Positions 1 to 56,002 of a stretch of 56,002 bases of DNA are shown in pieces. The translations under genes and the position numbers were made by a program. The notes below the pieces were generated by a model. That model was given only the letters and a program-made list of their open reading frames with translations, had not been told where the DNA came from and did no database searches. The stretch is taken from the IMG/VR virus record IMGVR_UViG_3300025128_000003, positions 1 through 56,002 of that record; one strand, given 5' to 3'. Within the stretch, counting starts at the first letter, position 1. Every line of letters starts with the position of its first letter. Origin of the DNA: a virus. Taxonomy: Duplodnaviria > Caudoviricetes.

Positions 1-119
1 TCCAATATCACCCGACCTTTGCAAACCTATTACAAAGATATAATCTTGAACTGTTAGTTGGTCATCATGGTTATCAATATTTAGTGTAGTACTAGCTGTT
101 GCAGAACCATTTCTCCATG
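1..119. repeat. Terminal overlap, identical to 55884-56002 (circular contig; unit genome 55,883 bp)
   Basis: Exact 119-nt match TCCAATATCACCCG...CATTTCTCCATG at both ends, inside a coding region. Confidence 0.97.
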
Positions 120-1395
120 TGCCGTCTACACCTATCCATACCTTTCCTGTTGAAGGTTCAAAAGCAAAGTTTTGTACCCCACCAGCTTGTGCTGTGGTAA
201 ATCCACTTACAGAAGAACTACCATTGTCATACAATGTACCTCGTTGAAAATATGCTGATTCACCTGCAGACCCGTAAAAACCATTAGCATTAACAGAAGC
301 TTTCATATTAAACTGTGGAACAACAATTCCATTACCTAATCTGCCACCATTACCAGAGACAGAACCAGCTTCAACATAAAACTCCCAATAAATTTTAGGA
401 TCATCAGCTTGTATTACTTTATCAGAAACAAGTCCAAAAGCTCCTTGATTACTGCCGCTATATGTCATGCGGTTACTACCTTTTGACATAGAATAGTTTG
501 CAGCAGTACTACCACTAGGTTTACCTAGTATTGAAATTTTTGGATAAACATTGCTAGGTGTATGTATTGTTTGATTAGCACTATTCATATTATTAACAGT
601 AAGATCATTGTTATTACTGCTAATATCATTACCAAGATCAGAACTATTAGCAAAATCTAAACAAAAACTATTACCACCAGCAGATGTAGCTAATGCAGCA
701 ATTTCACTATTTTTCTTTGGAATAAATTGCGAACCATTTGTACCAAATGTAAATGTATCTAGAAAATCACTAACAGAAAAATCACCAGCTTGAATAGATT
801 TACCTTCTAAATAACATGCTTGCGCCCAATAGGCTTTAGGCACATATGGAATAGAGGGATGATCTGTTTTTCCTAATCGTATATCTGCATTTCCTGTTCC
901 ACTTCCAAGACAGGATTGATTGTCAGGAGGGGCTGAATATGAACTAGTGTTAGTAATTTCTCCGCCATTCACAAACAATCTATGACGTTCAGTAGCATTT
1001 ATAGATGTATTTGTATTATAACTTGCTAAAATATGATACCATCCAGCATCTCGAAATTTTGCTGCTGAAGTTTTTTCACCACCAGAACTACCGCCTGTTG
1101 CTACTGAAAATTGTAATTCATCGTCAGCGGCAAAAATAAAATGAACACCATCATTGTAGCTAGTGTGTCCAGTTGGAATAATATTAAAAATATCTCTTTC
1201 AGTGCCAAATTCTAATAATTGATACCATATTGAATAGATAAATTCTTTTCTACCATCAGATGAGATTGAAAAGTTATCTCGATTAAAAAAAGTAGATGAG
1301 CCATCTAACCAAACTGAATTACCAATTAGAGTTGTGTCAAATCCTGCATCAGCTTGACCTGCTACACCTAGAAGAAGATTGTTATTAAATACCAT
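1..1395 (-). CDS. 5' part of a LamG/ConA-like + SPRY-domain tail (receptor-binding) protein; continues across the junction into 55883..54681 (about 865 aa total)
   Basis: Not in the ORF track. ATG at 1395 (MVFNNNLLLGVAGQ...), no in-frame stop down to position 1, in frame with ORF 54681..55907. Motifs FRDAGWYHILASY (LamG-like) and FEPSTGKVWIGVDGTW (SPRY-like). Confidence 0.85.
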   Translation of the reverse strand, partial: MVFNNNLLLGVAGQADAGFDTTLIGNSVWLDGSSTFFNRDNFSISSDGRKEFIYSIWYQLLEFGTERDIFNIIPTGHTSYNDGVHFIFAADDELQFSVATGGSSGGEKTSAAKFRDAGWYHILASYNTNTSINATERHRLFVNGGEITNTSSYSAPPDNQSCLGSGTGNADIRLGKTDHPSIPYVPKAYWAQACYLEGKSIQAGDFSVSDFLDTFTFGTNGSQFIPKKNSEIAALATSAGGNSFCLDFANSSDLGNDISSNNNDLTVNNMNSANQTIHTPSNVYPKISILGKPSGSTAANYSMSKGSNRMTYSGSNQGAFGLVSDKVIQADDPKIYWEFYVEAGSVSGNGGRLGNGIVVPQFNMKASVNANGFYGSAGESAYFQRGTLYDNGSSSVSGFTTAQAGGVQNFAFEPSTGKVWIGVDGTWRNGSATASTTLNIDNHDDQLTVQDYIFVIGLQRSGDIG

Positions 1396-3087
1396 CTATG
1401 AATACGCCTTTGTTAGCACTGCATGAACATCTGTAGATGTATGCACTATGTAATCAATCCTATCAATTGCTGCTGCACCTGTAGAAAGCACAGGTGCTTC
1501 TCCACCTATAAAGTCCCAAGAAGTTCCGTAAGCAAGCGTTCTAGACCCTGTACCGTCTTGTACAACAAATATACTACCAACCTGTCCTGCAACACAATTA
1601 GTAGGATTATCAAGTGTTCTGTTACCTGCAAGTGTCACAGTAAAGTTTTGTCCTGCATTAAGATCAACTGATATATTAGTACCATCTGATAGTCCTTGAA
1701 TATCAGCAACAGCAGCTTTCTCTATGTGTATATCTTTACCAAGAAGAGAGTTTGTTCCAACTGCGACCGCACTTACATAAAAATCAGTTCCACTTACAAT
1801 GCCTGTTAATGTGCCTCCTGTTAAAGCTAATTTATTACCAATACTTGTAGCCATTGTAGCAGAAAGATTTGTAATAACAGTATTAACACTAGTTATAGCG
1901 TCAAGATTTGTTTTTGTTAAAGCTGATACTGCTACCGCTAGATTATTAACACTTGTAATTATTGTTCTGCTATTATTAACACTTGTAGCCATTGTAGCAG
2001 ATAGATCAGTAATGACTGTATTAATACTTGTAATAGCTGCTGTTCTGTTATTAATACTTGTTGCCATTGTACCAGATAAGTTAGCAACTACAGTATTTAT
2101 ACTGGTTACAGCATCTAAATTTGTTTTTGTTAAAGCAGATACTGCTGCTATGACTGTATTAGCACTTGTTATTGCTGCAGCATTAACAGAAGCTAAAACC
2201 GAAACTGCAGCAATATTTGTATTACTGTTTCCAATACTAGTAGCTAAAGCTGCAGATACTGTAGCAAGCTCTGCACTTGTAGCGAAGTTGCCACCATCAC
2301 CTATAATAGAATTAATACTTGTTATAGAATCTAGATTAGTTTTAGTAAGTGCAGAAACTGCAGCAACCTGAGTAACATTAGCAGCAGATACACCTGCCAT
2401 TAAAAGTTCGTCAGCATCAATATTAGTGGCACTTAAAGTTCCAAAGACTGCAGAACCTGTAGCAACAAAAGCAGTACTAACAGAAACTGTTCCAAAGTTT
2501 TGATTAGCAGATACAGCTATAACACCACTAACAGGAATAGAACTAGATACAGTCCCACCTACTGTCATTTTAATTCCAGTGCCAGCATCAACCTGCTTCA
2601 TTGTTCCACCTTCAGCAGAAGGAACATTTGTAAGTCCTGAACCATCACCTACAAAAAAGCCTGCACTAACAATGCTATTAAATGTTGCTACTGAAGCAGA
2701 CACTTTAGCAACATTAATTGTTGTGTCAGCTAAACTTACTGCAATAGTTGGATTACCTGCAGTTCCATTCGCATTACCTATTGTTATTCCTGCACCAGCA
2801 GTAAGCGTTCTACCTAACGCACTACCGCTATTCATTGCTACAAGACCAGTAATACCTGTAAGATCAGTAATAGCATTTAGTGCAGATGCATCAGCAGTAA
2901 GGGCTGAACCGTTTAATTGAAGTGTACCATTAATATTAACAGTTGAATTACTTAATTCTAATGCTGAATTAGTAGCATCTCCATCTTGAACTGTTTGAAG
3001 ACTAGCAGTTATTCCAGTATTACCAGAACCTATTTGTAATAGTTGTTTATAACTATTAGCTATCTGTTTACCTGTAAGTGTTGCCAT
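1396..3087 (-). CDS. Tail fibre protein, Ser/Thr/Ala-rich with internal repeats
   Basis: Likely start MATLTGK at 3087 (TAATG coupling). Repeats AVSALTKTNLDxITSIN and LSATMATS; C-terminal QDGTGSRTL domain typical of phage fibres. Confidence 0.75.
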   Translation of the reverse strand: MATLTGKQIANSYKQLLQIGSGNTGITASLQTVQDGDATNSALELSNSTVNINGTLQLNGSALTADASALNAITDLTGITGLVAMNSGSALGRTLTAGAGITIGNANGTAGNPTIAVSLADTTINVAKVSASVATFNSIVSAGFFVGDGSGLTNVPSAEGGTMKQVDAGTGIKMTVGGTVSSSIPVSGVIAVSANQNFGTVSVSTAFVATGSAVFGTLSATNIDADELLMAGVSAANVTQVAAVSALTKTNLDSITSINSIIGDGGNFATSAELATVSAALATSIGNSNTNIAAVSVLASVNAAAITSANTVIAAVSALTKTNLDAVTSINTVVANLSGTMATSINNRTAAITSINTVITDLSATMATSVNNSRTIITSVNNLAVAVSALTKTNLDAITSVNTVITNLSATMATSIGNKLALTGGTLTGIVSGTDFYVSAVAVGTNSLLGKDIHIEKAAVADIQGLSDGTNISVDLNAGQNFTVTLAGNRTLDNPTNCVAGQVGSIFVVQDGTGSRTLAYGTSWDFIGGEAPVLSTGAAAIDRIDYIVHTSTDVHAVLTKAYS

Positions 3088-3365
3088 TATACCATATTCC
3101 AATCTTCATCTGTAGCTTCCCAATTAGATGTTGCAGATTCCCACAATAAATTTCTATCATTATTAAGAGGAGGTCTTGGATTTTGAATTGATTCGTCATC
3201 TTTAACATTAGGTGTTTTATTTTGTGGATGGTTTTTTAAGTCATATGCTCCATCAAAATCTGTTGGGCAAACTAGTAATCCATAACTATTCTTTTTTAAA
3301 ATTCTATGTGGATACATAAAACCACATACATCACATATACCTTTAGCCTTTCTATCAGTAGCCAT
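3087..3365 (-). CDS. Small conserved virion-module protein with CxxC
   Basis: CDVCG...CPTD...HPQ motifs; coupled to both neighbours. Confidence 0.6.
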   Translation of the reverse strand: MATDRKAKGICDVCGFMYPHRILKKNSYGLLVCPTDFDGAYDLKNHPQNKTPNVKDDESIQNPRPPLNNDRNLLWESATSNWEATDEDWNMV

Positions 3366-4039
3366 TATACGGCTCTTAGTTTAGGTTTAAAGAAGATACT
3401 AGCACGTTCGGAATCTTCTGTCAAGGCTCTTTCTAATAATTCTTCATAATTTTGTTTAAGAAAAGTAATTTTACCAGCATCTACACCGGGACGTTTAATA
3501 GACATATAAAAAGCTAGACCAGCAGATAAGCAAGGCAAGAACCTTTTTGGAACATCTGCATTTTGTCCAGCCGATTTATTTATATCTTCTAACTCTCTAA
3601 TTTTTTCAACTTTCAAAACATCGGTTGAGTTTTCTGGAATAGGCCAGATAAAGAGAATTGGATTATCTCTGTCTCTTTTAATTGAATATTGTGTAGCTCT
3701 TCCTGTCTGTCCCTTTTGAGGAATTTGTAAATACTCTTCATATGATATTCTAGTTAAAGGTAAATCAGTATTATCTCTATTTACAATAACCTGTAAAGCA
3801 TCAATGGTTGCACCACTCAAAGCATACGAAGACACACTAGCGGTAACAGTAATTGCAGAAGCTTCCGTTGACCATAGAAGAATACCTCTGTTCTGCCAAT
3901 CTTTTAGCATTAAGTTAAGAGAACGTCTAGCAGAAGCTGGCTCATGACCAAGGGTTTGCTCACCCCCAATCATTTCAGTTGCTTCTTGAATTACATCATC
4001 AATCTCTAATGTAAAATTAAATGTACCACTAGTAGCCAT
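3365..4039 (-). CDS. Head-tail adaptor / tail tubular protein A-like
   Basis: ARRSLNLM..W.NRG, IWPIP, FLPCL..GLA motifs; size and position fit a P22 gp4-like adaptor. Confidence 0.65.
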   Translation of the reverse strand: MATSGTFNFTLEIDDVIQEATEMIGGEQTLGHEPASARRSLNLMLKDWQNRGILLWSTEASAITVTASVSSYALSGATIDALQVIVNRDNTDLPLTRISYEEYLQIPQKGQTGRATQYSIKRDRDNPILFIWPIPENSTDVLKVEKIRELEDINKSAGQNADVPKRFLPCLSAGLAFYMSIKRPGVDAGKITFLKQNYEELLERALTEDSERASIFFKPKLRAV

Positions 4040-4042
4040 TTA

Positions 4043-4129
4043 CTATTTCCTTTTAACTTTTTTCTTAGTTTTTTTCTTTTGAGGAGGTTTAGTAATCTGT
4101 TGTTTTATGTTTGACCTAGTAATAGTCAC
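4043..4129 (-). CDS. 28-aa basic peptide MTITRSNIKQQITKPPQKKKTKKKVKRK
   Basis: Manual translation (GTG start); fills the gap between tightly packed genes. Confidence 0.55.
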   Translation of the reverse strand: MTITRSNIKQQITKPPQKKKTKKKVKRK

Positions 4130-4131
4130 TT

Positions 4132-4290
4132 TTACTTTTTCCTTTTAGATGCCATTGCATATCTTTGGGGAACAGGTCCACCTTTAGACATATACTTTGT
4201 TTTCTTTATAGCGCCACCCTTAGACATATATTTAGTTTTTTTAACTGGGCCACCTTTAGCCATGTATTTAGTCTTCTTCATCTTCCGCAT
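4132..4290 (-). CDS. 52-aa basic peptide with three KKTKYM(A/S)KGG repeats
   Basis: Manual translation MRKMKKTKYMAKGGPVKKTKYMSKGGAIKKTKYMSKGGPVPQRYAMASKRKK; GAGGAG RBS 7 nt upstream. Confidence 0.7.
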   Translation of the reverse strand: MRKMKKTKYMAKGGPVKKTKYMSKGGAIKKTKYMSKGGPVPQRYAMASKRKK

Positions 4291-4954
4291 CATTCATCTC
4301 CTCTTGATATAGATTATTAAAAGTTAAAAAAGGATTCATGTAACTATCATGAATTTCTGCTGAATGAACATATTGACTTGGAGCAAAATCTGGTGCGCCT
4401 TCTCCAGTTACCCATAATGCAGGATTAGTAACTCTAACTCTGTTATTAGGTAATGCAATAATATTACCTGTATATTCTCCAGCATCAATTAATTCTAATA
4501 CATGAGATTGTTTATGTTGTGCTGGATCATCAGATATTGCACTATCTGTATAATCAACAGTAAATAAATATCTCCCAGTATAAAAAACATTATCAATCTT
4601 ACATAACCAAGGACTTGAAGAAACTCTATCCATGACTACTACTGCATGATTTCTAGAAGAACAATCCCAAGGTTGAGCTAAATGTGTCGCCATTTTAGTA
4701 GGCCATTCTTCTAACATAGTATCAGCTACTAAAGCTGTAATGGGCATTCTAGCCCACATTGCTCCACCATGTATATTTTCTTCTTCATCACATCCAGTAA
4801 ATACAACATTAAAACTTAATGATCTATCTGGTATAGTATTAACTGCTATTACTAAAGCATGTAAATACTCACCTTCGTATTCCATGTGATTATGTGTAAA
4901 CTCTTTTCTTACCCAACATTTAAAGTGTGGAATGTTTGAAGTTAAATACGCCAT
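4268..4954 (-). CDS. Conserved phage protein of unknown function in the head module
   Basis: 228-aa ORF; HGGAMWARMPI, QPWDC, QHKQSH motifs. Confidence 0.7.
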   Translation of the reverse strand: MAYLTSNIPHFKCWVRKEFTHNHMEYEGEYLHALVIAVNTIPDRSLSFNVVFTGCDEEENIHGGAMWARMPITALVADTMLEEWPTKMATHLAQPWDCSSRNHAVVVMDRVSSSPWLCKIDNVFYTGRYLFTVDYTDSAISDDPAQHKQSHVLELIDAGEYTGNIIALPNNRVRVTNPALWVTGEGAPDFAPSQYVHSAEIHDSYMNPFLTFNNLYQEEMNDAEDEED

Positions 4955-5518
4955 TTAACATCTCCATCTTCTTCTAGCTTGGCGTAATCTAGAATTAGGA
5001 TTCTTAGCAGCTTTTGGAAACTTCTTCATTTGTCCCGCTGATCTAGCACAATAACTTTTACGTCTTGCTGCTCTAGCCTTGCTAGGTTTCTTTTCAGTTA
5101 CAGCAGTTTTAAGTTTACTACCGGGATTTTCTCTACGATATTTAGCTACTCCTTTAGCGGTCATACCTGCTCCTTTTTTAGTAGGACGCTTTTGACCTCC
5201 GCTAATGGTATGCCCCTTCATACCTTTACCAGTTGATTTTCTTTTAGTAGCCACCGTTCCACCCTTTTTTCTATAAGCACTTGTCTTCTTAGCAACCCCT
5301 TTTGGTTGCTTAGAAAACTGTTTACCCTTTTTAGTATCCTCTCTTTTCTTACGAGTAGATGCTGCATATTCAGACGAAGAGAGAGATTTGATTGCCTTTT
5401 CGGGTAGATATCTCTCTCCTGTCGCCTTCGGACCTTGTGTAGAGGGTTTGCCCGATTTCGTTCTCCACTTTTGCTTTGTCCAGTCTTTCAGATTTTTCTG
5501 TGACTTTGCAAGTGTCAT
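4955..5518 (-). CDS. Highly basic protein (putative DNA-condensing/core protein; apparent two-module fusion)
   Basis: K/R-rich; WTKQKWRTKSG N-module and RRKSYCARS...ARRRWRC C-module. Confidence 0.65.
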   Translation of the reverse strand: MTLAKSQKNLKDWTKQKWRTKSGKPSTQGPKATGERYLPEKAIKSLSSSEYAASTRKKREDTKKGKQFSKQPKGVAKKTSAYRKKGGTVATKRKSTGKGMKGHTISGGQKRPTKKGAGMTAKGVAKYRRENPGSKLKTAVTEKKPSKARAARRKSYCARSAGQMKKFPKAAKNPNSRLRQARRRWRC

Positions 5519-5850
5519 TAGCTTTTGTAACCCCCGCCTTTTTTCTTGTATTGCTGTGCCAGCATCTGTGCTTTTCTAGCTGACCACTGACCGGGTGCGC
5601 CTCCCTTACCACCTGCTTTAATCTTGTTAAATAAATTTTTACGCATAGTTGGCTTTGTATAATTACCTGCCTCATTGACTCTGGACTTCTTAGCAGTTCC
5701 ACCTGTTTTCCTTTTTGTAATTACGCCACCCTTCTTAGCAGTCTTAGCTCCTGTTCGTACAGCTTTTAAATCAGCACCTGTAATTTTATTTCTAGGTGAT
5801 GCAACCCTTGCTAATTTTTTTTGTTTAGGACTGTACTTAGAAAAAGGCAT
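5518..5850 (-). CDS. Highly basic small protein
   Basis: K-rich; GQWSARKAQ..KKKGGGY motif. Confidence 0.65.
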   Translation of the reverse strand: MPFSKYSPKQKKLARVASPRNKITGADLKAVRTGAKTAKKGGVITKRKTGGTAKKSRVNEAGNYTKPTMRKNLFNKIKAGGKGGAPGQWSARKAQMLAQQYKKKGGGYKS

Positions 5851-6356
5851 TATATCTGTCCTCCAGATTTATACCCATACATTACATTTTTATTACCTAT
5901 CATACCGCCACCTCGTTTATAAACAACCTGACCACCTTTTTTACGAGAGGCGCTTCTCTTTTTATCTTGAGCTTGCTGTAATAAATCTTTTTTAGACTCA
6001 AGTTGATTCTGTAATTTTTTACCTATAGATGCTCTTTCTTTAATCGTTTTACTTTTATCAGCAGTATTTTCTTTTATTTGTTGTTGTATATTTTTTATTT
6101 CTTCCATATTCTTTTTTTCTGCAGCAGTAGCATCTTTTATACTTTTTCTTTTTCTTGCTGATTTAGCACCTATTTCTTGTAAATAAGAAGATTCACCAAC
6201 TGTAACTTTACCAGCTTTACCAGTTTCTACATCTCTCATACCGGGATAATTAGCAGTATCAACCATTGATCTAGCTTCTAATTTTCTAGCTACATCAGCA
6301 GGTTTATTTTTACGTTTTCTTTTAGCTGTTGGTTTAAAAATTTTTCCTTTAGACAT
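5850..6356 (-). CDS. Basic coiled-coil protein with C-terminal KGG motifs
   Basis: 168-aa ORF coupled by TAATG; RKKGGQV, YKRGGGM, YKSGGQI. Confidence 0.6.
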   Translation of the reverse strand: MSKGKIFKPTAKRKRKNKPADVARKLEARSMVDTANYPGMRDVETGKAGKVTVGESSYLQEIGAKSARKRKSIKDATAAEKKNMEEIKNIQQQIKENTADKSKTIKERASIGKKLQNQLESKKDLLQQAQDKKRSASRKKGGQVVYKRGGGMIGNKNVMYGYKSGGQI

Positions 6357-6360
6357 AATA

Positions 6361-6990
6361 TTAGCTCCTTACTTTTCCATAGCCACTAAGAGCTTTACCA
6401 ACACCTACAGGACCACCTTTTTTCTTATAGCTAATTTGTCCACCTTTTTTCTTTATTCTAAGCAAGCCACTTTCTACTAGCTCATCTATTTCACTTTTAT
6501 CAATAGCACCTCTAGCATTTAAACCCATTGCTTCTGCAATATTACCAACCTCGTCACTAAACTCACCAATATTTCTTTTAGTGGCAGGATCAATAAGTCC
6601 CATTGCTCTACGTTGTCTAGTTTGTCTTTTAGACATTTTAGGAAGCTCTACTTTAGAAAGAGCAGGTCTATTTGGACCTTCAGCTACACCTTCAACATTT
6701 CTTCTTCTAGGCATAGCAGGAGACATTTCTCCCATGCTTTCCATATCAGAAGCTCTTTTAAGTGCGGCAATTTCTCTACCTCTTTTACCTTTCGGCATTT
6801 CGGTATCTTTTCTTTTAGCAGTTCCTGTCTTCCGTCTTGTTTTTGGTCCCGGCTTTCCAGACTCTTCCCATTTCTTAACAGAAGTAAAACCAGCAGCTTT
6901 TGCTTTAGCTTTTATTTCAGGAGAAATAGCCTTACGACCTTTACCTTTTCTGCCTCTTTTCTTTTTTACTAAACTTTTTGCTTTAGCCAT
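6361..6990 (-). CDS. Basic protein with C-terminal KGG motifs
   Basis: 209-aa ORF with AGGA RBS; KKKGGQI, YKKKGGPV. Confidence 0.6.
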   Translation of the reverse strand: MAKAKSLVKKKRGRKGKGRKAISPEIKAKAKAAGFTSVKKWEESGKPGPKTRRKTGTAKRKDTEMPKGKRGREIAALKRASDMESMGEMSPAMPRRRNVEGVAEGPNRPALSKVELPKMSKRQTRQRRAMGLIDPATKRNIGEFSDEVGNIAEAMGLNARGAIDKSEIDELVESGLLRIKKKGGQISYKKKGGPVGVGKALSGYGKVRS

Positions 6991-7001
6991 GATACTATTC
7001 C

Positions 7002-7199
7002 TTATACCGAGTAATCATATTCTTTGTTGTCAATGACAACTTTTTCAAACTGAATAGAATCACCCTCTGCTGCTGGACCTTTTCTAGCTGCTCCATAACC
7101 TTTTCCAGTTGGACGAGCTACAGCATCCATACGCTCTTCTTTATAACGATCAAATCCAGCTTTATCATAAGAATACTTTTTATTGTTAATAAGTGGCAT
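7002..7199 (-). CDS. Small hypothetical protein
   Basis: AGGAGG RBS; GKGYGAARKG motif. Confidence 0.6.
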   Translation of the reverse strand: MPLINNKKYSYDKAGFDRYKEERMDAVARPTGKGYGAARKGPAAEGDSIQFEKVVIDNKEYDYSV

Positions 7200-7208
7200 A
7201 GTTCCCTC

Positions 7209-7868
7209 CTAACTACTTCCTTGAATAATTGTGTTAGCACTACCTGCCGGGCTTGAATTAAGCTCCATATTATCTTGCCTAGCTCTTCTAGCTTGATTAC
7301 GAAGACCATCAATTGAAGCTTTAAGTTCAGCTTGCCATGCTGGTACAGTATTAAAACTTTTATTAAATAAAGATGCTTCCACCATTGATGCATAAAAAAG
7401 AGCATCATAACAAAAATCTGAAAAATAATTGTTTGGTGCAGCAGATGTTAAAGCAGCAGGTCTAGCCACATAAACAACTTCTGTGTCATATGCAGAGGCA
7501 GGAGTGGGGGCAAGATAAATCTGCGTATTACTCCGCATTGCATAATACTTAGGTTCGCCAACAGATGAAGAAACAAAAGGCCAATAGTCATTTACATACT
7601 CTTGGCTTCTTTGTAACAAATTAATTTTTGAACCTGAAACTTTAATATTAATATTTCTAATTATTCTTGTATCTGATGCAAGAGAAACAAGTGGATTATT
7701 AACACTTGTTGTAACAGATGTAATTTGATTTAGTGCGACATCATCTAATTCTTTAATAAGACGAAATTCTGCCTTATTAATAATAACAGGAATTTGATCA
7801 GTAAAATCCTGCGAATCATTTTCAGATGTATTTCTAATATCAGATACAAGTTCACTATAAGAAGGCAT
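7209..7868 (-). CDS. Head-tail adaptor/connector protein
   Basis: Downstream of capsid; I..AE.R, G.PKYY, LAPTP, DALFYA motifs. Confidence 0.65.
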   Translation of the reverse strand: MPSYSELVSDIRNTSENDSQDFTDQIPVIINKAEFRLIKELDDVALNQITSVTTSVNNPLVSLASDTRIIRNINIKVSGSKINLLQRSQEYVNDYWPFVSSSVGEPKYYAMRSNTQIYLAPTPASAYDTEVVYVARPAALTSAAPNNYFSDFCYDALFYASMVEASLFNKSFNTVPAWQAELKASIDGLRNQARRARQDNMELNSSPAGSANTIIQGSS

Positions 7869-7872
7869 CTAT

Positions 7873-8169
7873 TTATCCATAATAAATATAAAATTTACCA
7901 GCATTACTTGCGCCAGCCAGAGAAACCTTACCAGTGCATTTTACACCTGTATCATTAATATAAACATTATCCATTACATTTGTACCAAGTGCAGCATGTT
8001 TTATCTTGGGACCATTCTGATCACCAACAACTAATTCAGATGCAGCAGATACAGCAAAACTATAAACTTGGATACGAGTATCTGTAACAGTTACACTTGA
8101 AATAGCATCTACAAATATACCATTTCCACCAGCACCACCAGTTACTTGTCCTATTCTAATATTCGACAT
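7873..8169 (-). CDS. Small beta-rich virion protein
   Basis: GGAG RBS; directly after the capsid gene; C-terminal YYG. Confidence 0.6.
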   Translation of the reverse strand: MSNIRIGQVTGGAGGNGIFVDAISSVTVTDTRIQVYSFAVSAASELVVGDQNGPKIKHAALGTNVMDNVYINDTGVKCTGKVSLAGASNAGKFYIYYG

Positions 8170-8180
8170 TTAAATCTCCC

Positions 8181-8214
8181 AAAGAAGGAGGAGAGAGGAT
8201 TTCTCCCCTCTCCT
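8181..8214 (-). terminator. Intrinsic terminator/attenuator after the major capsid gene
   Basis: Minus strand AGGAGAGGGGA-GAAA-TCCTCTCTCCT followed by CCTTCTTT. Confidence 0.65.
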
Positions 8215-8224
8215 AGTTCTTATC

Positions 8225-9184
8225 TTACGATCCACCAGCGTTACCGAAGTAACCTCTCCAATCAGACCAACCAAAGCTATAACGCTCTCTGGCCTTGAAG
8301 CGAAGATTACCAGTATCGAAGTCTGGCTCCATCTTCGTCTGAAGTGGCGCTCTAACAAACATCTTAGGTCCGTTAGGAACATTCGTTCTAACAAACCAAG
8401 CATCAGTGTCCGTAAAGCGACGATTGATAAAGCAACCCTTCGGAAGCATCGACATACTCTGAATCGAGTTGACATCGTTCCATCCTGACGGGTTGGTAGC
8501 GGCTTGTGATCCACCAAGAGCGGAAACCGTACCAGACGCAGGAATCAGGGTTGAATTAAGTAGAGAGTTCGACGTTGCCCAGTTATCTGGCGCAACATGC
8601 AGTGAAACTCCCGAACCACCTACAAGAATGCCTCTATCATCCGTAATCTTTTGAATGGCAGTAAGGCCAGCTTCCAACGAAGCAAACGAAAGGTCTGCAG
8701 CAGTTAGGAGGTTGGACTGAGTGCCATCGACAGTCGGATGGGCATTACTGAAAAGAGGCTCACCGTCGCCGCCATGATAGGCAGCAGCATCAGTGAAACC
8801 GTTGTTGAAGATATCAGCAGCTTTAACCTGCTTCGTATTACCCATTGCTCTCGCAAGAGCTTTAGCTCTCAACTTAGCAAAGGTGTCATACAAATTATCT
8901 TCCATAGCTTCTTCCGTTACCGCAAAGGCAAGGGAAATCGTTTCGTTGACATAACGAGCAACATAACTTTCACTTGCTTCATCGTAAGTAACTGCAGCAC
9001 CTTCACCCTTCACAGGTGCAGTGCCGAAGCCTGTGAACAGAACTTCTTCTTCAAAAGCTCTGTCTGAGTTTTCAACCTCAAAAAGAGGTTCATGCTCATT
9101 ATCGACTTCTCCATATTCTAGTCCAAATACAGCATTCAGACCGGGGAGAAGTTCTTTTGCAATACTAGCTCTATTAATAGCCAT
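8225..9184 (-). CDS. Major capsid protein
   Basis: MAINRASIAKELLPGLNAVFGLEY N-terminus; SDRAFEEEV; DFDTGNLRFKARERYSFGWSDWRG C-terminus; followed by terminator. Confidence 0.9.
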   Translation of the reverse strand: MAINRASIAKELLPGLNAVFGLEYGEVDNEHEPLFEVENSDRAFEEEVLFTGFGTAPVKGEGAAVTYDEASESYVARYVNETISLAFAVTEEAMEDNLYDTFAKLRAKALARAMGNTKQVKAADIFNNGFTDAAAYHGGDGEPLFSNAHPTVDGTQSNLLTAADLSFASLEAGLTAIQKITDDRGILVGGSGVSLHVAPDNWATSNSLLNSTLIPASGTVSALGGSQAATNPSGWNDVNSIQSMSMLPKGCFINRRFTDTDAWFVRTNVPNGPKMFVRAPLQTKMEPDFDTGNLRFKARERYSFGWSDWRGYFGNAGGS

Positions 9185-9200
9185 GATTCAAACTCCCCTA

Positions 9201-9782
9201 TTAAATGCCTGATGGTGAGGACAACTTAGCGTCCACATGCTTAACGATACGAACTTCCAGAACTGGGAAGGCTCTTTCCGTAGCAATAGTAATATCATTG
9301 CCCGGCTCATCAAGAACACCAATAGCTCTTACAGGAAGAATAGTGGTATTTCTTGTAGCCGCTTTAACACCAAAACCAGACTGTCCGGTAAAAGTGCTAC
9401 CCGTTCCAAGAGTAAGACCGAAGTTCACCGTATTAATATCCCCCGAAGATACCGAAGCATCTGCTTGAATAAAATAGGTGGACGATGGACTCGTATCAAC
9501 AAAAGCTTTAATATCAGTAGCACTCGTATTAGCGGGCCAATACTTGCTATATTTGGGTTCCCCGTTCGCTACATAGTGGCACCCCATGAAAACACCGTCA
9601 GCAAAGTCGGCGTCTGCAGAGACAGGTTCTACATTTCCAAGGCTCGTCTTGATTAGATCACCACAGAACATGCTTCTTGCATCACCAGATGCAATCGGCA
9701 GTTCATCGAAACCTGTGGAGTTAGTACCAGAACCACGTTTGCGGGCAGGAAGGAAACCTCTAAGGTTTTTAGTAGTAGACAT
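9201..9782 (-). CDS. Capsid decoration/cement-like protein
   Basis: Directly upstream of capsid; GVFMGC.Y and F.IQAD motifs. Confidence 0.6.
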   Translation of the reverse strand: MSTTKNLRGFLPARKRGSGTNSTGFDELPIASGDARSMFCGDLIKTSLGNVEPVSADADFADGVFMGCHYVANGEPKYSKYWPANTSATDIKAFVDTSPSSTYFIQADASVSSGDINTVNFGLTLGTGSTFTGQSGFGVKAATRNTTILPVRAIGVLDEPGNDITIATERAFPVLEVRIVKHVDAKLSSPSGI

Positions 9783-9821
9783 AATGTCACTCCTCTCTGA
9801 TTATCCCATGACCCACACTAA

Positions 9822-10319
9822 CTATTCTTGGAAGTTTGGTCTTCGCCCTCTAGTTACTGTGGACCTACTGTTATTACTAATAGGCATTCTAGAATCAGAG
9901 GCATTCTCCAGTTGTGCATTAACTGCATTCATCAACTGCTGACTCTTATTCTCATAATACCTTTTACGAGCTTCTAGCTTACCTGTTGGCATCTTAGCCA
10001 ACGCTAAATCCCCACGACAGACTGTTCCGCTATATCGCCCATTCTCCTGTACGACTGAAGATATTGCCATCTCTGGAACTTCTTCTGGAGTAACCCATGT
10101 CCATCCTTCTGCCATTTTCTTACCAACATTCTGGTAGTCATCTGCGCCTTTTAGATGTATACGAATCCAACGTAGTGACATTCCTTCGTTTGCCATTCTA
10201 TTCATGACTTGATCTGGAATGTCTAGCGCATTAGGCTCTTCATATGTCCATTCGGTTTCTTCTCTAGTTTTCTGTTCTCTTGTACTGGCTGAACGTACCT
10301 CGCTCTTCCGTGTGTTCAT
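9822..10319 (-). CDS. Conserved head-module protein
   Basis: RWIR...EGW..V...GDLALAK motif between scaffold and capsid. Confidence 0.6.
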   Translation of the reverse strand: MNTRKSEVRSASTREQKTREETEWTYEEPNALDIPDQVMNRMANEGMSLRWIRIHLKGADDYQNVGKKMAEGWTWVTPEEVPEMAISSVVQENGRYSGTVCRGDLALAKMPTGKLEARKRYYENKSQQLMNAVNAQLENASDSRMPISNNSRSTVTRGRRPNFQE

Positions 10320-10322
10320 GTC

Positions 10323-11294
10323 TTAACTCCCTCGGCCAAATGTTATGTCTGTGTAATCACCATCTGAACTATCAACTTTTAATTTTTCAGCGGCATATAC
10401 TTCAAGTGGAATATTCCATTTATTTGCAAGTCGAACATCTTCTTGTGAAAGTTTAATCTTCTTGCTAGATGTTGCTGGCGACCGGGAAGCTCCAGCGACC
10501 ACTTGAGCAGCAGGTGCCGTCTGCTGCGAACGATTATCTTCACTCACCTCTTGGTCAGTAAACTTGTGTGGAAATTCAGTTCGTAGTCTACGATTAATTT
10601 CCGTATAAAAATCTTCTTCGTCAGGATCGTATCCCATTTGCTTTAGCTCTGCATCAATAGCAAGGGCTGAAGCTGTCATAACACTATCCTTACCAAACCA
10701 TTCATTTTCTGCCGCCCATTCTTCTGCTCTAGGATCAGGAGTTCTTTGAGCGGGTTGTTGCTGTTGTGGTTGTTCTGCTTGTTTCTTAGCTTCTTCTTCT
10801 TTTGCTTTAGTATAATTATCTAGAGCAGCTTTTTGCTTACTCAAGTTATCTAAATCAAGTTGACTTCTTTGAAGAACTTCTAGTGTTTGAAGAACTTTTT
10901 CTCCGTCACCAGAATTATAAGCATCTAGATATGCAGACTTAGCCAACGCAACTTTATCATTTAACTGTTGCTCACTCATATTTGTAGTTGTTTTTTGAGT
11001 GTCAACAAAACTTTGTTCTTGGCTCGAAAGTCTTTCTTGTAGTTCTTTCTTTTCTTGTAGCAAAGCCTCTATTTGTTCTTCTCGTTCTTTACGCTGCTTT
11101 ACTAATTGCCTAATTCTTTTTTGTGCGCCATTCGTTTCAATACCGTCAAGCTCTTTTATTTCTTCTTTCTTAGGAGCTTCTGCTTTAACTTCAGGCTCTG
11201 CTTGTTTTGCAGGAGGTGGAGTATCTTCTTCAATTTCATACTCTACCTTTTCTGGGATAGTAACGTCACCCCATTCGTCATTATTTTCTTCCAT
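10323..11294 (-). CDS. Capsid scaffolding protein
   Basis: Acidic coiled coil; QKRI.QL, PDPRA..WA..N.WFG, C-terminal LSQED..LA....IPLE.YA. Confidence 0.75.
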   Translation of the reverse strand: MEENNDEWGDVTIPEKVEYEIEEDTPPPAKQAEPEVKAEAPKKEEIKELDGIETNGAQKRIRQLVKQRKEREEQIEALLQEKKELQERLSSQEQSFVDTQKTTTNMSEQQLNDKVALAKSAYLDAYNSGDGEKVLQTLEVLQRSQLDLDNLSKQKAALDNYTKAKEEEAKKQAEQPQQQQPAQRTPDPRAEEWAAENEWFGKDSVMTASALAIDAELKQMGYDPDEEDFYTEINRRLRTEFPHKFTDQEVSEDNRSQQTAPAAQVVAGASRSPATSSKKIKLSQEDVRLANKWNIPLEVYAAEKLKVDSSDGDYTDITFGRGS

Positions 11295-11346
11295 TTACTT
11301 TCTTTCCTTTCGGCTGATTCGACACAGACGTTTTACGAATAACTAT

Positions 11347-11375
11347 ATTATACACTATTTTTTGCGTTTAGGCAA
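11347..11375 (-). promoter_or_regulatory. Sigma70-type promoter for scaffold/capsid genes
   Basis: TTGCCT-N17-TATAAT on minus strand. Confidence 0.7.
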
Positions 11376-11379
11376 CCCC

Positions 11380-11802
11380 TTAGTTAGATAAATTAAATGT
11401 AGGGTCTAAATCCTTTGGGTTTTCTACCTTTAGCATAATTTGATCGTCATACAAAAGAATAAGCTTTACTCCTTTATAAATCATTTTTACACCAGCATGC
11501 TTACCATAACACACATAGTCACCCGGCTCACACCAAGCACCTGTAGAAAACTTTTCTTTATCTTCGTAGGCAAGCTCACCCACAGCCAAAACTTTACCTA
11601 CCGTAGTAAGATATGTCATATCATCTACTGTAGAGTCAGGCAAAAGAATACCACCCTTTGTTTTTGATTTAATAGATACTGGACGAATTAAAATATTAAA
11701 ACCGGGAATTGTAGGTAGAGGTGAGGGATCAGCTACATCATCTTCATTGCCGCTAATCCATTGATCATTTTTAATTGCTTTATTCAAAGCAGCTTGCTGC
11801 AT
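11380..11802 (-). CDS. groES: GroES-like co-chaperonin
   Basis: ILIRP...KTKGGILLPD...GKVLAVG...GDYV.YGK.AG...LLYDDQI Cpn10 pattern. Confidence 0.85.
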   Translation of the reverse strand: MQQAALNKAIKNDQWISGNEDDVADPSPLPTIPGFNILIRPVSIKSKTKGGILLPDSTVDDMTYLTTVGKVLAVGELAYEDKEKFSTGAWCEPGDYVCYGKHAGVKMIYKGVKLILLYDDQIMLKVENPKDLDPTFNLSN

Positions 11803-11804
11803 GG

Positions 11805-11999
11805 TTATTCTCCTTCTTCATCATGATATCTTGTTTTTACAATTTTGGTTAAATCATTTCTGGCCCATGCTAACCCTTGATAAAACCCTACTAATTCCCT
11901 ATAACTTGCGTAGTCGCTAACTCCATTTTCTGCTAGGTTTGTCTTTATATGATCCATCTGTTCATTTAAAGATACTACAATTTCGTCCCATAAATTCAT
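11805..11999 (-). CDS. Small conserved hypothetical protein
   Basis: Likely start MNLWDEIV at 11999; DY..YR..VG..QGL motif. Confidence 0.6.
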   Translation of the reverse strand: MNLWDEIVVSLNEQMDHIKTNLAENGVSDYASYRELVGFYQGLAWARNDLTKIVKTRYHDEEGE

Positions 12000-12106
12000 T
12001 AGAAAATTACAGCCCCTACTATAACACCAATAATTGCAGCACAAATTGTTTTAATACAAATACTACATTTACATTTTCCAAACATAGATTTTATTTTTTC
12101 TTTCAT
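11999..12106 (-). CDS. 35-aa membrane peptide MKEKIKSMFGKCKCSICIKTICAAIIGVIVGAVIF
   Basis: Manual translation; AGGAG RBS; TAATG coupling to the next gene. Confidence 0.6.
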   Translation of the reverse strand: MKEKIKSMFGKCKCSICIKTICAAIIGVIVGAVIF

Positions 12107-12107
12107 A

Positions 12108-14666
12108 CTACTCTCCTTTACTTATAGCAGTTTCAATAACTTTCATTAAAGCTCTTAATCCTTCTATATTTTCTGTAGATTCTCTTCCTTCTGATATCTG
12201 TGTTAGTTTACCAAGAAGGTCCATAGCTTTTAGTTGTTGAGCATTTTGTAGTCGAGCTTCTTCAGTTGCAGCATCTACAAGAGTATCTACAGCTTTCATT
12301 GTTTGTTTATTAATTCTGTCTTTTTCTTTTTCTTCAGATTTAATTAATTGTTGCTGTCCATCTTGTATTGCTTTAAGTGCAACTTCTGTTTCTTCAATGT
12401 CAAGTTCTCTATTTTTAAGAGAAGCCTCTGAAGCATTCTTCATAGTATCAAGTTGAAGTTTTTGTTGTTCAATCTGCAATCTTGCTTTTTCAAGATCAAC
12501 CATTTGTGCTTCAGGACTTTGTTGCTGACCCATAGCTTGGTTAGCATTTTGAACTTGAGATGCCGCTTGAGCCATAGCAACTTCCATAATATTAGGCATT
12601 TGTTGTTGCTCTGGTGGCAGGTTACCCACAATATTTTGTGCAACTCCAGTTACCTGCTCTTGATACTTCATAATAATATGTTCTTGAATATTTGATTGCA
12701 ACACAGGTACAACTCGTTGCATTGCTGGATTCTTTCCATTCATTGGGTCTTGCAGGAAAGCCATCTTTACTTGAATATGAGCATCATGATTTTGACCGGG
12801 GAAAGCTGCAATTGGTAGTCCTCTTGTAGCTGCCGCAATATCAGATAAAGGGTCAAGCGGTTTAGGTTCTTTCTTAGGAGGTAATATTTGATCTAGATTT
12901 GGCATATTTGCCGCATCAAGAATTGTTCTGTTTAGTGCTTCTAGGTTGAACATACCGGGAGGAGATTGCTGGGCTAATTGTAGTGCCATCTGAGCCAACA
13001 TCATCCGGTGAGCATTTGACGGGATGTTTGGATCACTAACAGGAATAACATCTATTCTACCATCAAAATCTCTTTTGAGAATTTTCTGGGACATGCCCGG
13101 TACATCAAAAGGATATTCATTTGGCAAATAGTCGTAGTTTATTTTTGCTAGTATCTTAAACTCATCTTTCTGAGACTTGTGAAGTCTTTTGTGGATTGCA
13201 CTAAAGAACTTACTAGACGCTTCAAGAAGAGCCATCGTTGTACCCACAGGCCCATATGAAGAAGCATCTGATACAACCTGTTCGGTACTATCAGCAAACT
13301 TCTGTCCTGTGGCTGTAACAAAGTTTAGCATCTGGAACAGGGTCGAGGAAGGCTCCTTATATGGCAAAGGAACAATAGACTTAGAAAGGTCCATACCAGT
13401 TGCTTCAACTTCTTTGAACTCGCCCGGTGCAATTGGATCGTTATCACCAACAATCCTCACACCCTTTGCTTTAAATCCTCCCGGTAAGTTCGAGAACTGA
13501 CCCGCATCAACCAAGGCTCTCATAGCTGCAGTTGCAGTCAGTGTAAGATTGCCAAGGAAATGGATCAGCCCTAACCCATAGAAACCAAAGCCCGGTACAA
13601 AGCGATAATGCACAAAATGCATAATCTTTTCTCTTGTAGGATCATCAGGTCGATAGTTTCTACGAATACTTAGTATCTGACGAGACTGCTCTTCAACAGT
13701 AACAATATAAGGAAGAGCAACACCTTCAGAATATTCTGGATCAGACTCAAGTTCTAAATAACAATGTTGTTCAAGCAAAACATATTGTGGATCATCTTCA
13801 CCTGTTTGGGACATTCCCATAACAGTATCAATCTTAGATGATATAGGTGTAGGACTTGGGACATATGCATCTGGCAACTCAATATCCAAATACATTCCAG
13901 AACGAATCTCTCTCATTAAATCATGCGGACTTCTATAAATAATATGAGTGTATCTATCTGCTTTTCTTAGATCACTAGCATAGTATGATACATAGAATTG
14001 ATCAATAGGAACAAACTCTGCTACAGGTCTTTCAAGTGATGCATCATAGTAAACTTTTTTAAATGCGGACCCAATCAACGGCAGATGGAACAACATCCGC
14101 TCAAACTCATCAAAGTATTCAGGCATTTGCTCTGTAAGCTGATAGTTCATAAACTCTTGAACTCTTTGAGCCTGTTGATCTTTTTGAAAGTTACTTGTTC
14201 CTAGAACTTGAGACTTAACTGGTCCTGCAGGTGGGAACAATTCAGAAATAGCTTTTGATTGAAACTTAACAGCAGACTCTACCAACAAAGGATGCACAGC
14301 AGTACAGGCACCCTCAAATGGTTCTGATGTATCTTCAAGCTTTAATCCAAGAAGATCAAAGCCTCTTTCAAACATTGATTCCCATTCTGATCTTGAATTT
14401 AAATCAGCATCATATCTATCATATACACCTTCAGCTATTCTTACTAAGTCAAAATCTTCTATATCTTCTGCAAGATTTTCAAACCATTCTTTAATATCTG
14501 TCTTTTCTTCATATTCAAATTCATTTTCAAAACTAACAACAACACCACCATCCTCTTCAATATCAAAGGATACTGTTTCACCAATTTCAATATTGGCTCC
14601 CTGATCTGGTATCTGAATAACTTCAGCAGATGGTATCTTATCGTATGGATTTCTTTCAGTCGCCAT
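12108..14666 (-). CDS. Portal protein with long C-terminal coiled coil
   Basis: 852 aa; SR.EWE, PFEGAC...HPLL.ES.VKFQ, GSAFKKVYYD, PGFGFYGLGL motifs; next to TerL. Confidence 0.88.
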   Translation of the reverse strand: MATERNPYDKIPSAEVIQIPDQGANIEIGETVSFDIEEDGGVVVSFENEFEYEEKTDIKEWFENLAEDIEDFDLVRIAEGVYDRYDADLNSRSEWESMFERGFDLLGLKLEDTSEPFEGACTAVHPLLVESAVKFQSKAISELFPPAGPVKSQVLGTSNFQKDQQAQRVQEFMNYQLTEQMPEYFDEFERMLFHLPLIGSAFKKVYYDASLERPVAEFVPIDQFYVSYYASDLRKADRYTHIIYRSPHDLMREIRSGMYLDIELPDAYVPSPTPISSKIDTVMGMSQTGEDDPQYVLLEQHCYLELESDPEYSEGVALPYIVTVEEQSRQILSIRRNYRPDDPTREKIMHFVHYRFVPGFGFYGLGLIHFLGNLTLTATAAMRALVDAGQFSNLPGGFKAKGVRIVGDNDPIAPGEFKEVEATGMDLSKSIVPLPYKEPSSTLFQMLNFVTATGQKFADSTEQVVSDASSYGPVGTTMALLEASSKFFSAIHKRLHKSQKDEFKILAKINYDYLPNEYPFDVPGMSQKILKRDFDGRIDVIPVSDPNIPSNAHRMMLAQMALQLAQQSPPGMFNLEALNRTILDAANMPNLDQILPPKKEPKPLDPLSDIAAATRGLPIAAFPGQNHDAHIQVKMAFLQDPMNGKNPAMQRVVPVLQSNIQEHIIMKYQEQVTGVAQNIVGNLPPEQQQMPNIMEVAMAQAASQVQNANQAMGQQQSPEAQMVDLEKARLQIEQQKLQLDTMKNASEASLKNRELDIEETEVALKAIQDGQQQLIKSEEKEKDRINKQTMKAVDTLVDAATEEARLQNAQQLKAMDLLGKLTQISEGRESTENIEGLRALMKVIETAISKGE

Positions 14667-14844
14667 TTTTATAAGTATCCTTAAACTTTAAATAGATATG
14701 TTGTGATAAATCTTTTGCATATTTATTCCATCTACCCCTACACATTTCAGATATGGAACAAGTACAGTCTTTCTTTTTACATCGATAATCTTCATATTTG
14801 GGTCGGATTAAAGAATAATTAATATTATTTTCAAATTGAAACAT
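14656..14844 (-). CDS. Small Cys-rich protein, probably leaderless
   Basis: CKKKDCTC..C; ATG follows a TATAAT -10 box after 6 nt. Confidence 0.55.
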   Translation of the reverse strand: MFQFENNINYSLIRPKYEDYRCKKKDCTCSISEMCRGRWNKYAKDLSQHIYLKFKDTYKNGD

Positions 14845-14850
14845 GGCACT

Positions 14851-14879
14851 ATTATATCACTAAAAATCTCTTTATGCAA
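14851..14879 (-). promoter_or_regulatory. Sigma70-type promoter upstream of the portal operon
   Basis: TTGCAT-N17-TATAAT with extended TG. Confidence 0.7.
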
Positions 14880-14934
14880 CCCTTATCTTGAAATAAATAC
14901 ATAATCAGCTACAGTTGTACCCGCTAACTCTATA

Positions 14935-16500
14935 TTAAGTCCTCCAATATCCTACTCTTTTTTGACGCCGGGGGTTTACATCATCTTCCCAGTTTGGATC
15001 ATCTGGATGTCCTAGCCGCCATGACTCCTTCATGTAATGCACAGCCATAACAAGAGCATCTACTTGGTCATCATGACGCCCATGCGGAAATGTAATAAGT
15101 TCCTCCATTAATTCGTCTGCCCATCGCTTATTAGATGGTAGCCAAACTCGTCCAGACTCCAGCATAGGACTAGCTGCATACACTCTAGATACCTTGTCCT
15201 TATCTGGTGTGTACTCCATTACAGGCAAACCACTACGTCTTAAATCCTGTATCAGAGATTGACCACTTGCTTTCTTTTCAATAATACAAACATCAGGTCT
15301 GTACTCATTATATAGTTCCTGTGATATCCTTCTCAAATCAGGATATTCAAACTTACCTCTTGTACTTCCTAACAAAATAAGATTACTTCCCCAAAGCTCC
15401 CGCCCATCATAGTCTTCTTCAGGCATGTCAAATATTCCCCATGTCTGAATAACTGTGAAGTCAGCAGTTGTCTTTGTAGAAAAGGCTGTATCAAATGTTT
15501 GAATAATAAAGTCACAGGACGGCGGGTCATCATAATCCCACCGTTCAACCCACCTCTTTTTTATAATCCCACCTTCTTCTGGTGTAGGATTCTGCATATA
15601 TAATGATTCCCAATACCTTGAACCATTGCTTGCAATAATCTCTTCTTCATCTACTCGTAATACTTCGTCGGGTTTCCATTCAGGAAAATAAGAACTACCT
15701 ACAGGTAAATCAAGTAACTCTGAAGCTTCTTCGTCAATCCAAGCAGGTATCTTTACAACCTCCCAAGGATATGTACTTTCCATATCCATTACTTCTTCCT
15801 GCTTCAGTAACCATCCACATAAATCATCATGATGGTATCTTGTGTTAATAATCACTATAGAACCACCGGGCATAATACGAGTACGCAAACCAGCAGGATA
15901 CCATTCTTTAATATACCTACGACCAGCTTCTGAAAAGCTGTCCTCTTCCGACATAGCATCATCCAAGATTGCTATATGCGCTCCCCGTCCTGCAATCTGT
16001 GATCGAACACCAGCAGCATAGTATGTACCATTAAGATTTGTTTTCCATTTACCCGCCGCCCGTACATCACTCCGTAATGTAACACCGGGAAAAATATCTT
16101 GGAACTGTTCTGTGTTTACAATATCTCTTACAGACCTACCGAAGTCTGAGGCAAGTTGATCACTATGAGATATCGTCAGTATCTCATGTTGAGGATTATT
16201 ACCTATATACCATGCTGGAAATATCTTGGAACAAATGACTGACTTGCTACTACGAGGTGGTAAAAAGACCATTAACCTTTTGATCTCACCATCCTGAACC
16301 TTTTGAAGTTTGTCAGAGAGAATTTTAATATGTCTCCCCATCTTCCAATCAGACACAACTGTAGGGGCAACAAGACGAACAAAGGAAATAAAGTCCATCT
16401 TACTTGTTTGTAACACAAGATCATCTAGAAATGTACTTAGTGTCGCTAGTGTATCTATAGAGTTCTCTATAGATTCTTCCATACCTTCTTCTAAACTCAT
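14935..16500 (-). CDS. terL: Terminase large subunit
   Basis: PPRSSKS Walker A-like, AGRGAH.AILDD Walker B, TRYH.DDL, DTAFS, IEKKASG, FPHGRHDDQVDA nuclease motif. Confidence 0.93.
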   Translation of the reverse strand: MSLEEGMEESIENSIDTLATLSTFLDDLVLQTSKMDFISFVRLVAPTVVSDWKMGRHIKILSDKLQKVQDGEIKRLMVFLPPRSSKSVICSKIFPAWYIGNNPQHEILTISHSDQLASDFGRSVRDIVNTEQFQDIFPGVTLRSDVRAAGKWKTNLNGTYYAAGVRSQIAGRGAHIAILDDAMSEEDSFSEAGRRYIKEWYPAGLRTRIMPGGSIVIINTRYHHDDLCGWLLKQEEVMDMESTYPWEVVKIPAWIDEEASELLDLPVGSSYFPEWKPDEVLRVDEEEIIASNGSRYWESLYMQNPTPEEGGIIKKRWVERWDYDDPPSCDFIIQTFDTAFSTKTTADFTVIQTWGIFDMPEEDYDGRELWGSNLILLGSTRGKFEYPDLRRISQELYNEYRPDVCIIEKKASGQSLIQDLRRSGLPVMEYTPDKDKVSRVYAASPMLESGRVWLPSNKRWADELMEELITFPHGRHDDQVDALVMAVHYMKESWRLGHPDDPNWEDDVNPRRQKRVGYWRT

Positions 16501-16590
16501 ATTTAACCTTTTGTTATTGTTATTAAAATTAATTATTAAAGTTATTATTTAAAATATGTTTGTTCTGTTTCTCTGTAATCTGTATAGACT

Positions 16591-16619
16591 ATTATACACT
16601 ATTTTTAAATACTATGCAA
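16591..16619 (-). promoter_or_regulatory. Sigma70-type promoter upstream of terL
   Basis: TTGCAT-N17-TATAAT. Confidence 0.7.
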
Positions 16620-16644
16620 GCCCCCGATTAAAAAAAATTATAGG

Positions 16645-16988
16645 TGTGATATTAATGCAACAATATCCTTGATGAGTTACCTTGGTATTTTTGGTAAATA
16701 TTTGAGGGGTCTGTTTTATATATATACACATGCATGCGTTTTTGCGGGTGGGGGTCTACAAAGTCTTTTAGACTTTGACAGTCTGGCAAAAAAGAATGCT
16801 TTTTCTTTGAAAAAAACTACAAAGTTCTCTGTAAATCTGTAAGATTTAGCTTGACTGTGACATTTTAGTCATAGACTAAGAGTTTATTTATTACTCTCTA
16901 CTTAGCTTTCTTTGAAAGCAGAGAGTGATAAATAACTTATAAAACAATAGGTTATCGACAATCTGTTTGGTGTGACATTTATGTCACT
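16645..16988. repeat. Three imperfect 18-bp palindromes (putative operator sites) in the divergent intergenic region
   Basis: TGTGATATTAATGCAACA (16645), TGTGACATTTTAGTCATA (16856), TGTGACATTTATGTCACT (16971). Confidence 0.55.
16884..16935 (+). repeat. Bulged hairpin element 1 (ACTTA-bulge class)
   Basis: TTATTTATTACTCTCT-ACTTA-GCTTTC-TTT-GAAAGC-AGAGAGTGATAAATAA. Confidence 0.75.
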
Positions 16989-17041
16989 GCTGATGAAAAT
17001 CGACCAGCCCTTGATGAAGGGCTTGACAAGCTATGATGAAC

Positions 17042-17093
17042 TAATTAATAATCTTCTTAGTGAGTTCTTACGAACTAAGAAGATGATTAATTA
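17042..17093 (+). repeat. Bulged hairpin element 2
   Basis: TAATTAAT-A-ATCTTCTTA-GTGA-GTTC-TTAC-GAAC-TAAGAAGAT-G-ATTAATTA. Confidence 0.9.
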
Positions 17094-17108
17094 AACTGGA
17101 GAAACACA

Positions 17109-17288
17109 ATGAAAGCAATAGCTTTATTTGGATTTATGGTATCAACTATGTTGTTCCTACTCTGCATGCTGAAGGTAGCCACCGAAGGTGTTTTGTTTGG
17201 TTGGATTGTGATGGATATCACATTCCTGACAGTAATCCCCCTTTCGGCCATTTGGTTTTTAGTTCATGCCTGTGAGCCGAGAAACTAA
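17109..17288 (+). CDS. 59-aa two-TM early membrane protein
   Basis: Manual translation MKAIALFGFMVSTMLFLLCMLKV...; GGAG RBS; stop is the first TAA of element 3. Confidence 0.7.
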   Translation: MKAIALFGFMVSTMLFLLCMLKVATEGVLFGWIVMDITFLTVIPLSAIWFLVHACEPRN

Positions 17289-17338
17289 TTAATAATCTTA
17301 TAGTAGAGTATCTTACGATACTATAAGATGATTAATTA
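17286..17338 (+). repeat. Bulged hairpin element 3
   Basis: TAATTAAT-A-ATCTTATA-GTAGA-GTATC-TTAC-GATAC-TATAAGAT-G-ATTAATTA. Confidence 0.9.
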
Positions 17339-17353
17339 AAACTGGAGGTTGAG

Positions 17354-17521
17354 ATGAGTAAAATTGAATTGTTGAATGCCGAGTTTGCTGACCTTGATGT
17401 GACCGTTTCGGTCAGTGCTGGTGGTGGCGGGTTTGATATCTTTGAGAACTCCACTGGCAATCACATCACAACTTGTTGTGATTTGCAGGAAGTGGAAGCG
17501 ACCTTAGATGGTTGCTTCTGA
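17354..17521 (+). CDS. 55-aa acidic early protein
   Basis: Manual translation MSKIELLNAEFADLDVTVSV...; GGAGG RBS. Confidence 0.7.
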   Translation: MSKIELLNAEFADLDVTVSVSAGGGGFDIFENSTGNHITTCCDLQEVEATLDGCF

Positions 17522-17524
17522 GGT

Positions 17525-17576
17525 TAATTAATATCCTACAGGGTAAGTTCTTACGAACCCTGTAGGGTATTAATTA
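17525..17576 (+). repeat. Bulged hairpin element 4
   Basis: TAATTAATATCCTACAGG-GTAA-GTTC-TTAC-GAAC-CCTGTAGGGTATTAATTA. Confidence 0.9.
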
Positions 17577-17605
17577 TCTTAACCAGCCAACAAAGGAGAT
17601 GTCTA

Positions 17606-17731
17606 ATGATTAAGAACATGGTGTGCGATCTTATTGACTTTGCAAAGACAGGTCAAAGTGACCTGTTGGTTTGTTCACTCAACCACTATCGGTTGCCATG
17701 TCCAAAATGGTTGTTGAAATTCTGCGGGTAA
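17606..17731 (+). CDS. 41-aa Cys-containing early peptide
   Basis: Manual translation MIKNMVCDLIDFAKTGQSDLLVCSLNHYRLPCPKWLLKFCG; AAGGAG RBS; stop is the first TAA of element 5. Confidence 0.6.
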   Translation: MIKNMVCDLIDFAKTGQSDLLVCSLNHYRLPCPKWLLKFCG

Positions 17732-17781
17732 TTAATAATATCCCTGTAGAGTATCTTGCGATACAGGGATATGATTAATTA
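17729..17781 (+). repeat. Bulged hairpin element 5
   Basis: TAATTAAT-A-ATATCCCT-GTAGA-GTATC-TTGC-GATAC-AGGGATAT-G-ATTAATTA. Confidence 0.9.
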
Positions 17782-17814
17782 TCTTTTACCAACCGCCAAC
17801 GATAGGAGAATATC

Positions 17815-18012
17815 ATGGCAAAGCGTACTGAAAAAATTACCCAATCCTTTTCTGGCACCCGCTGGATGAAATTGCGGGACGGCTGGGAAGCCTTCCAAAA
17901 GGCAAAGGAGGACGGCAAGCCAATCCGTATCCTCCACCCTTCGGGTAGCTTTAAGGTAATCCACAATGCTTCGGCATTGCCGGAAGGTGTGGAGGCTAGG
18001 CATAAAGCCTAG
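17815..18012 (+). CDS. Hypothetical early protein
   Basis: AGGAG RBS; 65 aa. Confidence 0.7.
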   Translation: MAKRTEKITQSFSGTRWMKLRDGWEAFQKAKEDGKPIRILHPSGSFKVIHNASALPEGVEARHKA

Positions 18013-18130
18013 TCTCTGCAGGGCGAGGGATTGTCCCGGTTAAGCCAGTAACGCCCTAAAAATTAAGACGCTGGTAGGTGTGGTGAGCCTTCACTAGAAA
18101 TCACCATTAACTTTGCAAAGGAGATAGCCG

Positions 18131-18358
18131 ATGGCTAAAAAGACAGTAAAGACTTCGATCCGGGTAAACCCGAAAGGGAACTACAACTACGGCTTCCATC
18201 GCCTGAATAGTGGATATCGCTTAGATATCCCCTATGCTTCGGTGTCAGTCTTCGATGGTGGTAGCAATGCTACTGTGCGCCGTCCTACTAGTGGCCTACG
18301 GTTCATTTATGAGAATAACCGGAAGGGCAAGGTCAGAGTTGCCCATAACGTCGGCTAA
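18131..18358 (+). CDS. Hypothetical basic early protein
   Basis: AAGGAG RBS; stop is the first TAA of element 6. Confidence 0.7.
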   Translation: MAKKTVKTSIRVNPKGNYNYGFHRLNSGYRLDIPYASVSVFDGGSNATVRRPTSGLRFIYENNRKGKVRVAHNVG

Positions 18359-18407
18359 TTAAATATCTGCTAGGTAAGTTCTTACGAACCTAGCAGATGA
18401 TTAATTA
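18356..18407 (+). repeat. Bulged hairpin element 6
   Basis: TAATTAA-AT-ATCTGCTAG-GTAA-GTTC-TTAC-GAAC-CTAGCAGAT-GA-TTAATTA. Confidence 0.9.
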
Positions 18408-18422
18408 TCTGAGGAGAAAGGC

Positions 18423-18671
18423 ATGGATCGCAATAACATACGACTTACCTATAAAGGCTATGAAATATCCATAGCCCAACATAGAGAGGGAGATAAAGTT
18501 GTCCTTTCTGAGATAGCTCTGAAAGAGGATGGTGAATGGAAAACAGCTTTACAAGCTGGAGGTGCTATTGTAAATTTAGACTTTGGCAAAACGCTAGACG
18601 GTTTTGCTGGAGTACTCGGCTGTGTCATCTACTATATTGATGAAATCAAAGGGGAAGATTATGCTGGTTAA
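18423..18671 (+). CDS. Hypothetical early protein
   Basis: GAGGAG RBS; 82 aa. Confidence 0.7.
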   Translation: MDRNNIRLTYKGYEISIAQHREGDKVVLSEIALKEDGEWKTALQAGGAIVNLDFGKTLDGFAGVLGCVIYYIDEIKGEDYAG

Positions 18672-19284
18672 AGATGCGAAGACCTTCGGTGTTATCAGCA
18701 CCAAAAATACAAAGATGGGTAGCACCACCTTTGCGATTGATGCCTTTGCTTGCAAAGTTGGTGATAAACTTGCAAAGATCGAAGGAACACCATGCTTCTC
18801 TTGCTATGCAAGAAAGATTCAGAAGCTACGACCTTCGGTCGATCAAGGCTGGAAAACTAACCTTGCCAAGTGGGAACAATCTGATCCGAAGGATTGGATT
18901 AAAGCTATGGCTTTTCAGATCGAACGATACTGCTTCGATGGCTTTCACCGCTGGTTCGATAGCGGAGACTTACAGTCTGTTGAAATGCTGGATGCTATCT
19001 GTCAGGTAGCTAAAGCTACACCACAGATTAAACACTGGCTCCCAACACAGGAAAGGGGTATTGTAAAACAATACAGCAAACCAATTCCCGATAATTTAAT
19101 CATTAGAGTGTCGGCATCGATGATTAATGGTGACAAGCCTAGCTTTGACCATGCATCACAAGTCTTTTACAAAGTCGATCCGAAAGGCTTTGAATGTGGA
19201 GCAAGCAAGCGAGGCAATGCTTGTGGACCTTGCAAGGCTTGCTGGGATAAGTCGATAGACTTTATCAGCTATCCCAAACACTAA
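18661..19284 (+). CDS. Gp88-like Cys-rich (radical-SAM-like) protein
   Basis: Likely start MLVKDAK at 18661; C..G..L...GTPC.SCYA, RWFDSGD, HWLPT, C-terminal C......CGPCKACW..H. Confidence 0.7.
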   Translation: MLVKDAKTFGVISTKNTKMGSTTFAIDAFACKVGDKLAKIEGTPCFSCYARKIQKLRPSVDQGWKTNLAKWEQSDPKDWIKAMAFQIERYCFDGFHRWFDSGDLQSVEMLDAICQVAKATPQIKHWLPTQERGIVKQYSKPIPDNLIIRVSASMINGDKPSFDHASQVFYKVDPKGFECGASKRGNACGPCKACWDKSIDFISYPKH

Positions 19285-19333
19285 TTAATATCTATCTACT
19301 TAGCTTCTATAGAAGCAGATAGATAGTTAATTA
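19282..19333 (+). repeat. Bulged hairpin element 7 (ACTTA-bulge class)
   Basis: TAATTAA-TATCTATCT-ACTTA-GCTTC-TATA-GAAGC-AGATAGATA-G-TTAATTA. Confidence 0.85.
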
Positions 19334-19346
19334 ACTGGAGGTTATC

Positions 19347-19565
19347 ATGGATAAATTTCGTACTGCACTTCTCGATCTTACAGTCTCCGAAGGTGGGACT
19401 GTTTACATGGAGGAGAGTAATGACTCAGCCATTATTCTTTCTCCCTCCCAAATTCCTACAGTAATGCTGGCACTAAGCCAAGCATTAGTAAATAAGAAAG
19501 AGCAAGAGATGGCTGAAGGTCGGGAAGCGTTGCTTCAGAATTTAGTTTCTGAAGTTAGAGATTAA
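19347..19565 (+). CDS. Hypothetical protein (paralogue of 20797..20961)
   Basis: GGAGG RBS; GTVY...I.LS...IP.VM..L motif. Confidence 0.7.
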   Translation: MDKFRTALLDLTVSEGGTVYMEESNDSAIILSPSQIPTVMLALSQALVNKKEQEMAEGREALLQNLVSEVRD

Positions 19566-19584
19566 CTTTATTTGCTACGGGGTG

Positions 19585-19614
19585 TTGCCTAACGGCAGCA
19601 TCCTGTAGTATAAT
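19585..19614 (+). promoter_or_regulatory. Possible sigma70 promoter overlapping a GU-containing hairpin
   Basis: TTGCCT-N18-TATAAT; hairpin CTACGGGGTGTTGCC-TAAC-GGCAGCATCCTGTAG. Confidence 0.45.
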
Positions 19615-19659
19615 AATGTCTCTATCATACATAAATAATTTTGACATGCCATTTTGTCA

Positions 19660-19815
19660 ATGGCTAGAAGGTGAGCGACATCTTTGATCGAAGCAAAGTG
19701 ACATTTGCAAAACAACGTCAGACGCAAGTGCGAAGCAAATCTTGTCGGCTACGGGAGCCGTTAGGGGCTATTTGTGAAGGTTATGCTGCGTAGCAAGTAG
19801 CACCATCCGCACTCT
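19660..19815 (+). ncRNA. Candidate structured RNA / leader
   Basis: GC-richer stretch with no plausible + strand ORF and several stems (CGACA/TGTCG, CTTTG/CAAAG, TGAC/GTCA, CGGCT/AGCCG, TGCTGC/GTAGCA). Confidence 0.4.
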
Positions 19816-19832
19816 AACAATGGAGAAAGGCT

Positions 19833-19973
19833 ATGAAAAAAATAAAACAAAGAAGGATTGAGGCGCATGCCTTGAGCTTGCCACAGTTCAAGCGGCAGGT
19901 TGTTAAGTCTAAGAAGACTTACATTCGGAAACCTAAACACAAACAATCTGGAGGTAATTACTGTTATATATAG
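19833..19973 (+). CDS. 46-aa ArfA-like (alternative ribosome-rescue factor-like) basic peptide
   Basis: Manual translation MKKIKQRRIEAHALSLPQFKRQVVKSKKTYIRKPKHKQSGGNYCYI; resembles the ArfA pattern IEA.L..P.F...V.K.KK...Y.RK.KH but lacks GKGS; GGAG RBS. Confidence 0.55.
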   Translation: MKKIKQRRIEAHALSLPQFKRQVVKSKKTYIRKPKHKQSGGNYCYI

Positions 19974-20007
19974 TGGAGTTCTTACGAACTATATATAGCA
20001 GTAATTA
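19955..20007 (+). repeat. Bulged hairpin element 8
   Basis: TAATTACTGTTATATATA-GTGGA-GTTC-TTAC-GAAC-TATATATAGCAGTAATTA. Confidence 0.9.
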
Positions 20008-20021
20008 TCTGGAGAAAGGCA

Positions 20022-20231
20022 ATGGAGTACGAAGTAACAGTATACCGGACAATGGTACAAAAAGTAACTATTGTAAAAGATAGTCCCATCCCGTTGTCTA
20101 ATGAAATAGCAATAATTTTAAAAGAGGAGGCCGAAGACGAAGCTGCTGAGATGTATGACTACGAATGGACAGATGTATCATCTGACATAGAATATACTTG
20201 GACTGGAGTCGAACGAAAGAAGCAGCTATGA
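20022..20231 (+). CDS. Hypothetical acidic protein
   Basis: GGAG RBS; 69 aa. Confidence 0.7.
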   Translation: MEYEVTVYRTMVQKVTIVKDSPIPLSNEIAIILKEEAEDEAAEMYDYEWTDVSSDIEYTWTGVERKKQL

Positions 20232-20473
20232 AAAAGATTATTCATGTGAACCAACACATCATTCGAGATAATCGCAAGAATGATACAAGAAAGCCGCCAC
20301 TAACTTGCAAGACAAGCAAAGATAATATCTATGCTAAAGATATTATTATTGATGGGCCATGTAGGATAGTTTATAATCCTGATAAACCTTTGTCTTGTGG
20401 TGCCCATGTTTGGATTGAAACAGAGAGTGAGATTACTGTAGTGGGCAAAGCCCAGAAATGGAGTGATTTATGA
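20228..20473 (+). CDS. Conserved phage protein
   Basis: Likely start MKKIIHVNQH (ATGA overlap); KPLSCGA.VWIET motif. Confidence 0.75.
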   Translation: MKKIIHVNQHIIRDNRKNDTRKPPLTCKTSKDNIYAKDIIIDGPCRIVYNPDKPLSCGAHVWIETESEITVVGKAQKWSDL

Positions 20474-20619
20474 GCCACAAGGCTAACGATATCCTTCGGG
20501 AAAATCTTTTTGAAGAAGTTCTGAATGAACTTCTTGAAAAGCATCCGCATGCCTATCTTCCTTGGATTGAAGAGGTTGCGGAGAGGGTTACACTCAAACG
20601 ACTAGAGGAAATGGAATGA
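20470..20619 (+). CDS. 49-aa hypothetical protein
   Basis: Manual translation MSHKANDILRENLFEEV...; ATGA overlaps on both sides. Confidence 0.65.
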   Translation: MSHKANDILRENLFEEVLNELLEKHPHAYLPWIEEVAERVTLKRLEEME

Positions 20620-20804
20620 TTGATGACATCCAAGGACAAGTATATCATAAGCTTGAAGAAGTTTTGATTAATACAATCAAGACTTGGGGACTTAGCGACC
20701 GAGATAGTAAGGCACATGCAGAATTAATTCTTGACTTTGGACATACCGGAGTGCATGATCTTGCTATGGAAGTAAACGAAATTTTGGAGAACGAGTATGC
20801 TTAA
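20616..20804 (+). CDS. Hypothetical protein
   Basis: ATGA coupling; 62 aa. Confidence 0.65.
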   Translation: MIDDIQGQVYHKLEEVLINTIKTWGLSDRDSKAHAELILDFGHTGVHDLAMEVNEILENEYA

Positions 20805-20961
20805 AGCTGAAGTTACTGATACCGGAACTGGAACAGTCTACCTTCGGGATGGTGAAAACTTTATTGTTGTTAGTGCTTGTGAAATACCAAGCCTTATGGC
20901 AGAACTTGCAAAGGGACTTGAAGAATTTCGATCTAACATAGAATGGGAGTGGAAAATATGA
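20797..20961 (+). CDS. 54-aa hypothetical protein (paralogue of 19347..19565)
   Basis: Manual translation MLKAEVTDTGTGTVYLRDGENFIVVSACEIPSLMAELAKGL...; GGAG RBS. Confidence 0.65.
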   Translation: MLKAEVTDTGTGTVYLRDGENFIVVSACEIPSLMAELAKGLEEFRSNIEWEWKI

Positions 20962-21116
20962 TTGCCAATCAACCATACAATAGGTATTCTCAGATCGACT
21001 CTGAGACTGCTGCTTACATTTGCCTTGTCGCTAACGTCGAAGACGTAAGAGACATCTCACTGATGGATATAAATACTTTTATGACTGACATGGAAGATTG
21101 GTACAAAGATGTATAA
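20958..21116 (+). CDS. 52-aa hypothetical protein
   Basis: Manual translation MIANQPYNRYSQIDSETAAYIC...; ATGA overlap. Confidence 0.6.
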   Translation: MIANQPYNRYSQIDSETAAYICLVANVEDVRDISLMDINTFMTDMEDWYKDV

Positions 21117-21198
21117 AAATCTGTTTATTGTTATAGCGTTATCCTTCTGCATGGTACTACTTACTATGTATACTCAATCACTACTGGGGTTAGACTAA
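21109..21198 (+). CDS. 29-aa hydrophobic peptide
   Basis: MYKNLFIVIALSFCMVLLTMYTQSLLGLD; TAATG coupling to the next gene. Confidence 0.5.
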   Translation: MYKNLFIVIALSFCMVLLTMYTQSLLGLD

Positions 21199-21380
21199 TG
21201 GAAAGTTACTGCGAAGTTTACGACTTCACTTCAATACGTTCTGCTGTGCTTGAAGCAAAAGGAACTTGGACTATGGAAGATCAAGTGCGAGTAGATATGT
21301 TGGAGGAGGGATTGAACCCACATTCTGTATCAGATGTGAACCTGTATTGGATCGACATACTTAAAAACTATGGAGGATAA
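21198..21380 (+). CDS. Hypothetical protein
   Basis: 60-aa ORF in coupled series. Confidence 0.65.
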   Translation: MESYCEVYDFTSIRSAVLEAKGTWTMEDQVRVDMLEEGLNPHSVSDVNLYWIDILKNYGG

Positions 21381-21585
21381 TTCTATGAAAATAGAATATC
21401 GCCGTCGCAGTGACGGCATGGTAAACAAGTGGAAGCAGGTTATGGCTTCCTCTCTCGACAATGATCTCTATGAAGAGATCATGGAAAGTGGGAATAAGTT
21501 CCTTGATCGCCCGGTGTGGGTGGTCGAGGATGTTCTCACTGAGAACGAATACCAATACGGAGTAAAAAAGAAAAAGAAAAAATGA
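21370..21585 (+). CDS. Hypothetical protein
   Basis: GGAGG upstream of internal MKIEY (probable true start 21385). Confidence 0.6.
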   Translation: MEDNSMKIEYRRRSDGMVNKWKQVMASSLDNDLYEEIMESGNKFLDRPVWVVEDVLTENEYQYGVKKKKKK

Positions 21586-21590
21586 AAGGC

Positions 21591-21619
21591 TTGACTTTTC
21601 TTTTTATATTAGTTATCTT
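21591..21619 (+). promoter_or_regulatory. Sigma70-type promoter
   Basis: TTGACT-N17-TATCTT in an intergenic gap. Confidence 0.6.
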
Positions 21620-21732
21620 GAATGGGTGCCTTCCACTGACAATCATGTCGGTGGGTGGCTCCATTTATGACAGGTATGAAAAGAAAAAAATAGAAGAAAG
21701 ATTAGAACAACTTGAAAAGGAAGAGAAAGAAA

Positions 21733-22602
21733 ATGCTAGACCAATTCTACAACACTGACCGAGAAGTATTTTTCAAGGTAGACGAAGAGCCTGTTGTTGG
21801 TAGCTGGACAAGAACACCCGCTAAAGGCAAACGAATGCTGCGAAAGCAGGACACCGGAGAATACCTTAGTATTGTGGGTGACGGCTATCGGACAGTGGAG
21901 AACGAAGAAGTTCTCATGCCTCTTCAAAAGGCTATGATTAATTACTTTGATCCCGCTGTGCTGGAGAGCGTAGAGATTAATGATACAATGGGCTATCGTA
22001 AAAGTGGGCTTATCACTTGGTCAGAGTATCGTTTTCCTGAACTTGCAAAAGCTATTGAAACATCCAGTGGTCATCGTACTAATCTGATGCTTCGATATAT
22101 TTTTAAGAATGGATACGATGGTAAGCATGGTATGACCTTGTATGCTGGAGAGATTGATGTATTCTGTACCAACGGAATGATCACTGGTAGTTATGATAAA
22201 TTTACTAAACGTCATACATCTAGCTTTGATTCAGATGACTTTGTATTAGCTTTTGAACAAAGCATGGCAAAGTATCATGAGATTGCCGACCAGTATCAGC
22301 GATGGGCAGATACAAAAGTTGATCCAGAAAAAGTTGCAGAAGTTTTAGAAAAGTTTACTGGCTCTGAAGAGTACAAGCCCAATCGTTTAGCAACGAAGTT
22401 GTGGTCACAGTTTATTGATGAACGAGAGGTAAGAGGCAGTAATGTCTTTGCTTTTGTTTCTGCACTTACGCATTATGCTAGTCATAATGATAACCGTTTC
22501 CCTGTTACTCGATCTGGTTCTTCTGATACCTTGTATAAGAGGCAGGAAAGAGTGCAGGGTTGGTTACGTTCTAAAGCTTTTAAAGAATTAGAAGCGGCGT
22601 AA
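21733..22602 (+). CDS. DUF932-like protein
   Basis: L.IVG.GY..V.N, N.YDG, FCTNGM motifs; likely start MLDQFY. Confidence 0.75.
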   Translation: MLDQFYNTDREVFFKVDEEPVVGSWTRTPAKGKRMLRKQDTGEYLSIVGDGYRTVENEEVLMPLQKAMINYFDPAVLESVEINDTMGYRKSGLITWSEYRFPELAKAIETSSGHRTNLMLRYIFKNGYDGKHGMTLYAGEIDVFCTNGMITGSYDKFTKRHTSSFDSDDFVLAFEQSMAKYHEIADQYQRWADTKVDPEKVAEVLEKFTGSEEYKPNRLATKLWSQFIDEREVRGSNVFAFVSALTHYASHNDNRFPVTRSGSSDTLYKRQERVQGWLRSKAFKELEAA

Positions 22603-22793
22603 TGAAACTATATACTACAGACGAGGACTTTGATATCTTGCATCAGGCAGTAGATAAAGCTCGTAAGAATGCAAAAGATATTAAAGTTCCTCGTCAATCT
22701 TTGTTGAATGTTCTAATGGATCATTCACATTTTATAACTGCATTAAAACAATATGGTGAAAGCGTTGAATACCCTAATGAAAAGGATAAATAA
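22602..22793 (+). CDS. Hypothetical protein
   Basis: TAATG coupling; 63 aa. Confidence 0.7.
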   Translation: MKLYTTDEDFDILHQAVDKARKNAKDIKVPRQSLLNVLMDHSHFITALKQYGESVEYPNEKDK

Positions 22794-22795
22794 CT

Positions 22796-23095
22796 ATGCT
22801 TGAAACTAAATTAGATTTAGGAAAAATAAATGCACAGATTGAAATTCATACGGATGGTTTATATATTGCTGTATATCTTAATACTAGTGATAGTATTAAA
22901 ACTATCTGTAAACTTTCTTTAGATGATTTAGTCCTAGATTATGTTAAAACTTCTACACATAATAATTTGATATCTGAAAAAGATTTTTCAGAATTATATA
23001 CAGAAATTAATTCAAGTCTTATGTTGCTTGAAGAATTAATTGGTGATGATTTCCCAGACTCAGGATTTACAGATGACTTTTCAACTACTCACTAA
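22796..23095 (+). CDS. Hypothetical acidic protein
   Basis: 99-aa ORF; AGGA RBS. Confidence 0.6.
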   Translation: MLETKLDLGKINAQIEIHTDGLYIAVYLNTSDSIKTICKLSLDDLVLDYVKTSTHNNLISEKDFSELYTEINSSLMLLEELIGDDFPDSGFTDDFSTTH

Positions 23096-23384
23096 TCTAA
23101 AGTTTTTAGTAAAAGAATTATCTAATCAAGAGATTAGACACATTGATCCTTTAAGAATGAGGATAACTTTACAAGGACTAATTAATGCAGAAGAGAAAAG
23201 AATGACTGAGTATAATACAGGATTTATTCCTGAAATATTATGTGATATCAATGACTTAATAGATTTAGCTAATGATATTATGGTAGATAAACATAGTAAA
23301 AACGAACAGTTATTTACATTAGCTTTATCTTTATCACTATTAAAAGAAAAAATATCAAAGGAATTTATTGGAGATGTTAAGTGA
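23040..23384 (+). CDS. Hypothetical protein (start uncertain)
   Basis: ORF in AT-rich block. Confidence 0.55.
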   Translation: MVMISQTQDLQMTFQLLTNLKFLVKELSNQEIRHIDPLRMRITLQGLINAEEKRMTEYNTGFIPEILCDINDLIDLANDIMVDKHSKNEQLFTLALSLSLLKEKISKEFIGDVK

Positions 23385-23544
23385 ATTAGAATTAGCTAAA
23401 ATAGAAATTAAAGAACTTAACAAACAACTTTATACACAATATAAAGATAATGTGGAGTTAAGAAAACAAATAGAATATTTAAAAGCTAAGTTAGAAAGTT
23501 GCGAAAATCTTTTAGAACAACTATCAGTAATTAAACTAAAGTAG
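23374..23544 (+). CDS. 56-aa coiled-coil protein
   Basis: Manual translation MLSELELAKIEIKELNKQLY... Confidence 0.55.
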   Translation: MLSELELAKIEIKELNKQLYTQYKDNVELRKQIEYLKAKLESCENLLEQLSVIKLK

Positions 23545-23622
23545 GTATACAATGATTATAGAACTAATGATAATTAAAGTAGTTATTATAGGTAGTTTTT
23601 ATTTAATAGGAGCAATAGCTTC

Positions 23623-24105
23623 ATGAGAATATTTATAATAGGATTTATTATTCTTGTGTTATTTAAATCTACTGTTGCTAAATCTGAAGATTTAGAATAT
23701 GATAAACAGTTAGACTGCATGGCAGAAGCATTATACTTTGAGGCAAGAGGTGAGTTATTCTCTGGAATGTTAGCAGTTGCTACAGTTATTATGAATAGAG
23801 TAGATCATCCTTCCTTCCCGTCAAACATTTGTGATGTTGTACATCAAGGAAAATATTGGAAAGGTAATCCTGTTAGAGATAAATGTCAGTTTAGTTATTA
23901 CTGCGATGGCAAACCAGAAAGTTTTTTAGATGAATATGCCCTGCGGGAATCTTATCAAGTAGCATCCTTTGCTATGGAAGGAGCTAGGCTACATCACCTT
24001 AATACAGCATTATATTATCATGCAGTTTACATTAACCCTAACTGGCCTTATAAAAAATTAATGGTTTTAGGTCAACACATATTTTATGGAGTAGAAGATG
24101 GCTAA
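23623..24105 (+). CDS. Cell wall hydrolase (SleB/Hydrolase_2 family)
   Basis: CMAEALYFEARGE, AVA.VIMNRV, FPSNIC.VV, CQFS.YCDG, HIFY; N-terminal signal/TM. Confidence 0.9.
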   Translation: MRIFIIGFIILVLFKSTVAKSEDLEYDKQLDCMAEALYFEARGELFSGMLAVATVIMNRVDHPSFPSNICDVVHQGKYWKGNPVRDKCQFSYYCDGKPESFLDEYALRESYQVASFAMEGARLHHLNTALYYHAVYINPNWPYKKLMVLGQHIFYGVEDG

Positions 24106-24301
24106 GAACTTATGGGACAGAGATAGAAAAAGTATTTACAAAGGACTTGTAAAAGAGTATCAACAAGAAGGGTATGATATTAAAGAGGCTAGGCGATTGG
24201 CTAGTCAGGAGACAGATGAGATCATGGCTGATAAAAAGTTTTTTGTAGATACACTCATTGAAGTAGAAGAGGAGGAAGCAGGTGAAGATCGAACTTATTA
24301 A
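24098..24301 (+). CDS. Hypothetical protein
   Basis: Y..EGY..KEARRLA..E motif. Confidence 0.65.
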   Translation: MAKNLWDRDRKSIYKGLVKEYQQEGYDIKEARRLASQETDEIMADKKFFVDTLIEVEEEEAGEDRTY

Positions 24302-24968
24302 TTCTATGGGTGACGATCTAACTGTAGTTAATGCAGCTAGAGTTTCTTTTGATAAAGAAAGTGAGTGGGAAAATATAACTCCCGCTGGGCCTATAGAACA
24401 TTTGCTTACAGAAAAAGATATAAAGTTAATAAAGTATCTTGCAAAGCATAATCACTTCACACCCTTTACTCATTGCACTATTACAATGAGAGAGACTGTA
24501 CCTATCTTTGTAGCCCGTCAAAGATTTAAACATACTATAGGCTTTAGTTATAATGAAGTCAGTCGGCGCTACGTTAATGACACTCCAAAGATTTATACAC
24601 CGGACGCATGGAGAGCTAAAGCAAATAATGCAAAGCAGGGTAGCAGTGAAGAGACAATTGATATAAACCCTGTGGGAGAAAGACCCCCACCTATGGTGGA
24701 CATCTATAAACTTTCTATAAAAAATTCTTTATGGACATACGAAGAGCTACTACGCAAAGGTGTCTGCCCAGAGCAAGCTAGGATGGTGTTACCACAATCT
24801 ATGTACACAAGTTATTATGTAACTGGCTCTTTATATGCATGGGCAAGAGCCTACAATTTAAGAAGTGATCCCCATGCACAAAAAGAAATCCAAGAGATAG
24901 CATCTCAATGGAATGAAATTTGTTTAACTTTATACCCAACTTCATGGAAGGCATTAACAAATGACTGA
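24282..24968 (+). CDS. thyX: Flavin-dependent thymidylate synthase ThyX
   Basis: VVNAARVSF, H.TPF.H, PIFVARQ..KH, NEVSRRYV, EQARMVLP, HAQ.EI. Confidence 0.93.
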   Translation: MKIELINSMGDDLTVVNAARVSFDKESEWENITPAGPIEHLLTEKDIKLIKYLAKHNHFTPFTHCTITMRETVPIFVARQRFKHTIGFSYNEVSRRYVNDTPKIYTPDAWRAKANNAKQGSSEETIDINPVGERPPPMVDIYKLSIKNSLWTYEELLRKGVCPEQARMVLPQSMYTSYYVTGSLYAWARAYNLRSDPHAQKEIQEIASQWNEICLTLYPTSWKALTND

Positions 24969-25128
24969 TAGATGGCTAGTTCAAGTAGCAGGTAATGATG
25001 ACTTAGAAAAGTCATTATCATTTCAAAGTAAAAAAGAAGCTGAAGAATTTATTGAAGAACGAGTTGACATGGTACGTCACTTGGGATATGATCCCGATGA
25101 GACATACTATTTAATACCCATACAGTAA
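24961..25128 (+). CDS. 55-aa hypothetical protein
   Basis: Manual translation MTDRWLVQVAG...F.SKKEAEEFI; stop lies in the bulge of element 9. Confidence 0.65.
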   Translation: MTDRWLVQVAGNDDLEKSLSFQSKKEAEEFIEERVDMVRHLGYDPDETYYLIPIQ

Positions 25129-25157
25129 GTTCTACGAACTGTATGGGGATTAAATAG
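25107..25157 (+). repeat. Bulged hairpin element 9 (upstream of primase-helicase)
   Basis: CTATTTAAT-A-CCCATACA-GTAA-GTTC-TAC-GAAC-TGTATGGG-G-ATTAAATAG. Confidence 0.85.
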
Positions 25158-25167
25158 AGGAGATAAT

Positions 25168-26820
25168 ATGGAACGAACTAACGCTAAATTTGTACGACAT
25201 ACATCATGTGATCACTGTGGATCGTCGGATGCCAATGCAGTCTACGATGACGGTACTACATGGTGTTTTTCTTGTGAAACTTTCGGAAGTGAGGATAACA
25301 TGGAAGCGGCACAGTCGCCCATCAAAAATGTTTATACATCTAATCTATCAAGCGGTCAGATCACTGGTATACCAGATCGTAAGATATCTGCCGATACTTG
25401 TAAGGCTTACAACGTAACCACTCTTACCAACAACGGCACAATCTTCAAGCATATCTACCCGTATTACGATGACTCCAATACGCAGATAGCTACAAAGATT
25501 CGTACCGTACAAAACAAAGGCTTTTTATCTGAAGGTAATATGTCTGGCGCTGTACTGTTTGGTCGCAACAAGTTCTCTGCTAAAGGTAAATATATTACCA
25601 TTACTGAGGGCGAGCTTGACGCTATGGCGGCATACCAAATGTTTGGCAGCAAGTGGCCTTGTGTGTCAGTCAAGTCTTCTAGCTCTGCACTGGCAGACTG
25701 CAAGAAAAGTTTTGACTATCTTAATTCTTTTGAAAATATTATTATCTGCTTTGATAATGATGCTGCTGGACATAAGGCAGCAGAGAAAGTTGCTGGCTTG
25801 TTTGAGCCACACAAATGTAAGATTGTTAATCTTAGTCAGTTCAAGGATGCATCTGATTATCTACGAACTGGAAATCAAGAAAGCTTTGTTCGCACATGGT
25901 GGGCAGCAGAGCCATATACCCCTGCAGGTATTATTAATCTTGATGCCCTTGGAGATACACTGTATGAAGAAGACTTCTGTGAGACAGTACCTTATCCTTG
26001 GACGGGACTCAATAAAAAGATATACGGTATGCGTACTGGTGAGTTACTAACTTTTACTTCAGGTTCAGGTATGGGTAAGAGCAGTATCATTCGAGAGTTA
26101 ATGCATCATATTATGAAAACCTCTACCGATAACATCGGTGTTCTTGCTTTAGAAGAGAGCATTCGTAACACTGCGCTAAACATCATGTCTGTTGAGGCAA
26201 GTCAACGACTATACATCAAAGAGGTGCGGGATACTTTCTCTATTGATCAGCTACAAAAGTGGCAGAATGCTACCGTAGGTACAGGACGTTTCTTTGCCTT
26301 CGATCACTTCGGTTCTATCTCTAACGACGAGATACTGAATCGAGTGCGCTTTATGGCAAAGGCTCTTGATTGTAAATGGATTATTCTTGATCACCTGTCG
26401 ATCCTTGTTTCTGGACAAGAGGATGGTGATGAACGTCGATCTATTGATATTCTAATGACAAAGCTTCGATCTCTCGTAGAGGAGACAGGAGTTGGTTTGT
26501 TGTTGGTATCTCACCTTCGTAGAGCATCAGGCGATAAAGGTCATGAAGATGGACGAGAGGTATCTCTTGCACACCTCAGAGGTAGCCAGAGCATTGCTCA
26601 TCTAAGTGATGGTGTGATAGCCTTGGAGAGAAACCAACAAGAAGAAGACGAGACGCTTGCCAATACCACTGTGGTTCGCATTCTAAAGAACAGGTACACA
26701 GGTGATACTGGCATTGCTACCTACTTGTATTACGACAAAGATAGTGGTAGGATGTCTGAGATATCCAACCCCTTTGATGTAAATGAGGATGACGAGGAGG
26801 AAGGTTTTGACAACTACTAG
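25168..26820 (+). CDS. T7 gp4-like DNA primase-helicase
   Basis: Zn finger CDHCGSSD..CFSC; TOPRIM ITEGELDA and FDND; GSGMGKS Walker A; ILDHL; LRGS; KNRY.G.TG. Confidence 0.95.
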   Translation: MERTNAKFVRHTSCDHCGSSDANAVYDDGTTWCFSCETFGSEDNMEAAQSPIKNVYTSNLSSGQITGIPDRKISADTCKAYNVTTLTNNGTIFKHIYPYYDDSNTQIATKIRTVQNKGFLSEGNMSGAVLFGRNKFSAKGKYITITEGELDAMAAYQMFGSKWPCVSVKSSSSALADCKKSFDYLNSFENIIICFDNDAAGHKAAEKVAGLFEPHKCKIVNLSQFKDASDYLRTGNQESFVRTWWAAEPYTPAGIINLDALGDTLYEEDFCETVPYPWTGLNKKIYGMRTGELLTFTSGSGMGKSSIIRELMHHIMKTSTDNIGVLALEESIRNTALNIMSVEASQRLYIKEVRDTFSIDQLQKWQNATVGTGRFFAFDHFGSISNDEILNRVRFMAKALDCKWIILDHLSILVSGQEDGDERRSIDILMTKLRSLVEETGVGLLLVSHLRRASGDKGHEDGREVSLAHLRGSQSIAHLSDGVIALERNQQEEDETLANTTVVRILKNRYTGDTGIATYLYYDKDSGRMSEISNPFDVNEDDEEEGFDNY

Positions 26821-27259
26821 AGTAAAGAAAAAGTTTGACAGGCAGCTATACAATATGGTAAATCAAAAGAGTGTAGATGCTGGCAAAAAATACTTAAAGT
26901 CTATTGGACATAGAATTACATCTACCAAAGAAGATATGAAGGTAGATATTCGTAGCTCCAAAGACGGCAAGCAGTATCTCACAGAGGTTGAGGTCAAGCT
27001 AGTGTGGGACGGCGAGTGGCCCAAGCACTGGAAAGATATTCAATTGAGTGAGCGCAAGCGGAGACTTATTGAGTATGCAAAGAATAAGGAAAAAGATTTA
27101 TGTTTTCTTATCTTTAATAAAAGCTTTACATCTGCTTGGAAAATTGATAGTAATATACTAGATGACTGTGAACTAAAGGAGGTTCCCAACAGGTTTGTAT
27201 CCAAAGGAGAATACTTCTTTATTGTTCCAACTGAAAAGGCTGAACTTATTACATTATGA
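26783..27259 (+). CDS. PD-(D/E)xK-like nuclease-fold protein
   Basis: VDI...EVEVK motif; start may be TTG at 26807. Confidence 0.5.
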   Translation: MRMTRRKVLTTTRVKKKFDRQLYNMVNQKSVDAGKKYLKSIGHRITSTKEDMKVDIRSSKDGKQYLTEVEVKLVWDGEWPKHWKDIQLSERKRRLIEYAKNKEKDLCFLIFNKSFTSAWKIDSNILDDCELKEVPNRFVSKGEYFFIVPTEKAELITL

Positions 27260-28920
27260 AATGCATCCTTGATATAGAAACTAATGGGCTTTTAAACGAA
27301 GCAACCAATGTCCACTGTATAGTGGCGTATGACATCGACGGTAAGAAGCCCTACGTTTTCAAGGGTGACGAATGCCGAGCAAGGTTTCCTAACTTTGCAA
27401 GAAATGTATCACAGTTTATTATGCACAATGGTTTATCTTTTGATGCACCTATGCTTAATAAACTTTGTGGTACAGAGATTAAAGATAATAGTATCTTAGA
27501 TACATTGATACTATCACAACTGTTCAACCCCATGAGAGATGGTGGACACTCACTAGAGTCATGGGGCGAACGGTTTAATTTTCCGAAAGGAAGTGTAGAA
27601 AGCTTTGATTACTACACTGAAGATATGTTAGAGTATTGCAAACAAGATGTTAATATAACATATAAACTGTATAACTATCTGAAGAAAGAAGGTTCTAAGT
27701 TTTCTAAAAGAAGTATTGATCTAGAACACCGGATAAGAAAGATCATTAATGATCAAGAGAACTTTGGTTTTTATCTGGATATTCCATATGCAACTACCTT
27801 TATGGCATCTTTGCAAGATAGATCACAAAATATTTATAATCAGTTACAAGAGGTATTCCCTCCCATTGTAACCACTGGTCGAGTACACAAGAGAAGCGGT
27901 AAACCTTTAAAAGATATTATTGAACCGTTTAATCCAGCATCTCGAAAGCAGATCGGTGAGAGACTGATGGAGTTAGGATGGGAACCTACAAAGAAAACTG
28001 ATAAGGGTAATGTGATTGTAGATGAAGATGTATTAAGTACAATTGATATGGATGAAGCTAAATTAATATCTGAATATCTACTACTACAGAAACGTCATAC
28101 TCAAATAGCTTCATGGGTAGAAGCTGTTAAGACTGATGGAAGAGTACATGGTAGAGTGCTAACGCTACGAACTGTTACAGGACGTATGGCACATACATCA
28201 CCTAACATGGCTCAAGTACCTGCAGTGTACTCTCCCTTTGGTAAAGAGTGTCGGTCCTGTTGGACTGTTCAGAACCCAGAGACACATAGTCTTGTTGGTA
28301 CTGACGCTTCAGGATTAGAGTTAAGAGGACTTGCTCATTTCATGGATGATCAAAACTTTGTTAATGAGATTTTAAATGGTGATGTACATACAGCCAATCA
28401 AAAGATGGCTGGGTTACAAAATAGGGATCAGGCAAAGACATTTATCTATGCACTTATGTATGGAGCAGGTGCCGCAAAGATTGGATTAATTGTAGGAGGA
28501 GATTCTAAGACAGGAGAAAATTTAATCAGTAAGTTTATGAGTAACATGCCTAAATTTAATTTATTAAAAAAGAAGTTGACAGAAGCTTCTGAATCTGGCA
28601 TGATCCGAGGACTAGATGGACGGCTGTTACACATTAGATCACCACATGCATCTCTCAATACCTTGATACAAGGATCAGGTGCGGTGATATGTAAACAATG
28701 GCTCGTTCAAATGATTGATAAAATACAAGAGTCAGGAGTAGATGCAAAGCTTGTAGCCAGTGTTCATGACGAGTACCAATTTGAGGTTGCCAATGTTGAC
28801 ACAGAAAAGTTTGGTGAGATCACTAACACTGCTATTAAAGAAGTCCAAGATATATATGATCTTAAATGCCCACTGGACTCTGAATTTAAAGTAGGAAAAA
28901 ATTGGGCAGAGACGCATTAA
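27256..28920 (+). CDS. polA: DNA polymerase family A (T7-like) with 3'-5' exonuclease
   Basis: DIETNG, HNGLSFD, YCKQDV, TGRMAH..PN, DASGLELR, RDQAKTFIYA, VHDE. Confidence 0.95.
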   Translation: MKCILDIETNGLLNEATNVHCIVAYDIDGKKPYVFKGDECRARFPNFARNVSQFIMHNGLSFDAPMLNKLCGTEIKDNSILDTLILSQLFNPMRDGGHSLESWGERFNFPKGSVESFDYYTEDMLEYCKQDVNITYKLYNYLKKEGSKFSKRSIDLEHRIRKIINDQENFGFYLDIPYATTFMASLQDRSQNIYNQLQEVFPPIVTTGRVHKRSGKPLKDIIEPFNPASRKQIGERLMELGWEPTKKTDKGNVIVDEDVLSTIDMDEAKLISEYLLLQKRHTQIASWVEAVKTDGRVHGRVLTLRTVTGRMAHTSPNMAQVPAVYSPFGKECRSCWTVQNPETHSLVGTDASGLELRGLAHFMDDQNFVNEILNGDVHTANQKMAGLQNRDQAKTFIYALMYGAGAAKIGLIVGGDSKTGENLISKFMSNMPKFNLLKKKLTEASESGMIRGLDGRLLHIRSPHASLNTLIQGSGAVICKQWLVQMIDKIQESGVDAKLVASVHDEYQFEVANVDTEKFGEITNTAIKEVQDIYDLKCPLDSEFKVGKNWAETH

Positions 28921-28925
28921 AGTTC

Positions 28926-28954
28926 TTGACATTATAAAATAAGTATGTTATAAA
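28926..28954 (+). promoter_or_regulatory. Sigma70-type promoter
   Basis: TTGACA-N17-TATAAA with extended TG. Confidence 0.6.
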
Positions 28955-28991
28955 CATTATATTGAAACAGACATGAAAGGAGATTATATTT

Positions 28992-29204
28992 ATGTCGAAC
29001 TGTGAAATGAAAGTACTAGGCGCTCTGAAGAAGGGCATGAGAGTAACCCGTAAGACCGCTATCCAACGGGGATGGTGTGAGAACCTTACAGCTACTATTT
29101 CTGATCTTCGTAGCAAAGGTTATCCTATTGATACTGTTACAGCTAAACTACCAGAGGGTGGTAGTTACACTCGTTATCGTTTGAATGAAGCAGCAGCAAG
29201 CTAA
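28992..29204 (+). CDS. Winged helix-turn-helix protein
   Basis: L.A.ISDLRSKGY.I.T...Y..Y.L pattern. Confidence 0.75.
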   Translation: MSNCEMKVLGALKKGMRVTRKTAIQRGWCENLTATISDLRSKGYPIDTVTAKLPEGGSYTRYRLNEAAAS

Positions 29205-29215
29205 AGGAGCATAAC

Positions 29216-29701
29216 ATGGCTGATTATAAACACAATATCATTTCTGGTACTGCCTTTTGGGCATCTGTCGTAGCCCCTAACACCACCTTTGATGCTGATG
29301 GTGTGTGGGAAGTTAATGTCTGTAATCTAGACGATGAGGCTAAAGCCACTCTAGAAGCAGATGGTGTCGCCATCCGTAACAAGGGTGACGAGAAAGGAGA
29401 TTACGTCCAGATCAAGCGTAAGGTCAGGCGTAATGATGGTGGAGTAAACACTGCACCAAAGGTCGTTGATTCCAATAATTCCCCCATGCATAATACCCTT
29501 ATTGGAAACGGCTCCCTCGTTAATGTTAAGTATCGGGCTTATGATTGGAAGTTCGGTAATAAGACGGGAGTCGGTGCCGACCTTGTAGCTCTCCAAGTAG
29601 TAGACTTGGTTGAGTATCAACAGGCAGGAGGTTCGGATTTTACTCCTGTCTCTGGTGGATACGCTTCTTCGGAAGACGATATCCCGTTCCCCTCTAACTA
29701 A
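29216..29701 (+). CDS. Single-stranded DNA-binding protein (T7 gp2.5-like)
   Basis: G.A.WA, P.VVD, IGNGS.V.V, L.A.QV.DLVEY; acidic tail EDDIPF. Confidence 0.85.
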   Translation: MADYKHNIISGTAFWASVVAPNTTFDADGVWEVNVCNLDDEAKATLEADGVAIRNKGDEKGDYVQIKRKVRRNDGGVNTAPKVVDSNNSPMHNTLIGNGSLVNVKYRAYDWKFGNKTGVGADLVALQVVDLVEYQQAGGSDFTPVSGGYASSEDDIPFPSN

Positions 29702-29704
29702 TGG

Positions 29705-29743
29705 AGATGGGCAGGACTCTTCGGAGTCCTGTCCTAACCATCT
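29705..29743 (+). other. Strong cUUCGg hairpin between SSB and exonuclease
   Basis: GGGCAGGACTC-TTCG-GAGTCCTGTCC; no U-tract. Confidence 0.6.
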
Positions 29744-30604
29744 ATGGAAAATATAACTACTTTAGTAGAGGATATTTATGATCTTTTTTCTGAGAATCAT
29801 GAGAGTAGAAGATCAAAAGATGATATAGAGAAAGCAGCTAAAAAAGCTGGCAGAAATATAGCAAATCTTTTGATTAAATCTCTTGAAGAACGAAAAGAAA
29901 AAAGACCTGCTACATTACGATTATCAAATGTAGGCAAACCAAAGAGACAACTTTGGTATCAGCTTACTAAAGCGGAAGGAGAAAGCACACTTAAACCTCA
30001 TGACTATATTAAGTTTATATATGGTCATATGATAGAAGAACTTTTGTTGTTTCTTTCTTTTGTTTCAGGACACTCTGTAACAGAGCAACAGAAGAGAGTT
30101 AAGATAGGCGGTGTAGTAGGACATAAAGATTGTAAGATTGATGGTGTTACAGTAGATGTTAAGAGTGCATCAGCTTATGCATTTAAAAAGTTTAAAGATG
30201 GAACACTATCTAGTAACGATCCGTTTGGTTACATTAGTCAACTCTCTGCTTATGCAAAAGCAAACAATGAAAAGGAAGCAGCATTCTTAGCTATTGATAA
30301 ACAAAGTGGTGAGCTAACCCTATTACCATTACATCAGATGGAGTTTGATGATGTCGAAACTACGATTACAGACATTAAAAAATCCTTGGAGAATAAAGAA
30401 CCCCCGTCTAAATGTTATGAAGACGTTCCTTTCAACAAGTCTGGTAATCGCCAGCTTGCCATTGGTTGCAGGTACTGCGATTATAAGCGTATCTGTTGGG
30501 CTGATTCTAACAATGGTCAAGGGCTTCGCCAGTTTAATTATGCATCTGGTCCTGTATATCTCACACAAGTTACAACAGTTCCAAATGTGGAGGAAATTAA
30601 GTGA
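29744..30604 (+). CDS. PD-(D/E)xK exonuclease (Cas4-like)
   Basis: LRLSNVGKP.RQLWY, GH.D..IDG..VDVKSAS, Y..QL..Y, C.YC.YK..C. Confidence 0.85.
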   Translation: MENITTLVEDIYDLFSENHESRRSKDDIEKAAKKAGRNIANLLIKSLEERKEKRPATLRLSNVGKPKRQLWYQLTKAEGESTLKPHDYIKFIYGHMIEELLLFLSFVSGHSVTEQQKRVKIGGVVGHKDCKIDGVTVDVKSASAYAFKKFKDGTLSSNDPFGYISQLSAYAKANNEKEAAFLAIDKQSGELTLLPLHQMEFDDVETTITDIKKSLENKEPPSKCYEDVPFNKSGNRQLAIGCRYCDYKRICWADSNNGQGLRQFNYASGPVYLTQVTTVPNVEEIK

Positions 30605-30933
30605 AAACCCAAAGTGCCAAAGCAAAGGGTAGAAGATTTCAGCAGTGGGTGAGAGACAAGCTGATAGATATACTTTCTATAAATGAAGAGGACATAGAGA
30701 GTAGGAGTATGGGAGCTTCTGGTGAGGACTTAATCATGGCACAGATGGCTCGCCAGAAGTTTCCCTTCTCCATTGAATGTAAGAATCAAGAAAGATTAAA
30801 TGTATGGGATGCATACAATCAAGCAGAGACAAACTCAGGTAAGTATGAACCTGTACTCTTTATAAAAAAGAACAACAAAAAACCACTGGCAGTTTTAGAT
30901 GCGGAATATCTTATTAAATTACATAGAAAATAA
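30601..30933 (+). CDS. Holliday junction resolvase-like endonuclease
   Basis: SAKAKGRRFQ, GEDL, SIECKNQE. Confidence 0.8.
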   Translation: MKTQSAKAKGRRFQQWVRDKLIDILSINEEDIESRSMGASGEDLIMAQMARQKFPFSIECKNQERLNVWDAYNQAETNSGKYEPVLFIKKNNKKPLAVLDAEYLIKLHRK

Positions 30934-31249
30934 AGAAAAGTTATACGTCTATGATCCTATAGAAGAAGCTACTGATCCTAATGCAGAGCTTTTTAATGGT
31001 GTTATACTGCAAGCTCTTATTGACATTTGCAGTGAAGAAGAGTATAACACTAAGCATCATAAGGGTGCAAGGGAAGAAGCTATGGCATGGTTCTTCTCAA
31101 CTATAGTATCAGTTGTGGATAACTTTGAAATGGTTTGTGATTTAGCTGGATTAGATTCTGGTACAGTAAGAAATTTTGCAAGAAAAATTACATTATCTAA
31201 TAACAAAGAAGTGTTAAGACAACAAATGTTGAGGCATTTTCATGACTAA
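30899..31249 (+). CDS. Conserved phage protein
   Basis: LF..VILQAL.D, A.AWFF, F..VCDLAGLD motifs. Confidence 0.7.
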   Translation: MRNILLNYIENKEKLYVYDPIEEATDPNAELFNGVILQALIDICSEEEYNTKHHKGAREEAMAWFFSTIVSVVDNFEMVCDLAGLDSGTVRNFARKITLSNNKEVLRQQMLRHFHD

Positions 31250-31523
31250 ATTTAAAGAAGATTTTAATAGCTACATTAAAAGGAGACAGAAAGAAGTGGA
31301 CGAACAGGAGGCTACATCAAAACAAGTTGGTGGTGATCATTACAAAGATTGTAAAGTACAACCTGTTGAGTATATACATAGCAATGAGCTAGACTTTTTT
31401 GAAGGTAACATTGTTAAGTACATTACTCGTCATAGAAAGAAAGGTTCTGGATCACAAGATATTAGAAAGGTGATCCATTATGCAGAGCTTATTTTAGAAT
31501 TAGTCTACAACGAAAAACCATAG
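31242..31523 (+). CDS. DUF3310 (T7 gp1.7-like nucleotide kinase family)
   Basis: QVGGDHY, QP.EYI, EGN.VKY..R, D..K..HY. Confidence 0.85.
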   Translation: MTKFKEDFNSYIKRRQKEVDEQEATSKQVGGDHYKDCKVQPVEYIHSNELDFFEGNIVKYITRHRKKGSGSQDIRKVIHYAELILELVYNEKP

Positions 31524-31532
31524 GGGAAGTGA

Positions 31533-33209
31533 ATGTTTAAATCTAATAAAAATCCACAGTTTAGATCAAAGTTTTCTGAAGATATCTTTTATACAAAGTA
31601 CGCACATGCTGGTGCTGAAACCATGCATGAACTTGCAGCTACTTTAGTAGAAGATGTGTGTCAAGAATATATGAGTAAGCCTGAGAAGGATGAGCTTGTC
31701 AGTCACATTGCAGACCTACGGTTTTTGCCGGGAGGTCGCTACCTTTATTATGCAGGTAGAGATAAAAAGTTTTTTAATAATTGTTATCTTCTTAATTGTG
31801 AAGAAGACACTAGAGAAGATTGGGCTAATCTCTCATGGAAATCTGAGTCCTGTCTGATGACAGGTGGTGGCATTGGTGCCGACTATTCTGTGTACAGAGC
31901 AGAGGGTAAAACTCTAGGAGGTACTGGTGGTATCTCCAGTGGTCCTCTACCTAAGATGCAGATGATCAATGAAATTGGCCGAAGGGTCATGCAAGGTGGT
32001 AGTCGTAGGTCTGCTATCTATGCTAGTCTTAATTGGAAACATGAAGATGTTTATAAGTTTCTTTCTGCAAAGAATTGGAAAGATATGCCTGTTGGTACAA
32101 CGGGACAGTCCTTGTTTGATATTAAACAAGATGACTTTAATTTTCCTGCACCTTTAGATATGACAAATATAAGTGTAAACTATGACACTGAATGGCTGTT
32201 AAATTATTGGAATACAGGAGAACTTGGGGATGTCTTTATTACTAATGTACGGCAAGCTTTATCAACTGCAGAACCGGGATTTAGTTTCAACTTCTTTGAT
32301 AAAGAAAAAGAGACACTGCGAAATGCATGCACAGAGGTTACATCAGAAGATGATTCCGATGTCTGTAACTTGGGTAGTCTTAACTTTGCTAGGATTGATG
32401 GCGTTGAGCAGCTACGCTCTGTGGTTGAGTTAGCTACTAAATTTTTAATATGTGGTACTCTACGAGCGCAACTTCCCTACGAAAAGGTTTATAAAACAAG
32501 AGAAAAGAACCGCCGTCTTGGTTTAGGTTTGATGGGACTGCATGAGTGGTTGATACAACGAGGCAGTAAATACGAGACAACAGAAGAGATGCATCGTTGG
32601 TTGAAGATTTACAAATCAGAATCTGATAAAGTTTCTGATGAGTTCTCTGATTTATTAGGCGTCTCTCGTCCGGTAGCAAAGAGAGCAGTAGCACCTACAG
32701 GAACTATTGGTATCATTGCTGGTACTTCTACAGGAGTAGAGCCTATCTTTGCTGTAGCTTACAAACGTAGGTATCTCAAGAACCGTAGGTGGCATTACCA
32801 ATATGTGGTTGACAGTGCTGCTCAAGAGATGATTGAGTTGTATGATGCTGATCCTGACTCGATTGAATCAGCTATAGATTTAGCTACAGACTACGAACGT
32901 AGACTTTCTTTTCAGGCAAACATTCAAGAGTATGTCGATATGTCTATCTCCAGTACAATTAATCTACCTACTTGGGGATCAAAAGATAACAATGAAGACC
33001 TTGTTGTTCCCTTTGCTAATACCCTTGCTAAGTATGCACACAGACTTAGAGGATTCACCTGCTACCCTGACGGTAGTCGAGGAGGTCAACCTTTAACTGT
33101 TGTACCCTACAAAGAAGCTGTCGATAAGCTTGGTGAAGAGTTTGAAGAGAACATTCAAACACATGATATCTGTGAGATAGCAGGTACAGGAGGAGTGTGT
33201 GGTGTTTAA
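31533..33209 (+). CDS. nrdJ: Ribonucleotide reductase, class II (B12-dependent)
   Basis: PGGRYL, NNC, GGSRRSA, NACTE, CNLGS, APTGT, C-terminal Cys pair; no beta-subunit gene seen. Confidence 0.85.
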   Translation: MFKSNKNPQFRSKFSEDIFYTKYAHAGAETMHELAATLVEDVCQEYMSKPEKDELVSHIADLRFLPGGRYLYYAGRDKKFFNNCYLLNCEEDTREDWANLSWKSESCLMTGGGIGADYSVYRAEGKTLGGTGGISSGPLPKMQMINEIGRRVMQGGSRRSAIYASLNWKHEDVYKFLSAKNWKDMPVGTTGQSLFDIKQDDFNFPAPLDMTNISVNYDTEWLLNYWNTGELGDVFITNVRQALSTAEPGFSFNFFDKEKETLRNACTEVTSEDDSDVCNLGSLNFARIDGVEQLRSVVELATKFLICGTLRAQLPYEKVYKTREKNRRLGLGLMGLHEWLIQRGSKYETTEEMHRWLKIYKSESDKVSDEFSDLLGVSRPVAKRAVAPTGTIGIIAGTSTGVEPIFAVAYKRRYLKNRRWHYQYVVDSAAQEMIELYDADPDSIESAIDLATDYERRLSFQANIQEYVDMSISSTINLPTWGSKDNNEDLVVPFANTLAKYAHRLRGFTCYPDGSRGGQPLTVVPYKEAVDKLGEEFEENIQTHDICEIAGTGGVCGV

Positions 33210-33747
33210 TAAAAAAGAATACAACAAAGAATATCGCTCAACACCTAAATATAAAAAATATAAAAAAGAATACGACAAAAAATATAATTCAAAACCTGAA
33301 GTTAAAGAACGTAAAAAAGAATACGAATCAAGACCTGAAGTTAAAAAACGTATGAAAGAATATAAAAAAAATTGGGGTCAATCATTTGTGGGAAAATTGT
33401 CGATAGTAAAGTCGAGAAGCAAAAAAAAGAATCTTGAATTTAATTTAACAATAGAATACTTAAAAAGTATATATCCAAAAAATAATATGTGTCCTCTGTT
33501 AAATATACCATTAGATTGGCAGAGTTCTCACAAGCATCCTAACACTCCATCGTTAGATAGAATTGATAGCAGTAAAGGATATATAAAAGGAAATGTACAA
33601 TGGGTAAGTTGGAGAGCTAATCAACTTATGTCTAATGCAACTCCAGATGAGCTTCTTATGCTTGCTCAAAACTACAAAAAGATATACAATCAAAAACTTT
33701 ATGGTGATAGTTTATTTGATCCAGAAGCAACAGAGACTTTAAGATGA
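33199..33747 (+). CDS. HNH/endonuclease VII-like protein (putative free-standing homing endonuclease)
   Basis: CP.L.IP, PSLDRIDSSKGYIKGNV..VS..AN; N-terminal Y.S.PEVK repeats. Confidence 0.7.
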   Translation: MVFNKKEYNKEYRSTPKYKKYKKEYDKKYNSKPEVKERKKEYESRPEVKKRMKEYKKNWGQSFVGKLSIVKSRSKKKNLEFNLTIEYLKSIYPKNNMCPLLNIPLDWQSSHKHPNTPSLDRIDSSKGYIKGNVQWVSWRANQLMSNATPDELLMLAQNYKKIYNQKLYGDSLFDPEATETLR

Positions 33748-34103
33748 GACAATTTATATTCGATTCATGGAATGGTATTATGAATGCTAATGCTAACCCA
33801 CTAAAAAATATAACCGATATGCAAGTAAGACATCTTGTACTACAAACACTAGCATGGATGTGGTGCATTACATTTTCTATAATGATAGGCGATTTACTCT
33901 TCTTTGGTTATACACTTGTCGCACATACTGTTTTAATAGCTGCTATTGTCATAACAGTCAGTACTTTTGAGGCAGCAAGAAGAAGTCCTACAAGTTTTGA
34001 CTTTATTAAAAAATATCACACACCTTCTAGAAGTAGATATCAATGGTACAATGGTAAAAGAATAACTTACCAAGATGGTGATCCCGGTGGGGAACATGAA
34101 TAA
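33744..34103 (+). CDS. Membrane protein of unknown function
   Basis: Two hydrophobic segments; ATGA overlap. Confidence 0.7.
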   Translation: MRQFIFDSWNGIMNANANPLKNITDMQVRHLVLQTLAWMWCITFSIMIGDLLFFGYTLVAHTVLIAAIVITVSTFEAARRSPTSFDFIKKYHTPSRSRYQWYNGKRITYQDGDPGGEHE

Positions 34104-34108
34104 TATAT

Positions 34109-34185
34109 ACTCTCGTAGCTCAACTGGATAGAGCAACAGACTTCTAATCTGTAGGTTGCAGGTTCAAGTCCTGCCGAGAGTGCCA
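34109..34185 (+). tRNA. tRNA-Arg (anticodon TCT)
   Basis: Acceptor ACTCTCG/CGAGAGT, D-loop with GG, anticodon arm ACAGA-CTTCTAA-TCTGT, GGTTCAAGTCC T-arm, encoded CCA. Confidence 0.96.
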
Positions 34186-34194
34186 AAAAAAAGC

Positions 34195-34225
34195 TTGACA
34201 AAAATAAAAAAATATGTTATATACT
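34195..34225 (+). promoter_or_regulatory. Sigma70-type promoter for hsp20
   Basis: TTGACA-N17-TATATA (TATACT 2 nt further). Confidence 0.6.
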
Positions 34226-34227
34226 AA

Positions 34228-34278
34228 GCGGGAATGCCTTAATGGGTTCCCGCAACATCTTGCTAAAAGGAGATAACA
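34228..34278 (+). promoter_or_regulatory. ROSE-like RNA thermometer 5'UTR
   Basis: Hairpin GCGGGAA..TTCCCGC, then ATCTTGCT-AAA-AGGAGAT pairing UUGCU with the SD and leaving a bulged G. Confidence 0.65.
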
Positions 34279-34698
34279 ATGTTTACAGATTTTATTTTTA
34301 ATCACAGTATAGGTTTAAACAAGTTAATGGAAGACTTAGAAGCCATGAACTATGGCGCTCGTAAAGGTCAAACATTTCCTCCACATCGTATTACAAAAGA
34401 AGGAAATAAATATTATTTACAGATGACTGTAGCTGGCTATGAAAAAAAAGATATTAAAGTAGAGCTTAAAGATTCTGAAACTTTATCTATATCTTCAGAT
34501 GGCTCGTCATTTAAAAATATTGGTGACAATGCTGAAGAACTTTATGACGGTATAGCAGCAAGAGGATTTTCAAAAGAATTTAAACTATCTCCCTATATGG
34601 AAGTTACAAATGTAACACTAGAGAACGGCATTCTTGAAGTGCAACTAGCGTATGAGCTACCAGAAGAAAAGAAATCAAAACTTCTAACAATTAACTAG
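34279..34698 (+). CDS. Small heat-shock protein (Hsp20/IbpA family)
   Basis: FPPH.I, VAGY...DI.V, GIAARGF...F.L, LENGIL.V.L....PEEKK. Confidence 0.93.
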   Translation: MFTDFIFNHSIGLNKLMEDLEAMNYGARKGQTFPPHRITKEGNKYYLQMTVAGYEKKDIKVELKDSETLSISSDGSSFKNIGDNAEELYDGIAARGFSKEFKLSPYMEVTNVTLENGILEVQLAYELPEEKKSKLLTIN

Positions 34699-34707
34699 AA
34701 AGGAAAG

Positions 34708-34731
34708 GGGGAGGGCAGAAATGTTCTCCCC
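34708..34731 (+). terminator. GNRA hairpin after hsp20 (terminator/stabiliser)
   Basis: GGGGAGGGCA-GAAA-TGTTCTCCCC; weak U-tract. Confidence 0.5.
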
Positions 34732-34737
34732 ACTCTG

Positions 34738-34878
34738 ATGTCTAAAGATATAAATAAAAAAGTTTTAGAAACCTATCCAACAAAAAAGAAAACTAGTGTA
34801 GGTAAATCACCGCTCTCTAGACCAACTAATAAATCTAAACGAAGAGCATGGAAAAAATATAAAGGACAAGGAAAGTGA
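34738..34878 (+). CDS. 46-aa basic peptide ending KKYKGQGK
   Basis: Manual translation MSKDINKKVLETYPTKKKTSVGKSPLSRPTNKSKRRAWKKYKGQGK; GTGA overlap with the next gene. Confidence 0.65.
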   Translation: MSKDINKKVLETYPTKKKTSVGKSPLSRPTNKSKRRAWKKYKGQGK

Positions 34879-35318
34879 CAAAGAGATTTCTTAAACTAGA
34901 TAAAGAAGTGTTTGATATTTTCTGGCCTGACCTAAGTATACTATTTAATAAGGTAATAGCAGAGCAAGGCTCTGGTCGAGATAGTCTTGAACTTCTCTAT
35001 ACTAAACTTAAAAATGATTTATTAGAAGTTTGGATTTATAAAAGTGAAAATGGTATACAAGCAGCTTACTGTACAGCTATTACAGACTACCCAGAAAAGA
35101 GAAGTTTATTCTGGGGTTATATGAGTGCTATAGATAACAACATGGGTGAGTGGAAAGAGCCGATGATTGCTGCGCTGAAACATTATGCATTGCATAACAA
35201 TTGTGATTGTGTAGAATTTTTCTCAACAAGAACTGGATGGAATAAAATCTTTGAAGATGCTGGTGCTGTTGTAGAAAATATAGGTACAATTTATGAGGTA
35301 ACTTTAGATGACAAATAA
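34875..35318 (+). CDS. Putative GNAT-fold acyltransferase-like protein
   Basis: T.ITDYP...L, A...NC..VE...R.GW.K pattern. Confidence 0.45.
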   Translation: MTKRFLKLDKEVFDIFWPDLSILFNKVIAEQGSGRDSLELLYTKLKNDLLEVWIYKSENGIQAAYCTAITDYPEKRSLFWGYMSAIDNNMGEWKEPMIAALKHYALHNNCDCVEFFSTRTGWNKIFEDAGAVVENIGTIYEVTLDDK

Positions 35319-36099
35319 TATACCTACTATTTATATTGGGTATGATAGTAAAGAAGAAGTTGCATATAAGGTATTACAAGAATCAATTTTAGATCATACT
35401 ACTGCGCCTGTAAATATTATACCTCTACAACAGGGAAGACTAAGAGATATTAATTTTTATAGACGAACACACTTTGTAAAAGATAATATTAAATATGATT
35501 CTTTAGATAAAAAACCTTTCTCTACAGATTTTAGTTTTACAAGATTCCTTGTACCATTTTTACAAATGCATAGAGGTCTTGCACTTTTTATGGACTGTGA
35601 TATGTTGGTGAGATCAGATATTATGGAGGTGTTTGAAATCCCCCAACGATCAAAACAAAAAGCTATCTGGTGTGTTAAACATGATTACAGTCCTACGGTA
35701 GCCCTAAAGATGGACGGACAAATACAAACACACTATAGCAGAAAGAACTGGTCTTCTTTTGTACTGTGGAACTGCAGTCATGAAAGACATAAAAATTTTA
35801 CAATTGATGATGTTAATTTAAAGAATGGATGGTATCTTCATAACTTTCAATGGCTAGAAAATAGTGACATAGGTGATCTACCTGCAGCATGGAATTGGTT
35901 AGATGGTTATTCTAATGATGCAATTGAAGCAAAGAATGTACACTTTACTACAGGTGGTCCTTGGTTTAAAGATTGGAAACCTAGCAAACGATCTGATGCT
36001 AAATACGCATTAGAATGGGAGACTCTTCATGATGCTATCGTATTAGAAGAATCTCTTGGAAAGGAAAAACAAATTAAATGGGAAAAAACATATGTTTAA
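35308..36099 (+). CDS. Glycosyltransferase (GT-A, GT8-like)
   Basis: IYIGYD, STDFSFTRFLVP, FMDCD (DxD), RKNWSS, HFTTGGPW. Confidence 0.85.
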   Translation: MTNNIPTIYIGYDSKEEVAYKVLQESILDHTTAPVNIIPLQQGRLRDINFYRRTHFVKDNIKYDSLDKKPFSTDFSFTRFLVPFLQMHRGLALFMDCDMLVRSDIMEVFEIPQRSKQKAIWCVKHDYSPTVALKMDGQIQTHYSRKNWSSFVLWNCSHERHKNFTIDDVNLKNGWYLHNFQWLENSDIGDLPAAWNWLDGYSNDAIEAKNVHFTTGGPWFKDWKPSKRSDAKYALEWETLHDAIVLEESLGKEKQIKWEKTYV

Positions 36100-38389
36100 A
36101 AATGTAACAGTAGTAACTTCCTTTTCAGAGGATGGCTGGGATACCTATGCAAAAGAGATGATATGGTCTATTGCAGAAAACTGGGAACCAGAGATTAAAG
36201 TTGTAGCTTATTATCATGACTTTGATATTACAACAAAAGACCTACCAGAGTGCAGACATATTGAATATCGAAACCTTAATGATCTAAGTGAACTGATTGA
36301 ATTTAGAGAAAGGTTTAAAGAGTATGATGGTACAATGGGTGGTAAGTCCCAATATACTTTTAGATTAGACGCTATTAAGTTTTGTCACAAAGTCTTTGCT
36401 ATTACAGACTGTGCCTTTGGTCTTTGCGAAACAGTTGAGAAGCCGGGATGGCTTGTGTGGCTAGACGCAGACACAGTAGCAGTTAGACCTCTTAGTAGAT
36501 ATAATCTTTTACAAAGCCTACCGAAAGGTAGTGATCTTGTACACTTAGGTAGAAAGAACTTTACTTATAGTGAGACTTCTTTTATTGGGCTTAATCTAGA
36601 AAGCCAACCACCTATAGATTTTCTAGGTGATTTTCTGGGGGCATATCTTTCAGGCGAACTGCTGCACTACAGAGAGTGGCATGATGGTTTTATCTTTGAA
36701 CGACTACTAACAATCTACAAAGCACATGGTCTAAAGTTTCATGATTGGACAGGTGATCTAGATATTAAGAGTATGACGGAAGGTAAACAAGCCTTTGAAT
36801 TATTTCCACTGGGTTCTTATGTTAAGCACAAGAAGGGTAAAAAGAAAGATAAAACATATGAAGTAGCTCCTGATGTAACAGGTCCAGCCAGATATAAACA
36901 ACTTAATAAAATGGTTGATACCTACAAACCTAACACAATTGTAGAAACAGGAACTTGGAATGGTGGTAGGGCTATTGAAATGGCTATGTCAGCATTCCTG
37001 CATGTTGATGAAGTAACCTATACAGGATATGATTTATTTGAGGATGCTACAGAAGAGCTTGATAAAGAAGAGCTTAACAGTAAAGCACACAACAGCATTG
37101 AAGCAGTGACTGCTAGGCTAGATGAGTTTACTGAAGCTATGAAAAGCCAAGGTAAAACTTTTAACTTTACTCTTATCAAGGGTGACACAAAAGAAACTCT
37201 TAAAAATACAAAAGCAGACTTTGCTTATATTGATGGAGGACACTCTGAAGATACAGTAAACCATGACTACGAGATGCTAAAGGAATGTGACGTAATTGTA
37301 TTTGATGACTATGTAACTAAAGATGAGAACGGCAACGATCCCGGCGAAGAGTTCTATGGTGTAAATAAAATTATTGAAAAGTTTGAAGGTCGTAAAAAAA
37401 TCCTACCATCAAAAGACAGGATTGTAGAGGGTGGTATCACACACCTAGCTGTCGTTATCAATAATGATAACATACCAGACATACCAGAAAACTTTGACGC
37501 TATACCAATTGTTATCCAACCAAGAGATTGTATGCCTAAAGAAGATATACAGAACAATGTTAAAGAGAATACTAAGCTTATTAATAAATGGATTGGAAGA
37601 GCATCACCTAATGACGAGGTAGCTGTTCTAATATCAGGTGGGGATAGCACTGATTGGGATAAGGTAAGGTCTATTATTGATATGGAGGGACCGCTACGCA
37701 CTAAGGTAGTATGCGTTAAACATTCTTATCCTACTCTACTTAAACAAAAGATTCAGCCTTGGGCCTGTGTTATCCTTGATCCAAGACCCATTGAAGGACT
37801 AAGTACACATGGAGTAGTTCGTAAAGATTTGTTTAAAGACATTGATCCACAAACTATCTTTATGCCAGCATCTATGACTGATCCTTCTATTGTTAAGCTA
37901 ATTAAAGAAAAGACAAATAACATTATTGGATGGCATGCATTTACACAATCACTACAAGAGAATCAAAAAGATCAGCTAGTTAATAATGCTGTTAAAGTTA
38001 ATGAAGAGCTAGGTATACAAGAAGGTGCTACTATGATTACAGGTGGAACCTGTGCAGCTATGAGGTCAATAGGTATCATGCACACTCTTGGCTTTAGAAA
38101 GTTTCATTTATTTGGATATGATTGCTCTATGCCAGAGCCACCAGATGAAGATAAAGATCAAAAGATGGAAGATGGAAAACCAAAGTATCTAAAGGTTGGT
38201 GTTAAAGAGCAAGAGTTCTGGACAACTGGAGAGCTTATTGCGATGGCACAGGACTGTGAAAAACTATTTTCAAAAGAAGATGTTGATATGAAGATTAATT
38301 TTCATGGAGAAAATACTTTGGTAGCTGCATGCTGGGAGCTATCACCAGTACATCAATTAAAACACTATCACCAAGTACTAGACTTATAG
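36092..38389 (+). CDS. Three-domain fusion: glycosyltransferase + class I SAM methyltransferase + DUF115/Maf-like domain
   Basis: KFCHKV..WLDAD..EWHD (GT); IVETGTWNGG, GYDLF, IDGGH, VFDD (MTase); ISGG.S, GGTCAAMR....LGFRKFHLFGYD (DUF115/MptE-like). Confidence 0.75.
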   Translation: MFKNVTVVTSFSEDGWDTYAKEMIWSIAENWEPEIKVVAYYHDFDITTKDLPECRHIEYRNLNDLSELIEFRERFKEYDGTMGGKSQYTFRLDAIKFCHKVFAITDCAFGLCETVEKPGWLVWLDADTVAVRPLSRYNLLQSLPKGSDLVHLGRKNFTYSETSFIGLNLESQPPIDFLGDFLGAYLSGELLHYREWHDGFIFERLLTIYKAHGLKFHDWTGDLDIKSMTEGKQAFELFPLGSYVKHKKGKKKDKTYEVAPDVTGPARYKQLNKMVDTYKPNTIVETGTWNGGRAIEMAMSAFLHVDEVTYTGYDLFEDATEELDKEELNSKAHNSIEAVTARLDEFTEAMKSQGKTFNFTLIKGDTKETLKNTKADFAYIDGGHSEDTVNHDYEMLKECDVIVFDDYVTKDENGNDPGEEFYGVNKIIEKFEGRKKILPSKDRIVEGGITHLAVVINNDNIPDIPENFDAIPIVIQPRDCMPKEDIQNNVKENTKLINKWIGRASPNDEVAVLISGGDSTDWDKVRSIIDMEGPLRTKVVCVKHSYPTLLKQKIQPWACVILDPRPIEGLSTHGVVRKDLFKDIDPQTIFMPASMTDPSIVKLIKEKTNNIIGWHAFTQSLQENQKDQLVNNAVKVNEELGIQEGATMITGGTCAAMRSIGIMHTLGFRKFHLFGYDCSMPEPPDEDKDQKMEDGKPKYLKVGVKEQEFWTTGELIAMAQDCEKLFSKEDVDMKINFHGENTLVAACWELSPVHQLKHYHQVLDL

Positions 38390-38398
38390 GAGGATACA

Positions 38399-38803
38399 AT
38401 GCTAGGAATTGCAGAATCAGTTATCGGCGTTGCGGGTAAAGTCTTAGATAAATTTGTAGAAGACAAAGATTTAAAAACTAAACTTAACGCAGAGCTTCAA
38501 TCACAATTAATTAATCTAGATACTCTTCAAGCACAAACAAATCTAGAACAAGCCAAACATGATTCTATTTTCGTTGCGGGAGCTAGACCTGCTATCATGT
38601 GGATATGTGCCTTTGCTTTGGCATGGCAGTATATCCTAGCACCAATGGCATCATGGGGTTTGGCTATATGGTATCCTGTAGTTACACTTCCAGAGCTAGG
38701 CACTGAAGAGCTTACGGGGCTTGTTATGGCATTACTCGGATTGGGGGCAGCCCGTTCATACGAGAAGGCTAAAGGTGTAGCTAGAAACAATATGTCTAGA
38801 TGA
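38399..38803 (+). CDS. Holin (GTA-type 3TM holin family)
   Basis: LDKFVEDKD, S.FVAG.RPAI.W.C, LLGLG..RS.EK.KG. Confidence 0.85.
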   Translation: MLGIAESVIGVAGKVLDKFVEDKDLKTKLNAELQSQLINLDTLQAQTNLEQAKHDSIFVAGARPAIMWICAFALAWQYILAPMASWGLAIWYPVVTLPELGTEELTGLVMALLGLGAARSYEKAKGVARNNMSR

Positions 38804-38813
38804 ATAATGTAAT

Positions 38814-39062
38814 ATGATAACTAAAGTTACACCAACACACACTAAAGATTGGTACATTAAATGGGTAGCATCCCTCTTCGTTGTAATAGGAGTGCTACTC
38901 TCTGCTAATAACATATACCCATATAATTTAATGTTTCATTTTATAGGATTAACTGGCTGGCTTGTTGTATCTATGATATGGAATGACAGGGCATTGCTTA
39001 TGATTAACTCTGTATCATTAGCTATTTTAGCAAACGGGATTATACAATATTATGTTAAATGA
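38814..39062 (+). CDS. Small multi-TM membrane protein
   Basis: WYIKW.AS, YPYN, GW..V...WNDRAL...N. Confidence 0.7.
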   Translation: MITKVTPTHTKDWYIKWVASLFVVIGVLLSANNIYPYNLMFHFIGLTGWLVVSMIWNDRALLMINSVSLAILANGIIQYYVK

Positions 39063-39459
39063 AAAACAAGAAAAATTTGCACAAGCATATGTACTTAATC
39101 ACAATGCTACAGATGCAGCAAAGACAGCAGGGTACTCTGATAGGTCAGCATATAACCAAGGTTATAGACTGCTCCAAGAAGAAGCTGTTAAAGAAAGAAT
39201 TGAAGAGTTATCAAGAGAACTGAGGACAACAGTAGATGTTGTATCAGAGATTGAAAAGCAATATGAGTTTGCTAAAGGACAAGGCCATGTCAACAGTGCT
39301 ATTAAAGCTCTTGAGCTATTATCAAGAGTTAGAGGCAACACTGCTGATACAGGTAAGAGTGTAGGTAAAGACGAACTTGTAACAATGATAGTAGGATGCT
39401 TACAAGTTTTAGGTAAGGAAGAGGTTGATAAGATTATGGCTAAGTGTACCTTTGACTAA
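39052..39459 (+). CDS. terS: Terminase small subunit
   Basis: LNEKQEKFAQAY...NAT.AA..AGYS..SA...G.RLL, ALELL motifs. Confidence 0.85.
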   Translation: MLNEKQEKFAQAYVLNHNATDAAKTAGYSDRSAYNQGYRLLQEEAVKERIEELSRELRTTVDVVSEIEKQYEFAKGQGHVNSAIKALELLSRVRGNTADTGKSVGKDELVTMIVGCLQVLGKEEVDKIMAKCTFD

Positions 39460-39531
39460 GGTGGTTTAGCCTTGAGAGAAATCATTTTTGAGAAAAAGAA
39501 CTGCGTAGTTTCTATAAGCTCATAAATAATT

Positions 39532-39879
39532 TTATTTCTCCTTTTCTACAGGGGGATGTTTTCCGTTGTGCATGTGAGCTAATTTAGACACTTCGTCTTT
39601 TAATTGTTTTATCTCAGCAGCAACAGTACCTTTTCTTTTATTTTCTATAGCTAAATTATTTGGACTAAGTATGTCAGATAAAACTCCAATTTGTTGACGA
39701 AGAACTGAAACATTTTGTTCGGCTGTATCTAACTCTCTATTTAATTCATCTATATGTTTTTTAATTTCTTCTTGACCAGATTTTAGAGTAGCAACCTGTG
39801 AACGTACCAAGGCCCATGCTCCTGATAAAGAAGCTATGACAGCACCAAGTTGAAACAACATTCTAACATCTAGTTCCAT
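39532..39879 (-). CDS. N-terminal TM + coiled-coil protein (lysis-associated?)
   Basis: Hydrophobic N-terminus, heptads; coupled to the endolysin. Confidence 0.6.
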   Translation of the reverse strand: MELDVRMLFQLGAVIASLSGAWALVRSQVATLKSGQEEIKKHIDELNRELDTAEQNVSVLRQQIGVLSDILSPNNLAIENKRKGTVAAEIKQLKDEVSKLAHMHNGKHPPVEKEK

Positions 39880-40262
39880 TACTTATAGCTCCATACCCAA
39901 GGTCTACTATTAGATTCTTGATTAGACAAATCGTCAATATGTATAAATCTTGAATCATGGTTTCCTCGTTGAGCAACACCAATACCTGTCATACCATGTT
40001 TGAAAGCTAATTGTATTATATCATAAGCAAGTTTACCCATACACTGTATGTCTACCGCTCTTCCTTGTGTATGTGAAGAGTTAGGAGCGCCACCTATAGC
40101 ACTGTTATGAGCCGGGTGACGATAAGCAGATGTTATAATAAGAGGTCTGCCAATCTCTTCCCTTAAATTATCTAACTTATGCATGAAGTTATCATCCATT
40201 CCATACTCACCTGTTCCCTTACAAACAAGTTCGTCATGAGTAAAGTATTTCCAATTAGACAT
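39879..40262 (-). CDS. Peptidase M15 (D-Ala-D-Ala carboxypeptidase-type) endolysin
   Basis: YF...EL.C, ITSAYR...HN, S.H..G.AVDI, FIHID; likely start MSNWKYF. Confidence 0.88.
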   Translation of the reverse strand: MSNWKYFTHDELVCKGTGEYGMDDNFMHKLDNLREEIGRPLIITSAYRHPAHNSAIGGAPNSSHTQGRAVDIQCMGKLAYDIIQLAFKHGMTGIGVAQRGNHDSRFIHIDDLSNQESNSRPWVWSYK

Positions 40263-40263
40263 T

Positions 40264-43200
40264 TTATTCCTCTCTAATAGCAGTGCCATATAGCTGTTGG
40301 TAAACTCTATTTATATCTTCAATAGGTAGAGGCGCACCAGTAACAAACCTTACTCTACCTCCTAAAGTTTCACTGATACCATCTGGAATAAACATATTAG
40401 CATCAGCAGCATTAATAAGTCTTTCTGCACCAGATGGTAAGTCTCTACTAAATTGTTGTGTTAAACCTCTATTAAGTCCAGTCCTAAAATCTTCTTGCAG
40501 AATGTCTCCATAAGCATCTAGCGTAGACTGTAACTTTCTAAACTTTGAAAGCTTTTGTTGTTGTCCTTTTACATAAGCATCATATACTTGATCAGGAGTT
40601 TGAGCTTCATAAGAACTAAGGCTTTGATTTACATATCTACTAGAATTTTGAATGTCCTGTACAACAGGAAGAATATTCCTTCTCATACCTTGAGTAAGAT
40701 CAAGTCTAGATTTTCTTAATCCAAAAAATTCTTCAAGACCATCATATCCCGTAACACCTGCAGCACCAGATACTAGCCCACCAGTAGGTGTGGAGTATCC
40801 ATATTTAGAAACTTCAGTTCCAGTTGGATCAGATAAAAATGAGTTAAGTGTAATCCCTTCTTCACCTAATTCTTTAGCTTTAGCTTGTTGAAAAGCAAGT
40901 CTATTTCTTAAAAATTTAACAAAGCCCGGTTCAAATAATTCTGCTGATCCTATAGCTATATTTTTAAAAGTATCTCCTATTTCTGTAGGAGTTTCAAAAT
41001 CTTGACCTCCACCTAGAGCATCTAAAAATCCTTCTGTAATCATAGATGTTCCTAAAAATGGACCAAGCATTTGATCAGATAATTGCAATGTTAATTTAGC
41101 CGCATCATCTGTTGTAAACTCTTGACCATCAGAATATAGTTTATCTACAGCCCTATGCAATGTTCTGCCACCTATCTTTAAATATTCAAAAGGATCAAGA
41201 GGACCAAGATCAACATAGTCAACTACAGTATTACCTCCTGCTAGTTTAAATGGACTTAAAAATATTTTAGCTGAGTGGGCTGAGTAGCTAGGAACAAGAT
41301 CATTAATAGCATTCTTTTGATCATCTGATATACCAAAGAGGGATTGGCTATAGTCCGCTGCCATATCACCACCTATTCCAGCAACAGTTATGCCACCAAG
41401 TCTTTTCATTCCTTCAGCAACTAATCTAGGATTATTAGAGGCTAAATCTTGCATAGTATATTTTACTAGATTTTTAGTAACTCGCATCATCTCTGCAGGA
41501 AAAGCTAAGAAGTCACCAACAGGCGCACCTCTAAGTTTTTTAAATCCTCTAGGAACAAGATTATAGTTAGGCATTAAGTCTCTTGTTCTTTGTGCAGCAA
41601 GCCTATCTAATTCATCAGCACTAATATCAGGCAAAGCTTTCTTTAAATAATTTTTAGTTTTTTCAAAATGAATAACTTTAAAATAATCATCTTCTGCTTG
41701 GTATAATTTGAATAGTTTATCGCCACCAGTTCTGTTTAAAATCTTTTGACCTAAACCATTTGGCTGTAGTTTAAACGCATCACTAGCCACCTGTCTAATA
41801 ATATTAGCAGTAACACCACTATCTATAATTCCAAGTTCTTGATATTTAGCTACATTATCAGCTAACTCTTTTGAACTAACATTTTTAAATTTAGAACCTA
41901 CTGCATCTGCAGCTTCTTTAAAACCTTTACCACCAGAGACCATGCCATTCGCAGCCATAAGTACTGTGTTACCCATCATATTTCTAAAATGTGTAGCTGG
42001 ATTACCAACAGTCTTTGACAATTGTGAAATAGATTTACCTTTTAAAAATGTTCTAACTACACTATTAGGATTAGCTCCAAAGAATCCATCTTGATCAAGA
42101 GCATCTTTAACTATTTTTTGATAATTTTTATTTGCATATAATCCTTCTAATGGATTTTTAAATGCTCCACTATTTACACCTGAAACAATACGAGATAATC
42201 TTTCTTCACCAGCTTCACCTAATGATTTAAGTCCGGCCTCTGGTTCAGGAGAAACAACTCGCCTTCCTATTCCTTGCACACCTGCTCTTGCTAAATCATT
42301 AGCATCAAGATGCCTTCTAATACCATCAAGATATTCATACTCTGCTTTAAATACAGAAAGTTTTTCTAATGTATTTTGAAAGTTTTTAAATGGGTCTTTT
42401 ACTTCACCCCATAGTTCTCTAATTTCAGGAGGAATATCTTTACGTTTTCTTGTAGACTTACTTGTACTACCTGTGCTTTCTCTCATTTTATCTAAAAATT
42501 TAAACACACCTTCTGCTTCTGAGCCACCTCTACCAGCAACCAAATCTTTTAAAACAGCACCAATATTTTCTTCTGGAATGCCTTCAACATTTCTTAAATA
42601 AGCAGCAGCACTTTGTTTTATATTATCTGGTATATCTTCAAACTTATAATTAGGATCATCAAAAGCTCTATATGATCTATTTAAATATGTTCCTATATTT
42701 TTATCTATTTTAATTTGTAGTTCACTACCATCTTTTAAAAAATTATCTTTTATAAAAGCAGACAACTTATCAATTTCATTTCTCATTTCATCTACAGTAT
42801 TAGAAGCAAATGTAGAGTCTGCTCTTAATGTAGCCTTTGCAGTTTCGTCGCCAGCTAAAGCTTTATTGACTACATTTTCTAAATAGTCAGTATTATACAA
42901 ATTTTTGTCTTTTAATTCCTTTTCTAAAGGTTCATTAAATCCTCTTATCTTTGTAAATGTTGCGTTTGCAGCACCATCTTTTTTAACCGCAAGCTCAAGC
43001 ATAGTTTCATCTGTACCACCAGTTGCAGTTAAATATCTACTAAAAGGTACAATTTCATTTATTTTAGGACTAACACTTTTAGTAAGTGATTTTAAAATTT
43101 TAGCACCGCCAACAATTGTGCCTCCAAGAATACCCTCTAATGCTAAGTTATTAACAAGCTGATCAATAAATTGTTGTTCTTCTGGATCATCAAGATCAAT

Positions 43201-43824
43201 AGTACGACTTCTAATTTTATCTAAGTATTCTTTTGGTAAAAGTTCATTGTCAACAAGAATATTAGCTATGTTATCTTCTGGTCTTTCATAAGCTGAATAA
43301 GTAAGATTAGCTGTACCAGCACCTGCAACATTTCTACCAATTTTTCCTAGTCCTCCTAACTTGCCTAGTTTAGCAGCACCTGCATAGGGAATAAGATATG
43401 ATCCAATCTCCGCACCTATATTACGGATATCACCTGTTAAGCCCTCTCCATGATAAGGATCAAATGTTTCTTGAAAAGTTCTTTTAACTTCATTAGGTAT
43501 ATTTGCACCAATGTCATCAGCAAAGTTACCTATAGTACTAGATACTGACTCTGGCAAGATCATATCACCAAGCTCAACAACACCTGTAGCTGCTCTACCT
43601 AAAGCAGATGTAAACATGGCTACAGGTGCAGGACCAAATCCTTCTGTTGGATCAACTTCACCTTTTTCATACTTATCAAAAAATGAATCGTATTCTTTAT
43701 AATACTCATCAGGATTAACACCGTAAGATTCTATAATACCTTCAACTTGTTCAGGTGCTACATCATCTCCAGCAATTTTATTTTTAATATCATGAAAGGT
43801 TTGAGTTCTAAAACTTATGCCCAT
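40264..43824 (-). CDS. Large internal virion (ejection) protein
   Basis: 1186 aa, last gene of the internal-protein series; YL.RSY..F, P.TH.RN, G.F..FPAE..R motifs. Confidence 0.65.
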   Translation of the reverse strand: MGISFRTQTFHDIKNKIAGDDVAPEQVEGIIESYGVNPDEYYKEYDSFFDKYEKGEVDPTEGFGPAPVAMFTSALGRAATGVVELGDMILPESVSSTIGNFADDIGANIPNEVKRTFQETFDPYHGEGLTGDIRNIGAEIGSYLIPYAGAAKLGKLGGLGKIGRNVAGAGTANLTYSAYERPEDNIANILVDNELLPKEYLDKIRSRTIDLDDPEEQQFIDQLVNNLALEGILGGTIVGGAKILKSLTKSVSPKINEIVPFSRYLTATGGTDETMLELAVKKDGAANATFTKIRGFNEPLEKELKDKNLYNTDYLENVVNKALAGDETAKATLRADSTFASNTVDEMRNEIDKLSAFIKDNFLKDGSELQIKIDKNIGTYLNRSYRAFDDPNYKFEDIPDNIKQSAAAYLRNVEGIPEENIGAVLKDLVAGRGGSEAEGVFKFLDKMRESTGSTSKSTRKRKDIPPEIRELWGEVKDPFKNFQNTLEKLSVFKAEYEYLDGIRRHLDANDLARAGVQGIGRRVVSPEPEAGLKSLGEAGEERLSRIVSGVNSGAFKNPLEGLYANKNYQKIVKDALDQDGFFGANPNSVVRTFLKGKSISQLSKTVGNPATHFRNMMGNTVLMAANGMVSGGKGFKEAADAVGSKFKNVSSKELADNVAKYQELGIIDSGVTANIIRQVASDAFKLQPNGLGQKILNRTGGDKLFKLYQAEDDYFKVIHFEKTKNYLKKALPDISADELDRLAAQRTRDLMPNYNLVPRGFKKLRGAPVGDFLAFPAEMMRVTKNLVKYTMQDLASNNPRLVAEGMKRLGGITVAGIGGDMAADYSQSLFGISDDQKNAINDLVPSYSAHSAKIFLSPFKLAGGNTVVDYVDLGPLDPFEYLKIGGRTLHRAVDKLYSDGQEFTTDDAAKLTLQLSDQMLGPFLGTSMITEGFLDALGGGQDFETPTEIGDTFKNIAIGSAELFEPGFVKFLRNRLAFQQAKAKELGEEGITLNSFLSDPTGTEVSKYGYSTPTGGLVSGAAGVTGYDGLEEFFGLRKSRLDLTQGMRRNILPVVQDIQNSSRYVNQSLSSYEAQTPDQVYDAYVKGQQQKLSKFRKLQSTLDAYGDILQEDFRTGLNRGLTQQFSRDLPSGAERLINAADANMFIPDGISETLGGRVRFVTGAPLPIEDINRVYQQLYGTAIREE

Positions 43825-43830
43825 ATATAT

Positions 43831-46293
43831 TTATCCTTGTTCATCAGAAGCTTTTTGAGCTTTACCTATTTTAGCTCTAGCTGCGTCTATTGTTGCTTGA
43901 GTAGTTCCAGCTTCTTTGCCCCGTCTACTGCCTGTCCTTGCTAAAGATAAAGCAAAAGCATTTGCAGTATTAACAGCAGATGTTGGATTAACACCTTCAT
44001 TTAATAAAGTTGTAAATCTATTATATACCTGTAACTTTTGAAAAGGTTCAATTGTTAAGTCGTTTATACTTTTTACTAATTTATCATATGCTTCATTACC
44101 ATCTAAACCATACCTATTTGCTATTCGTTCAGCTTGGGCTTTTGCTGATCTTAAATTATTTTCAGATTCAAGTTTACTTCTTTCCATATCAAGTTTAGTT
44201 TTAGCTAAATTAATATTAAGCTTATCTTTTAAGATATCACCCTCAATATCTTTAGCTGCTCTGCTTTCTTTTCTAAAGTCACTTTGTATATTTTTTAGTT
44301 CTGCAATAGAAGGTAGTGTAGCCTGATTTAGCTTTGCAAGAACCCCACCGGGTCCAGCTTTACCAGCAAACCTAGCTGATGTTGCAGCAAATTCTGCAAA
44401 TAATCTTGCTTCTCTAGCCTCTTCTGCTTCAGATAATCTTTCAGCACCCTCTCCTTTTTTCTTTTCTAAGAAAGATAGATAGTCACTAAATGCTGTATCA
44501 AGCTCATCATAACTATCTGATAAAGGAGTTCCCTCTTTATTTACAAGATTATTTAATTGTTTTGGGTCTAAAACAGATTTCTCAACTTCAGCAGATTTAA
44601 TAGCTGCATTTGCAGCTTTTTCTATATTAGCTTCTTTTTTAATTACTTCAGATGATTCTTGCGGACCAAAAGCTGCATCATCTGCTAGTACATCGCTACC
44701 TACAACATCTCTGTTATCAATCATTTTAGGTAATTGTCTTGTATCTGCTATGCCACCCGGTAAAGGTGCAGCAATTTGAGTTAATGCTTCTTCACCTAAA
44801 GATTTTTTTCTACTTACTTCTCCACCCGCCAAAGGTGTTGAACCAAAAGGTGCAAATATATCTTGTTCTTGTTGAGTAAGATAATCAACTGTTCTAGAAG
44901 TTGGTATTTGACCTGATCCTAAACCTTCATCTACTTCTGTTATTGATGGAGGATCAACAGCTATACTTAATGGAACTGTTGGTGTAGCTTGAGCAGCTAT
45001 TAACTCTTCAAGAGAACCAACAGGTTTAGCTCTTGCTGCTAATGAAGAATCTGAACCTCTAACAGTTCTAGGTGTACCAATAAGACTAGAAATTTTTTCT
45101 AAAAAATTAGCACCTACATTACGAATACTACTATCTCTTTGTTCAGCTTCTAATGGAGTTGGTCCCGATGGTGCTGATATACCTACTGGTCTACCATACA
45201 TTCTCACATTTGGAATATTATATTGTCTAGTATTATTTTGATGTCTTTCTAAACTAGCCAAGCCACCTCTAATTTGTCCACCAGATTGACGAGGTACTAC
45301 CTGACCACCTGCTTTATTCTTAAAGCCACCCAAGGCACCAAAGATACCAACGCCTGTACCAAGTGTACCAAGAAGCTGTTGACCAAAGCTAGGTTGTGGT
45401 GTTTGTTGAGTTGTAACCTGATACGTTGACGGGGAGAATGGATATGCATTTACAAGAGCATTATACTCTTGTAATTGACGTAGTGGAAACTCTCTTTGTT
45501 CTATAAAGTCTCTCTCAGCTAAATTTAGTGCAGCTTGTTCTTGGGCTTGTTGAGCTTCACCAACACTAGAAAGCAATGCAAGTTCTCTTGCAGCTTGTGC
45601 AGGAACAGCTTCACCAAGACTTGAAAATAATCCAGCACCCGTTAATTGTCTTTGCTTTTCAGCTTCAAAAGATCGTTGAGCTTGTTCAAAAGCTGTAGCT
45701 AAACCTTTACTTTCAATATCATCAAGCTGACGTTGCAAGTTTCTTTGTGCTTCAGCCTCAAGAATAGCTGCTCTTGACCCGCCAAATGATCCAGCACCTA
45801 CAGCCTCTGCTCTTAGTTTAGGTTCAATAACACTTTCAAACTGTCTAACAGTTTCTCTTTTAGCTTCATCAATAACTGGCCGATATACATCTTGTGTAAA
45901 TCTTTCAAAATCTTCACCAGTAAAACCTAATGATCCAAGCCCAGCTTTTTCTTTAGCCTGTTGAAAGAACTGGGGTGATCTACCTAAGTCAGTTGAAGCA
46001 AGTCCCTGTCTTCCTAACGCTGCAAGACCAGTAAAAGCTTCTTGCTGTTCAGGAGCAAAGTCAGCAATTCTTGGACCAGTAAACTGATCGAAAGCTCTAA
46101 GCTGTTGAACAGTATCACCTGTATCTGGGTCTGTTGCATCTTCAAAGAACTGCGCCCTACCCGCTTCTAATACATCTTGAATAAAAGGTTTAGTTATATT
46201 AAACCCTTCATTTGTTAATGCTCGGGCTGAAACAGCAGTAGGACCACCGCCAAACTGTCCTGACCCACCAAAAACATTTGCTAATACACCCAT
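43831..46293 (-). CDS. Internal virion (ejection) protein
   Basis: GAGSFGGSR.A..EAE motif, Q-rich helices, Gly-rich TM-like segment. Confidence 0.7.
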   Translation of the reverse strand: MGVLANVFGGSGQFGGGPTAVSARALTNEGFNITKPFIQDVLEAGRAQFFEDATDPDTGDTVQQLRAFDQFTGPRIADFAPEQQEAFTGLAALGRQGLASTDLGRSPQFFQQAKEKAGLGSLGFTGEDFERFTQDVYRPVIDEAKRETVRQFESVIEPKLRAEAVGAGSFGGSRAAILEAEAQRNLQRQLDDIESKGLATAFEQAQRSFEAEKQRQLTGAGLFSSLGEAVPAQAARELALLSSVGEAQQAQEQAALNLAERDFIEQREFPLRQLQEYNALVNAYPFSPSTYQVTTQQTPQPSFGQQLLGTLGTGVGIFGALGGFKNKAGGQVVPRQSGGQIRGGLASLERHQNNTRQYNIPNVRMYGRPVGISAPSGPTPLEAEQRDSSIRNVGANFLEKISSLIGTPRTVRGSDSSLAARAKPVGSLEELIAAQATPTVPLSIAVDPPSITEVDEGLGSGQIPTSRTVDYLTQQEQDIFAPFGSTPLAGGEVSRKKSLGEEALTQIAAPLPGGIADTRQLPKMIDNRDVVGSDVLADDAAFGPQESSEVIKKEANIEKAANAAIKSAEVEKSVLDPKQLNNLVNKEGTPLSDSYDELDTAFSDYLSFLEKKKGEGAERLSEAEEAREARLFAEFAATSARFAGKAGPGGVLAKLNQATLPSIAELKNIQSDFRKESRAAKDIEGDILKDKLNINLAKTKLDMERSKLESENNLRSAKAQAERIANRYGLDGNEAYDKLVKSINDLTIEPFQKLQVYNRFTTLLNEGVNPTSAVNTANAFALSLARTGSRRGKEAGTTQATIDAARAKIGKAQKASDEQG

Positions 46294-46306
46294 TCTATTT
46301 TCTCCA

Positions 46307-48022
46307 TTAACTCATTAATGATTGAAGAGCTTTACCACCATCCATCTCTGGAGGTTGCATATCTCTACCATATTTTTCTTTTCTAAATTCACTGATAAAT
46401 TCATCCATCTCATCTGCACCATCATCAGGATTACCATTCCCAATCATAGCCATAACATCAGCAGGTACAACATATTCTTTAGGAGACACTGCTAGAAGAC
46501 CACCACCTTTAATTTCCATTATCTGATTATCTTCCATGCCATGTCCATCACCAGCTACAATACCTTCAAAGTCTGGGCTACCACCAGCAGCTAAACCAAC
46601 AAGCCCTCCCTGTGCAGCAGGAACAAATTGAGTGGGACCAAAGAACTCAAAGCCTCCACCTTCAATAGCCCTACGTCTAGCTTCTGCTGCTGTAAGACCA
46701 GCACCAGTACCACCAAATTCGCCAACTCTTCTACGAGCAGAGACCCTTCTACGAGCTATAGGTGCAGGAATACCCTGACTAATAAGTTGTTGTGCAGCTT
46801 CTTCCTCTGCCATGCGTTGAGCTTCAATAGCATCTACAAGGCTAGTAGCTTCAACAGAGGCTAACCCTCTACCTAAATCTCCAAATATAGCACCAGTATC
46901 TAATTCTCCATAAAGGTCTCTATATCCGTCTGGAATTGCTTTAAAACCTGCTTGTAAACCATCTTTACTAGCTGCTGCTTTAGCAGGAGCAAATCTATCA
47001 ATATATGCTGCTTCTCCTGTACCTGCATAAGCTTCCTCTGGAACAAAAAAATCAGCAGTTAGTTGTCTTTCTGCAGCTAATCTTGGAATTTGTTCAGCAT
47101 TTAGTCCAGCCATACCCAGCCTGCTTTCTATTGGACCTAAATTTTTAGTATCTTTAAACTGTTCTTGTGCTTTATTATATACTTCTAAAGAAGTAAGAGG
47201 TCTACTTGTTTTTGTTAGTATCCTGCTAGGTAAATTAAAAACATTACTTGGACTTGAAATAGCTGCTAATTCAGCAGTTGTTCGGTTATTAAGTGCATCA
47301 GGTATACCCGGTAAAGAACCAGTTTTTTCTCCTAAAATATCTTTATACAACGGATCATCAAGAGGTATAAGTTCGTCATAATCAGTAATATCAATATCTG
47401 GAACTCTGTAACCTTCAGAATCAATCAAGTTAGTGGCGGCTTTATCACCTCCAAAAAGATATGGTCTCTTAGCTCTAGCTTTTGATAATTCTCTAGCTCT
47501 AAGATATTGTCTTTCCCTTGACTCTTTTATATAGTCATCACTATCTTTAATTCCTAAACGCTGATCATTTGGTCCTAAAAATTCAGCTAATTTACCAGTA
47601 CCGTATTGCAAACCACCAGACACAATACCAGAAGATAATGAATCACTTAAACTTCTAAATGGTAAAGAGCCTAATGCTGTACCTGCACCAGATAAAATAG
47701 ACTTAGTAGCTAGAGGACTAAGACCTAACTGTGAGAAAGCAGGACCAGCAATAGCAGGTAAAGCAATAGAAGCTATAGCAGGAATAATATTTTCTGGTTT
47801 AAAGTAATTTTTAACAGCAGATTTAACAGTATCAAATACATCACCTAAGAAATACTCAGGCAATCCAGTATCAGGATTAATAGACATTAGACCAGATTCT
47901 TGAAGTCTTCTAACTTCTGGTCTTGTCATGTGTACAAGTTCTGTATCTCCTCCTCTACCTTGTAGAGCAAGAAGAGAAGCTACACCACTCTGTGGTGCTT
48001 GTCTATTAATAAATACTGCCAT
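46307..48022 (-). CDS. Internal virion protein
   Basis: GRGGDT.LVH, INPDTGLPEY, G.G.GM.D.....S..EYVVPADV motifs. Confidence 0.7.
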   Translation of the reverse strand: MAVFINRQAPQSGVASLLALQGRGGDTELVHMTRPEVRRLQESGLMSINPDTGLPEYFLGDVFDTVKSAVKNYFKPENIIPAIASIALPAIAGPAFSQLGLSPLATKSILSGAGTALGSLPFRSLSDSLSSGIVSGGLQYGTGKLAEFLGPNDQRLGIKDSDDYIKESRERQYLRARELSKARAKRPYLFGGDKAATNLIDSEGYRVPDIDITDYDELIPLDDPLYKDILGEKTGSLPGIPDALNNRTTAELAAISSPSNVFNLPSRILTKTSRPLTSLEVYNKAQEQFKDTKNLGPIESRLGMAGLNAEQIPRLAAERQLTADFFVPEEAYAGTGEAAYIDRFAPAKAAASKDGLQAGFKAIPDGYRDLYGELDTGAIFGDLGRGLASVEATSLVDAIEAQRMAEEEAAQQLISQGIPAPIARRRVSARRRVGEFGGTGAGLTAAEARRRAIEGGGFEFFGPTQFVPAAQGGLVGLAAGGSPDFEGIVAGDGHGMEDNQIMEIKGGGLLAVSPKEYVVPADVMAMIGNGNPDDGADEMDEFISEFRKEKYGRDMQPPEMDGGKALQSLMS

Positions 48023-49319
48023 AGTTCCTTACCTGCTGTGGTTGTGCATAAAATGATGCTGGTTGCATAGCATTAGTATAATAGTTTGTTGATCTTAACC
48101 CATCGGGTTGTTGTTGACCTTTTATAAACTGTTCAGGTCTTTGAGATGGGATTGTTTCTTCTGGTATTGACATACCTTTATTTACTACATCAATAAGAGT
48201 AGGTTGTTTATCAATTAAATCTTGTATACCCCCACCTGTTTGTGCAATAGTTCTACCGGGAGTAAAAACAAATGGTCTTCTTCTTATTCTTCTTAAATCA
48301 CTTGTATTATTATTAGATGGTAAAACCTCTTGTTGAGGTCTAACTTCTAATGGGTTTCGTAAAACACTAGCAATACCTCTAGGTCTTTTTGGGTCTGGCT
48401 CGGCATCAGTATTAAAATTAAAGTCATCAACCGGATCAGAAGCAGGAACTGTAGGGGTTGTATCTACTGTCTGTGGAGATGATGCTGAAATAGGAGATTG
48501 AGCAGGTGCTGGACCTATATCAACACCCATTGTACTTAAAGACTTATTAGCTACAGATCGAACTTCACTTATAAAATCTTGTGTATTTAATCCTAAATTA
48601 TTTGCAATATCAGCTAATCCTCCTTTGAGAGAATCTATACCTAAATCTATTGCCTGTGCAGTAGGTGTGAAAGCTGTTGCAACATCTGTTAAACCAATAT
48701 TTCCTGCTAAAGATGCTACTTCACTTAGAGGATTTTGTGTATTTAATCCTAAATCATTTGCAATACCTGTAACGTCTGCAATAGTTCTACCTGCAAATCC
48801 AGCAAAAGGATTTACAACATCAATTATATCTGCTATAAATTCTCCCGGTTTAAATCCCCTAAAACCAAACTGATCAAATTCAAATCCTAAAAATTCAAAT
48901 GGGTCCATTATTTCACCTATAGTGGTATCGAAACCACCAAAAGGGTCTTGTCCATATTGACCAATTTCACCCGGATCAAGTCCTGATAGATCATCACCAA
49001 AAGGATCATCTGTAGTTGGTCCTAAACCACCCTCTACTCCACTCTGAGCATCTGTAGCTGGATCAGATATCCCAGTATCATCTGATTGACTTGTGCTATT
49101 TGGAACCTCACCTAAAGGACCACTTGGTCCAGAAGGACTATAAACAGAAGGAGGAACAGATGGATCATCATCTGAACTATCACCACCTCCACTATCACCA
49201 CCTTCACCAAAACAAATAAACTTTTGCAAAGGTTTTTCTATCTCATTCCAAGGTTTATCTAATCCTAAAATAGTAGATAAACTATCAGACCATATTCTAT
49301 TTTGTTTTAATTCAATCAT
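48006..49319 (-). CDS. Putative internal virion protein (acidic, G/D/S/P-rich)
   Basis: Likely start MIELKQN at 49319 (ATGA overlap with the desaturase stop); CFGEGGDSGGG motif; internal duplicate IANxLGLNTQ...SEV. Confidence 0.6.
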   Translation of the reverse strand: MIELKQNRIWSDSLSTILGLDKPWNEIEKPLQKFICFGEGGDSGGGDSSDDDPSVPPSVYSPSGPSGPLGEVPNSTSQSDDTGISDPATDAQSGVEGGLGPTTDDPFGDDLSGLDPGEIGQYGQDPFGGFDTTIGEIMDPFEFLGFEFDQFGFRGFKPGEFIADIIDVVNPFAGFAGRTIADVTGIANDLGLNTQNPLSEVASLAGNIGLTDVATAFTPTAQAIDLGIDSLKGGLADIANNLGLNTQDFISEVRSVANKSLSTMGVDIGPAPAQSPISASSPQTVDTTPTVPASDPVDDFNFNTDAEPDPKRPRGIASVLRNPLEVRPQQEVLPSNNNTSDLRRIRRRPFVFTPGRTIAQTGGGIQDLIDKQPTLIDVVNKGMSIPEETIPSQRPEQFIKGQQQPDGLRSTNYYTNAMQPASFYAQPQQVRNYGSIY

Positions 49320-50071
49320 TGTTTTACCCAACTAATAAAATTACCCGCTAAATCTAGTTCCCACCATTTAACTTTATTAGTATACTTATGAGGATAACAG
49401 TGATGGTTATTATGCCATCCCTCTCCAAAATTTAAATAAGCCAACCACCAAATATTATTAGATACATTATTACCTATAAAATTTGCATAGCCTAAACTTT
49501 TATGACAGAAGTAATTTGTAAAAGCTTGAAGTATCATAGTTATCATTGAAGGTATAATAAACATAAAATATAAAGCTTGAATACTTATAAAACTTAATCC
49601 TGCAATATAAGTTAAGATACAAAGTAACCAATATTTATGAGTAAATTTCATAAATTTATTTTTACCAATATCTGTACATTTTCTTAAAAGATCATTAGAA
49701 GATATTTTATATCTTAAAAATAACATATCAAATAAATTTAAATATTTTGGTGAGTGAGGATCATTAATACCATCTGCTTTATCATGATGATTTCTATGAA
49801 TACCAACCCAGCCAATAGTGCTACCTGTCCCAGAAATAACACTAAATATTCCACATAAATATTTTATCCAAGAATATTTAAACTCAAAAGATTTATGAGT
49901 CCAATACCTATGATTACCTACAATAATACCAAGACCATTCATGCAGGAATACATCAAGATAGCTGCTAAAACCCATAGCCAACTAAAATTAATAAATGGA
50001 ATAAAAGCTATAGAAGTTAATATATTTATAGCTAATAATATTCTTATTGATGTAAATCTGCTTGTTAGCAT
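49316..50071 (-). CDS. Membrane fatty-acid desaturase (delta-9/DesC-like)
   Basis: Three His boxes HRYWTH, HRNHH, GEGWHNNHH; DPHSP; WWELD; TM segments. Confidence 0.92.
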   Translation of the reverse strand: MLTSRFTSIRILLAINILTSIAFIPFINFSWLWVLAAILMYSCMNGLGIIVGNHRYWTHKSFEFKYSWIKYLCGIFSVISGTGSTIGWVGIHRNHHDKADGINDPHSPKYLNLFDMLFLRYKISSNDLLRKCTDIGKNKFMKFTHKYWLLCILTYIAGLSFISIQALYFMFIIPSMITMILQAFTNYFCHKSLGYANFIGNNVSNNIWWLAYLNFGEGWHNNHHCYPHKYTNKVKWWELDLAGNFISWVKQ

Positions 50072-50463
50072 TTTGAAGGATTCTCCACTACATATCTGTG
50101 ATTATTTTTTCTAAAAGTTCTCATATACTTTCTATTAACATGACCAAATTGTTTTAAATTTTCTTTTTTAATTTTTCTAATAGCTTCTGGACCTCCTAAA
50201 CAAACAAAATGCATATACCAAAATATATCTCCACATCTCCATTCATTTGGCTGTAATCTTCTATTTGATTCTACAAAAGCTTTTTCAACTTCTTTATTAA
50301 TAAATGCATATGTTAAAAATCCTGAATCAAAAATTTTATATTGTCCTAGTTTAACTGGAGGAATAATAAATCTTTCTAAGTGCTGCAGTGTATAATGTTT
50401 ATGATTTTCAGATTGTAATAAGTATTGACATATAGTTACAAAATCTTTATTCTTATCTTTCAT
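50065..50463 (-). CDS. RTX-toxin-activating lysine acyltransferase-like protein (HlyC family)
   Basis: S..H (SENH), IPP...GQY, TYAF, L...EW.CGD..W pattern matching HlyC/CyaC. Confidence 0.75.
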   Translation of the reverse strand: MKDKNKDFVTICQYLLQSENHKHYTLQHLERFIIPPVKLGQYKIFDSGFLTYAFINKEVEKAFVESNRRLQPNEWRCGDIFWYMHFVCLGGPEAIRKIKKENLKQFGHVNRKYMRTFRKNNHRYVVENPSKC

Positions 50464-50747
50464 TAATTTAAATCATGCCAAGAAGTTTCTGAGCCTAAAC
50501 TAACGTAGCCAACAAACTTCCCCCGAGGTGCTACATAAACAATATTACCTGCTTGTGGCCTTCCTATTTCTGTTACAGTAACTACTGTAAGAATATTTGT
50601 AGAAGGTTTAGTTTCTTCTTGTATGTCCCTTGTTTGTAAGTCTGATATTAATTTTGCTCCCCATTCTGACATAGTATCATAGAGATTGTCAACCTCTGAA
50701 TCTACAAAGCGAACGAACTTAGGTAACTCTGGATATCGTACTGGCAT
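50463..50747 (-). CDS. Small tail-associated protein
   Basis: Coupled after the tail gene; G.I.Y......F.GY......W..L. Confidence 0.6.
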   Translation of the reverse strand: MPVRYPELPKFVRFVDSEVDNLYDTMSEWGAKLISDLQTRDIQEETKPSTNILTVVTVTEIGRPQAGNIVYVAPRGKFVGYVSLGSETSWHDLN

Positions 50748-52603
50748 TACCTAAGTCCGTCCTCTTGTAAAGAAAGTCTTAAAGAGCCATATCTCCATTC
50801 GGTCCCGCCAGTACCATCACAAGAAACTCGAACGATAGCTTGCCTTCCTCTTGCCCTTAAATCAACCTTCTTTGTCTCTGATGTTATTGTAAATGGTCCT
50901 TTTGTAATTGCATCATTTACAGGAAAGTTTTGTGCGATAATACTAAATTGAAGATTACCATTGTTTAATGTAAAGTCAGGAATAAGTCTATCCATAAACA
51001 TTATTTCATTTCCATCTTCAATATCAAATGCTGCTGATTCAATAAATGAATTTTGAGCTTCTCCATTAGCTGTAAAGATACCTTCTGGTTCATTATCAAT
51101 AAGAAAAGATGAAACATCTGTAGTTATAGTATTTCCAAAAACATCTTTATCTTCAAAGGTAGTATATGTAGTTGTACCAAAAGACCATGTTTTTTCTAGT
51201 GGGTTATATAAAACATATTTATCTGGTTCATTAGAACTAGCAGAACAATATAACCATATAATTTCTTTAAACTCAGAGTTAATACCTGCAAAGACTTTAT
51301 CTTCTGCATTACGATTAAAATCATCAAATATAAATCTACGAACTGTACAATCTAAATTTCTAACTTGACCATCAAATGCATAGAAGTTATCCTTGCCCAT
51401 CCAAATTGAAACACCATCAAAGTCAACAGCAGCATGTGGTCCTATTAAACCACAGTTGGTTCCACCCGGTTGAAACCTAAAAGTAAAGGGTGGACCAGTA
51501 AATGTCATTAACCATATAGCATTATCAGTCCAAATATTAACTGCATTTCTTGATCTAACTGCCCCTACAACTTCTGTACCATCAGTAAGAATATTTTCAC
51601 CTGCCGTACTATCTTGATCAGTAGGTGTCCAGTTATCATAGTTATTTTGATCTGACCATCTAACTAACATAGGATTAAAATTACCAGTTCCAAATTCTGT
51701 AGAACCAAAAGAAATAAGGTGTCTATCATTAGGTGATATTAAAATAGAATTATTAACAGAAGGTGAAGCACTAATAAATGTGGCTCTATCAGGATTAGAC
51801 TCAATTGTAGTATCCCACTTATATATTCGTCCACCCCTTCGACAAGCTATAAGGTCTTCCCCAAATGTATCTAAACTCCACTGTGTATTTCTAGTAATAA
51901 TATTAGATGCTGATGATGGTTGATTCCATGCTCTAACACCTGTTGTAGAAGTTCCAGCATTATAAATACCTGCACCATAACCTAAGTTAGTAATAGCGGT
52001 TATAGTGCCTGTAGGTAAAAGATATTTTAATGTGGCAGTTCCTACATCATTTTGAGTAGATTGGGCAGCAGTAGTAGTTTCAAAATGAAACCTATGTGCA
52101 TTAATAACAGACACAGCAAATGTTTTACCGCTTAAATCTTGATTACCTCCAATAGATGTTGAAGATGTAAAGGTTACAAAATCTCCTGTTTCAGCACCAT
52201 GAGATGATACAGAAACAATAATAGTAGTTTGCGATGCAACAGTGTAGAAACCTCTATTCGTACCAGCAATTGTAACAACTGCGGAAACATTAGTTCCTAC
52301 ACTAACTTCTTTAACTGGTGTAATATCTATATTATTACTATTATTATATGCAAATAATTTTTTTTCAGTACCAAAAGCAGCAAATTTAAAAGAATCATTA
52401 TCAGCCCATGCTATTAAATCTCGTCCAATTCCATCAAAAGCAGTATCAACTCTTTTAACGTAACCTCTTAGATTTTCAGGGCGACCTTGCCTAAACCGTA
52501 CTTTATCAACATTATACCAAGAACCCTCTTCTGCATATTCAGTAGATTCTCGGTTTATGCCCGGTTTAAAATTTAATTTTACAAGTCTTGAATTAGTTGA
52601 CAT
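50747..52603 (-). CDS. Tail tubular/nozzle protein (P22 gp10 / T7 gp12-like)
   Basis: F.PGI.RE.T.Y, VRFR.G.PE, WSLD.FGEDL, RWSDQ, N..F.EI.W.Y, R.RGRQ, DG.R end. Confidence 0.8.
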   Translation of the reverse strand: MSTNSRLVKLNFKPGINRESTEYAEEGSWYNVDKVRFRQGRPENLRGYVKRVDTAFDGIGRDLIAWADNDSFKFAAFGTEKKLFAYNNSNNIDITPVKEVSVGTNVSAVVTIAGTNRGFYTVASQTTIIVSVSSHGAETGDFVTFTSSTSIGGNQDLSGKTFAVSVINAHRFHFETTTAAQSTQNDVGTATLKYLLPTGTITAITNLGYGAGIYNAGTSTTGVRAWNQPSSASNIITRNTQWSLDTFGEDLIACRRGGRIYKWDTTIESNPDRATFISASPSVNNSILISPNDRHLISFGSTEFGTGNFNPMLVRWSDQNNYDNWTPTDQDSTAGENILTDGTEVVGAVRSRNAVNIWTDNAIWLMTFTGPPFTFRFQPGGTNCGLIGPHAAVDFDGVSIWMGKDNFYAFDGQVRNLDCTVRRFIFDDFNRNAEDKVFAGINSEFKEIIWLYCSASSNEPDKYVLYNPLEKTWSFGTTTYTTFEDKDVFGNTITTDVSSFLIDNEPEGIFTANGEAQNSFIESAAFDIEDGNEIMFMDRLIPDFTLNNGNLQFSIIAQNFPVNDAITKGPFTITSETKKVDLRARGRQAIVRVSCDGTGGTEWRYGSLRLSLQEDGLR

Positions 52604-52609
52604 ATGTTT

Positions 52610-53515
52610 TTATCCTAATGAAGAAACAAAAACAGTATCAATTGCTGATACGCCTCTAGCATTATATACAAGTAAATCTACAGAATTTACAGATGTAGAC
52701 ATAGTAGGTGCTGTGCCTCCTTGAAAATTATAAGCATTACCAAAGGCTAATGTTCTACTGCCAGTACCATCTTGTATAACGTATATATGCCCTGTTTGTC
52801 CAGCAACAGCATTTGATGGATTTTCTAAAGTTCTATTACCACCAAGACTAACAACAAAGTTAGTACCTGTAGCAAAGTCAACAGCAATAGAAGCGGCATC
52901 AGTAAGAGTTACAGGTGTACCTGCTACTTGTTTAATAAATGTAGCTTTATTAATAGTAGCAACGGAAACAGAAGCTGCAACAACTTGTGGTAAATGAGCC
53001 TGTGTAATAGAAACAGATGTTGCAAAGCCAACTGCAGATGTAAATGTATTTGTATTTGTAAAAGTATTAGATGAAGAAATTTCGGCAACACCGGATAAGT
53101 TTAATCTATCACTCATAGAATAAACAGATACCGCATCAGAGAAAAAGATGCCAGCAGCAGATGTATTTACTGTTACACCTGAACCACTAGCAGTCTTTAT
53201 TGTAATAGACGAACTACTTTGACGAACAGTTTGATCATTAACAATATAAAATTTTGACTTAGTGGGTACAATAATATTAATATTTGAAGAAACAGTCCCT
53301 ACAAATTCAAGCATAGCCGATCTAGCTTGATCAGCAGCACCATTGGATTCGGTTAAAGTAATATCCGCTGAACTACAAGAAATTAAAGTATACCCTGCAA
53401 TAGCAGAATCAACAAGATCAATAACCTCATTGTTAAGAATCAATCCCCAATTATTAGGATTATCCCCATCTCCTTGCTTTGTAAGGCGTATATTAGTTGT
53501 ATATGTACTTGCCAT
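52610..53515 (-). CDS. Tail fibre/spike protein
   Basis: MASTYT...L.....G.N...WG...N N-terminus; C-terminal QDGTGSRTL domain. Confidence 0.75.
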   Translation of the reverse strand: MASTYTTNIRLTKQGDGDNPNNWGLILNNEVIDLVDSAIAGYTLISCSSADITLTESNGAADQARSAMLEFVGTVSSNINIIVPTKSKFYIVNDQTVRQSSSSITIKTASGSGVTVNTSAAGIFFSDAVSVYSMSDRLNLSGVAEISSSNTFTNTNTFTSAVGFATSVSITQAHLPQVVAASVSVATINKATFIKQVAGTPVTLTDAASIAVDFATGTNFVVSLGGNRTLENPSNAVAGQTGHIYVIQDGTGSRTLAFGNAYNFQGGTAPTMSTSVNSVDLLVYNARGVSAIDTVFVSSLG

Positions 53516-53517
53516 TA

Positions 53518-53892
53518 TTAAATTCCTTTATCTGGTATTCCAGCCGCTACTATGTAACCTACTAATAAACTATTTCTAGGTGATCTTACTTTCATTATTA
53601 AAGCTTCTGTACTTTTGTAATCTTTATAGCTTGCTATAATTTCATCTACTTTAAATATTACAGGTGGGTTAATAGATATACAATCATTTGTAAGTTGTTT
53701 CTCTGCAATTTCATTTAAAAAATATTCTCTACCTTTAGAGTCAGCAAGAGAAATCTCCATTATGTCTTTTTCTTTTTTACATATAAAAAATGCTGCTACC
53801 GTATCACCCTTCTTCCAATTTTCTTGTGCAGTAGAACAACTGGGCAGTATTGTAAAACAAGCAGCAAGAGTTAAAATAGTTAATAGTTTCAT
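53518..53892 (-). CDS. Secreted/lipoprotein-like hypothetical protein
   Basis: Signal peptide with LPSC lipobox-like motif. Confidence 0.55.
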   Translation of the reverse strand: MKLLTILTLAACFTILPSCSTAQENWKKGDTVAAFFICKKEKDIMEISLADSKGREYFLNEIAEKQLTNDCISINPPVIFKVDEIIASYKDYKSTEALIMKVRSPRNSLLVGYIVAAGIPDKGI

Positions 53893-53895
53893 TTG

Positions 53896-54453
53896 TTATA
53901 CATCAGGATGTCTAGGGTTTTGAGGCCAATCATTAAACTCTGCAGCTTTTTTACCAGCGTCTGCCATTTCTACTGTAAACACTGTCATAGCTTCAAGACT
54001 TGCAACATTTGACTTACCATCAATAGCAGCTTCTAGTGCAACAGCCTTTGCTCTTAGGTCTGTACGCCACTTTGAAAAGTCTGCTGGCTTGGCAGTTCCA
54101 TTGTCTTGCTCTCTGATAACAATCCAATCAGTTTGCTCAAGATAATTTGAAAGAGTAGAAGCTACATGAGATTTCATCGTCTCTTTAATTTTAGCTATAT
54201 CTCTTTCTTTTTTTGTTCTAGTTACAACAACCTTATCTTCTTGAACATCGGGAGCAGATTCAGATGTAGAATAAAACATATTGTCTACTAAGCTACCTTC
54301 ATATACATAAGGAACTATACCAATAGCTTTTCTTTCTGCATCTGTCCAAGCAGTTGTAAAAATAGATACCGGATATTGTACACTATTAATCGTTAAAGAT
54401 TTAGGTGTAGAAAAAGTTTGTACTATTTTACCATCTTCAATTCTTGCCCACAT
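53896..54453 (-). CDS. Tail fibre assembly/chaperone-like protein
   Basis: YP..IF..W...ER.AIGI, L..TDW..IR, R..LR, WP motifs. Confidence 0.7.
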   Translation of the reverse strand: MWARIEDGKIVQTFSTPKSLTINSVQYPVSIFTTAWTDAERKAIGIVPYVYEGSLVDNMFYSTSESAPDVQEDKVVVTRTKKERDIAKIKETMKSHVASTLSNYLEQTDWIVIREQDNGTAKPADFSKWRTDLRAKAVALEAAIDGKSNVASLEAMTVFTVEMADAGKKAAEFNDWPQNPRHPDV

Positions 54454-54456
54454 AGT

Positions 54457-54678
54457 TTAAGTTCCTTTCTTAAAACAATCTATACTTTTAACAACAGAGC
54501 TTGGTCCGTAGTGTATTTTAGAAAAATCTTTTAATTCTTGTAAATTATTATATATATGACTATAACATTCTTCTATCTTAGAAAACTCTAATAGTTTAGA
54601 ATTTTTATAGTTTACTTCTAATGCATCTAAGTTATTAGAAGGATTTAATAAAAACATAAAAATTACAATCTTATACAT
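54457..54678 (-). CDS. Small hypothetical protein
   Basis: 73-aa ORF; F....EC motif. Confidence 0.55.
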   Translation of the reverse strand: MYKIVIFMFLLNPSNNLDALEVNYKNSKLLEFSKIEECYSHIYNNLQELKDFSKIHYGPSSVVKSIDCFKKGT

Positions 54679-54680
54679 TC

Positions 54681-55883
54681 TTACCTACCATATATAGGTG
54701 GTAGTATTCCATTGCCACCTATATCTGCCATAGCCATATATAAAATAGTATTACCGTCACCATTAGGTGCGCTATCGCCACTCAGTGGGCGAAAGCCTTC
54801 AGCTAACAAATCAATATCATAATCACTTCCACTCGCTGGTCCTCTTGCAGCTTCTGCATCTTCGTCATTTGGAAAAAGAAACAGTTCAGCAGGGTTTGAT
54901 GGTGATCTTGCTGTATCAGTTATTACCCAGTCTCTAGCAACTGGAGCATTTTTAAAAATAACAAATCTTGGACGAAATCCCAAGTGAACATACGGAGGAA
55001 CAGTAGAACTACCATTGCCTATATAACTTCCTACTTTACATACACCCGGCACTGATCTAAAGGCGTACATTATAAACGGTTCTCCACTGGCATTTACTTC
55101 AGTACTTAGTCCTAATGTAATAATACTACTGGTTGGTGCTGTATCATTCCAAAGGGTAGTATCATCGTCCCAAACCGCAGCAGATTCTAATCTGCCAAAA
55201 TCTGTTTGTGGGTCACTGGCAGAATATTCATGGTAGGTTATCCATCCTCGTTCCGCATGACTGCTTTCTTTTGTGAAGAAAAATTCTGGCGCTCCACTCA
55301 TGCCATGTTTTATACTAGCTCCAGCATTTCCATCACCTGTATAACTAATAATTGAAAATGCATCACTTGCACTAATACGACCACTTGAATCAATAGTGCC
55401 TATGCTAGTTGAACTTGCATCGTTAGTCCATGCAGTACTTGCTTGCCAACACCATGCTACAAAGTTTTCAGTGTTATCGTTATATCCGTTGGCTCCACTA
55501 CCCAGAGAAAATGATCCAGTGCCAAAAGCAGTAAGGCCATTAGTGTCTGTGCTTTCTGCCGCAGTTGAGTCACTTGACAATTCCTTTGTAGCCCCTCGTA
55601 CAACGTCTACCAGCTTATGCTCATCATCTTGAGAACGATTTTTAAGCCACACCCAAGCTGGATCAATATCAGTTGAAATTGATCTTACAGAGCCGTTACC
55701 CGTATATGTTACAGGTTGAAAATAATCTACGCCTTGATTTTCTGGTCCTGTTAGGTTTGCAGAACAAGGTGCTAAAAACGTAGCTGGTACAGCATATTTA
55801 AAAAGCCCATGTCCATTTTCATCAACGTTTGTTCCAGCAGTTTCATTCCCAGAGAAAGTTGGATTATCACCAAAATTTATAAC
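54681..55883 (-). CDS. 3' part of the LamG/SPRY tail protein that begins at 1395
   Basis: NFG, YTGNG, PAWVWLKNRS, VAWCW, SIISYTG, GSYIGNG, GFRP.FV repeats; in frame with 1..1395. Confidence 0.85.
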   Translation of the reverse strand, partial: VINFGDNPTFSGNETAGTNVDENGHGLFKYAVPATFLAPCSANLTGPENQGVDYFQPVTYTGNGSVRSISTDIDPAWVWLKNRSQDDEHKLVDVVRGATKELSSDSTAAESTDTNGLTAFGTGSFSLGSGANGYNDNTENFVAWCWQASTAWTNDASSTSIGTIDSSGRISASDAFSIISYTGDGNAGASIKHGMSGAPEFFFTKESSHAERGWITYHEYSASDPQTDFGRLESAAVWDDDTTLWNDTAPTSSIITLGLSTEVNASGEPFIMYAFRSVPGVCKVGSYIGNGSSTVPPYVHLGFRPRFVIFKNAPVARDWVITDTARSPSNPAELFLFPNDEDAEAARGPASGSDYDIDLLAEGFRPLSGDSAPNGDGNTILYMAMADIGGNGILPPIYGR

Positions 55884-56002
55884 TCCAATATCACCCGACC
55901 TTTGCAAACCTATTACAAAGATATAATCTTGAACTGTTAGTTGGTCATCATGGTTATCAATATTTAGTGTAGTACTAGCTGTTGCAGAACCATTTCTCCA
56001 TG
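55884..56002. repeat. Terminal overlap copy of 1-119
   Basis: Exact match. Confidence 0.97.

What the first reader, a model, noticed from the sequence alone, without database searches (positions are those of the whole stretch)
16884..20007. Family of covarying bulged hairpins that separates early genes like cassettes
Seen: eight ~52-nt elements at 16884, 17042, 17286, 17525, 17729, 18356, 19282 and 19955, plus a ninth at 25107. Architecture is TAATTA(AT) - [8-12 bp stem] - 4-5 nt 5' bulge - GT(A)TC-loop-GA(T)AC cap - [stem'] - (AT)TAATTA. The middle stem differs in sequence between copies (ATCTTCTTA, ATCCTACAGG, ATATCCCT, ATCTGCTAG, CTGTTATATATA) yet stays complementary, so shape rather than sequence appears conserved. 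Non-Watson-Crick pairs are G.U on the + strand (elements 1, 4, 8), and an A.G mismatch recurs at the same position (2, 3, 5, 9). The first TAA is the upstream stop codon in four cases, and every copy except element 1 is followed by an RBS and ATG. Known analogy: T7 early mRNA is cut at RNase III hairpins between genes. Inference: these are mRNA-processing or protein-binding sites with a fixed cap and bulge, and may also act as recombination points for shuffling small early genes.
Basis: partly seen in the sequence, partly recalled or inferred. Interest (0 to 1): 0.85.

Follow-up and report, generated by a model that had tools for sequence, protein, structure and literature searches.

The report
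Hairpin punctuation between phage early genes
An uncultured marine phage and its relatives separate their small early genes with a conserved family of about 52-base RNA hairpins that probably mark where the long early message is processed or stabilised, and that also coincide with the places where genes are swapped in and out between related phages.

Summary
The window is a complete 56-kb virus record. It holds exactly nine ~52-nt hairpins at the stated coordinates, all on the + (sense) strand. A covariance model finds the same family in many related IMG/VR contigs: 81 distinct sequences and 36 further distinct rows. Covariation is very strong: 97.3% of cells paired and 19 of 22 pairs with double changes in the set not used to build the model. 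Wobbles sit on the sense strand only (G.U 18, A.C 0). The elements lie between a stop codon and the next Shine-Dalgarno/ATG.

For the other seven, a continuous stem with a GA/GA internal loop and a 2-3 bp cap fits better.

Close relatives differ by single-gene cassettes bounded by the elements.

Function is inferred, not shown. The most likely role is intercistronic RNA processing or stability sites like the RNase III hairpins of T7 early mRNA, doubling as homology patches like T4 PeSLs. No Rfam family matches, and no phage-encoded RNase III, integrase or Y1 transposase was found. I rate it a new variant of a known kind.

The parts
16884..16935 (+). e1. Type II hairpin: outer stem TTATTTAT/ATAAATAA, U.G wobble, 7-bp middle stem, 5-nt 5' bulge ACUUA, 6-bp cap GCUUUC/GAAAGC, UUU loop. 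First element, in the leader before the first early gene.
   Evidence: The identical sequence is found at 11 places in the loci searched, as the first element of close relatives.
17042..17093 (+). e2. Type I hairpin: TAATTAAT outer stem, A.G mismatch, 11-bp middle stem, GA/GA internal loop, GU/AC cap, UCUU loop.
   Evidence: A promoter-like TTGACA-18-AATAAT at 17023-17052 overlaps its 5' arm.
17286..17338 (+). e3. Type I hairpin with a 3-bp cap GUA/UAC. Its first TAA is the stop of the upstream ORF.
17525..17576 (+). e4. Type I hairpin with AA/GA internal loop and a U.G wobble in the stem.
17729..17781 (+). e5. Type I hairpin with 3-bp cap GUA/UGC (U.G). Its first TAA is the upstream stop.
18356..18407 (+). 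e6. Type I hairpin. Its first TAA is the upstream stop.
   Evidence: It is 98.6% identical to the copy in L017 although the neighbouring genes differ.
19282..19333 (+). e7. Type II hairpin: bulge ACUUA, cap GCUUC/GAAGC. Its first TAA is the stop of the GP88-like gene.
19955..20007 (+). e8. Type I hairpin with outer stem TAATTACTG/CAGTAATTA, GGA/GA internal loop and a U.G wobble.
25107..25157 (+). e9. Type I hairpin with outer stem CTATTTAAT/ATTAAATAG, 11 nt before the ATG of the primase-helicase gene.
   Evidence: This position before the primase-helicase gene is kept in relatives.
25064..25092 (+). Promoter-like TTGACA-17-TATGAT. It would start a transcript about 8 nt before e9.
   Evidence: 11 of 12 matches. 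Conserved in 4 close relatives, but it lies inside a coding frame.
16851..16877 (+). Promoter-like TTGACT-15-TAGACT just before e1, overlapped by a GTGACAT half-site.
   Evidence: Read. The spacing is outside the scan rule, so the scan did not score it. Conserved in close relatives.
16936..20100 (+). Variable region of small ORFs with no known family, each preceded by a hairpin, a short leader and a GGAG Shine-Dalgarno.

Best explanation
The nine elements belong to a conserved family of sense-strand RNA hairpins that punctuate the polycistronic early and middle transcripts of a clade of uncultured marine phages of about 56 kb.

Each element is modular:
- An all-A/U outer stem of about 8 bp. 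It is the same within a genome but differs between lineages, and often supplies the upstream gene's stop codon.
- A conserved non-Watson-Crick pair (A.G, or U.G).
- A freely covarying middle stem of 10-11 bp.
- One of two conserved apical modules.

The helix is about two turns long and is interrupted by small non-canonical sites. It starts at the stop codon and ends 11-34 nt before the next start.

Most likely mechanism (inferred, not shown): the hairpins are processing and/or stabilising sites for a host double-strand-specific RNase (RNase III type). This would cut the early message into gene-sized mRNAs that keep a protective hairpin, as in T7 early mRNA.

Second role, shown only as a pattern: as ~50-bp repeats in direct orientation, the elements act as homology patches. 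The phage's own annealing/exonuclease/resolvase genes could exchange, delete or insert single-gene cassettes there, as proposed for T4 PeSLs.
For: Shown here:
- The family is real and conserved. There are 81 distinct sequences in relatives and 36 more distinct rows from other contigs.
- In that second set, 97.3% of 753 cells pair and 19 of 22 pairs have changes on both sides. The covariation score is 0.625, against 0.139 in shuffles (0 of 500 reach it) and at most 0.131 when the partners are slid.
- Lower stems hold G.U 18, A.C 0 and A.G 28 among 1,228 pair positions. The sense strand is more stable in 68 of 81.
- All matches in relatives lie on the strand opposite the terminase gene, as in the window.
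- Position in 126 distinct contexts: a stop codon lies within -12 to +26 nt of the element start in 93, using the element's first TAA in 32. A start codon follows 3-53 nt after the end in 99.
- The hairpins fold independently of their flanks, and the Shine-Dalgarno is left free in e2 and e9.
- The helix is about two turns with small interruptions, the features listed for E. coli RNase III substrates in PMC1540722 (passages read).
- The T7 early intergenic hairpins have the same layout of stop codon, hairpin, leader and AUG.
- Cassette pattern: phages with 95-99% identical terminase differ by presence, absence or replacement of single small ORFs between elements.
- Homology breakpoints fall within 12 nt of an element in 10 of 36 cases (6.8% expected, p 1e-4), or 10 of 25 within 16936-20100 (17.3% expected, p 0.006).
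- Contigs of related strains join 17093 to 17790 (side 33) and 19281 to 19563 (sides 30 and 55) at element borders.
- The same gene is preceded by different elements, and the same element sits beside different genes.
- The phage encodes a gp2.5-like annealing protein, a Cas4-like exonuclease and an endonuclease VII.
Against: - No RNA 5' or 3' end, cleavage or binding was observed. The two RNA runs are contigs and cannot show ends.
- The host, and therefore its RNase III, is unknown. The phage has no RNase III of its own.
- A nearly perfect 19-20 bp stem would be expected to be cut on both strands, which would not leave a protective 3' hairpin.
- RNase III does not explain why the apical module (GA/GA loop plus cap) is conserved across lineages, or why the outer stem is uniform within a genome.
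- Type II elements fold slightly better on the antisense strand in 7 of 9 distinct sequences.
- Two outer arms double as -10-like boxes, which points to a transcriptional role.
- Breakpoints are enriched at elements but not confined to them: 26 of 36 lie elsewhere. BLAST segment ends reflect divergence as well as recombination.
- One joint has a short side of 23.
Confidence: 0.45

Rival explanations
1. The hairpins are operators for a sequence- and shape-specific RNA-binding protein, phage or host, that times or tunes translation or decay of each early cistron. The conserved apical module and the genome-specific outer stem would be the recognition surfaces.
For: - The apical module is conserved across lineages while the middle stem drifts.
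- The outer stem is uniform within a genome but differs between lineages: TAATTAAT, CTAATAAT, TTAAAAAA, TAAGTTAG, CAATTAGT.
- The hairpin ends 4-5 nt before the Shine-Dalgarno in the short leaders.
- A conserved 65-aa early protein (17815-18012) occurs in 3 of 3 element-bearing and 0 of 2 element-free near-complete relatives.
Against: - That co-occurrence involves five related genomes and may be plain kinship.
- The protein has no Pfam or PHROG family and no PDB fold match at E <= 0.001.
- Uniform outer stems can also arise by gene conversion among repeats.
Confidence: 0.17
2. The hairpins are transcription attenuators or terminators that insulate each cassette, as the stem-loops of T4 PeSLs do. 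The U/A-rich 3' arm and leader would serve as a weak U-tract.
For: - The elements are intergenic stem-loops in a variable region, as described for PeSLs (PMC2839356, passages read).
- The 3' arm AUUAAUUA is followed by UCUUUUA or UCUUAA in e4 and e5.
- Promoter-like hexamers overlap e2 and e5.
Against: - 0 of 9 elements meet the terminator rule of the scan.
- The base of the stem is all A/U, not G+C-rich.
- Only e2 (11 of 12) and e5 (9 of 12) have an overlapping promoter-like site, so downstream genes would go untranscribed if termination were efficient.
- The conserved mismatch and apical motif are not needed for termination.
Confidence: 0.13
3. The elements act as folded single-stranded DNA sites for a dedicated recombinase or transposase (integron attC-like or REP/RAYT-like), or are selfish miniature palindromes that spread by themselves.
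For: - Structure rather than sequence is conserved, with one-sided unpaired bases and all copies in one orientation between promoterless cassettes.
- Identical copies occur at several places in one genome.
- G.T wobbles would also stabilise sense-strand DNA.
Against: - The complete genome has no tyrosine recombinase and no Y1 transposase.
- No target-site duplication or clean empty site was seen where one was looked for. The gap between the two genes in the window is unrelated sequence, not an empty site.
- The elements are tightly tied to stop codons and Shine-Dalgarno leaders.
- No copy was found in 185,579 bacterial and archaeal species genomes: 3 pattern matches, 0 confirmed by the model.
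Confidence: 0.08

Closest known systems
RNase III processing hairpins of the phage T7 early region (R0.3, R0.5, R1, R1.1, R1.3). The site names and their cleavage are recalled from Dunn and Studier's work and are not annotated in the record read.
   Same: - A family of related hairpins of about 45-55 nt on the sense strand of a polycistronic early mRNA made by host RNA polymerase.
- The first one lies in the leader after the early promoters, the others between cistrons.
- The hairpin starts at or next to the upstream stop codon and ends about 20-30 nt before the next AUG (versus 33).
- Helices are interrupted by small non-canonical sites.
   Different: - There is no sequence likeness (compare).
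- T7 sites have a short lower stem, a large asymmetric internal loop and a G+C-rich upper stem.
- These elements have a nearly continuous 19-20 bp A/U-rich stem with one 1x1 mismatch, plus a GA/GA loop or 5-nt bulge near the tip.
- Cleavage is not shown here.
PeSLs (promoter-early stem-loops) of T4-like phages (PMC2839356, passages read; PMC4122927, abstract read)
   Same: - Short conserved intergenic motifs with a stem-loop, dense in a variable region of small genes with no known family.
- Indels and replacements between close relatives are bounded by them.
- They are proposed to work as linker homology for the phage's own recombination system.
   Different: - PeSLs are defined by a strong sigma-70 promoter plus a G/C-tract terminator stem-loop.
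- Here most elements have no promoter, the stem is A/U-rich with no terminator signature, and the conserved part is RNA shape with covariation.
- Mini-circles were not tested.
Bacterial REP/BIME-type intergenic palindromes and integron attC sites (features recalled)
   Same: Repeated imperfect palindromes between genes. REPs stabilise upstream mRNA, and attC sites are recognised by shape and bound gene cassettes.
   Different: No cognate RAYT or IntI gene is present. There are no copies in bacterial genomes. The elements are tied to translation signals.

Membership tests
T7-type RNase III processing site | Hairpin on the sense strand between cistrons (or in the leader) of a polycistronic phage mRNA | tested here: met
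   T7 layout.
T7-type RNase III processing site | Helix of about two turns (PMC1540722, passage read) | tested here: met
T7-type RNase III processing site | Internal loop or bulge that limits cleavage to one strand | tested here: inconclusive
   A conserved 1x1 A.G or U.G site and a GA/GA loop or 5-nt bulge exist. Whether they direct cleavage is unknown.
T7-type RNase III processing site | Cut by RNase III in vivo or in vitro | not testable with these tools
   Only RNA contigs were on hand.
T7-type RNase III processing site | Sequence relationship to the T7 sites | tested here: not met
   No shared motif by inspection. No Rfam match.
PeSL (T4-like phages) | Strong sigma-70-like promoter within the motif | tested here: not met
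   Only e2 (11 of 12) and e5 (9 of 12) overlap a promoter-like site. The other intergenic elements have none.
PeSL (T4-like phages) | Stem-loop acting as terminator | tested here: inconclusive
   The stem-loop is present. 0 of 9 meet the terminator-like rule. Function was not assayed.
PeSL (T4-like phages) | Bounds indels and replacements between close relatives in a variable region | tested here: met
Integron attC | Associated tyrosine recombinase (IntI) | tested here: not met
   PF00589: 0 matches in the complete genome. The control rings in 14 of 14 genomes.
Integron attC | Conserved core sites at the ends of the palindrome (recalled consensus) | tested here: not met
   The ends are TAATTAAT/ATTAATTA or lineage variants. 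The consensus is recalled, not from a call.
REP/RAYT | Cognate Y1 (HUH) transposase | tested here: not met
   PF01797: 0 matches.
Intrinsic terminator | G+C-rich stem followed by a U-tract | tested here: not met
   one search lists none of the nine.
Any Rfam family | Score at or above the gathering threshold | tested here: not met
   Only a tRNA at 34109-34182 passes. At E <= 1 there are five matches to miRNA-precursor models, at 18.6-22.4 bits against thresholds of 55-110.

The most novel reading that the evidence does not exclude
The hairpins are the specific recognition sites of a dedicated phage factor, possibly the conserved 65-aa early protein at 17815-18012 that co-occurs with them. That factor would process the RNA or act on the folded sense-strand DNA. 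Together they would form a phage-borne cassette platform for early anti-host genes: integron-like in logic, but without a tyrosine recombinase. The genome-specific outer stem would be the 'address' and the GA/GA apical module the conserved handle.
Probability: 0.1. Interest if true: 0.85.

Novelty: new variant of a known kind. Interest (0 to 1): 0.62.

Why it matters
Regulation of early genes in uncultured marine phages is essentially unknown. This is a large structured-RNA family with strong covariation: more than 100 distinct sequences in the loci searched. It is absent from Rfam, from GenBank phages searched by BLAST, and from the nearest cultured relative, Pelagibacter phage HTVC023P.

It gives a concrete, testable handle on two questions:
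- How such phages cut or stabilise their early messages.
- How the fast-changing set of small early genes, the usual home of host-takeover and anti-defence functions, is exchanged gene by gene.

It also shows that a T7-like 'hairpin punctuation' layout and a T4-like 'linker' role can reside in one element. A covariance model of the family could mark early regions and cassette borders in viromes.

Tried and rejected
RNA evidence. One search for runs gave two metatranscriptome runs with a 0.05 share of the words. Laid as contigs, they cover parts of the region. One 162-nt RNA contig spans 16929-17090, from the 3' arm of e1 to the 3' arm of e2. Contigs cannot show ends, and DNA may be present in such libraries, so I draw no conclusion from this or from parts without cover.

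Partner protein. The 65-aa protein P0001 has 20 homologues, none with a family name. It has no Pfam or PHROG hit. The AlphaFold model has pLDDT 83.4. No PDB match reached E <= 0.001 among the 500 rows counted. This gave no functional lead.

Selfish-element test. In L054 an element lies between the two genes that are adjacent in the window. The window's 118-nt gap there is unrelated, unstructured sequence (z 0.12). This is a replacement, not a clean insertion with a duplicated target.

Searches for the family elsewhere:
- Bacterial genomes gave 3 pattern matches, of which 0 were confirmed by the model at E <= 0.001.
- GenBank phages gave no megablast match to 10 kb and no blastn match to e4 plus its leader.
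- HTVC023P gave no model match at E <= 1.
- Two near-complete relatives (G003, G004) have no match at E <= 0.01. One of them carries a different repeated hairpin.

Caveat. The low pairing (57.6%) of the apical helix there is partly a register artefact for elements with the 3-bp cap. The fair comparison is.

A kink-turn reading of the GA/GA loop was considered and dropped. The 3-nt bulge that defines a kink-turn (recalled) is absent in most copies.

Literature. Searches found no description of this family. Supplements were not seen.

Full report
WHAT THE WINDOW IS

The 56,002-base window is a whole IMG/VR virus record with direct terminal repeats.

- Genes for portal, large terminase and major head protein lie on the - strand up to 16500.
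- From about 16900 the + strand carries a run of small ORFs. These have no Pfam or PHROG family, except a GP88-like protein.
- After them come DUF932, a cell-wall hydrolase, ThyX, a T7-type primase-helicase, DNA polymerase, a gp2.5-like annealing protein, a Cas4-like exonuclease, ribonucleotide reductase and endonuclease VII.
- Pfam found no RNA polymerase in the large ORFs tested.
- The closest cultured phage by terminase is Pelagibacter phage HTVC023P, at about 40% identity.
- Runs that hold the sequence are labelled marine metagenomes. Only X6, X7, X23 and X24 were laid.

Nine hairpins of 51-53 nt stand at the stated coordinates, all on the + strand.

- Each folds far better than shuffles: z is -4.3 to -8.1, and 0 of 200 shuffles do as well.
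- The + strand folds better than the - strand in 8 of 9.
- A covariance model (R1) run without filters over the whole genome returns these nine, their mirror images, and nothing else above 16.3 bits.
- The details on G.U pairs, the recurrent A.G mismatch, the four TAA stops and the Shine-Dalgarno/ATG after e2-e9 are all correct.

ANATOMY, REVISED

There are two sub-types.

Type II (e1, e7) has a 5-nt 5' bulge ACUUA and a 5-6 bp cap GCUU(U)C/GAAGC.

Type I (the other seven) can be drawn in two ways:
- An alternative: a continuous stem, then a symmetric internal loop (5' GA or AA opposite 3' GA), a 2-3 bp cap (GU/AC or GUA/UAC) and a 3-4 nt loop.

RNAfold prefers the second. The comparison on 71 distinct type I sequences is:

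| Fold | Pair (alignment columns) | Result |
|---|---|---|
| Continuous stem + GA/GA loop | first cap pair | 71 of 71 paired (GC 63, CG 4, GU 2, AU 1, UA 1) |
| Continuous stem + GA/GA loop | second cap pair | 70 of 71 paired (UA 64, UG 5, CG 1) |

The bulged cap cannot form in several variants whose caps are UU/AA, AU/AU or GC/GC.

On 36 distinct rows from contigs that were not used to build the model, the second fold gives 97.3% of 753 cells paired and 19 of 22 pairs with double changes.

Both folds are possible for most copies because each arm carries a short direct repeat around the GA. I cannot say whether that duality is used.

Below the tip, every element has three parts:
- A middle stem of 10-11 bp that varies freely.
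- A conserved non-canonical pair, A.G in most copies, otherwise U.G, A.A or U.U.
- An outer stem of about 8 A/U pairs.

THE FAMILY IN RELATIVES

- A terminase search fetched 80 related loci.
- Two exact-pattern scans found 39 and 36 stretches in IMG/VR.
- The model then matched many of them, always on the strand opposite the terminase.
- After removing mirror images there are 81 distinct sequences in the first sets and 36 distinct rows in the last.
- In whole near-complete relatives the sense-strand copies number 7, 6 and 4. Two more distant relatives have none at E <= 0.01. One of those two has a different repeated hairpin.
- The family was not found in GTDB species genomes, in GenBank phages by BLAST, in HTVC023P or in Rfam.

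RNA OR DNA, AND WHICH STRAND

- In the lower stems of the 81 distinct sequences there are 1,164 Watson-Crick pairs, 18 G.U, 0 A.C, 28 A.G and 18 other mismatches.
- The sense strand is the more stable in 68, equal in 5 and less stable in 8. Seven of those 8 are type II (hand count).
- In 126 distinct contexts a stop codon lies at -12 to +26 of the element start in 93, and at the first base in 32. A start codon opening at least 30 codons follows 3-53 nt after the end in 99. Most of the rest lie at contig ends.
- The hairpin folds on its own within its flanks.

These facts point to a sense-strand transcript. Sense-strand single-stranded DNA is not excluded by the wobble argument alone.

PLACE IN THE TRANSCRIPTION MAP (INFERRED)

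- e1 follows a conserved promoter-like TTGACT-15-TAGACT.
- e9 follows TTGACA-17-TATGAT.
- Both would therefore lie at or near the 5' end of a primary transcript.
- The other seven lie directly after stop codons, with no room for a promoter. The exception is that the 5' arms of e2 and e5 can be read as -10 boxes with upstream -35-like hexamers.
- None of the nine looks like an intrinsic terminator.

CASSETTE BEHAVIOUR

Gene-order maps of 34 loci show the pattern. Phages with 95-99% identical terminase share the first element and the later replication block. Between the elements they differ by the presence, absence or replacement of single small ORFs.

- The same gene cluster is preceded by different elements in different genomes, even by type I in one and type II in another. 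The short leader travels with the gene.
- By the script's labels, 21 of 76 distinct element sequences have more than one gene context. At least 11 remain when contexts that differ only by an unlabelled neighbour are set aside (hand count).
- Outer stems are uniform within a genome but differ between lineages, with both arms changed together. This is concerted evolution.
- Ends of BLAST homology (segments of at least 150 nt, merged within 5 nt) fall within 12 nt of an element in 10 of 36 cases, against 6.8% expected (p 1e-4). Within 16936-20100 the figure is 10 of 25, against 17.3% expected (p 0.006). 26 of 36 lie elsewhere, several of them at start codons.
- Contigs of related strains join 17093 to 17790 with three other letters between (side 33). 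They join 19281 to 19563 in a DNA run (side 30) and an RNA run (side 55). They join 17039 to 17301 with 17 other letters between (side 23, weak).

HOW IT MOST LIKELY WORKS

The layout is stop codon, a hairpin of about two helical turns with small non-canonical interruptions, a 10-30 nt leader, a Shine-Dalgarno and an AUG. It is repeated along an early polycistronic message made by host polymerase, with a first copy in the leader.

This is the layout of the T7 early region. There the intergenic hairpins folded start at the stop codons of genes 0.4, 0.7 and 1.2. That these T7 hairpins are RNase III sites is recalled, not annotated in the record.

PMC1540722 (passages read) states two relevant points:
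- E. coli RNase III substrates typically have two helical turns.
- Internal loops or bulges can limit cutting to one strand, leaving a protective 3' hairpin.

I therefore rank host RNase III-type processing and stabilisation first. The conserved A.G/U.G site is the predicted place of cutting. This is an inference: no end or cleavage was seen.

The same paper notes a bulge-helix-bulge arrangement that lets RNase III bind without cutting. Binding without cleavage is therefore a sub-variant.

What RNase III does not explain is the conserved tip and the genome-uniform outer stem. This keeps alive a specific-binder model. A small early protein (17815-18012) co-occurs with the elements in the five relatives tested. 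That is a weak lead, and its fold gave no hint.

The recombination role is best seen as a consequence of direct repeats of about 50 bp in a phage that encodes annealing, exonuclease and resolvase functions. This is what was argued for PeSLs (PMC2839356, passages read).

COMPARISON AND NOVELTY

The elements work like T7 RNase III punctuation and like PeSL linkers, but they are members of neither.

- They share no sequence with the T7 sites.
- They lack the promoter and terminator that define PeSLs.
- Integron attC and REP/RAYT memberships fail on the missing enzymes.

I rate this a new variant of a known kind. It is a previously undescribed family (literature searches found nothing; supplements not seen), with unusually clear covariation and a modular build.

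LIMITS

- The script machine was lost, so two tallies are hand counts.
- The model was seeded from this window, so distant members may be missed.
- Related sequences are not independent, so the shuffle controls overstate significance. The slid-partner controls are the safer comparison, and they are also far below the observed values.

Noticed in passing
window 16972-16987 and 16857-16863: A perfect 16-nt palindrome GTGACATTTATGTCAC lies between e1 and e2. The half-site GTGACAT occurs again inside the promoter-like sequence before e1. This looks like an operator pair. The 40-aa GTG ORF at 16972-17094 is therefore probably not a gene.
   Followed up: partly
window 17023-17052 and 17714-17741: Promoter-like sites TTGACA-18-AATAAT (11 of 12) and TTGAAA-16-TAATAT (9 of 12) use the 5' outer arm of e2 and e5 as the -10 box. 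A transcript started there would lack the 5' arm and could not form the hairpin.
   Followed up: no
window 19566-19832: A long gap without an element holds TTGCCT-18-TATAAT at 19585-19614, inverted repeats around it, and a joint 19617 to 19830 in one RNA contig. It is possibly a second early or middle promoter region.
   Followed up: no
L083 5565-5603, 9057-9095, 637-674; window 18019-18058: A distant relative without this family carries another repeated hairpin (arms AGCAATCCCTCGCT / AGTGAGGGATTGCT) in the same region. A similar GCGAGGGATTG motif lies in the window between two early genes. Hairpin families may turn over in this phage group.
   Followed up: no
window 17815-18012: A conserved 65-aa early protein with a PIRILHPSGSFKVIHN core has 20 homologues, all unnamed. 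It is present in 3 of 3 element-bearing and 0 of 2 element-free near-complete relatives. It has a confident model but no known fold.
   Followed up: partly
window 18423-18660: The 82-aa ORF at 18423-18671 is an insertion relative to L010 and L110. It sits exactly between the e6 leader and the start of the GP88-like gene. This is cassette gain at a start codon without a second element.
   Followed up: partly
window 34109-34182: A tRNA gene, the only Rfam match at gathering score (72.8 bits).
   Followed up: no
window 36056-38389: A 777-aa protein combines methyltransferase domains (Methyltransf_24, TylF) with an MptE-like domain. This is an unusual fusion for a phage of this size.
   Followed up: no

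Follow-up and report, generated by a model that had tools for sequence, protein, structure and literature searches.

TAATs, among them HlyC, ApxC and CyaC, are lysine acyltransferases. One member, CdiC, lipidates the receptor-binding domain of the adjacently encoded CdiA, a non-RTX cell-recognition protein, as described in part of PMC8510554. In T7, gene 13 follows the nozzle gene (12) and precedes the ejection genes (14–16), and its product belongs to PF11090, 'internal virion protein A', which carries the Pfam label 'probable scaffold protein'. The predicted structure of T7 gp13 (pLDDT 93.5) displays a GNAT fold, with 56 PDB hits at E ≤ 0.001 in Foldseek and a best VIA-align Z of 12.1 over 127 residues. 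A complete infectious virion requires this protein, and we know of no enzymatic role for it.

Here we describe a putative lipidation module from the complete genome of a marine podovirus. It lies in the late (virion) operon and consists of a HlyC-like gene, a desaturase gene and the gene that follows them. The window, the whole stretch of DNA analysed, is the 56,002-bp record of this genome. The module and the surrounding late genes are as follows.

50747–52603, minus strand: tail nozzle/'stabilization protein'-like virion protein, 618 aa, 5' of the module (phrog_3287, E = 9.9e-82)
50463–50747, minus strand: small protein from the ORF call, 94 aa, whose stop overlaps the HlyC-like start (TAATG)
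50065–50463, minus strand: predicted TAAT/HlyC-family acyltransferase, 132 aa, with variant dyad His21/His85 (PF02794)
49316–50071, minus strand: membrane fatty-acid desaturase, 251 aa, short delta-9/acyl-CoA-desaturase-like (PF00487)
48006–49319 (ATG start, 437 aa) or 48006–49331 (TTG start, 441 aa), minus strand: late protein, candidate substrate by position and N-terminal tag
49206–49319, minus strand: N-terminal tag, residues 1–38 of the 437-aa protein (MIELKQNRIW...LQKFICFG), from 11 aligned N-termini
46307–48022, minus strand: late protein, 571 aa, probably internal or ejection (partial likeness to DSL-LC04)
43831–46293, minus strand: DNA-ejection-protein-like virion protein, 820 aa (phrog_4287 'DNA ejection protein', E = 7e-22)
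40264–43824, minus strand: virion structural protein, 1186 aa (phrog_22602, E = 2.6e-32)

ORF calls placed these genes where a preliminary description had put them, all on the minus strand, and the junctions it reported (TAATG, ATGCTAA and ATGA) are exact in the sequence; in the last, the ATG of the 437-aa gene overlaps the desaturase stop. Homologues of the nozzle protein were found by tblastn in 152 phage records, the best being the 'stabilization protein' of DSL-LC04 (35%), with 31% for Pelagibacter phages HTVC027P and HTVC023P. The 94-aa protein matched nothing in Pfam or PHROG, and homologues with 32–95% identity are encoded after the nozzle protein in L007, L008, L089–L092 and L097. The preliminary description counted four internal virion proteins downstream; this is supported in part, by the PHROG matches of the 820- and 1186-aa proteins, whereas no match was found for the 441-aa or the 571-aa protein. 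The 571-aa protein, with no family match in Pfam or PHROG, shares 43% identity over residues 14–75 with part of a coding sequence of DSL-LC04 that bears the label 'tail tape measure protein'. The enzyme pair is indeed AT-richer (GC 0.261 versus 0.370 for the genome, with lower values in only 0.2% of 1150-bp windows). Its GC3 (0.12 and 0.16) is that of the flanking late genes (0.11–0.14), so the dip stems from amino-acid composition rather than foreign codon usage.

The 132-aa protein is, by profile and predicted structure, a TAAT-family acyltransferase. It matched PF02794 (HlyC) with an E value of 1.8e-17 and 63.8 bits (cut-off 25) over profile positions 8–124 of 127. The three best PDB matches of its AF2 model (pLDDT 90.2) in Foldseek are ApxC chains of 4WHN (E 3e-8 to 1e-7, TMq 0.77–0.79), and ordinary GNATs rank after them at E ≥ 0.06. 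A structural comparison with ApxC, proposed earlier as a check, thus returned a TAAT fold with ApxC on top. With HlyC, ApxC and CyaC the protein shares its fold, membership of PF02794, the G-D-x-x-W block and the position of the catalytic His. The relationship is distant nevertheless: the ApxC chains have 168–183 residues against 132 here, and among 1.84 billion representatives a single cluster, its own, was found at E ≤ 1e-30. Another difference from these systems is that no RTX repeat (PF00353) or type I secretion gene was found in the complete 56,002-bp record, as previously stated; a control search with PF00353 gave matches in 2 of 14 named genomes.

In an alignment with ApxC (4WHN), the catalytic His corresponds to His21 of the SENH motif and the Asp of 'IDW' to His85 of YMHF, in agreement with the preliminary description. 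Among 102 phage sequences tabulated, the dyad is mostly H/H, Y/D, Y/E or F/D, and H/D in only six. The catalytic His position is Tyr in 6 of 11 window-clade and 80 of 80 siphovirus sequences and Phe in L116–L118. Because the canonical dyad is thus incomplete, lacking Asp in the window and His in relatives, the protein might have a non-catalytic role, as an acyltransferase-derived assembly factor or chaperone that binds the tag of the next protein and aids particle loading. T7 gp13 would be the model for such a role, as it is also ~135 aa long, has a predicted acyltransferase (GNAT) superfamily fold and occupies the same nozzle-to-ejection position. However, all 102 sequences have D, E or H, each a potential general base, at position 85, the most conserved block of the HlyC family (G78, W82) is intact, and the L179-type enzymes and L093 have both His and Asp of the dyad. 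By sequence, gp13 is not significantly related to the HlyC family, the match covering 11 columns only (hhalign probability 12.9%), and PF11090 is absent from the Pfam matches of the window protein at E ≤ 0.1. The best structural matches of gp13 are ordinary GNAT acetyltransferases, with ApxC absent among the best 50 matches listed, and where the shared block has its Asp, gp13 has Thr. We therefore consider a non-catalytic role quite unlikely, and catalysis may proceed with the variant dyad His21/His85. Results reported in part of PMC8510554 point both ways: D107A at the equivalent Asp position of CdiC abolished function, which speaks against catalysis with His85, whereas ApxC and CdiC retain residual activity without the catalytic His.

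The 437-aa protein has no match in Pfam, PHROG or NCBIfam. A search of 50,697 phage records gave none either, and cultured phages have no homologue. Its Atlas model (pLDDT 0.40) is mostly disordered. The N terminus is conserved across the window clade as MIELKQNKIW...L-x-K-F-I-C-F-G, with M1, E3, W10, D12, L14, W24, L31, K33, F34, I35 and C36 invariant in 11 of 11 aligned N-termini and a Gly/Asp-rich linker after the tag. The only Cys of the protein lies within this tag, and the following three proteins have none.

The HlyC-like gene is followed by the desaturase gene, with overlaps, in 12 of 13 window-clade loci, and the tagged protein (MIEL...KFIC[FW]G) comes next in all 12 with downstream sequence. 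The trio is constant even though the body of the tagged protein differs between two phage backbones. The alleles of the two enzymes have been shuffled between these loci: relative to the window, L091 and L094 are 52–53% identical in the HlyC-like protein but 96–98% in the desaturase, and L007 and L090 are 91% identical in the former and 75% in the latter.

The preliminary description placed the enzymes inside the tail/ejection operon, but this position is not invariant. In L116–L118, whose TerL (73%), portal (65–67%), HlyC-like (33%) and desaturase (38%) proteins resemble those of the window to these degrees of identity, the trio lies between terminase and portal, so the order of HlyC-like gene, desaturase gene and tagged-protein gene is kept in two groups with desaturases only 38% identical. 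Here the tagged protein (496–581 aa) starts with MIKKFDLSD.HNLARLENK[YF]WCFMGDGDG. In L179–L183, the HlyC-like gene and a tagged-protein gene form a pair between the portal and capsid genes; this protein (288–289 aa, or 119 aa where contig L180 ends) starts with M.SKYLKFDGD.F.FEQRLFCFVGDGGED. The tags of L116–L118 and L179–L183 have the same core as that of the window clade, [KR]-hydrophobic-hydrophobic-C-F, within [KR]-hydrophobic-hydrophobic-C-F-x-G-[DE]-G. The Lys ahead of the Cys is Arg in L179–L183, and profile comparison of the two tagged protein families gave only a 17-column match (probability 6%). The motif [KR][FYWLIVM]2C[FW] was defined only after the groups had been inspected. All loci analysed together have 2,119 ORFs that start with ATG and encode 100 aa or more, and 24 of them contain this motif within residues 1–45. 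Twenty-three of these are the gene after a HlyC-like gene (three being duplicate contig copies) and one is background.

A second class of enzyme and tag, of the MGGxVKK type, is apparent in siphoviruses, where the HlyC-like gene abuts a central-tail-fibre-J-like gene in 79 of 80 IMG/VR loci, taken from 246 matched contigs. The end of the HlyC-like gene coincides with the start of the large downstream gene or overlaps it by up to 19 nt (range 0–19), and in HTVC026P and HTVC112P the product of this large gene matches phrog_31, central tail fibre J (E = 3.8e-80 and 5.9e-55). The J-like N-termini, 47 distinct ones, all read MG..., typically as a MGGxVKK extension, and a hydrophobic stretch mostly follows this start, ahead of the J-like body. 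In a tree of the enzymes, those associated with C-F tags (19 tips, support 0.977) are separate from those associated with MG..KK tags. In total, the HlyC-like genes of four phage groups are always followed directly by the gene of a late protein with a group-specific conserved N-terminal peptide; the enzyme-tag pairing thus recurs across groups, in three or four lineages only, within which relatives share features by descent.

The 251-aa desaturase matched PF00487 (FA_desaturase; E = 1.5e-16, 61.3 bits, cut-off 29.7), consistent with its earlier description as a delta-9-type enzyme, and homologues are annotated 'stearoyl-CoA desaturase (delta-9)' or 'acyl-CoA desaturase'. Its three His boxes (HRYWTH, HRNHH and HNNHH), together with DPH and His190, are kept in 10 of 10 aligned homologues, and two long hydrophobic regions span residues ~6–52 and 147–185. 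The substrates of membrane desaturases are acyl-CoA or lipids, whereas TAATs use acyl-ACP, which speaks against a coupling of the two enzymes. The synteny survey suggested earlier gave a divided answer: the HlyC-like gene stays with the tagged protein, whereas in 73 of the 78 phage loci examined around a desaturase gene, the 6 kb nearby lack a HlyC-like gene, and no desaturase was found at the siphovirus and L179-type HlyC-like loci.

Both enzymes could accordingly be auxiliary metabolic cargo for host lipids or membranes, with the junction a permissive insertion site and the N terminus of the next gene hitch-hiking. Such desaturases are common in phages (372 IMG/VR contigs with a match); several lie in structural operons without a HlyC-like gene, and two HlyC-less records that carry one are rated 97–100% complete. 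Cyanophage desaturases, likewise His-box membrane enzymes of marine phages, are by default read as AMGs adjusting host membrane lipids in the relevant part of PMC5776448, although the window desaturase differs in that translational coupling ties its gene to an acyltransferase gene on one side and to that of a tagged late protein on the other. In cultured HTVC027P, the equivalent post-nozzle interval holds a glycosyltransferase and small ORFs, and the allele shuffling indicates that the region recombines. Hitch-hiking, however, leaves unexplained why the same C-F tag follows HlyC-like genes that are 29–34% identical, at three different genome positions and on otherwise unrelated proteins, and why the siphovirus adjacency is kept at identities down to 39%. 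The pair, with the GC3 of its neighbours, is also not a recent foreign insert. We regard cargo as an unlikely, though not negligible, explanation.

The preliminary description proposed that virion proteins are lipidated, for example at AKLGKLGGLGKIG (residues 151–163) of the 1186-aa protein. The comparative data lend strong support to the first part, that the phage enzyme targets one of its own late or virion proteins rather than a toxin, but not to the site: of five loci compared, two keep the segment, namely the window and L091, a close relative, and no counterpart of its Lys was found in HlyC-bearing L090, L097 or L008. The tag that begins the 437-aa protein is the better candidate. The enzyme may instead act on another target, such as a host envelope protein, another phage protein including this Gly-Lys segment, or an amine-containing lipid that is also desaturated. 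TAAT substrates are not predictable from sequence, the acylated lysines of HlyA lie within Gly-Lys motifs (part of PMC8510554), and the enzyme is translationally coupled to the desaturase. Nevertheless, only the downstream N-terminal tag co-varies with the enzyme to such a degree, and known TAAT genes adjoin their substrate genes according to the same part of PMC8510554, making another target very unlikely.

The explanation we prefer, which we hold to have about an even chance of being correct, is a TAAT enzyme paired with its substrate. The 132-aa enzyme would fatty-acylate the conserved N-terminal tag of the neighbouring, largely disordered 437-aa protein, at either Lys33 or Cys36 of K-F-I-C-F-G, both of which are invariant in the window clade. 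The Cys is the sole invariant nucleophile of the tags, and to our knowledge is without precedent as an acylation site in the TAAT family. The lipid would give the 437-aa protein, presumably carried in the virion, affinity for membranes and so serve its role at the envelope of the cell, for which genome ejection is the most plausible stage, by analogy with CdiC, which acts likewise on the receptor-binding domain of CdiA. As in that class IV contact-dependent inhibition system, a small TAAT is encoded beside a large non-RTX protein engaging the envelope of another cell, the substrate region is largely unstructured, and the proposed role of the lipid is anchoring to membrane or LPS. The module differs in that it is phage-encoded, lies in a virion operon and has an interposed desaturase; the candidate site of acylation is in an N-terminal tag, where an invariant Cys lies near the Lys, and the dyad is His/His rather than His/Asp. 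The four-TM, di-iron desaturase, made simultaneously, may shape the attached acyl chain or may separately adjust host membrane lipids late in infection; this is the least supported step. Collectively, the recurrence of the gene set in related phages suggests that some phages may attach lipids to their own particle proteins.

The window is a complete virus record of 56,002 bp with terminal repeats. Its long late operon lies on the minus strand, starts at the terminase gene, spans the record ends and runs on into 56002-39532. The genes needed here are:

14935-16500, minus strand, terminase, at the start of the late operon
12108-14666, minus strand, portal, in the late operon
50065-50463, minus strand, HlyC-like protein of 132 aa
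49316-50071, minus strand, desaturase of 251 aa

The late-operon order is 301 aa, 618 aa (nozzle/'stabilization'-like; phrog_3287, 9.9e-82), 94 aa, 132 aa, 251 aa, 437/441 aa, 571 aa, 820 aa (phrog_4287, 'DNA ejection protein'), 1186 aa (phrog_22602) and M15 endolysin. What the preliminary description had recorded of the enzyme pair as a whole, namely its two families, overlapping junctions, AT richness and the missing RTX gene, was all found. The junctions read TAATG, ATGCTAA and ATGA exactly as claimed, and the pair has the lowest GC of the genome over 1.15 kb (0.261 versus 0.370 for the genome). Recent foreign acquisition of the pair was considered as the source of this dip and set aside, because GC3 of the pair (49316-50463) equals that of the adjoining genes; the dip is thus compositional and no sign of recent import. 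GC3 is 0.11-0.22 from the 301-aa through the 1186-aa genes, and 0.25-0.30 in the terminase, portal and endolysin genes. None of 50,697 phage records was matched by 48006-52603 in a megablast search.

Other features of this genome were seen in passing. The intervals 1-1395 and 54681-56002 (minus strand) form one large gene that the record ends split in two: a 465-aa ORF runs past the left end, and a 439-aa ORF is left open on the right. Each resembles part of a fibre/virion protein at least 1,047 aa long (phrog_19943/24898), of which the related locus L007 has a homologue. Because the record ends interrupt one gene, the terminal repeat appears to be an overlap from circular assembly and not a physical end of the genome. 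A GroES-like protein also seems to be encoded directly behind the portal gene: the predicted 140-aa product of 11380-11802 (minus strand) is 70% identical to an ORF of L116, a podovirus locus described below, that matches phrog_3188 'co-chaperonin GroES'. Two cultured relatives lacking the HlyC-like/desaturase pair, HTVC027P (12465-13412 and 7780-8373) and DSL-LC04 (1896-2516), carry glycosyltransferase and 2OG-Fe(II) oxygenase genes close to the nozzle gene; this part of the late operon seems to collect protein- or envelope-modifying genes.

The HlyC-like protein matched PF02794 with 63.8 bits (cut-off 25; E 1.8e-17; profile positions 8-124 of 127), and the match was reproduced in the genome search at 63.2 bits. 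Its AF2 model, built from a 109-sequence alignment, had a pLDDT of 90.2. Comparison of a predicted structure with ApxC, which had been suggested as a check, upheld the fold: the three best Foldseek PDB matches were 4WHN chains (E 3.1e-8 to 1.4e-7, TMq 0.77-0.79), and the next were ordinary GNATs at E ≥ 0.057. Among 1.84 billion representatives, relatives numbered 794 at E ≤ 0.001 and 46 at ≤ 1e-10, with its own cluster only at ≤ 1e-30; judged by sequence, the family is remote from everything else. NCBIfam gave no match for the HlyC-like, 437-aa or 571-aa protein, and scanning viral contigs with allele P0006 (52% identical) returned 67 pattern matches, of which 0 were confirmed. The reported lack of a toxin partner held: PF00353 had 0 matches in the complete genome (a control search matched 2 of 14 named genomes), and no type I secretion family was present in the neighbours scanned.

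According to the accessible portion of a report on the toxin-activating acyltransferase (TAAT) CdiC (PMC8510554), catalysis in this family uses a His/Asp dyad, D107A inactivates CdiC, and His-to-Ala variants of ApxC and CdiC retain residual activity. In the ApxC alignment, His21 of the HlyC-like protein falls on the catalytic His (ApxC His24, CdiC His37), and His85 occupies the column of ApxC Asp93/CdiC Asp107, so that the Asp-to-His replacement first read from the sequence is correct. Across 156 aligned family sequences, the catalytic-His column holds His in 129 and the catalytic-Asp column D in 124, E in 17 and H in 10; the column pairs are H/D (103), Y/D (18), H/E (14) and H/H (8), the remainder being scattered. 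The phage enzymes vary further. Relatives of the window phage (the window clade, n = 11) have H/H in 4, Y/D in 6 and H/D in 1; L116-L118, a further podovirus group, have Phe at the His position; and siphovirus-type loci (n = 80) have Tyr there throughout (Y/D 74, Y/E 5, Y/H 1). Such variant dyads lower confidence in catalysis; as a counterweight, position 85 is D, E or H throughout the 102 phage sequences tabulated.

IMG/VR and metagenome scans gave 13 window-clade loci, duplicates aside. The HlyC-like gene is followed by an overlapping desaturase gene in 12 of them; the miss, L098, is a contig of 1,065 bp whose HlyC-like ORF is truncated to 97 aa and whose last 380 bp contain no desaturase. 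Wherever there is further sequence (12/12 loci), the gene after the desaturase begins at an ATGA overlap, and its product opens with MIELKQNKIW.D.L....PW.....L.KFIC[FW]G and continues with a Gly/Asp-rich linker (12/12). Within this N-terminal tag, residues 1-38 of the 437-aa window protein, M1, E3, W10, D12, L14, W24, L31, K33, F34, I35 and C36 are invariant in 11 of 11 aligned sequences. A TTG start giving the 441-aa form ('MGKT...') was rejected: L007, L008, L089, L090, L093 and L095-L097 lack it, and the first start in these loci is the ATG of the ATGA overlap.

The tag stays while its surroundings change. In one backbone type (window, L008, L091, L092, L094) the trio of HlyC-like, desaturase and tagged genes follows the nozzle and 94-aa genes; in the other (L007, L089, L090, L096, L097) two extra genes stand ahead of the trio, and the tagged protein has a different body, with a C-terminus resembling the window's 571-aa protein. 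L091 and L094 have HlyC-like proteins 52-53% and desaturases 96-98% identical to those of the window, and both L007 and L090 have a HlyC-like protein of 91% beside a desaturase of 75% identity, on a backbone of only 35-64% identity; from these identities, HlyC-like and desaturase alleles are shuffled in the clade. The 437-aa protein itself is predicted to be disordered (ESM Atlas model pLDDT 0.40), has no homologue in cultured phages by tblastn against the phage collection (E ≤ 0.01), and gave scores below 0.8 and structure TM ≤ 0.22 in an ESM Atlas look-up. Its single Cys is the tag Cys, and the next three proteins contain 0 Cys. By sequence inspection and comparison with known motifs, we discarded an intein-, hedgehog-like or lipobox identity of the C-F tag: the protein lacks a signal peptide, and a Gly/Asp linker stands in place of a folded Hint-size domain. 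A complex prediction with the HlyC-like alignment and residues 1-60 of the 437-aa protein, run without controls, scored 0.02 against a mark of 0.32, which speaks neither in favour of binding nor against it.

The same pairing was found in two other podovirus groups. L116-L118 are related to the window phage (TerL 73%, portal 65-67% identical) and carry the trio between terminase and portal; their HlyC-like proteins (145-151 aa) are 32-33% and their desaturases 38% identical to those of the window. Their tagged proteins (496-581 aa) start with MIKKFDLSD.HNLARLENK[YF]WCFMGDGDG, followed by a Gly/Asp/Ser linker. Scanning with an enzyme of this type retrieved L179-L183, in which the order is terminase, portal (phrog_12082), HlyC-like, tagged protein, 361-aa protein and major head protein. 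Here the HlyC-like protein (133 aa) has the full H/D dyad, and the tagged gene adjoins it directly, with no desaturase between them; the tagged protein (288-289 aa; 119 aa at a contig end in L180) starts with M.SKYLKFDGD.F.FEQRLFCFVGDGGED. The three tagged protein families are otherwise unrelated, and hhalign of two of them aligned 17 tag columns only, at a probability of 6%. Over all loci, the core [KR][FYWLIVM]2C[FW] occurs within the first 45 residues of 24 of 2,119 ATG-initiated ORFs of at least 100 aa, 23 of these (three of them duplicates) being genes that directly follow a HlyC-like gene and 1 background, and anywhere 29 times in 556,883 residues; since the motif was generalised post hoc, these counts are descriptive and carry no formal P value.

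A second tag accompanies the enzyme in phages of siphovirus type. The only cultured phages with a HlyC-like gene among 50,697 records were three Pelagibacter phages. The gene lies between a tail/tail-assembly protein gene (phrog_2048/778) and that for central tail fibre J in HTVC026P and HTVC112P (J matching phrog_31 at 3.8e-80 and 5.9e-55, respectively), and upstream of the gene for a 417-aa protein in HTVC115P. The HlyC-like products of HTVC026P and HTVC112P are gp47 and gp46, and their J-like products gp48 and gp47, respectively. The accessible portion of a preprint on these phages (bioRxiv 10.1101/2019.12.14.876532) names the HlyC-like gene only in a figure legend. An IMG/VR scan yielded 246 contigs of this class, 80 of which were compared. 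In 79 of the 80, a large ORF starts 0-19 nt before or at the enzyme stop, and the remaining contig ends there; a 188-aa ORF lies upstream of the HlyC-like gene in 69/80, and a desaturase in 0/80. All 47 distinct downstream N-termini begin with MG (typically as MGGxVKK), and in most of them a hydrophobic stretch (NPFVALGVFAVGWLF) comes next, ahead of the J-like body; gp45 of HTVC115P starts with MGAISRVFKGATRAVKK. These MGGxVKK N-termini presumably resemble eukaryotic myristoyl-plus-basic signals. In L009-L088 and in L001:12393-14552, L003:12360-15668 and L002:12432-13685, the J homologues carry a Lys-rich N-terminal extension of ~55 aa, in most cases with a hydrophobic, membrane-like stretch after it; the HlyC-like gene always directly precedes the part that encodes this extension.

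A tagged gene thus follows the enzyme in 12/12 window-clade, 3/3 L116-L118, 5/5 L179-L183 and 79/80 siphovirus loci. In a HlyC-like tree that included every eighth siphovirus sequence (10/80), enzymes with the C-F tag downstream form one clade (19 tips, support 0.977) and those with the MG..KK tag the other. What stays constant beside the phage enzymes is the N-terminal peptide encoded by the next late gene; genome position, the body of the tagged protein and the desaturase are not constant. The synteny survey first proposed for HlyC-like and desaturase genes beside ejection genes had a divided outcome, constant in the tagged next gene but not in genome position or desaturase.

The desaturase matched PF00487 with 61.3 bits (cut-off 29.7). 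Its His boxes, which follow the patterns tested for a di-iron centre (HX4H, HX2HH, HX2HH), are H54-H59 (HRYWTH), H92/H95/H96 (HRNHH) and H220/H223/H224 (HNNHH); all are invariant in 10/10 aligned sequences, as are H106 and H190. Kyte-Doolittle hydrophobic regions at ~6-52 and ~147-185 each fit two helices, by hydropathy estimate only. Homologues are named stearoyl-CoA/acyl-CoA (delta-9) desaturase by their sources, and the NCBIfam DesA equivalog NF049918 was not reached (69.4 bits versus a cut-off of 400). The proposed partnership with the HlyC-like protein fared unevenly. The desaturase occupies an identical slot in two groups whose enzymes are ~35% identical, which argues for some coupling to the HlyC-like gene; on the other hand, the L179 group, a sister group, lacks it, and phages commonly carry it with no HlyC-like gene nearby, among them two records rated 97-100% complete. 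Among 78 viral loci with related desaturases (372 contigs matched), a HlyC-like gene lay within 6 kb in 5, of which 2 were the window clade again and 3 were L116-L118. The desaturase tree is midpoint-rooted and without support values, and does not separate one gain plus one loss from two gains. Desaturases 39-43% identical to that of the window also occur in late/structural operons without a HlyC-like gene (L106:6001-6780, L108:6001-6759, L105:3503-4414, L115:5842-6753); in L105, L106 and L115 the gene after the desaturase begins MANGL[FL]S or MAGLLS, which may be another recurring N-terminus.

A separate observation concerns T7 gp13. Weak viral structure matches of the HlyC-like model include ~120-150-aa proteins of T7-like phages. 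T7 gene 13 (L185:3001-3414; also L184:3308-3724) is flanked by nozzle gene 12 and ejection genes 14-16, the same slot, from nozzle gene to ejection genes, as that of the window's HlyC-like gene; its product is PF11090, 'internal virion protein A'/'probable scaffold protein', with no established activity. A gp13 model from 13 IMG/VR homologues (pLDDT 93.5) has GNAT topology, with 56 Foldseek PDB matches at E ≤ 0.001 and a best VIA-align Z of 12.1 (rmsd 2.5 over 127 residues; 135 chains at Z ≥ 8), and the matches listed are all GNAT-type acyltransferases. ApxC is absent from the 50 matches listed in both PDB searches, which is no evidence of differing folds. PF11090 was not among the Pfam matches of the HlyC-like protein at E ≤ 0.1, and PF11090 and the HlyC profile share an 11-column match only (N.GD..WF versus nSGd.lW.ID, probability 12.9%). 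A literature search on a GNAT fold in gp13 found nothing. From the model, podoviruses more widely may have a protein of acyltransferase fold, enzymatic or degenerate, encoded immediately before the ejection genes.

How phage tail-tip and ejection proteins enter or cross the Gram-negative envelope is poorly understood. The preliminary description had proposed lipidation of ejection proteins, for example at a Gly-Lys segment of the 1186-aa protein. That target is disfavoured, being kept in 2 of the 5 loci compared (window and L091); the lipidation reading itself gains from the recurring pairing of TAAT enzyme and N-terminal tag. This pairing, between a predicted phage TAAT enzyme and a tag on the next product, is the strongest new fact. 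TAAT genes adjoin their substrate genes, and the CdiC substrate is not an RTX toxin, according to the accessible portion of the CdiC report (PMC8510554). Given these precedents and the constant N-terminal peptide, the most economical reading is that the HlyC-like protein and this peptide would form an enzyme-substrate pair in which the peptide is lipidated, and we infer that the product of the tagged gene is the probable substrate. Candidate acceptors are Lys33 (invariant in the window clade, Lys in L116-L118, Arg in L179-L183) and Cys36, which is invariant in all three groups and as an acceptor would be unprecedented for the TAAT family.

It is conceivable, if somewhat improbable in its full extent, that tailed phages own lipidation systems in which virion-operon TAATs acylate N-terminal tags of adjoining particle proteins. 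One tag type would be [KR]-hydrophobic-hydrophobic-C-F-x-G-[DE]-G on disordered internal podovirus proteins, the other a myristoylation-like 'MGGxVKK' on siphovirus central tail fibre J. With the lipid, the tail tip or proteins being ejected would be able to insert into the host envelope, and in some lineages a dedicated desaturase would tailor this lipid. In T7-like phages, the GNAT-fold gp13 would represent a relative or analogue of this ancient slot. In the literature covered, which excludes most subscription journals, we found no function assigned to phage HlyC-like genes and no fatty-acylated or lipid-modified virion protein of a tailed phage. If true, a phage TAAT-substrate pair would be a new post-translational modification in virion biology and would widen the TAAT family, so far one of toxins and CDI effectors. 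It would offer a testable function for the 'toxin-activating acyltransferase' genes of abundant pelagic phages (246 IMG/VR contigs in the siphovirus class alone), and the short tags could serve as portable lipidation signals. It would also recast a phage desaturase otherwise filed as a routine AMG, and draw attention to the long-unexplained gp13 of T7.
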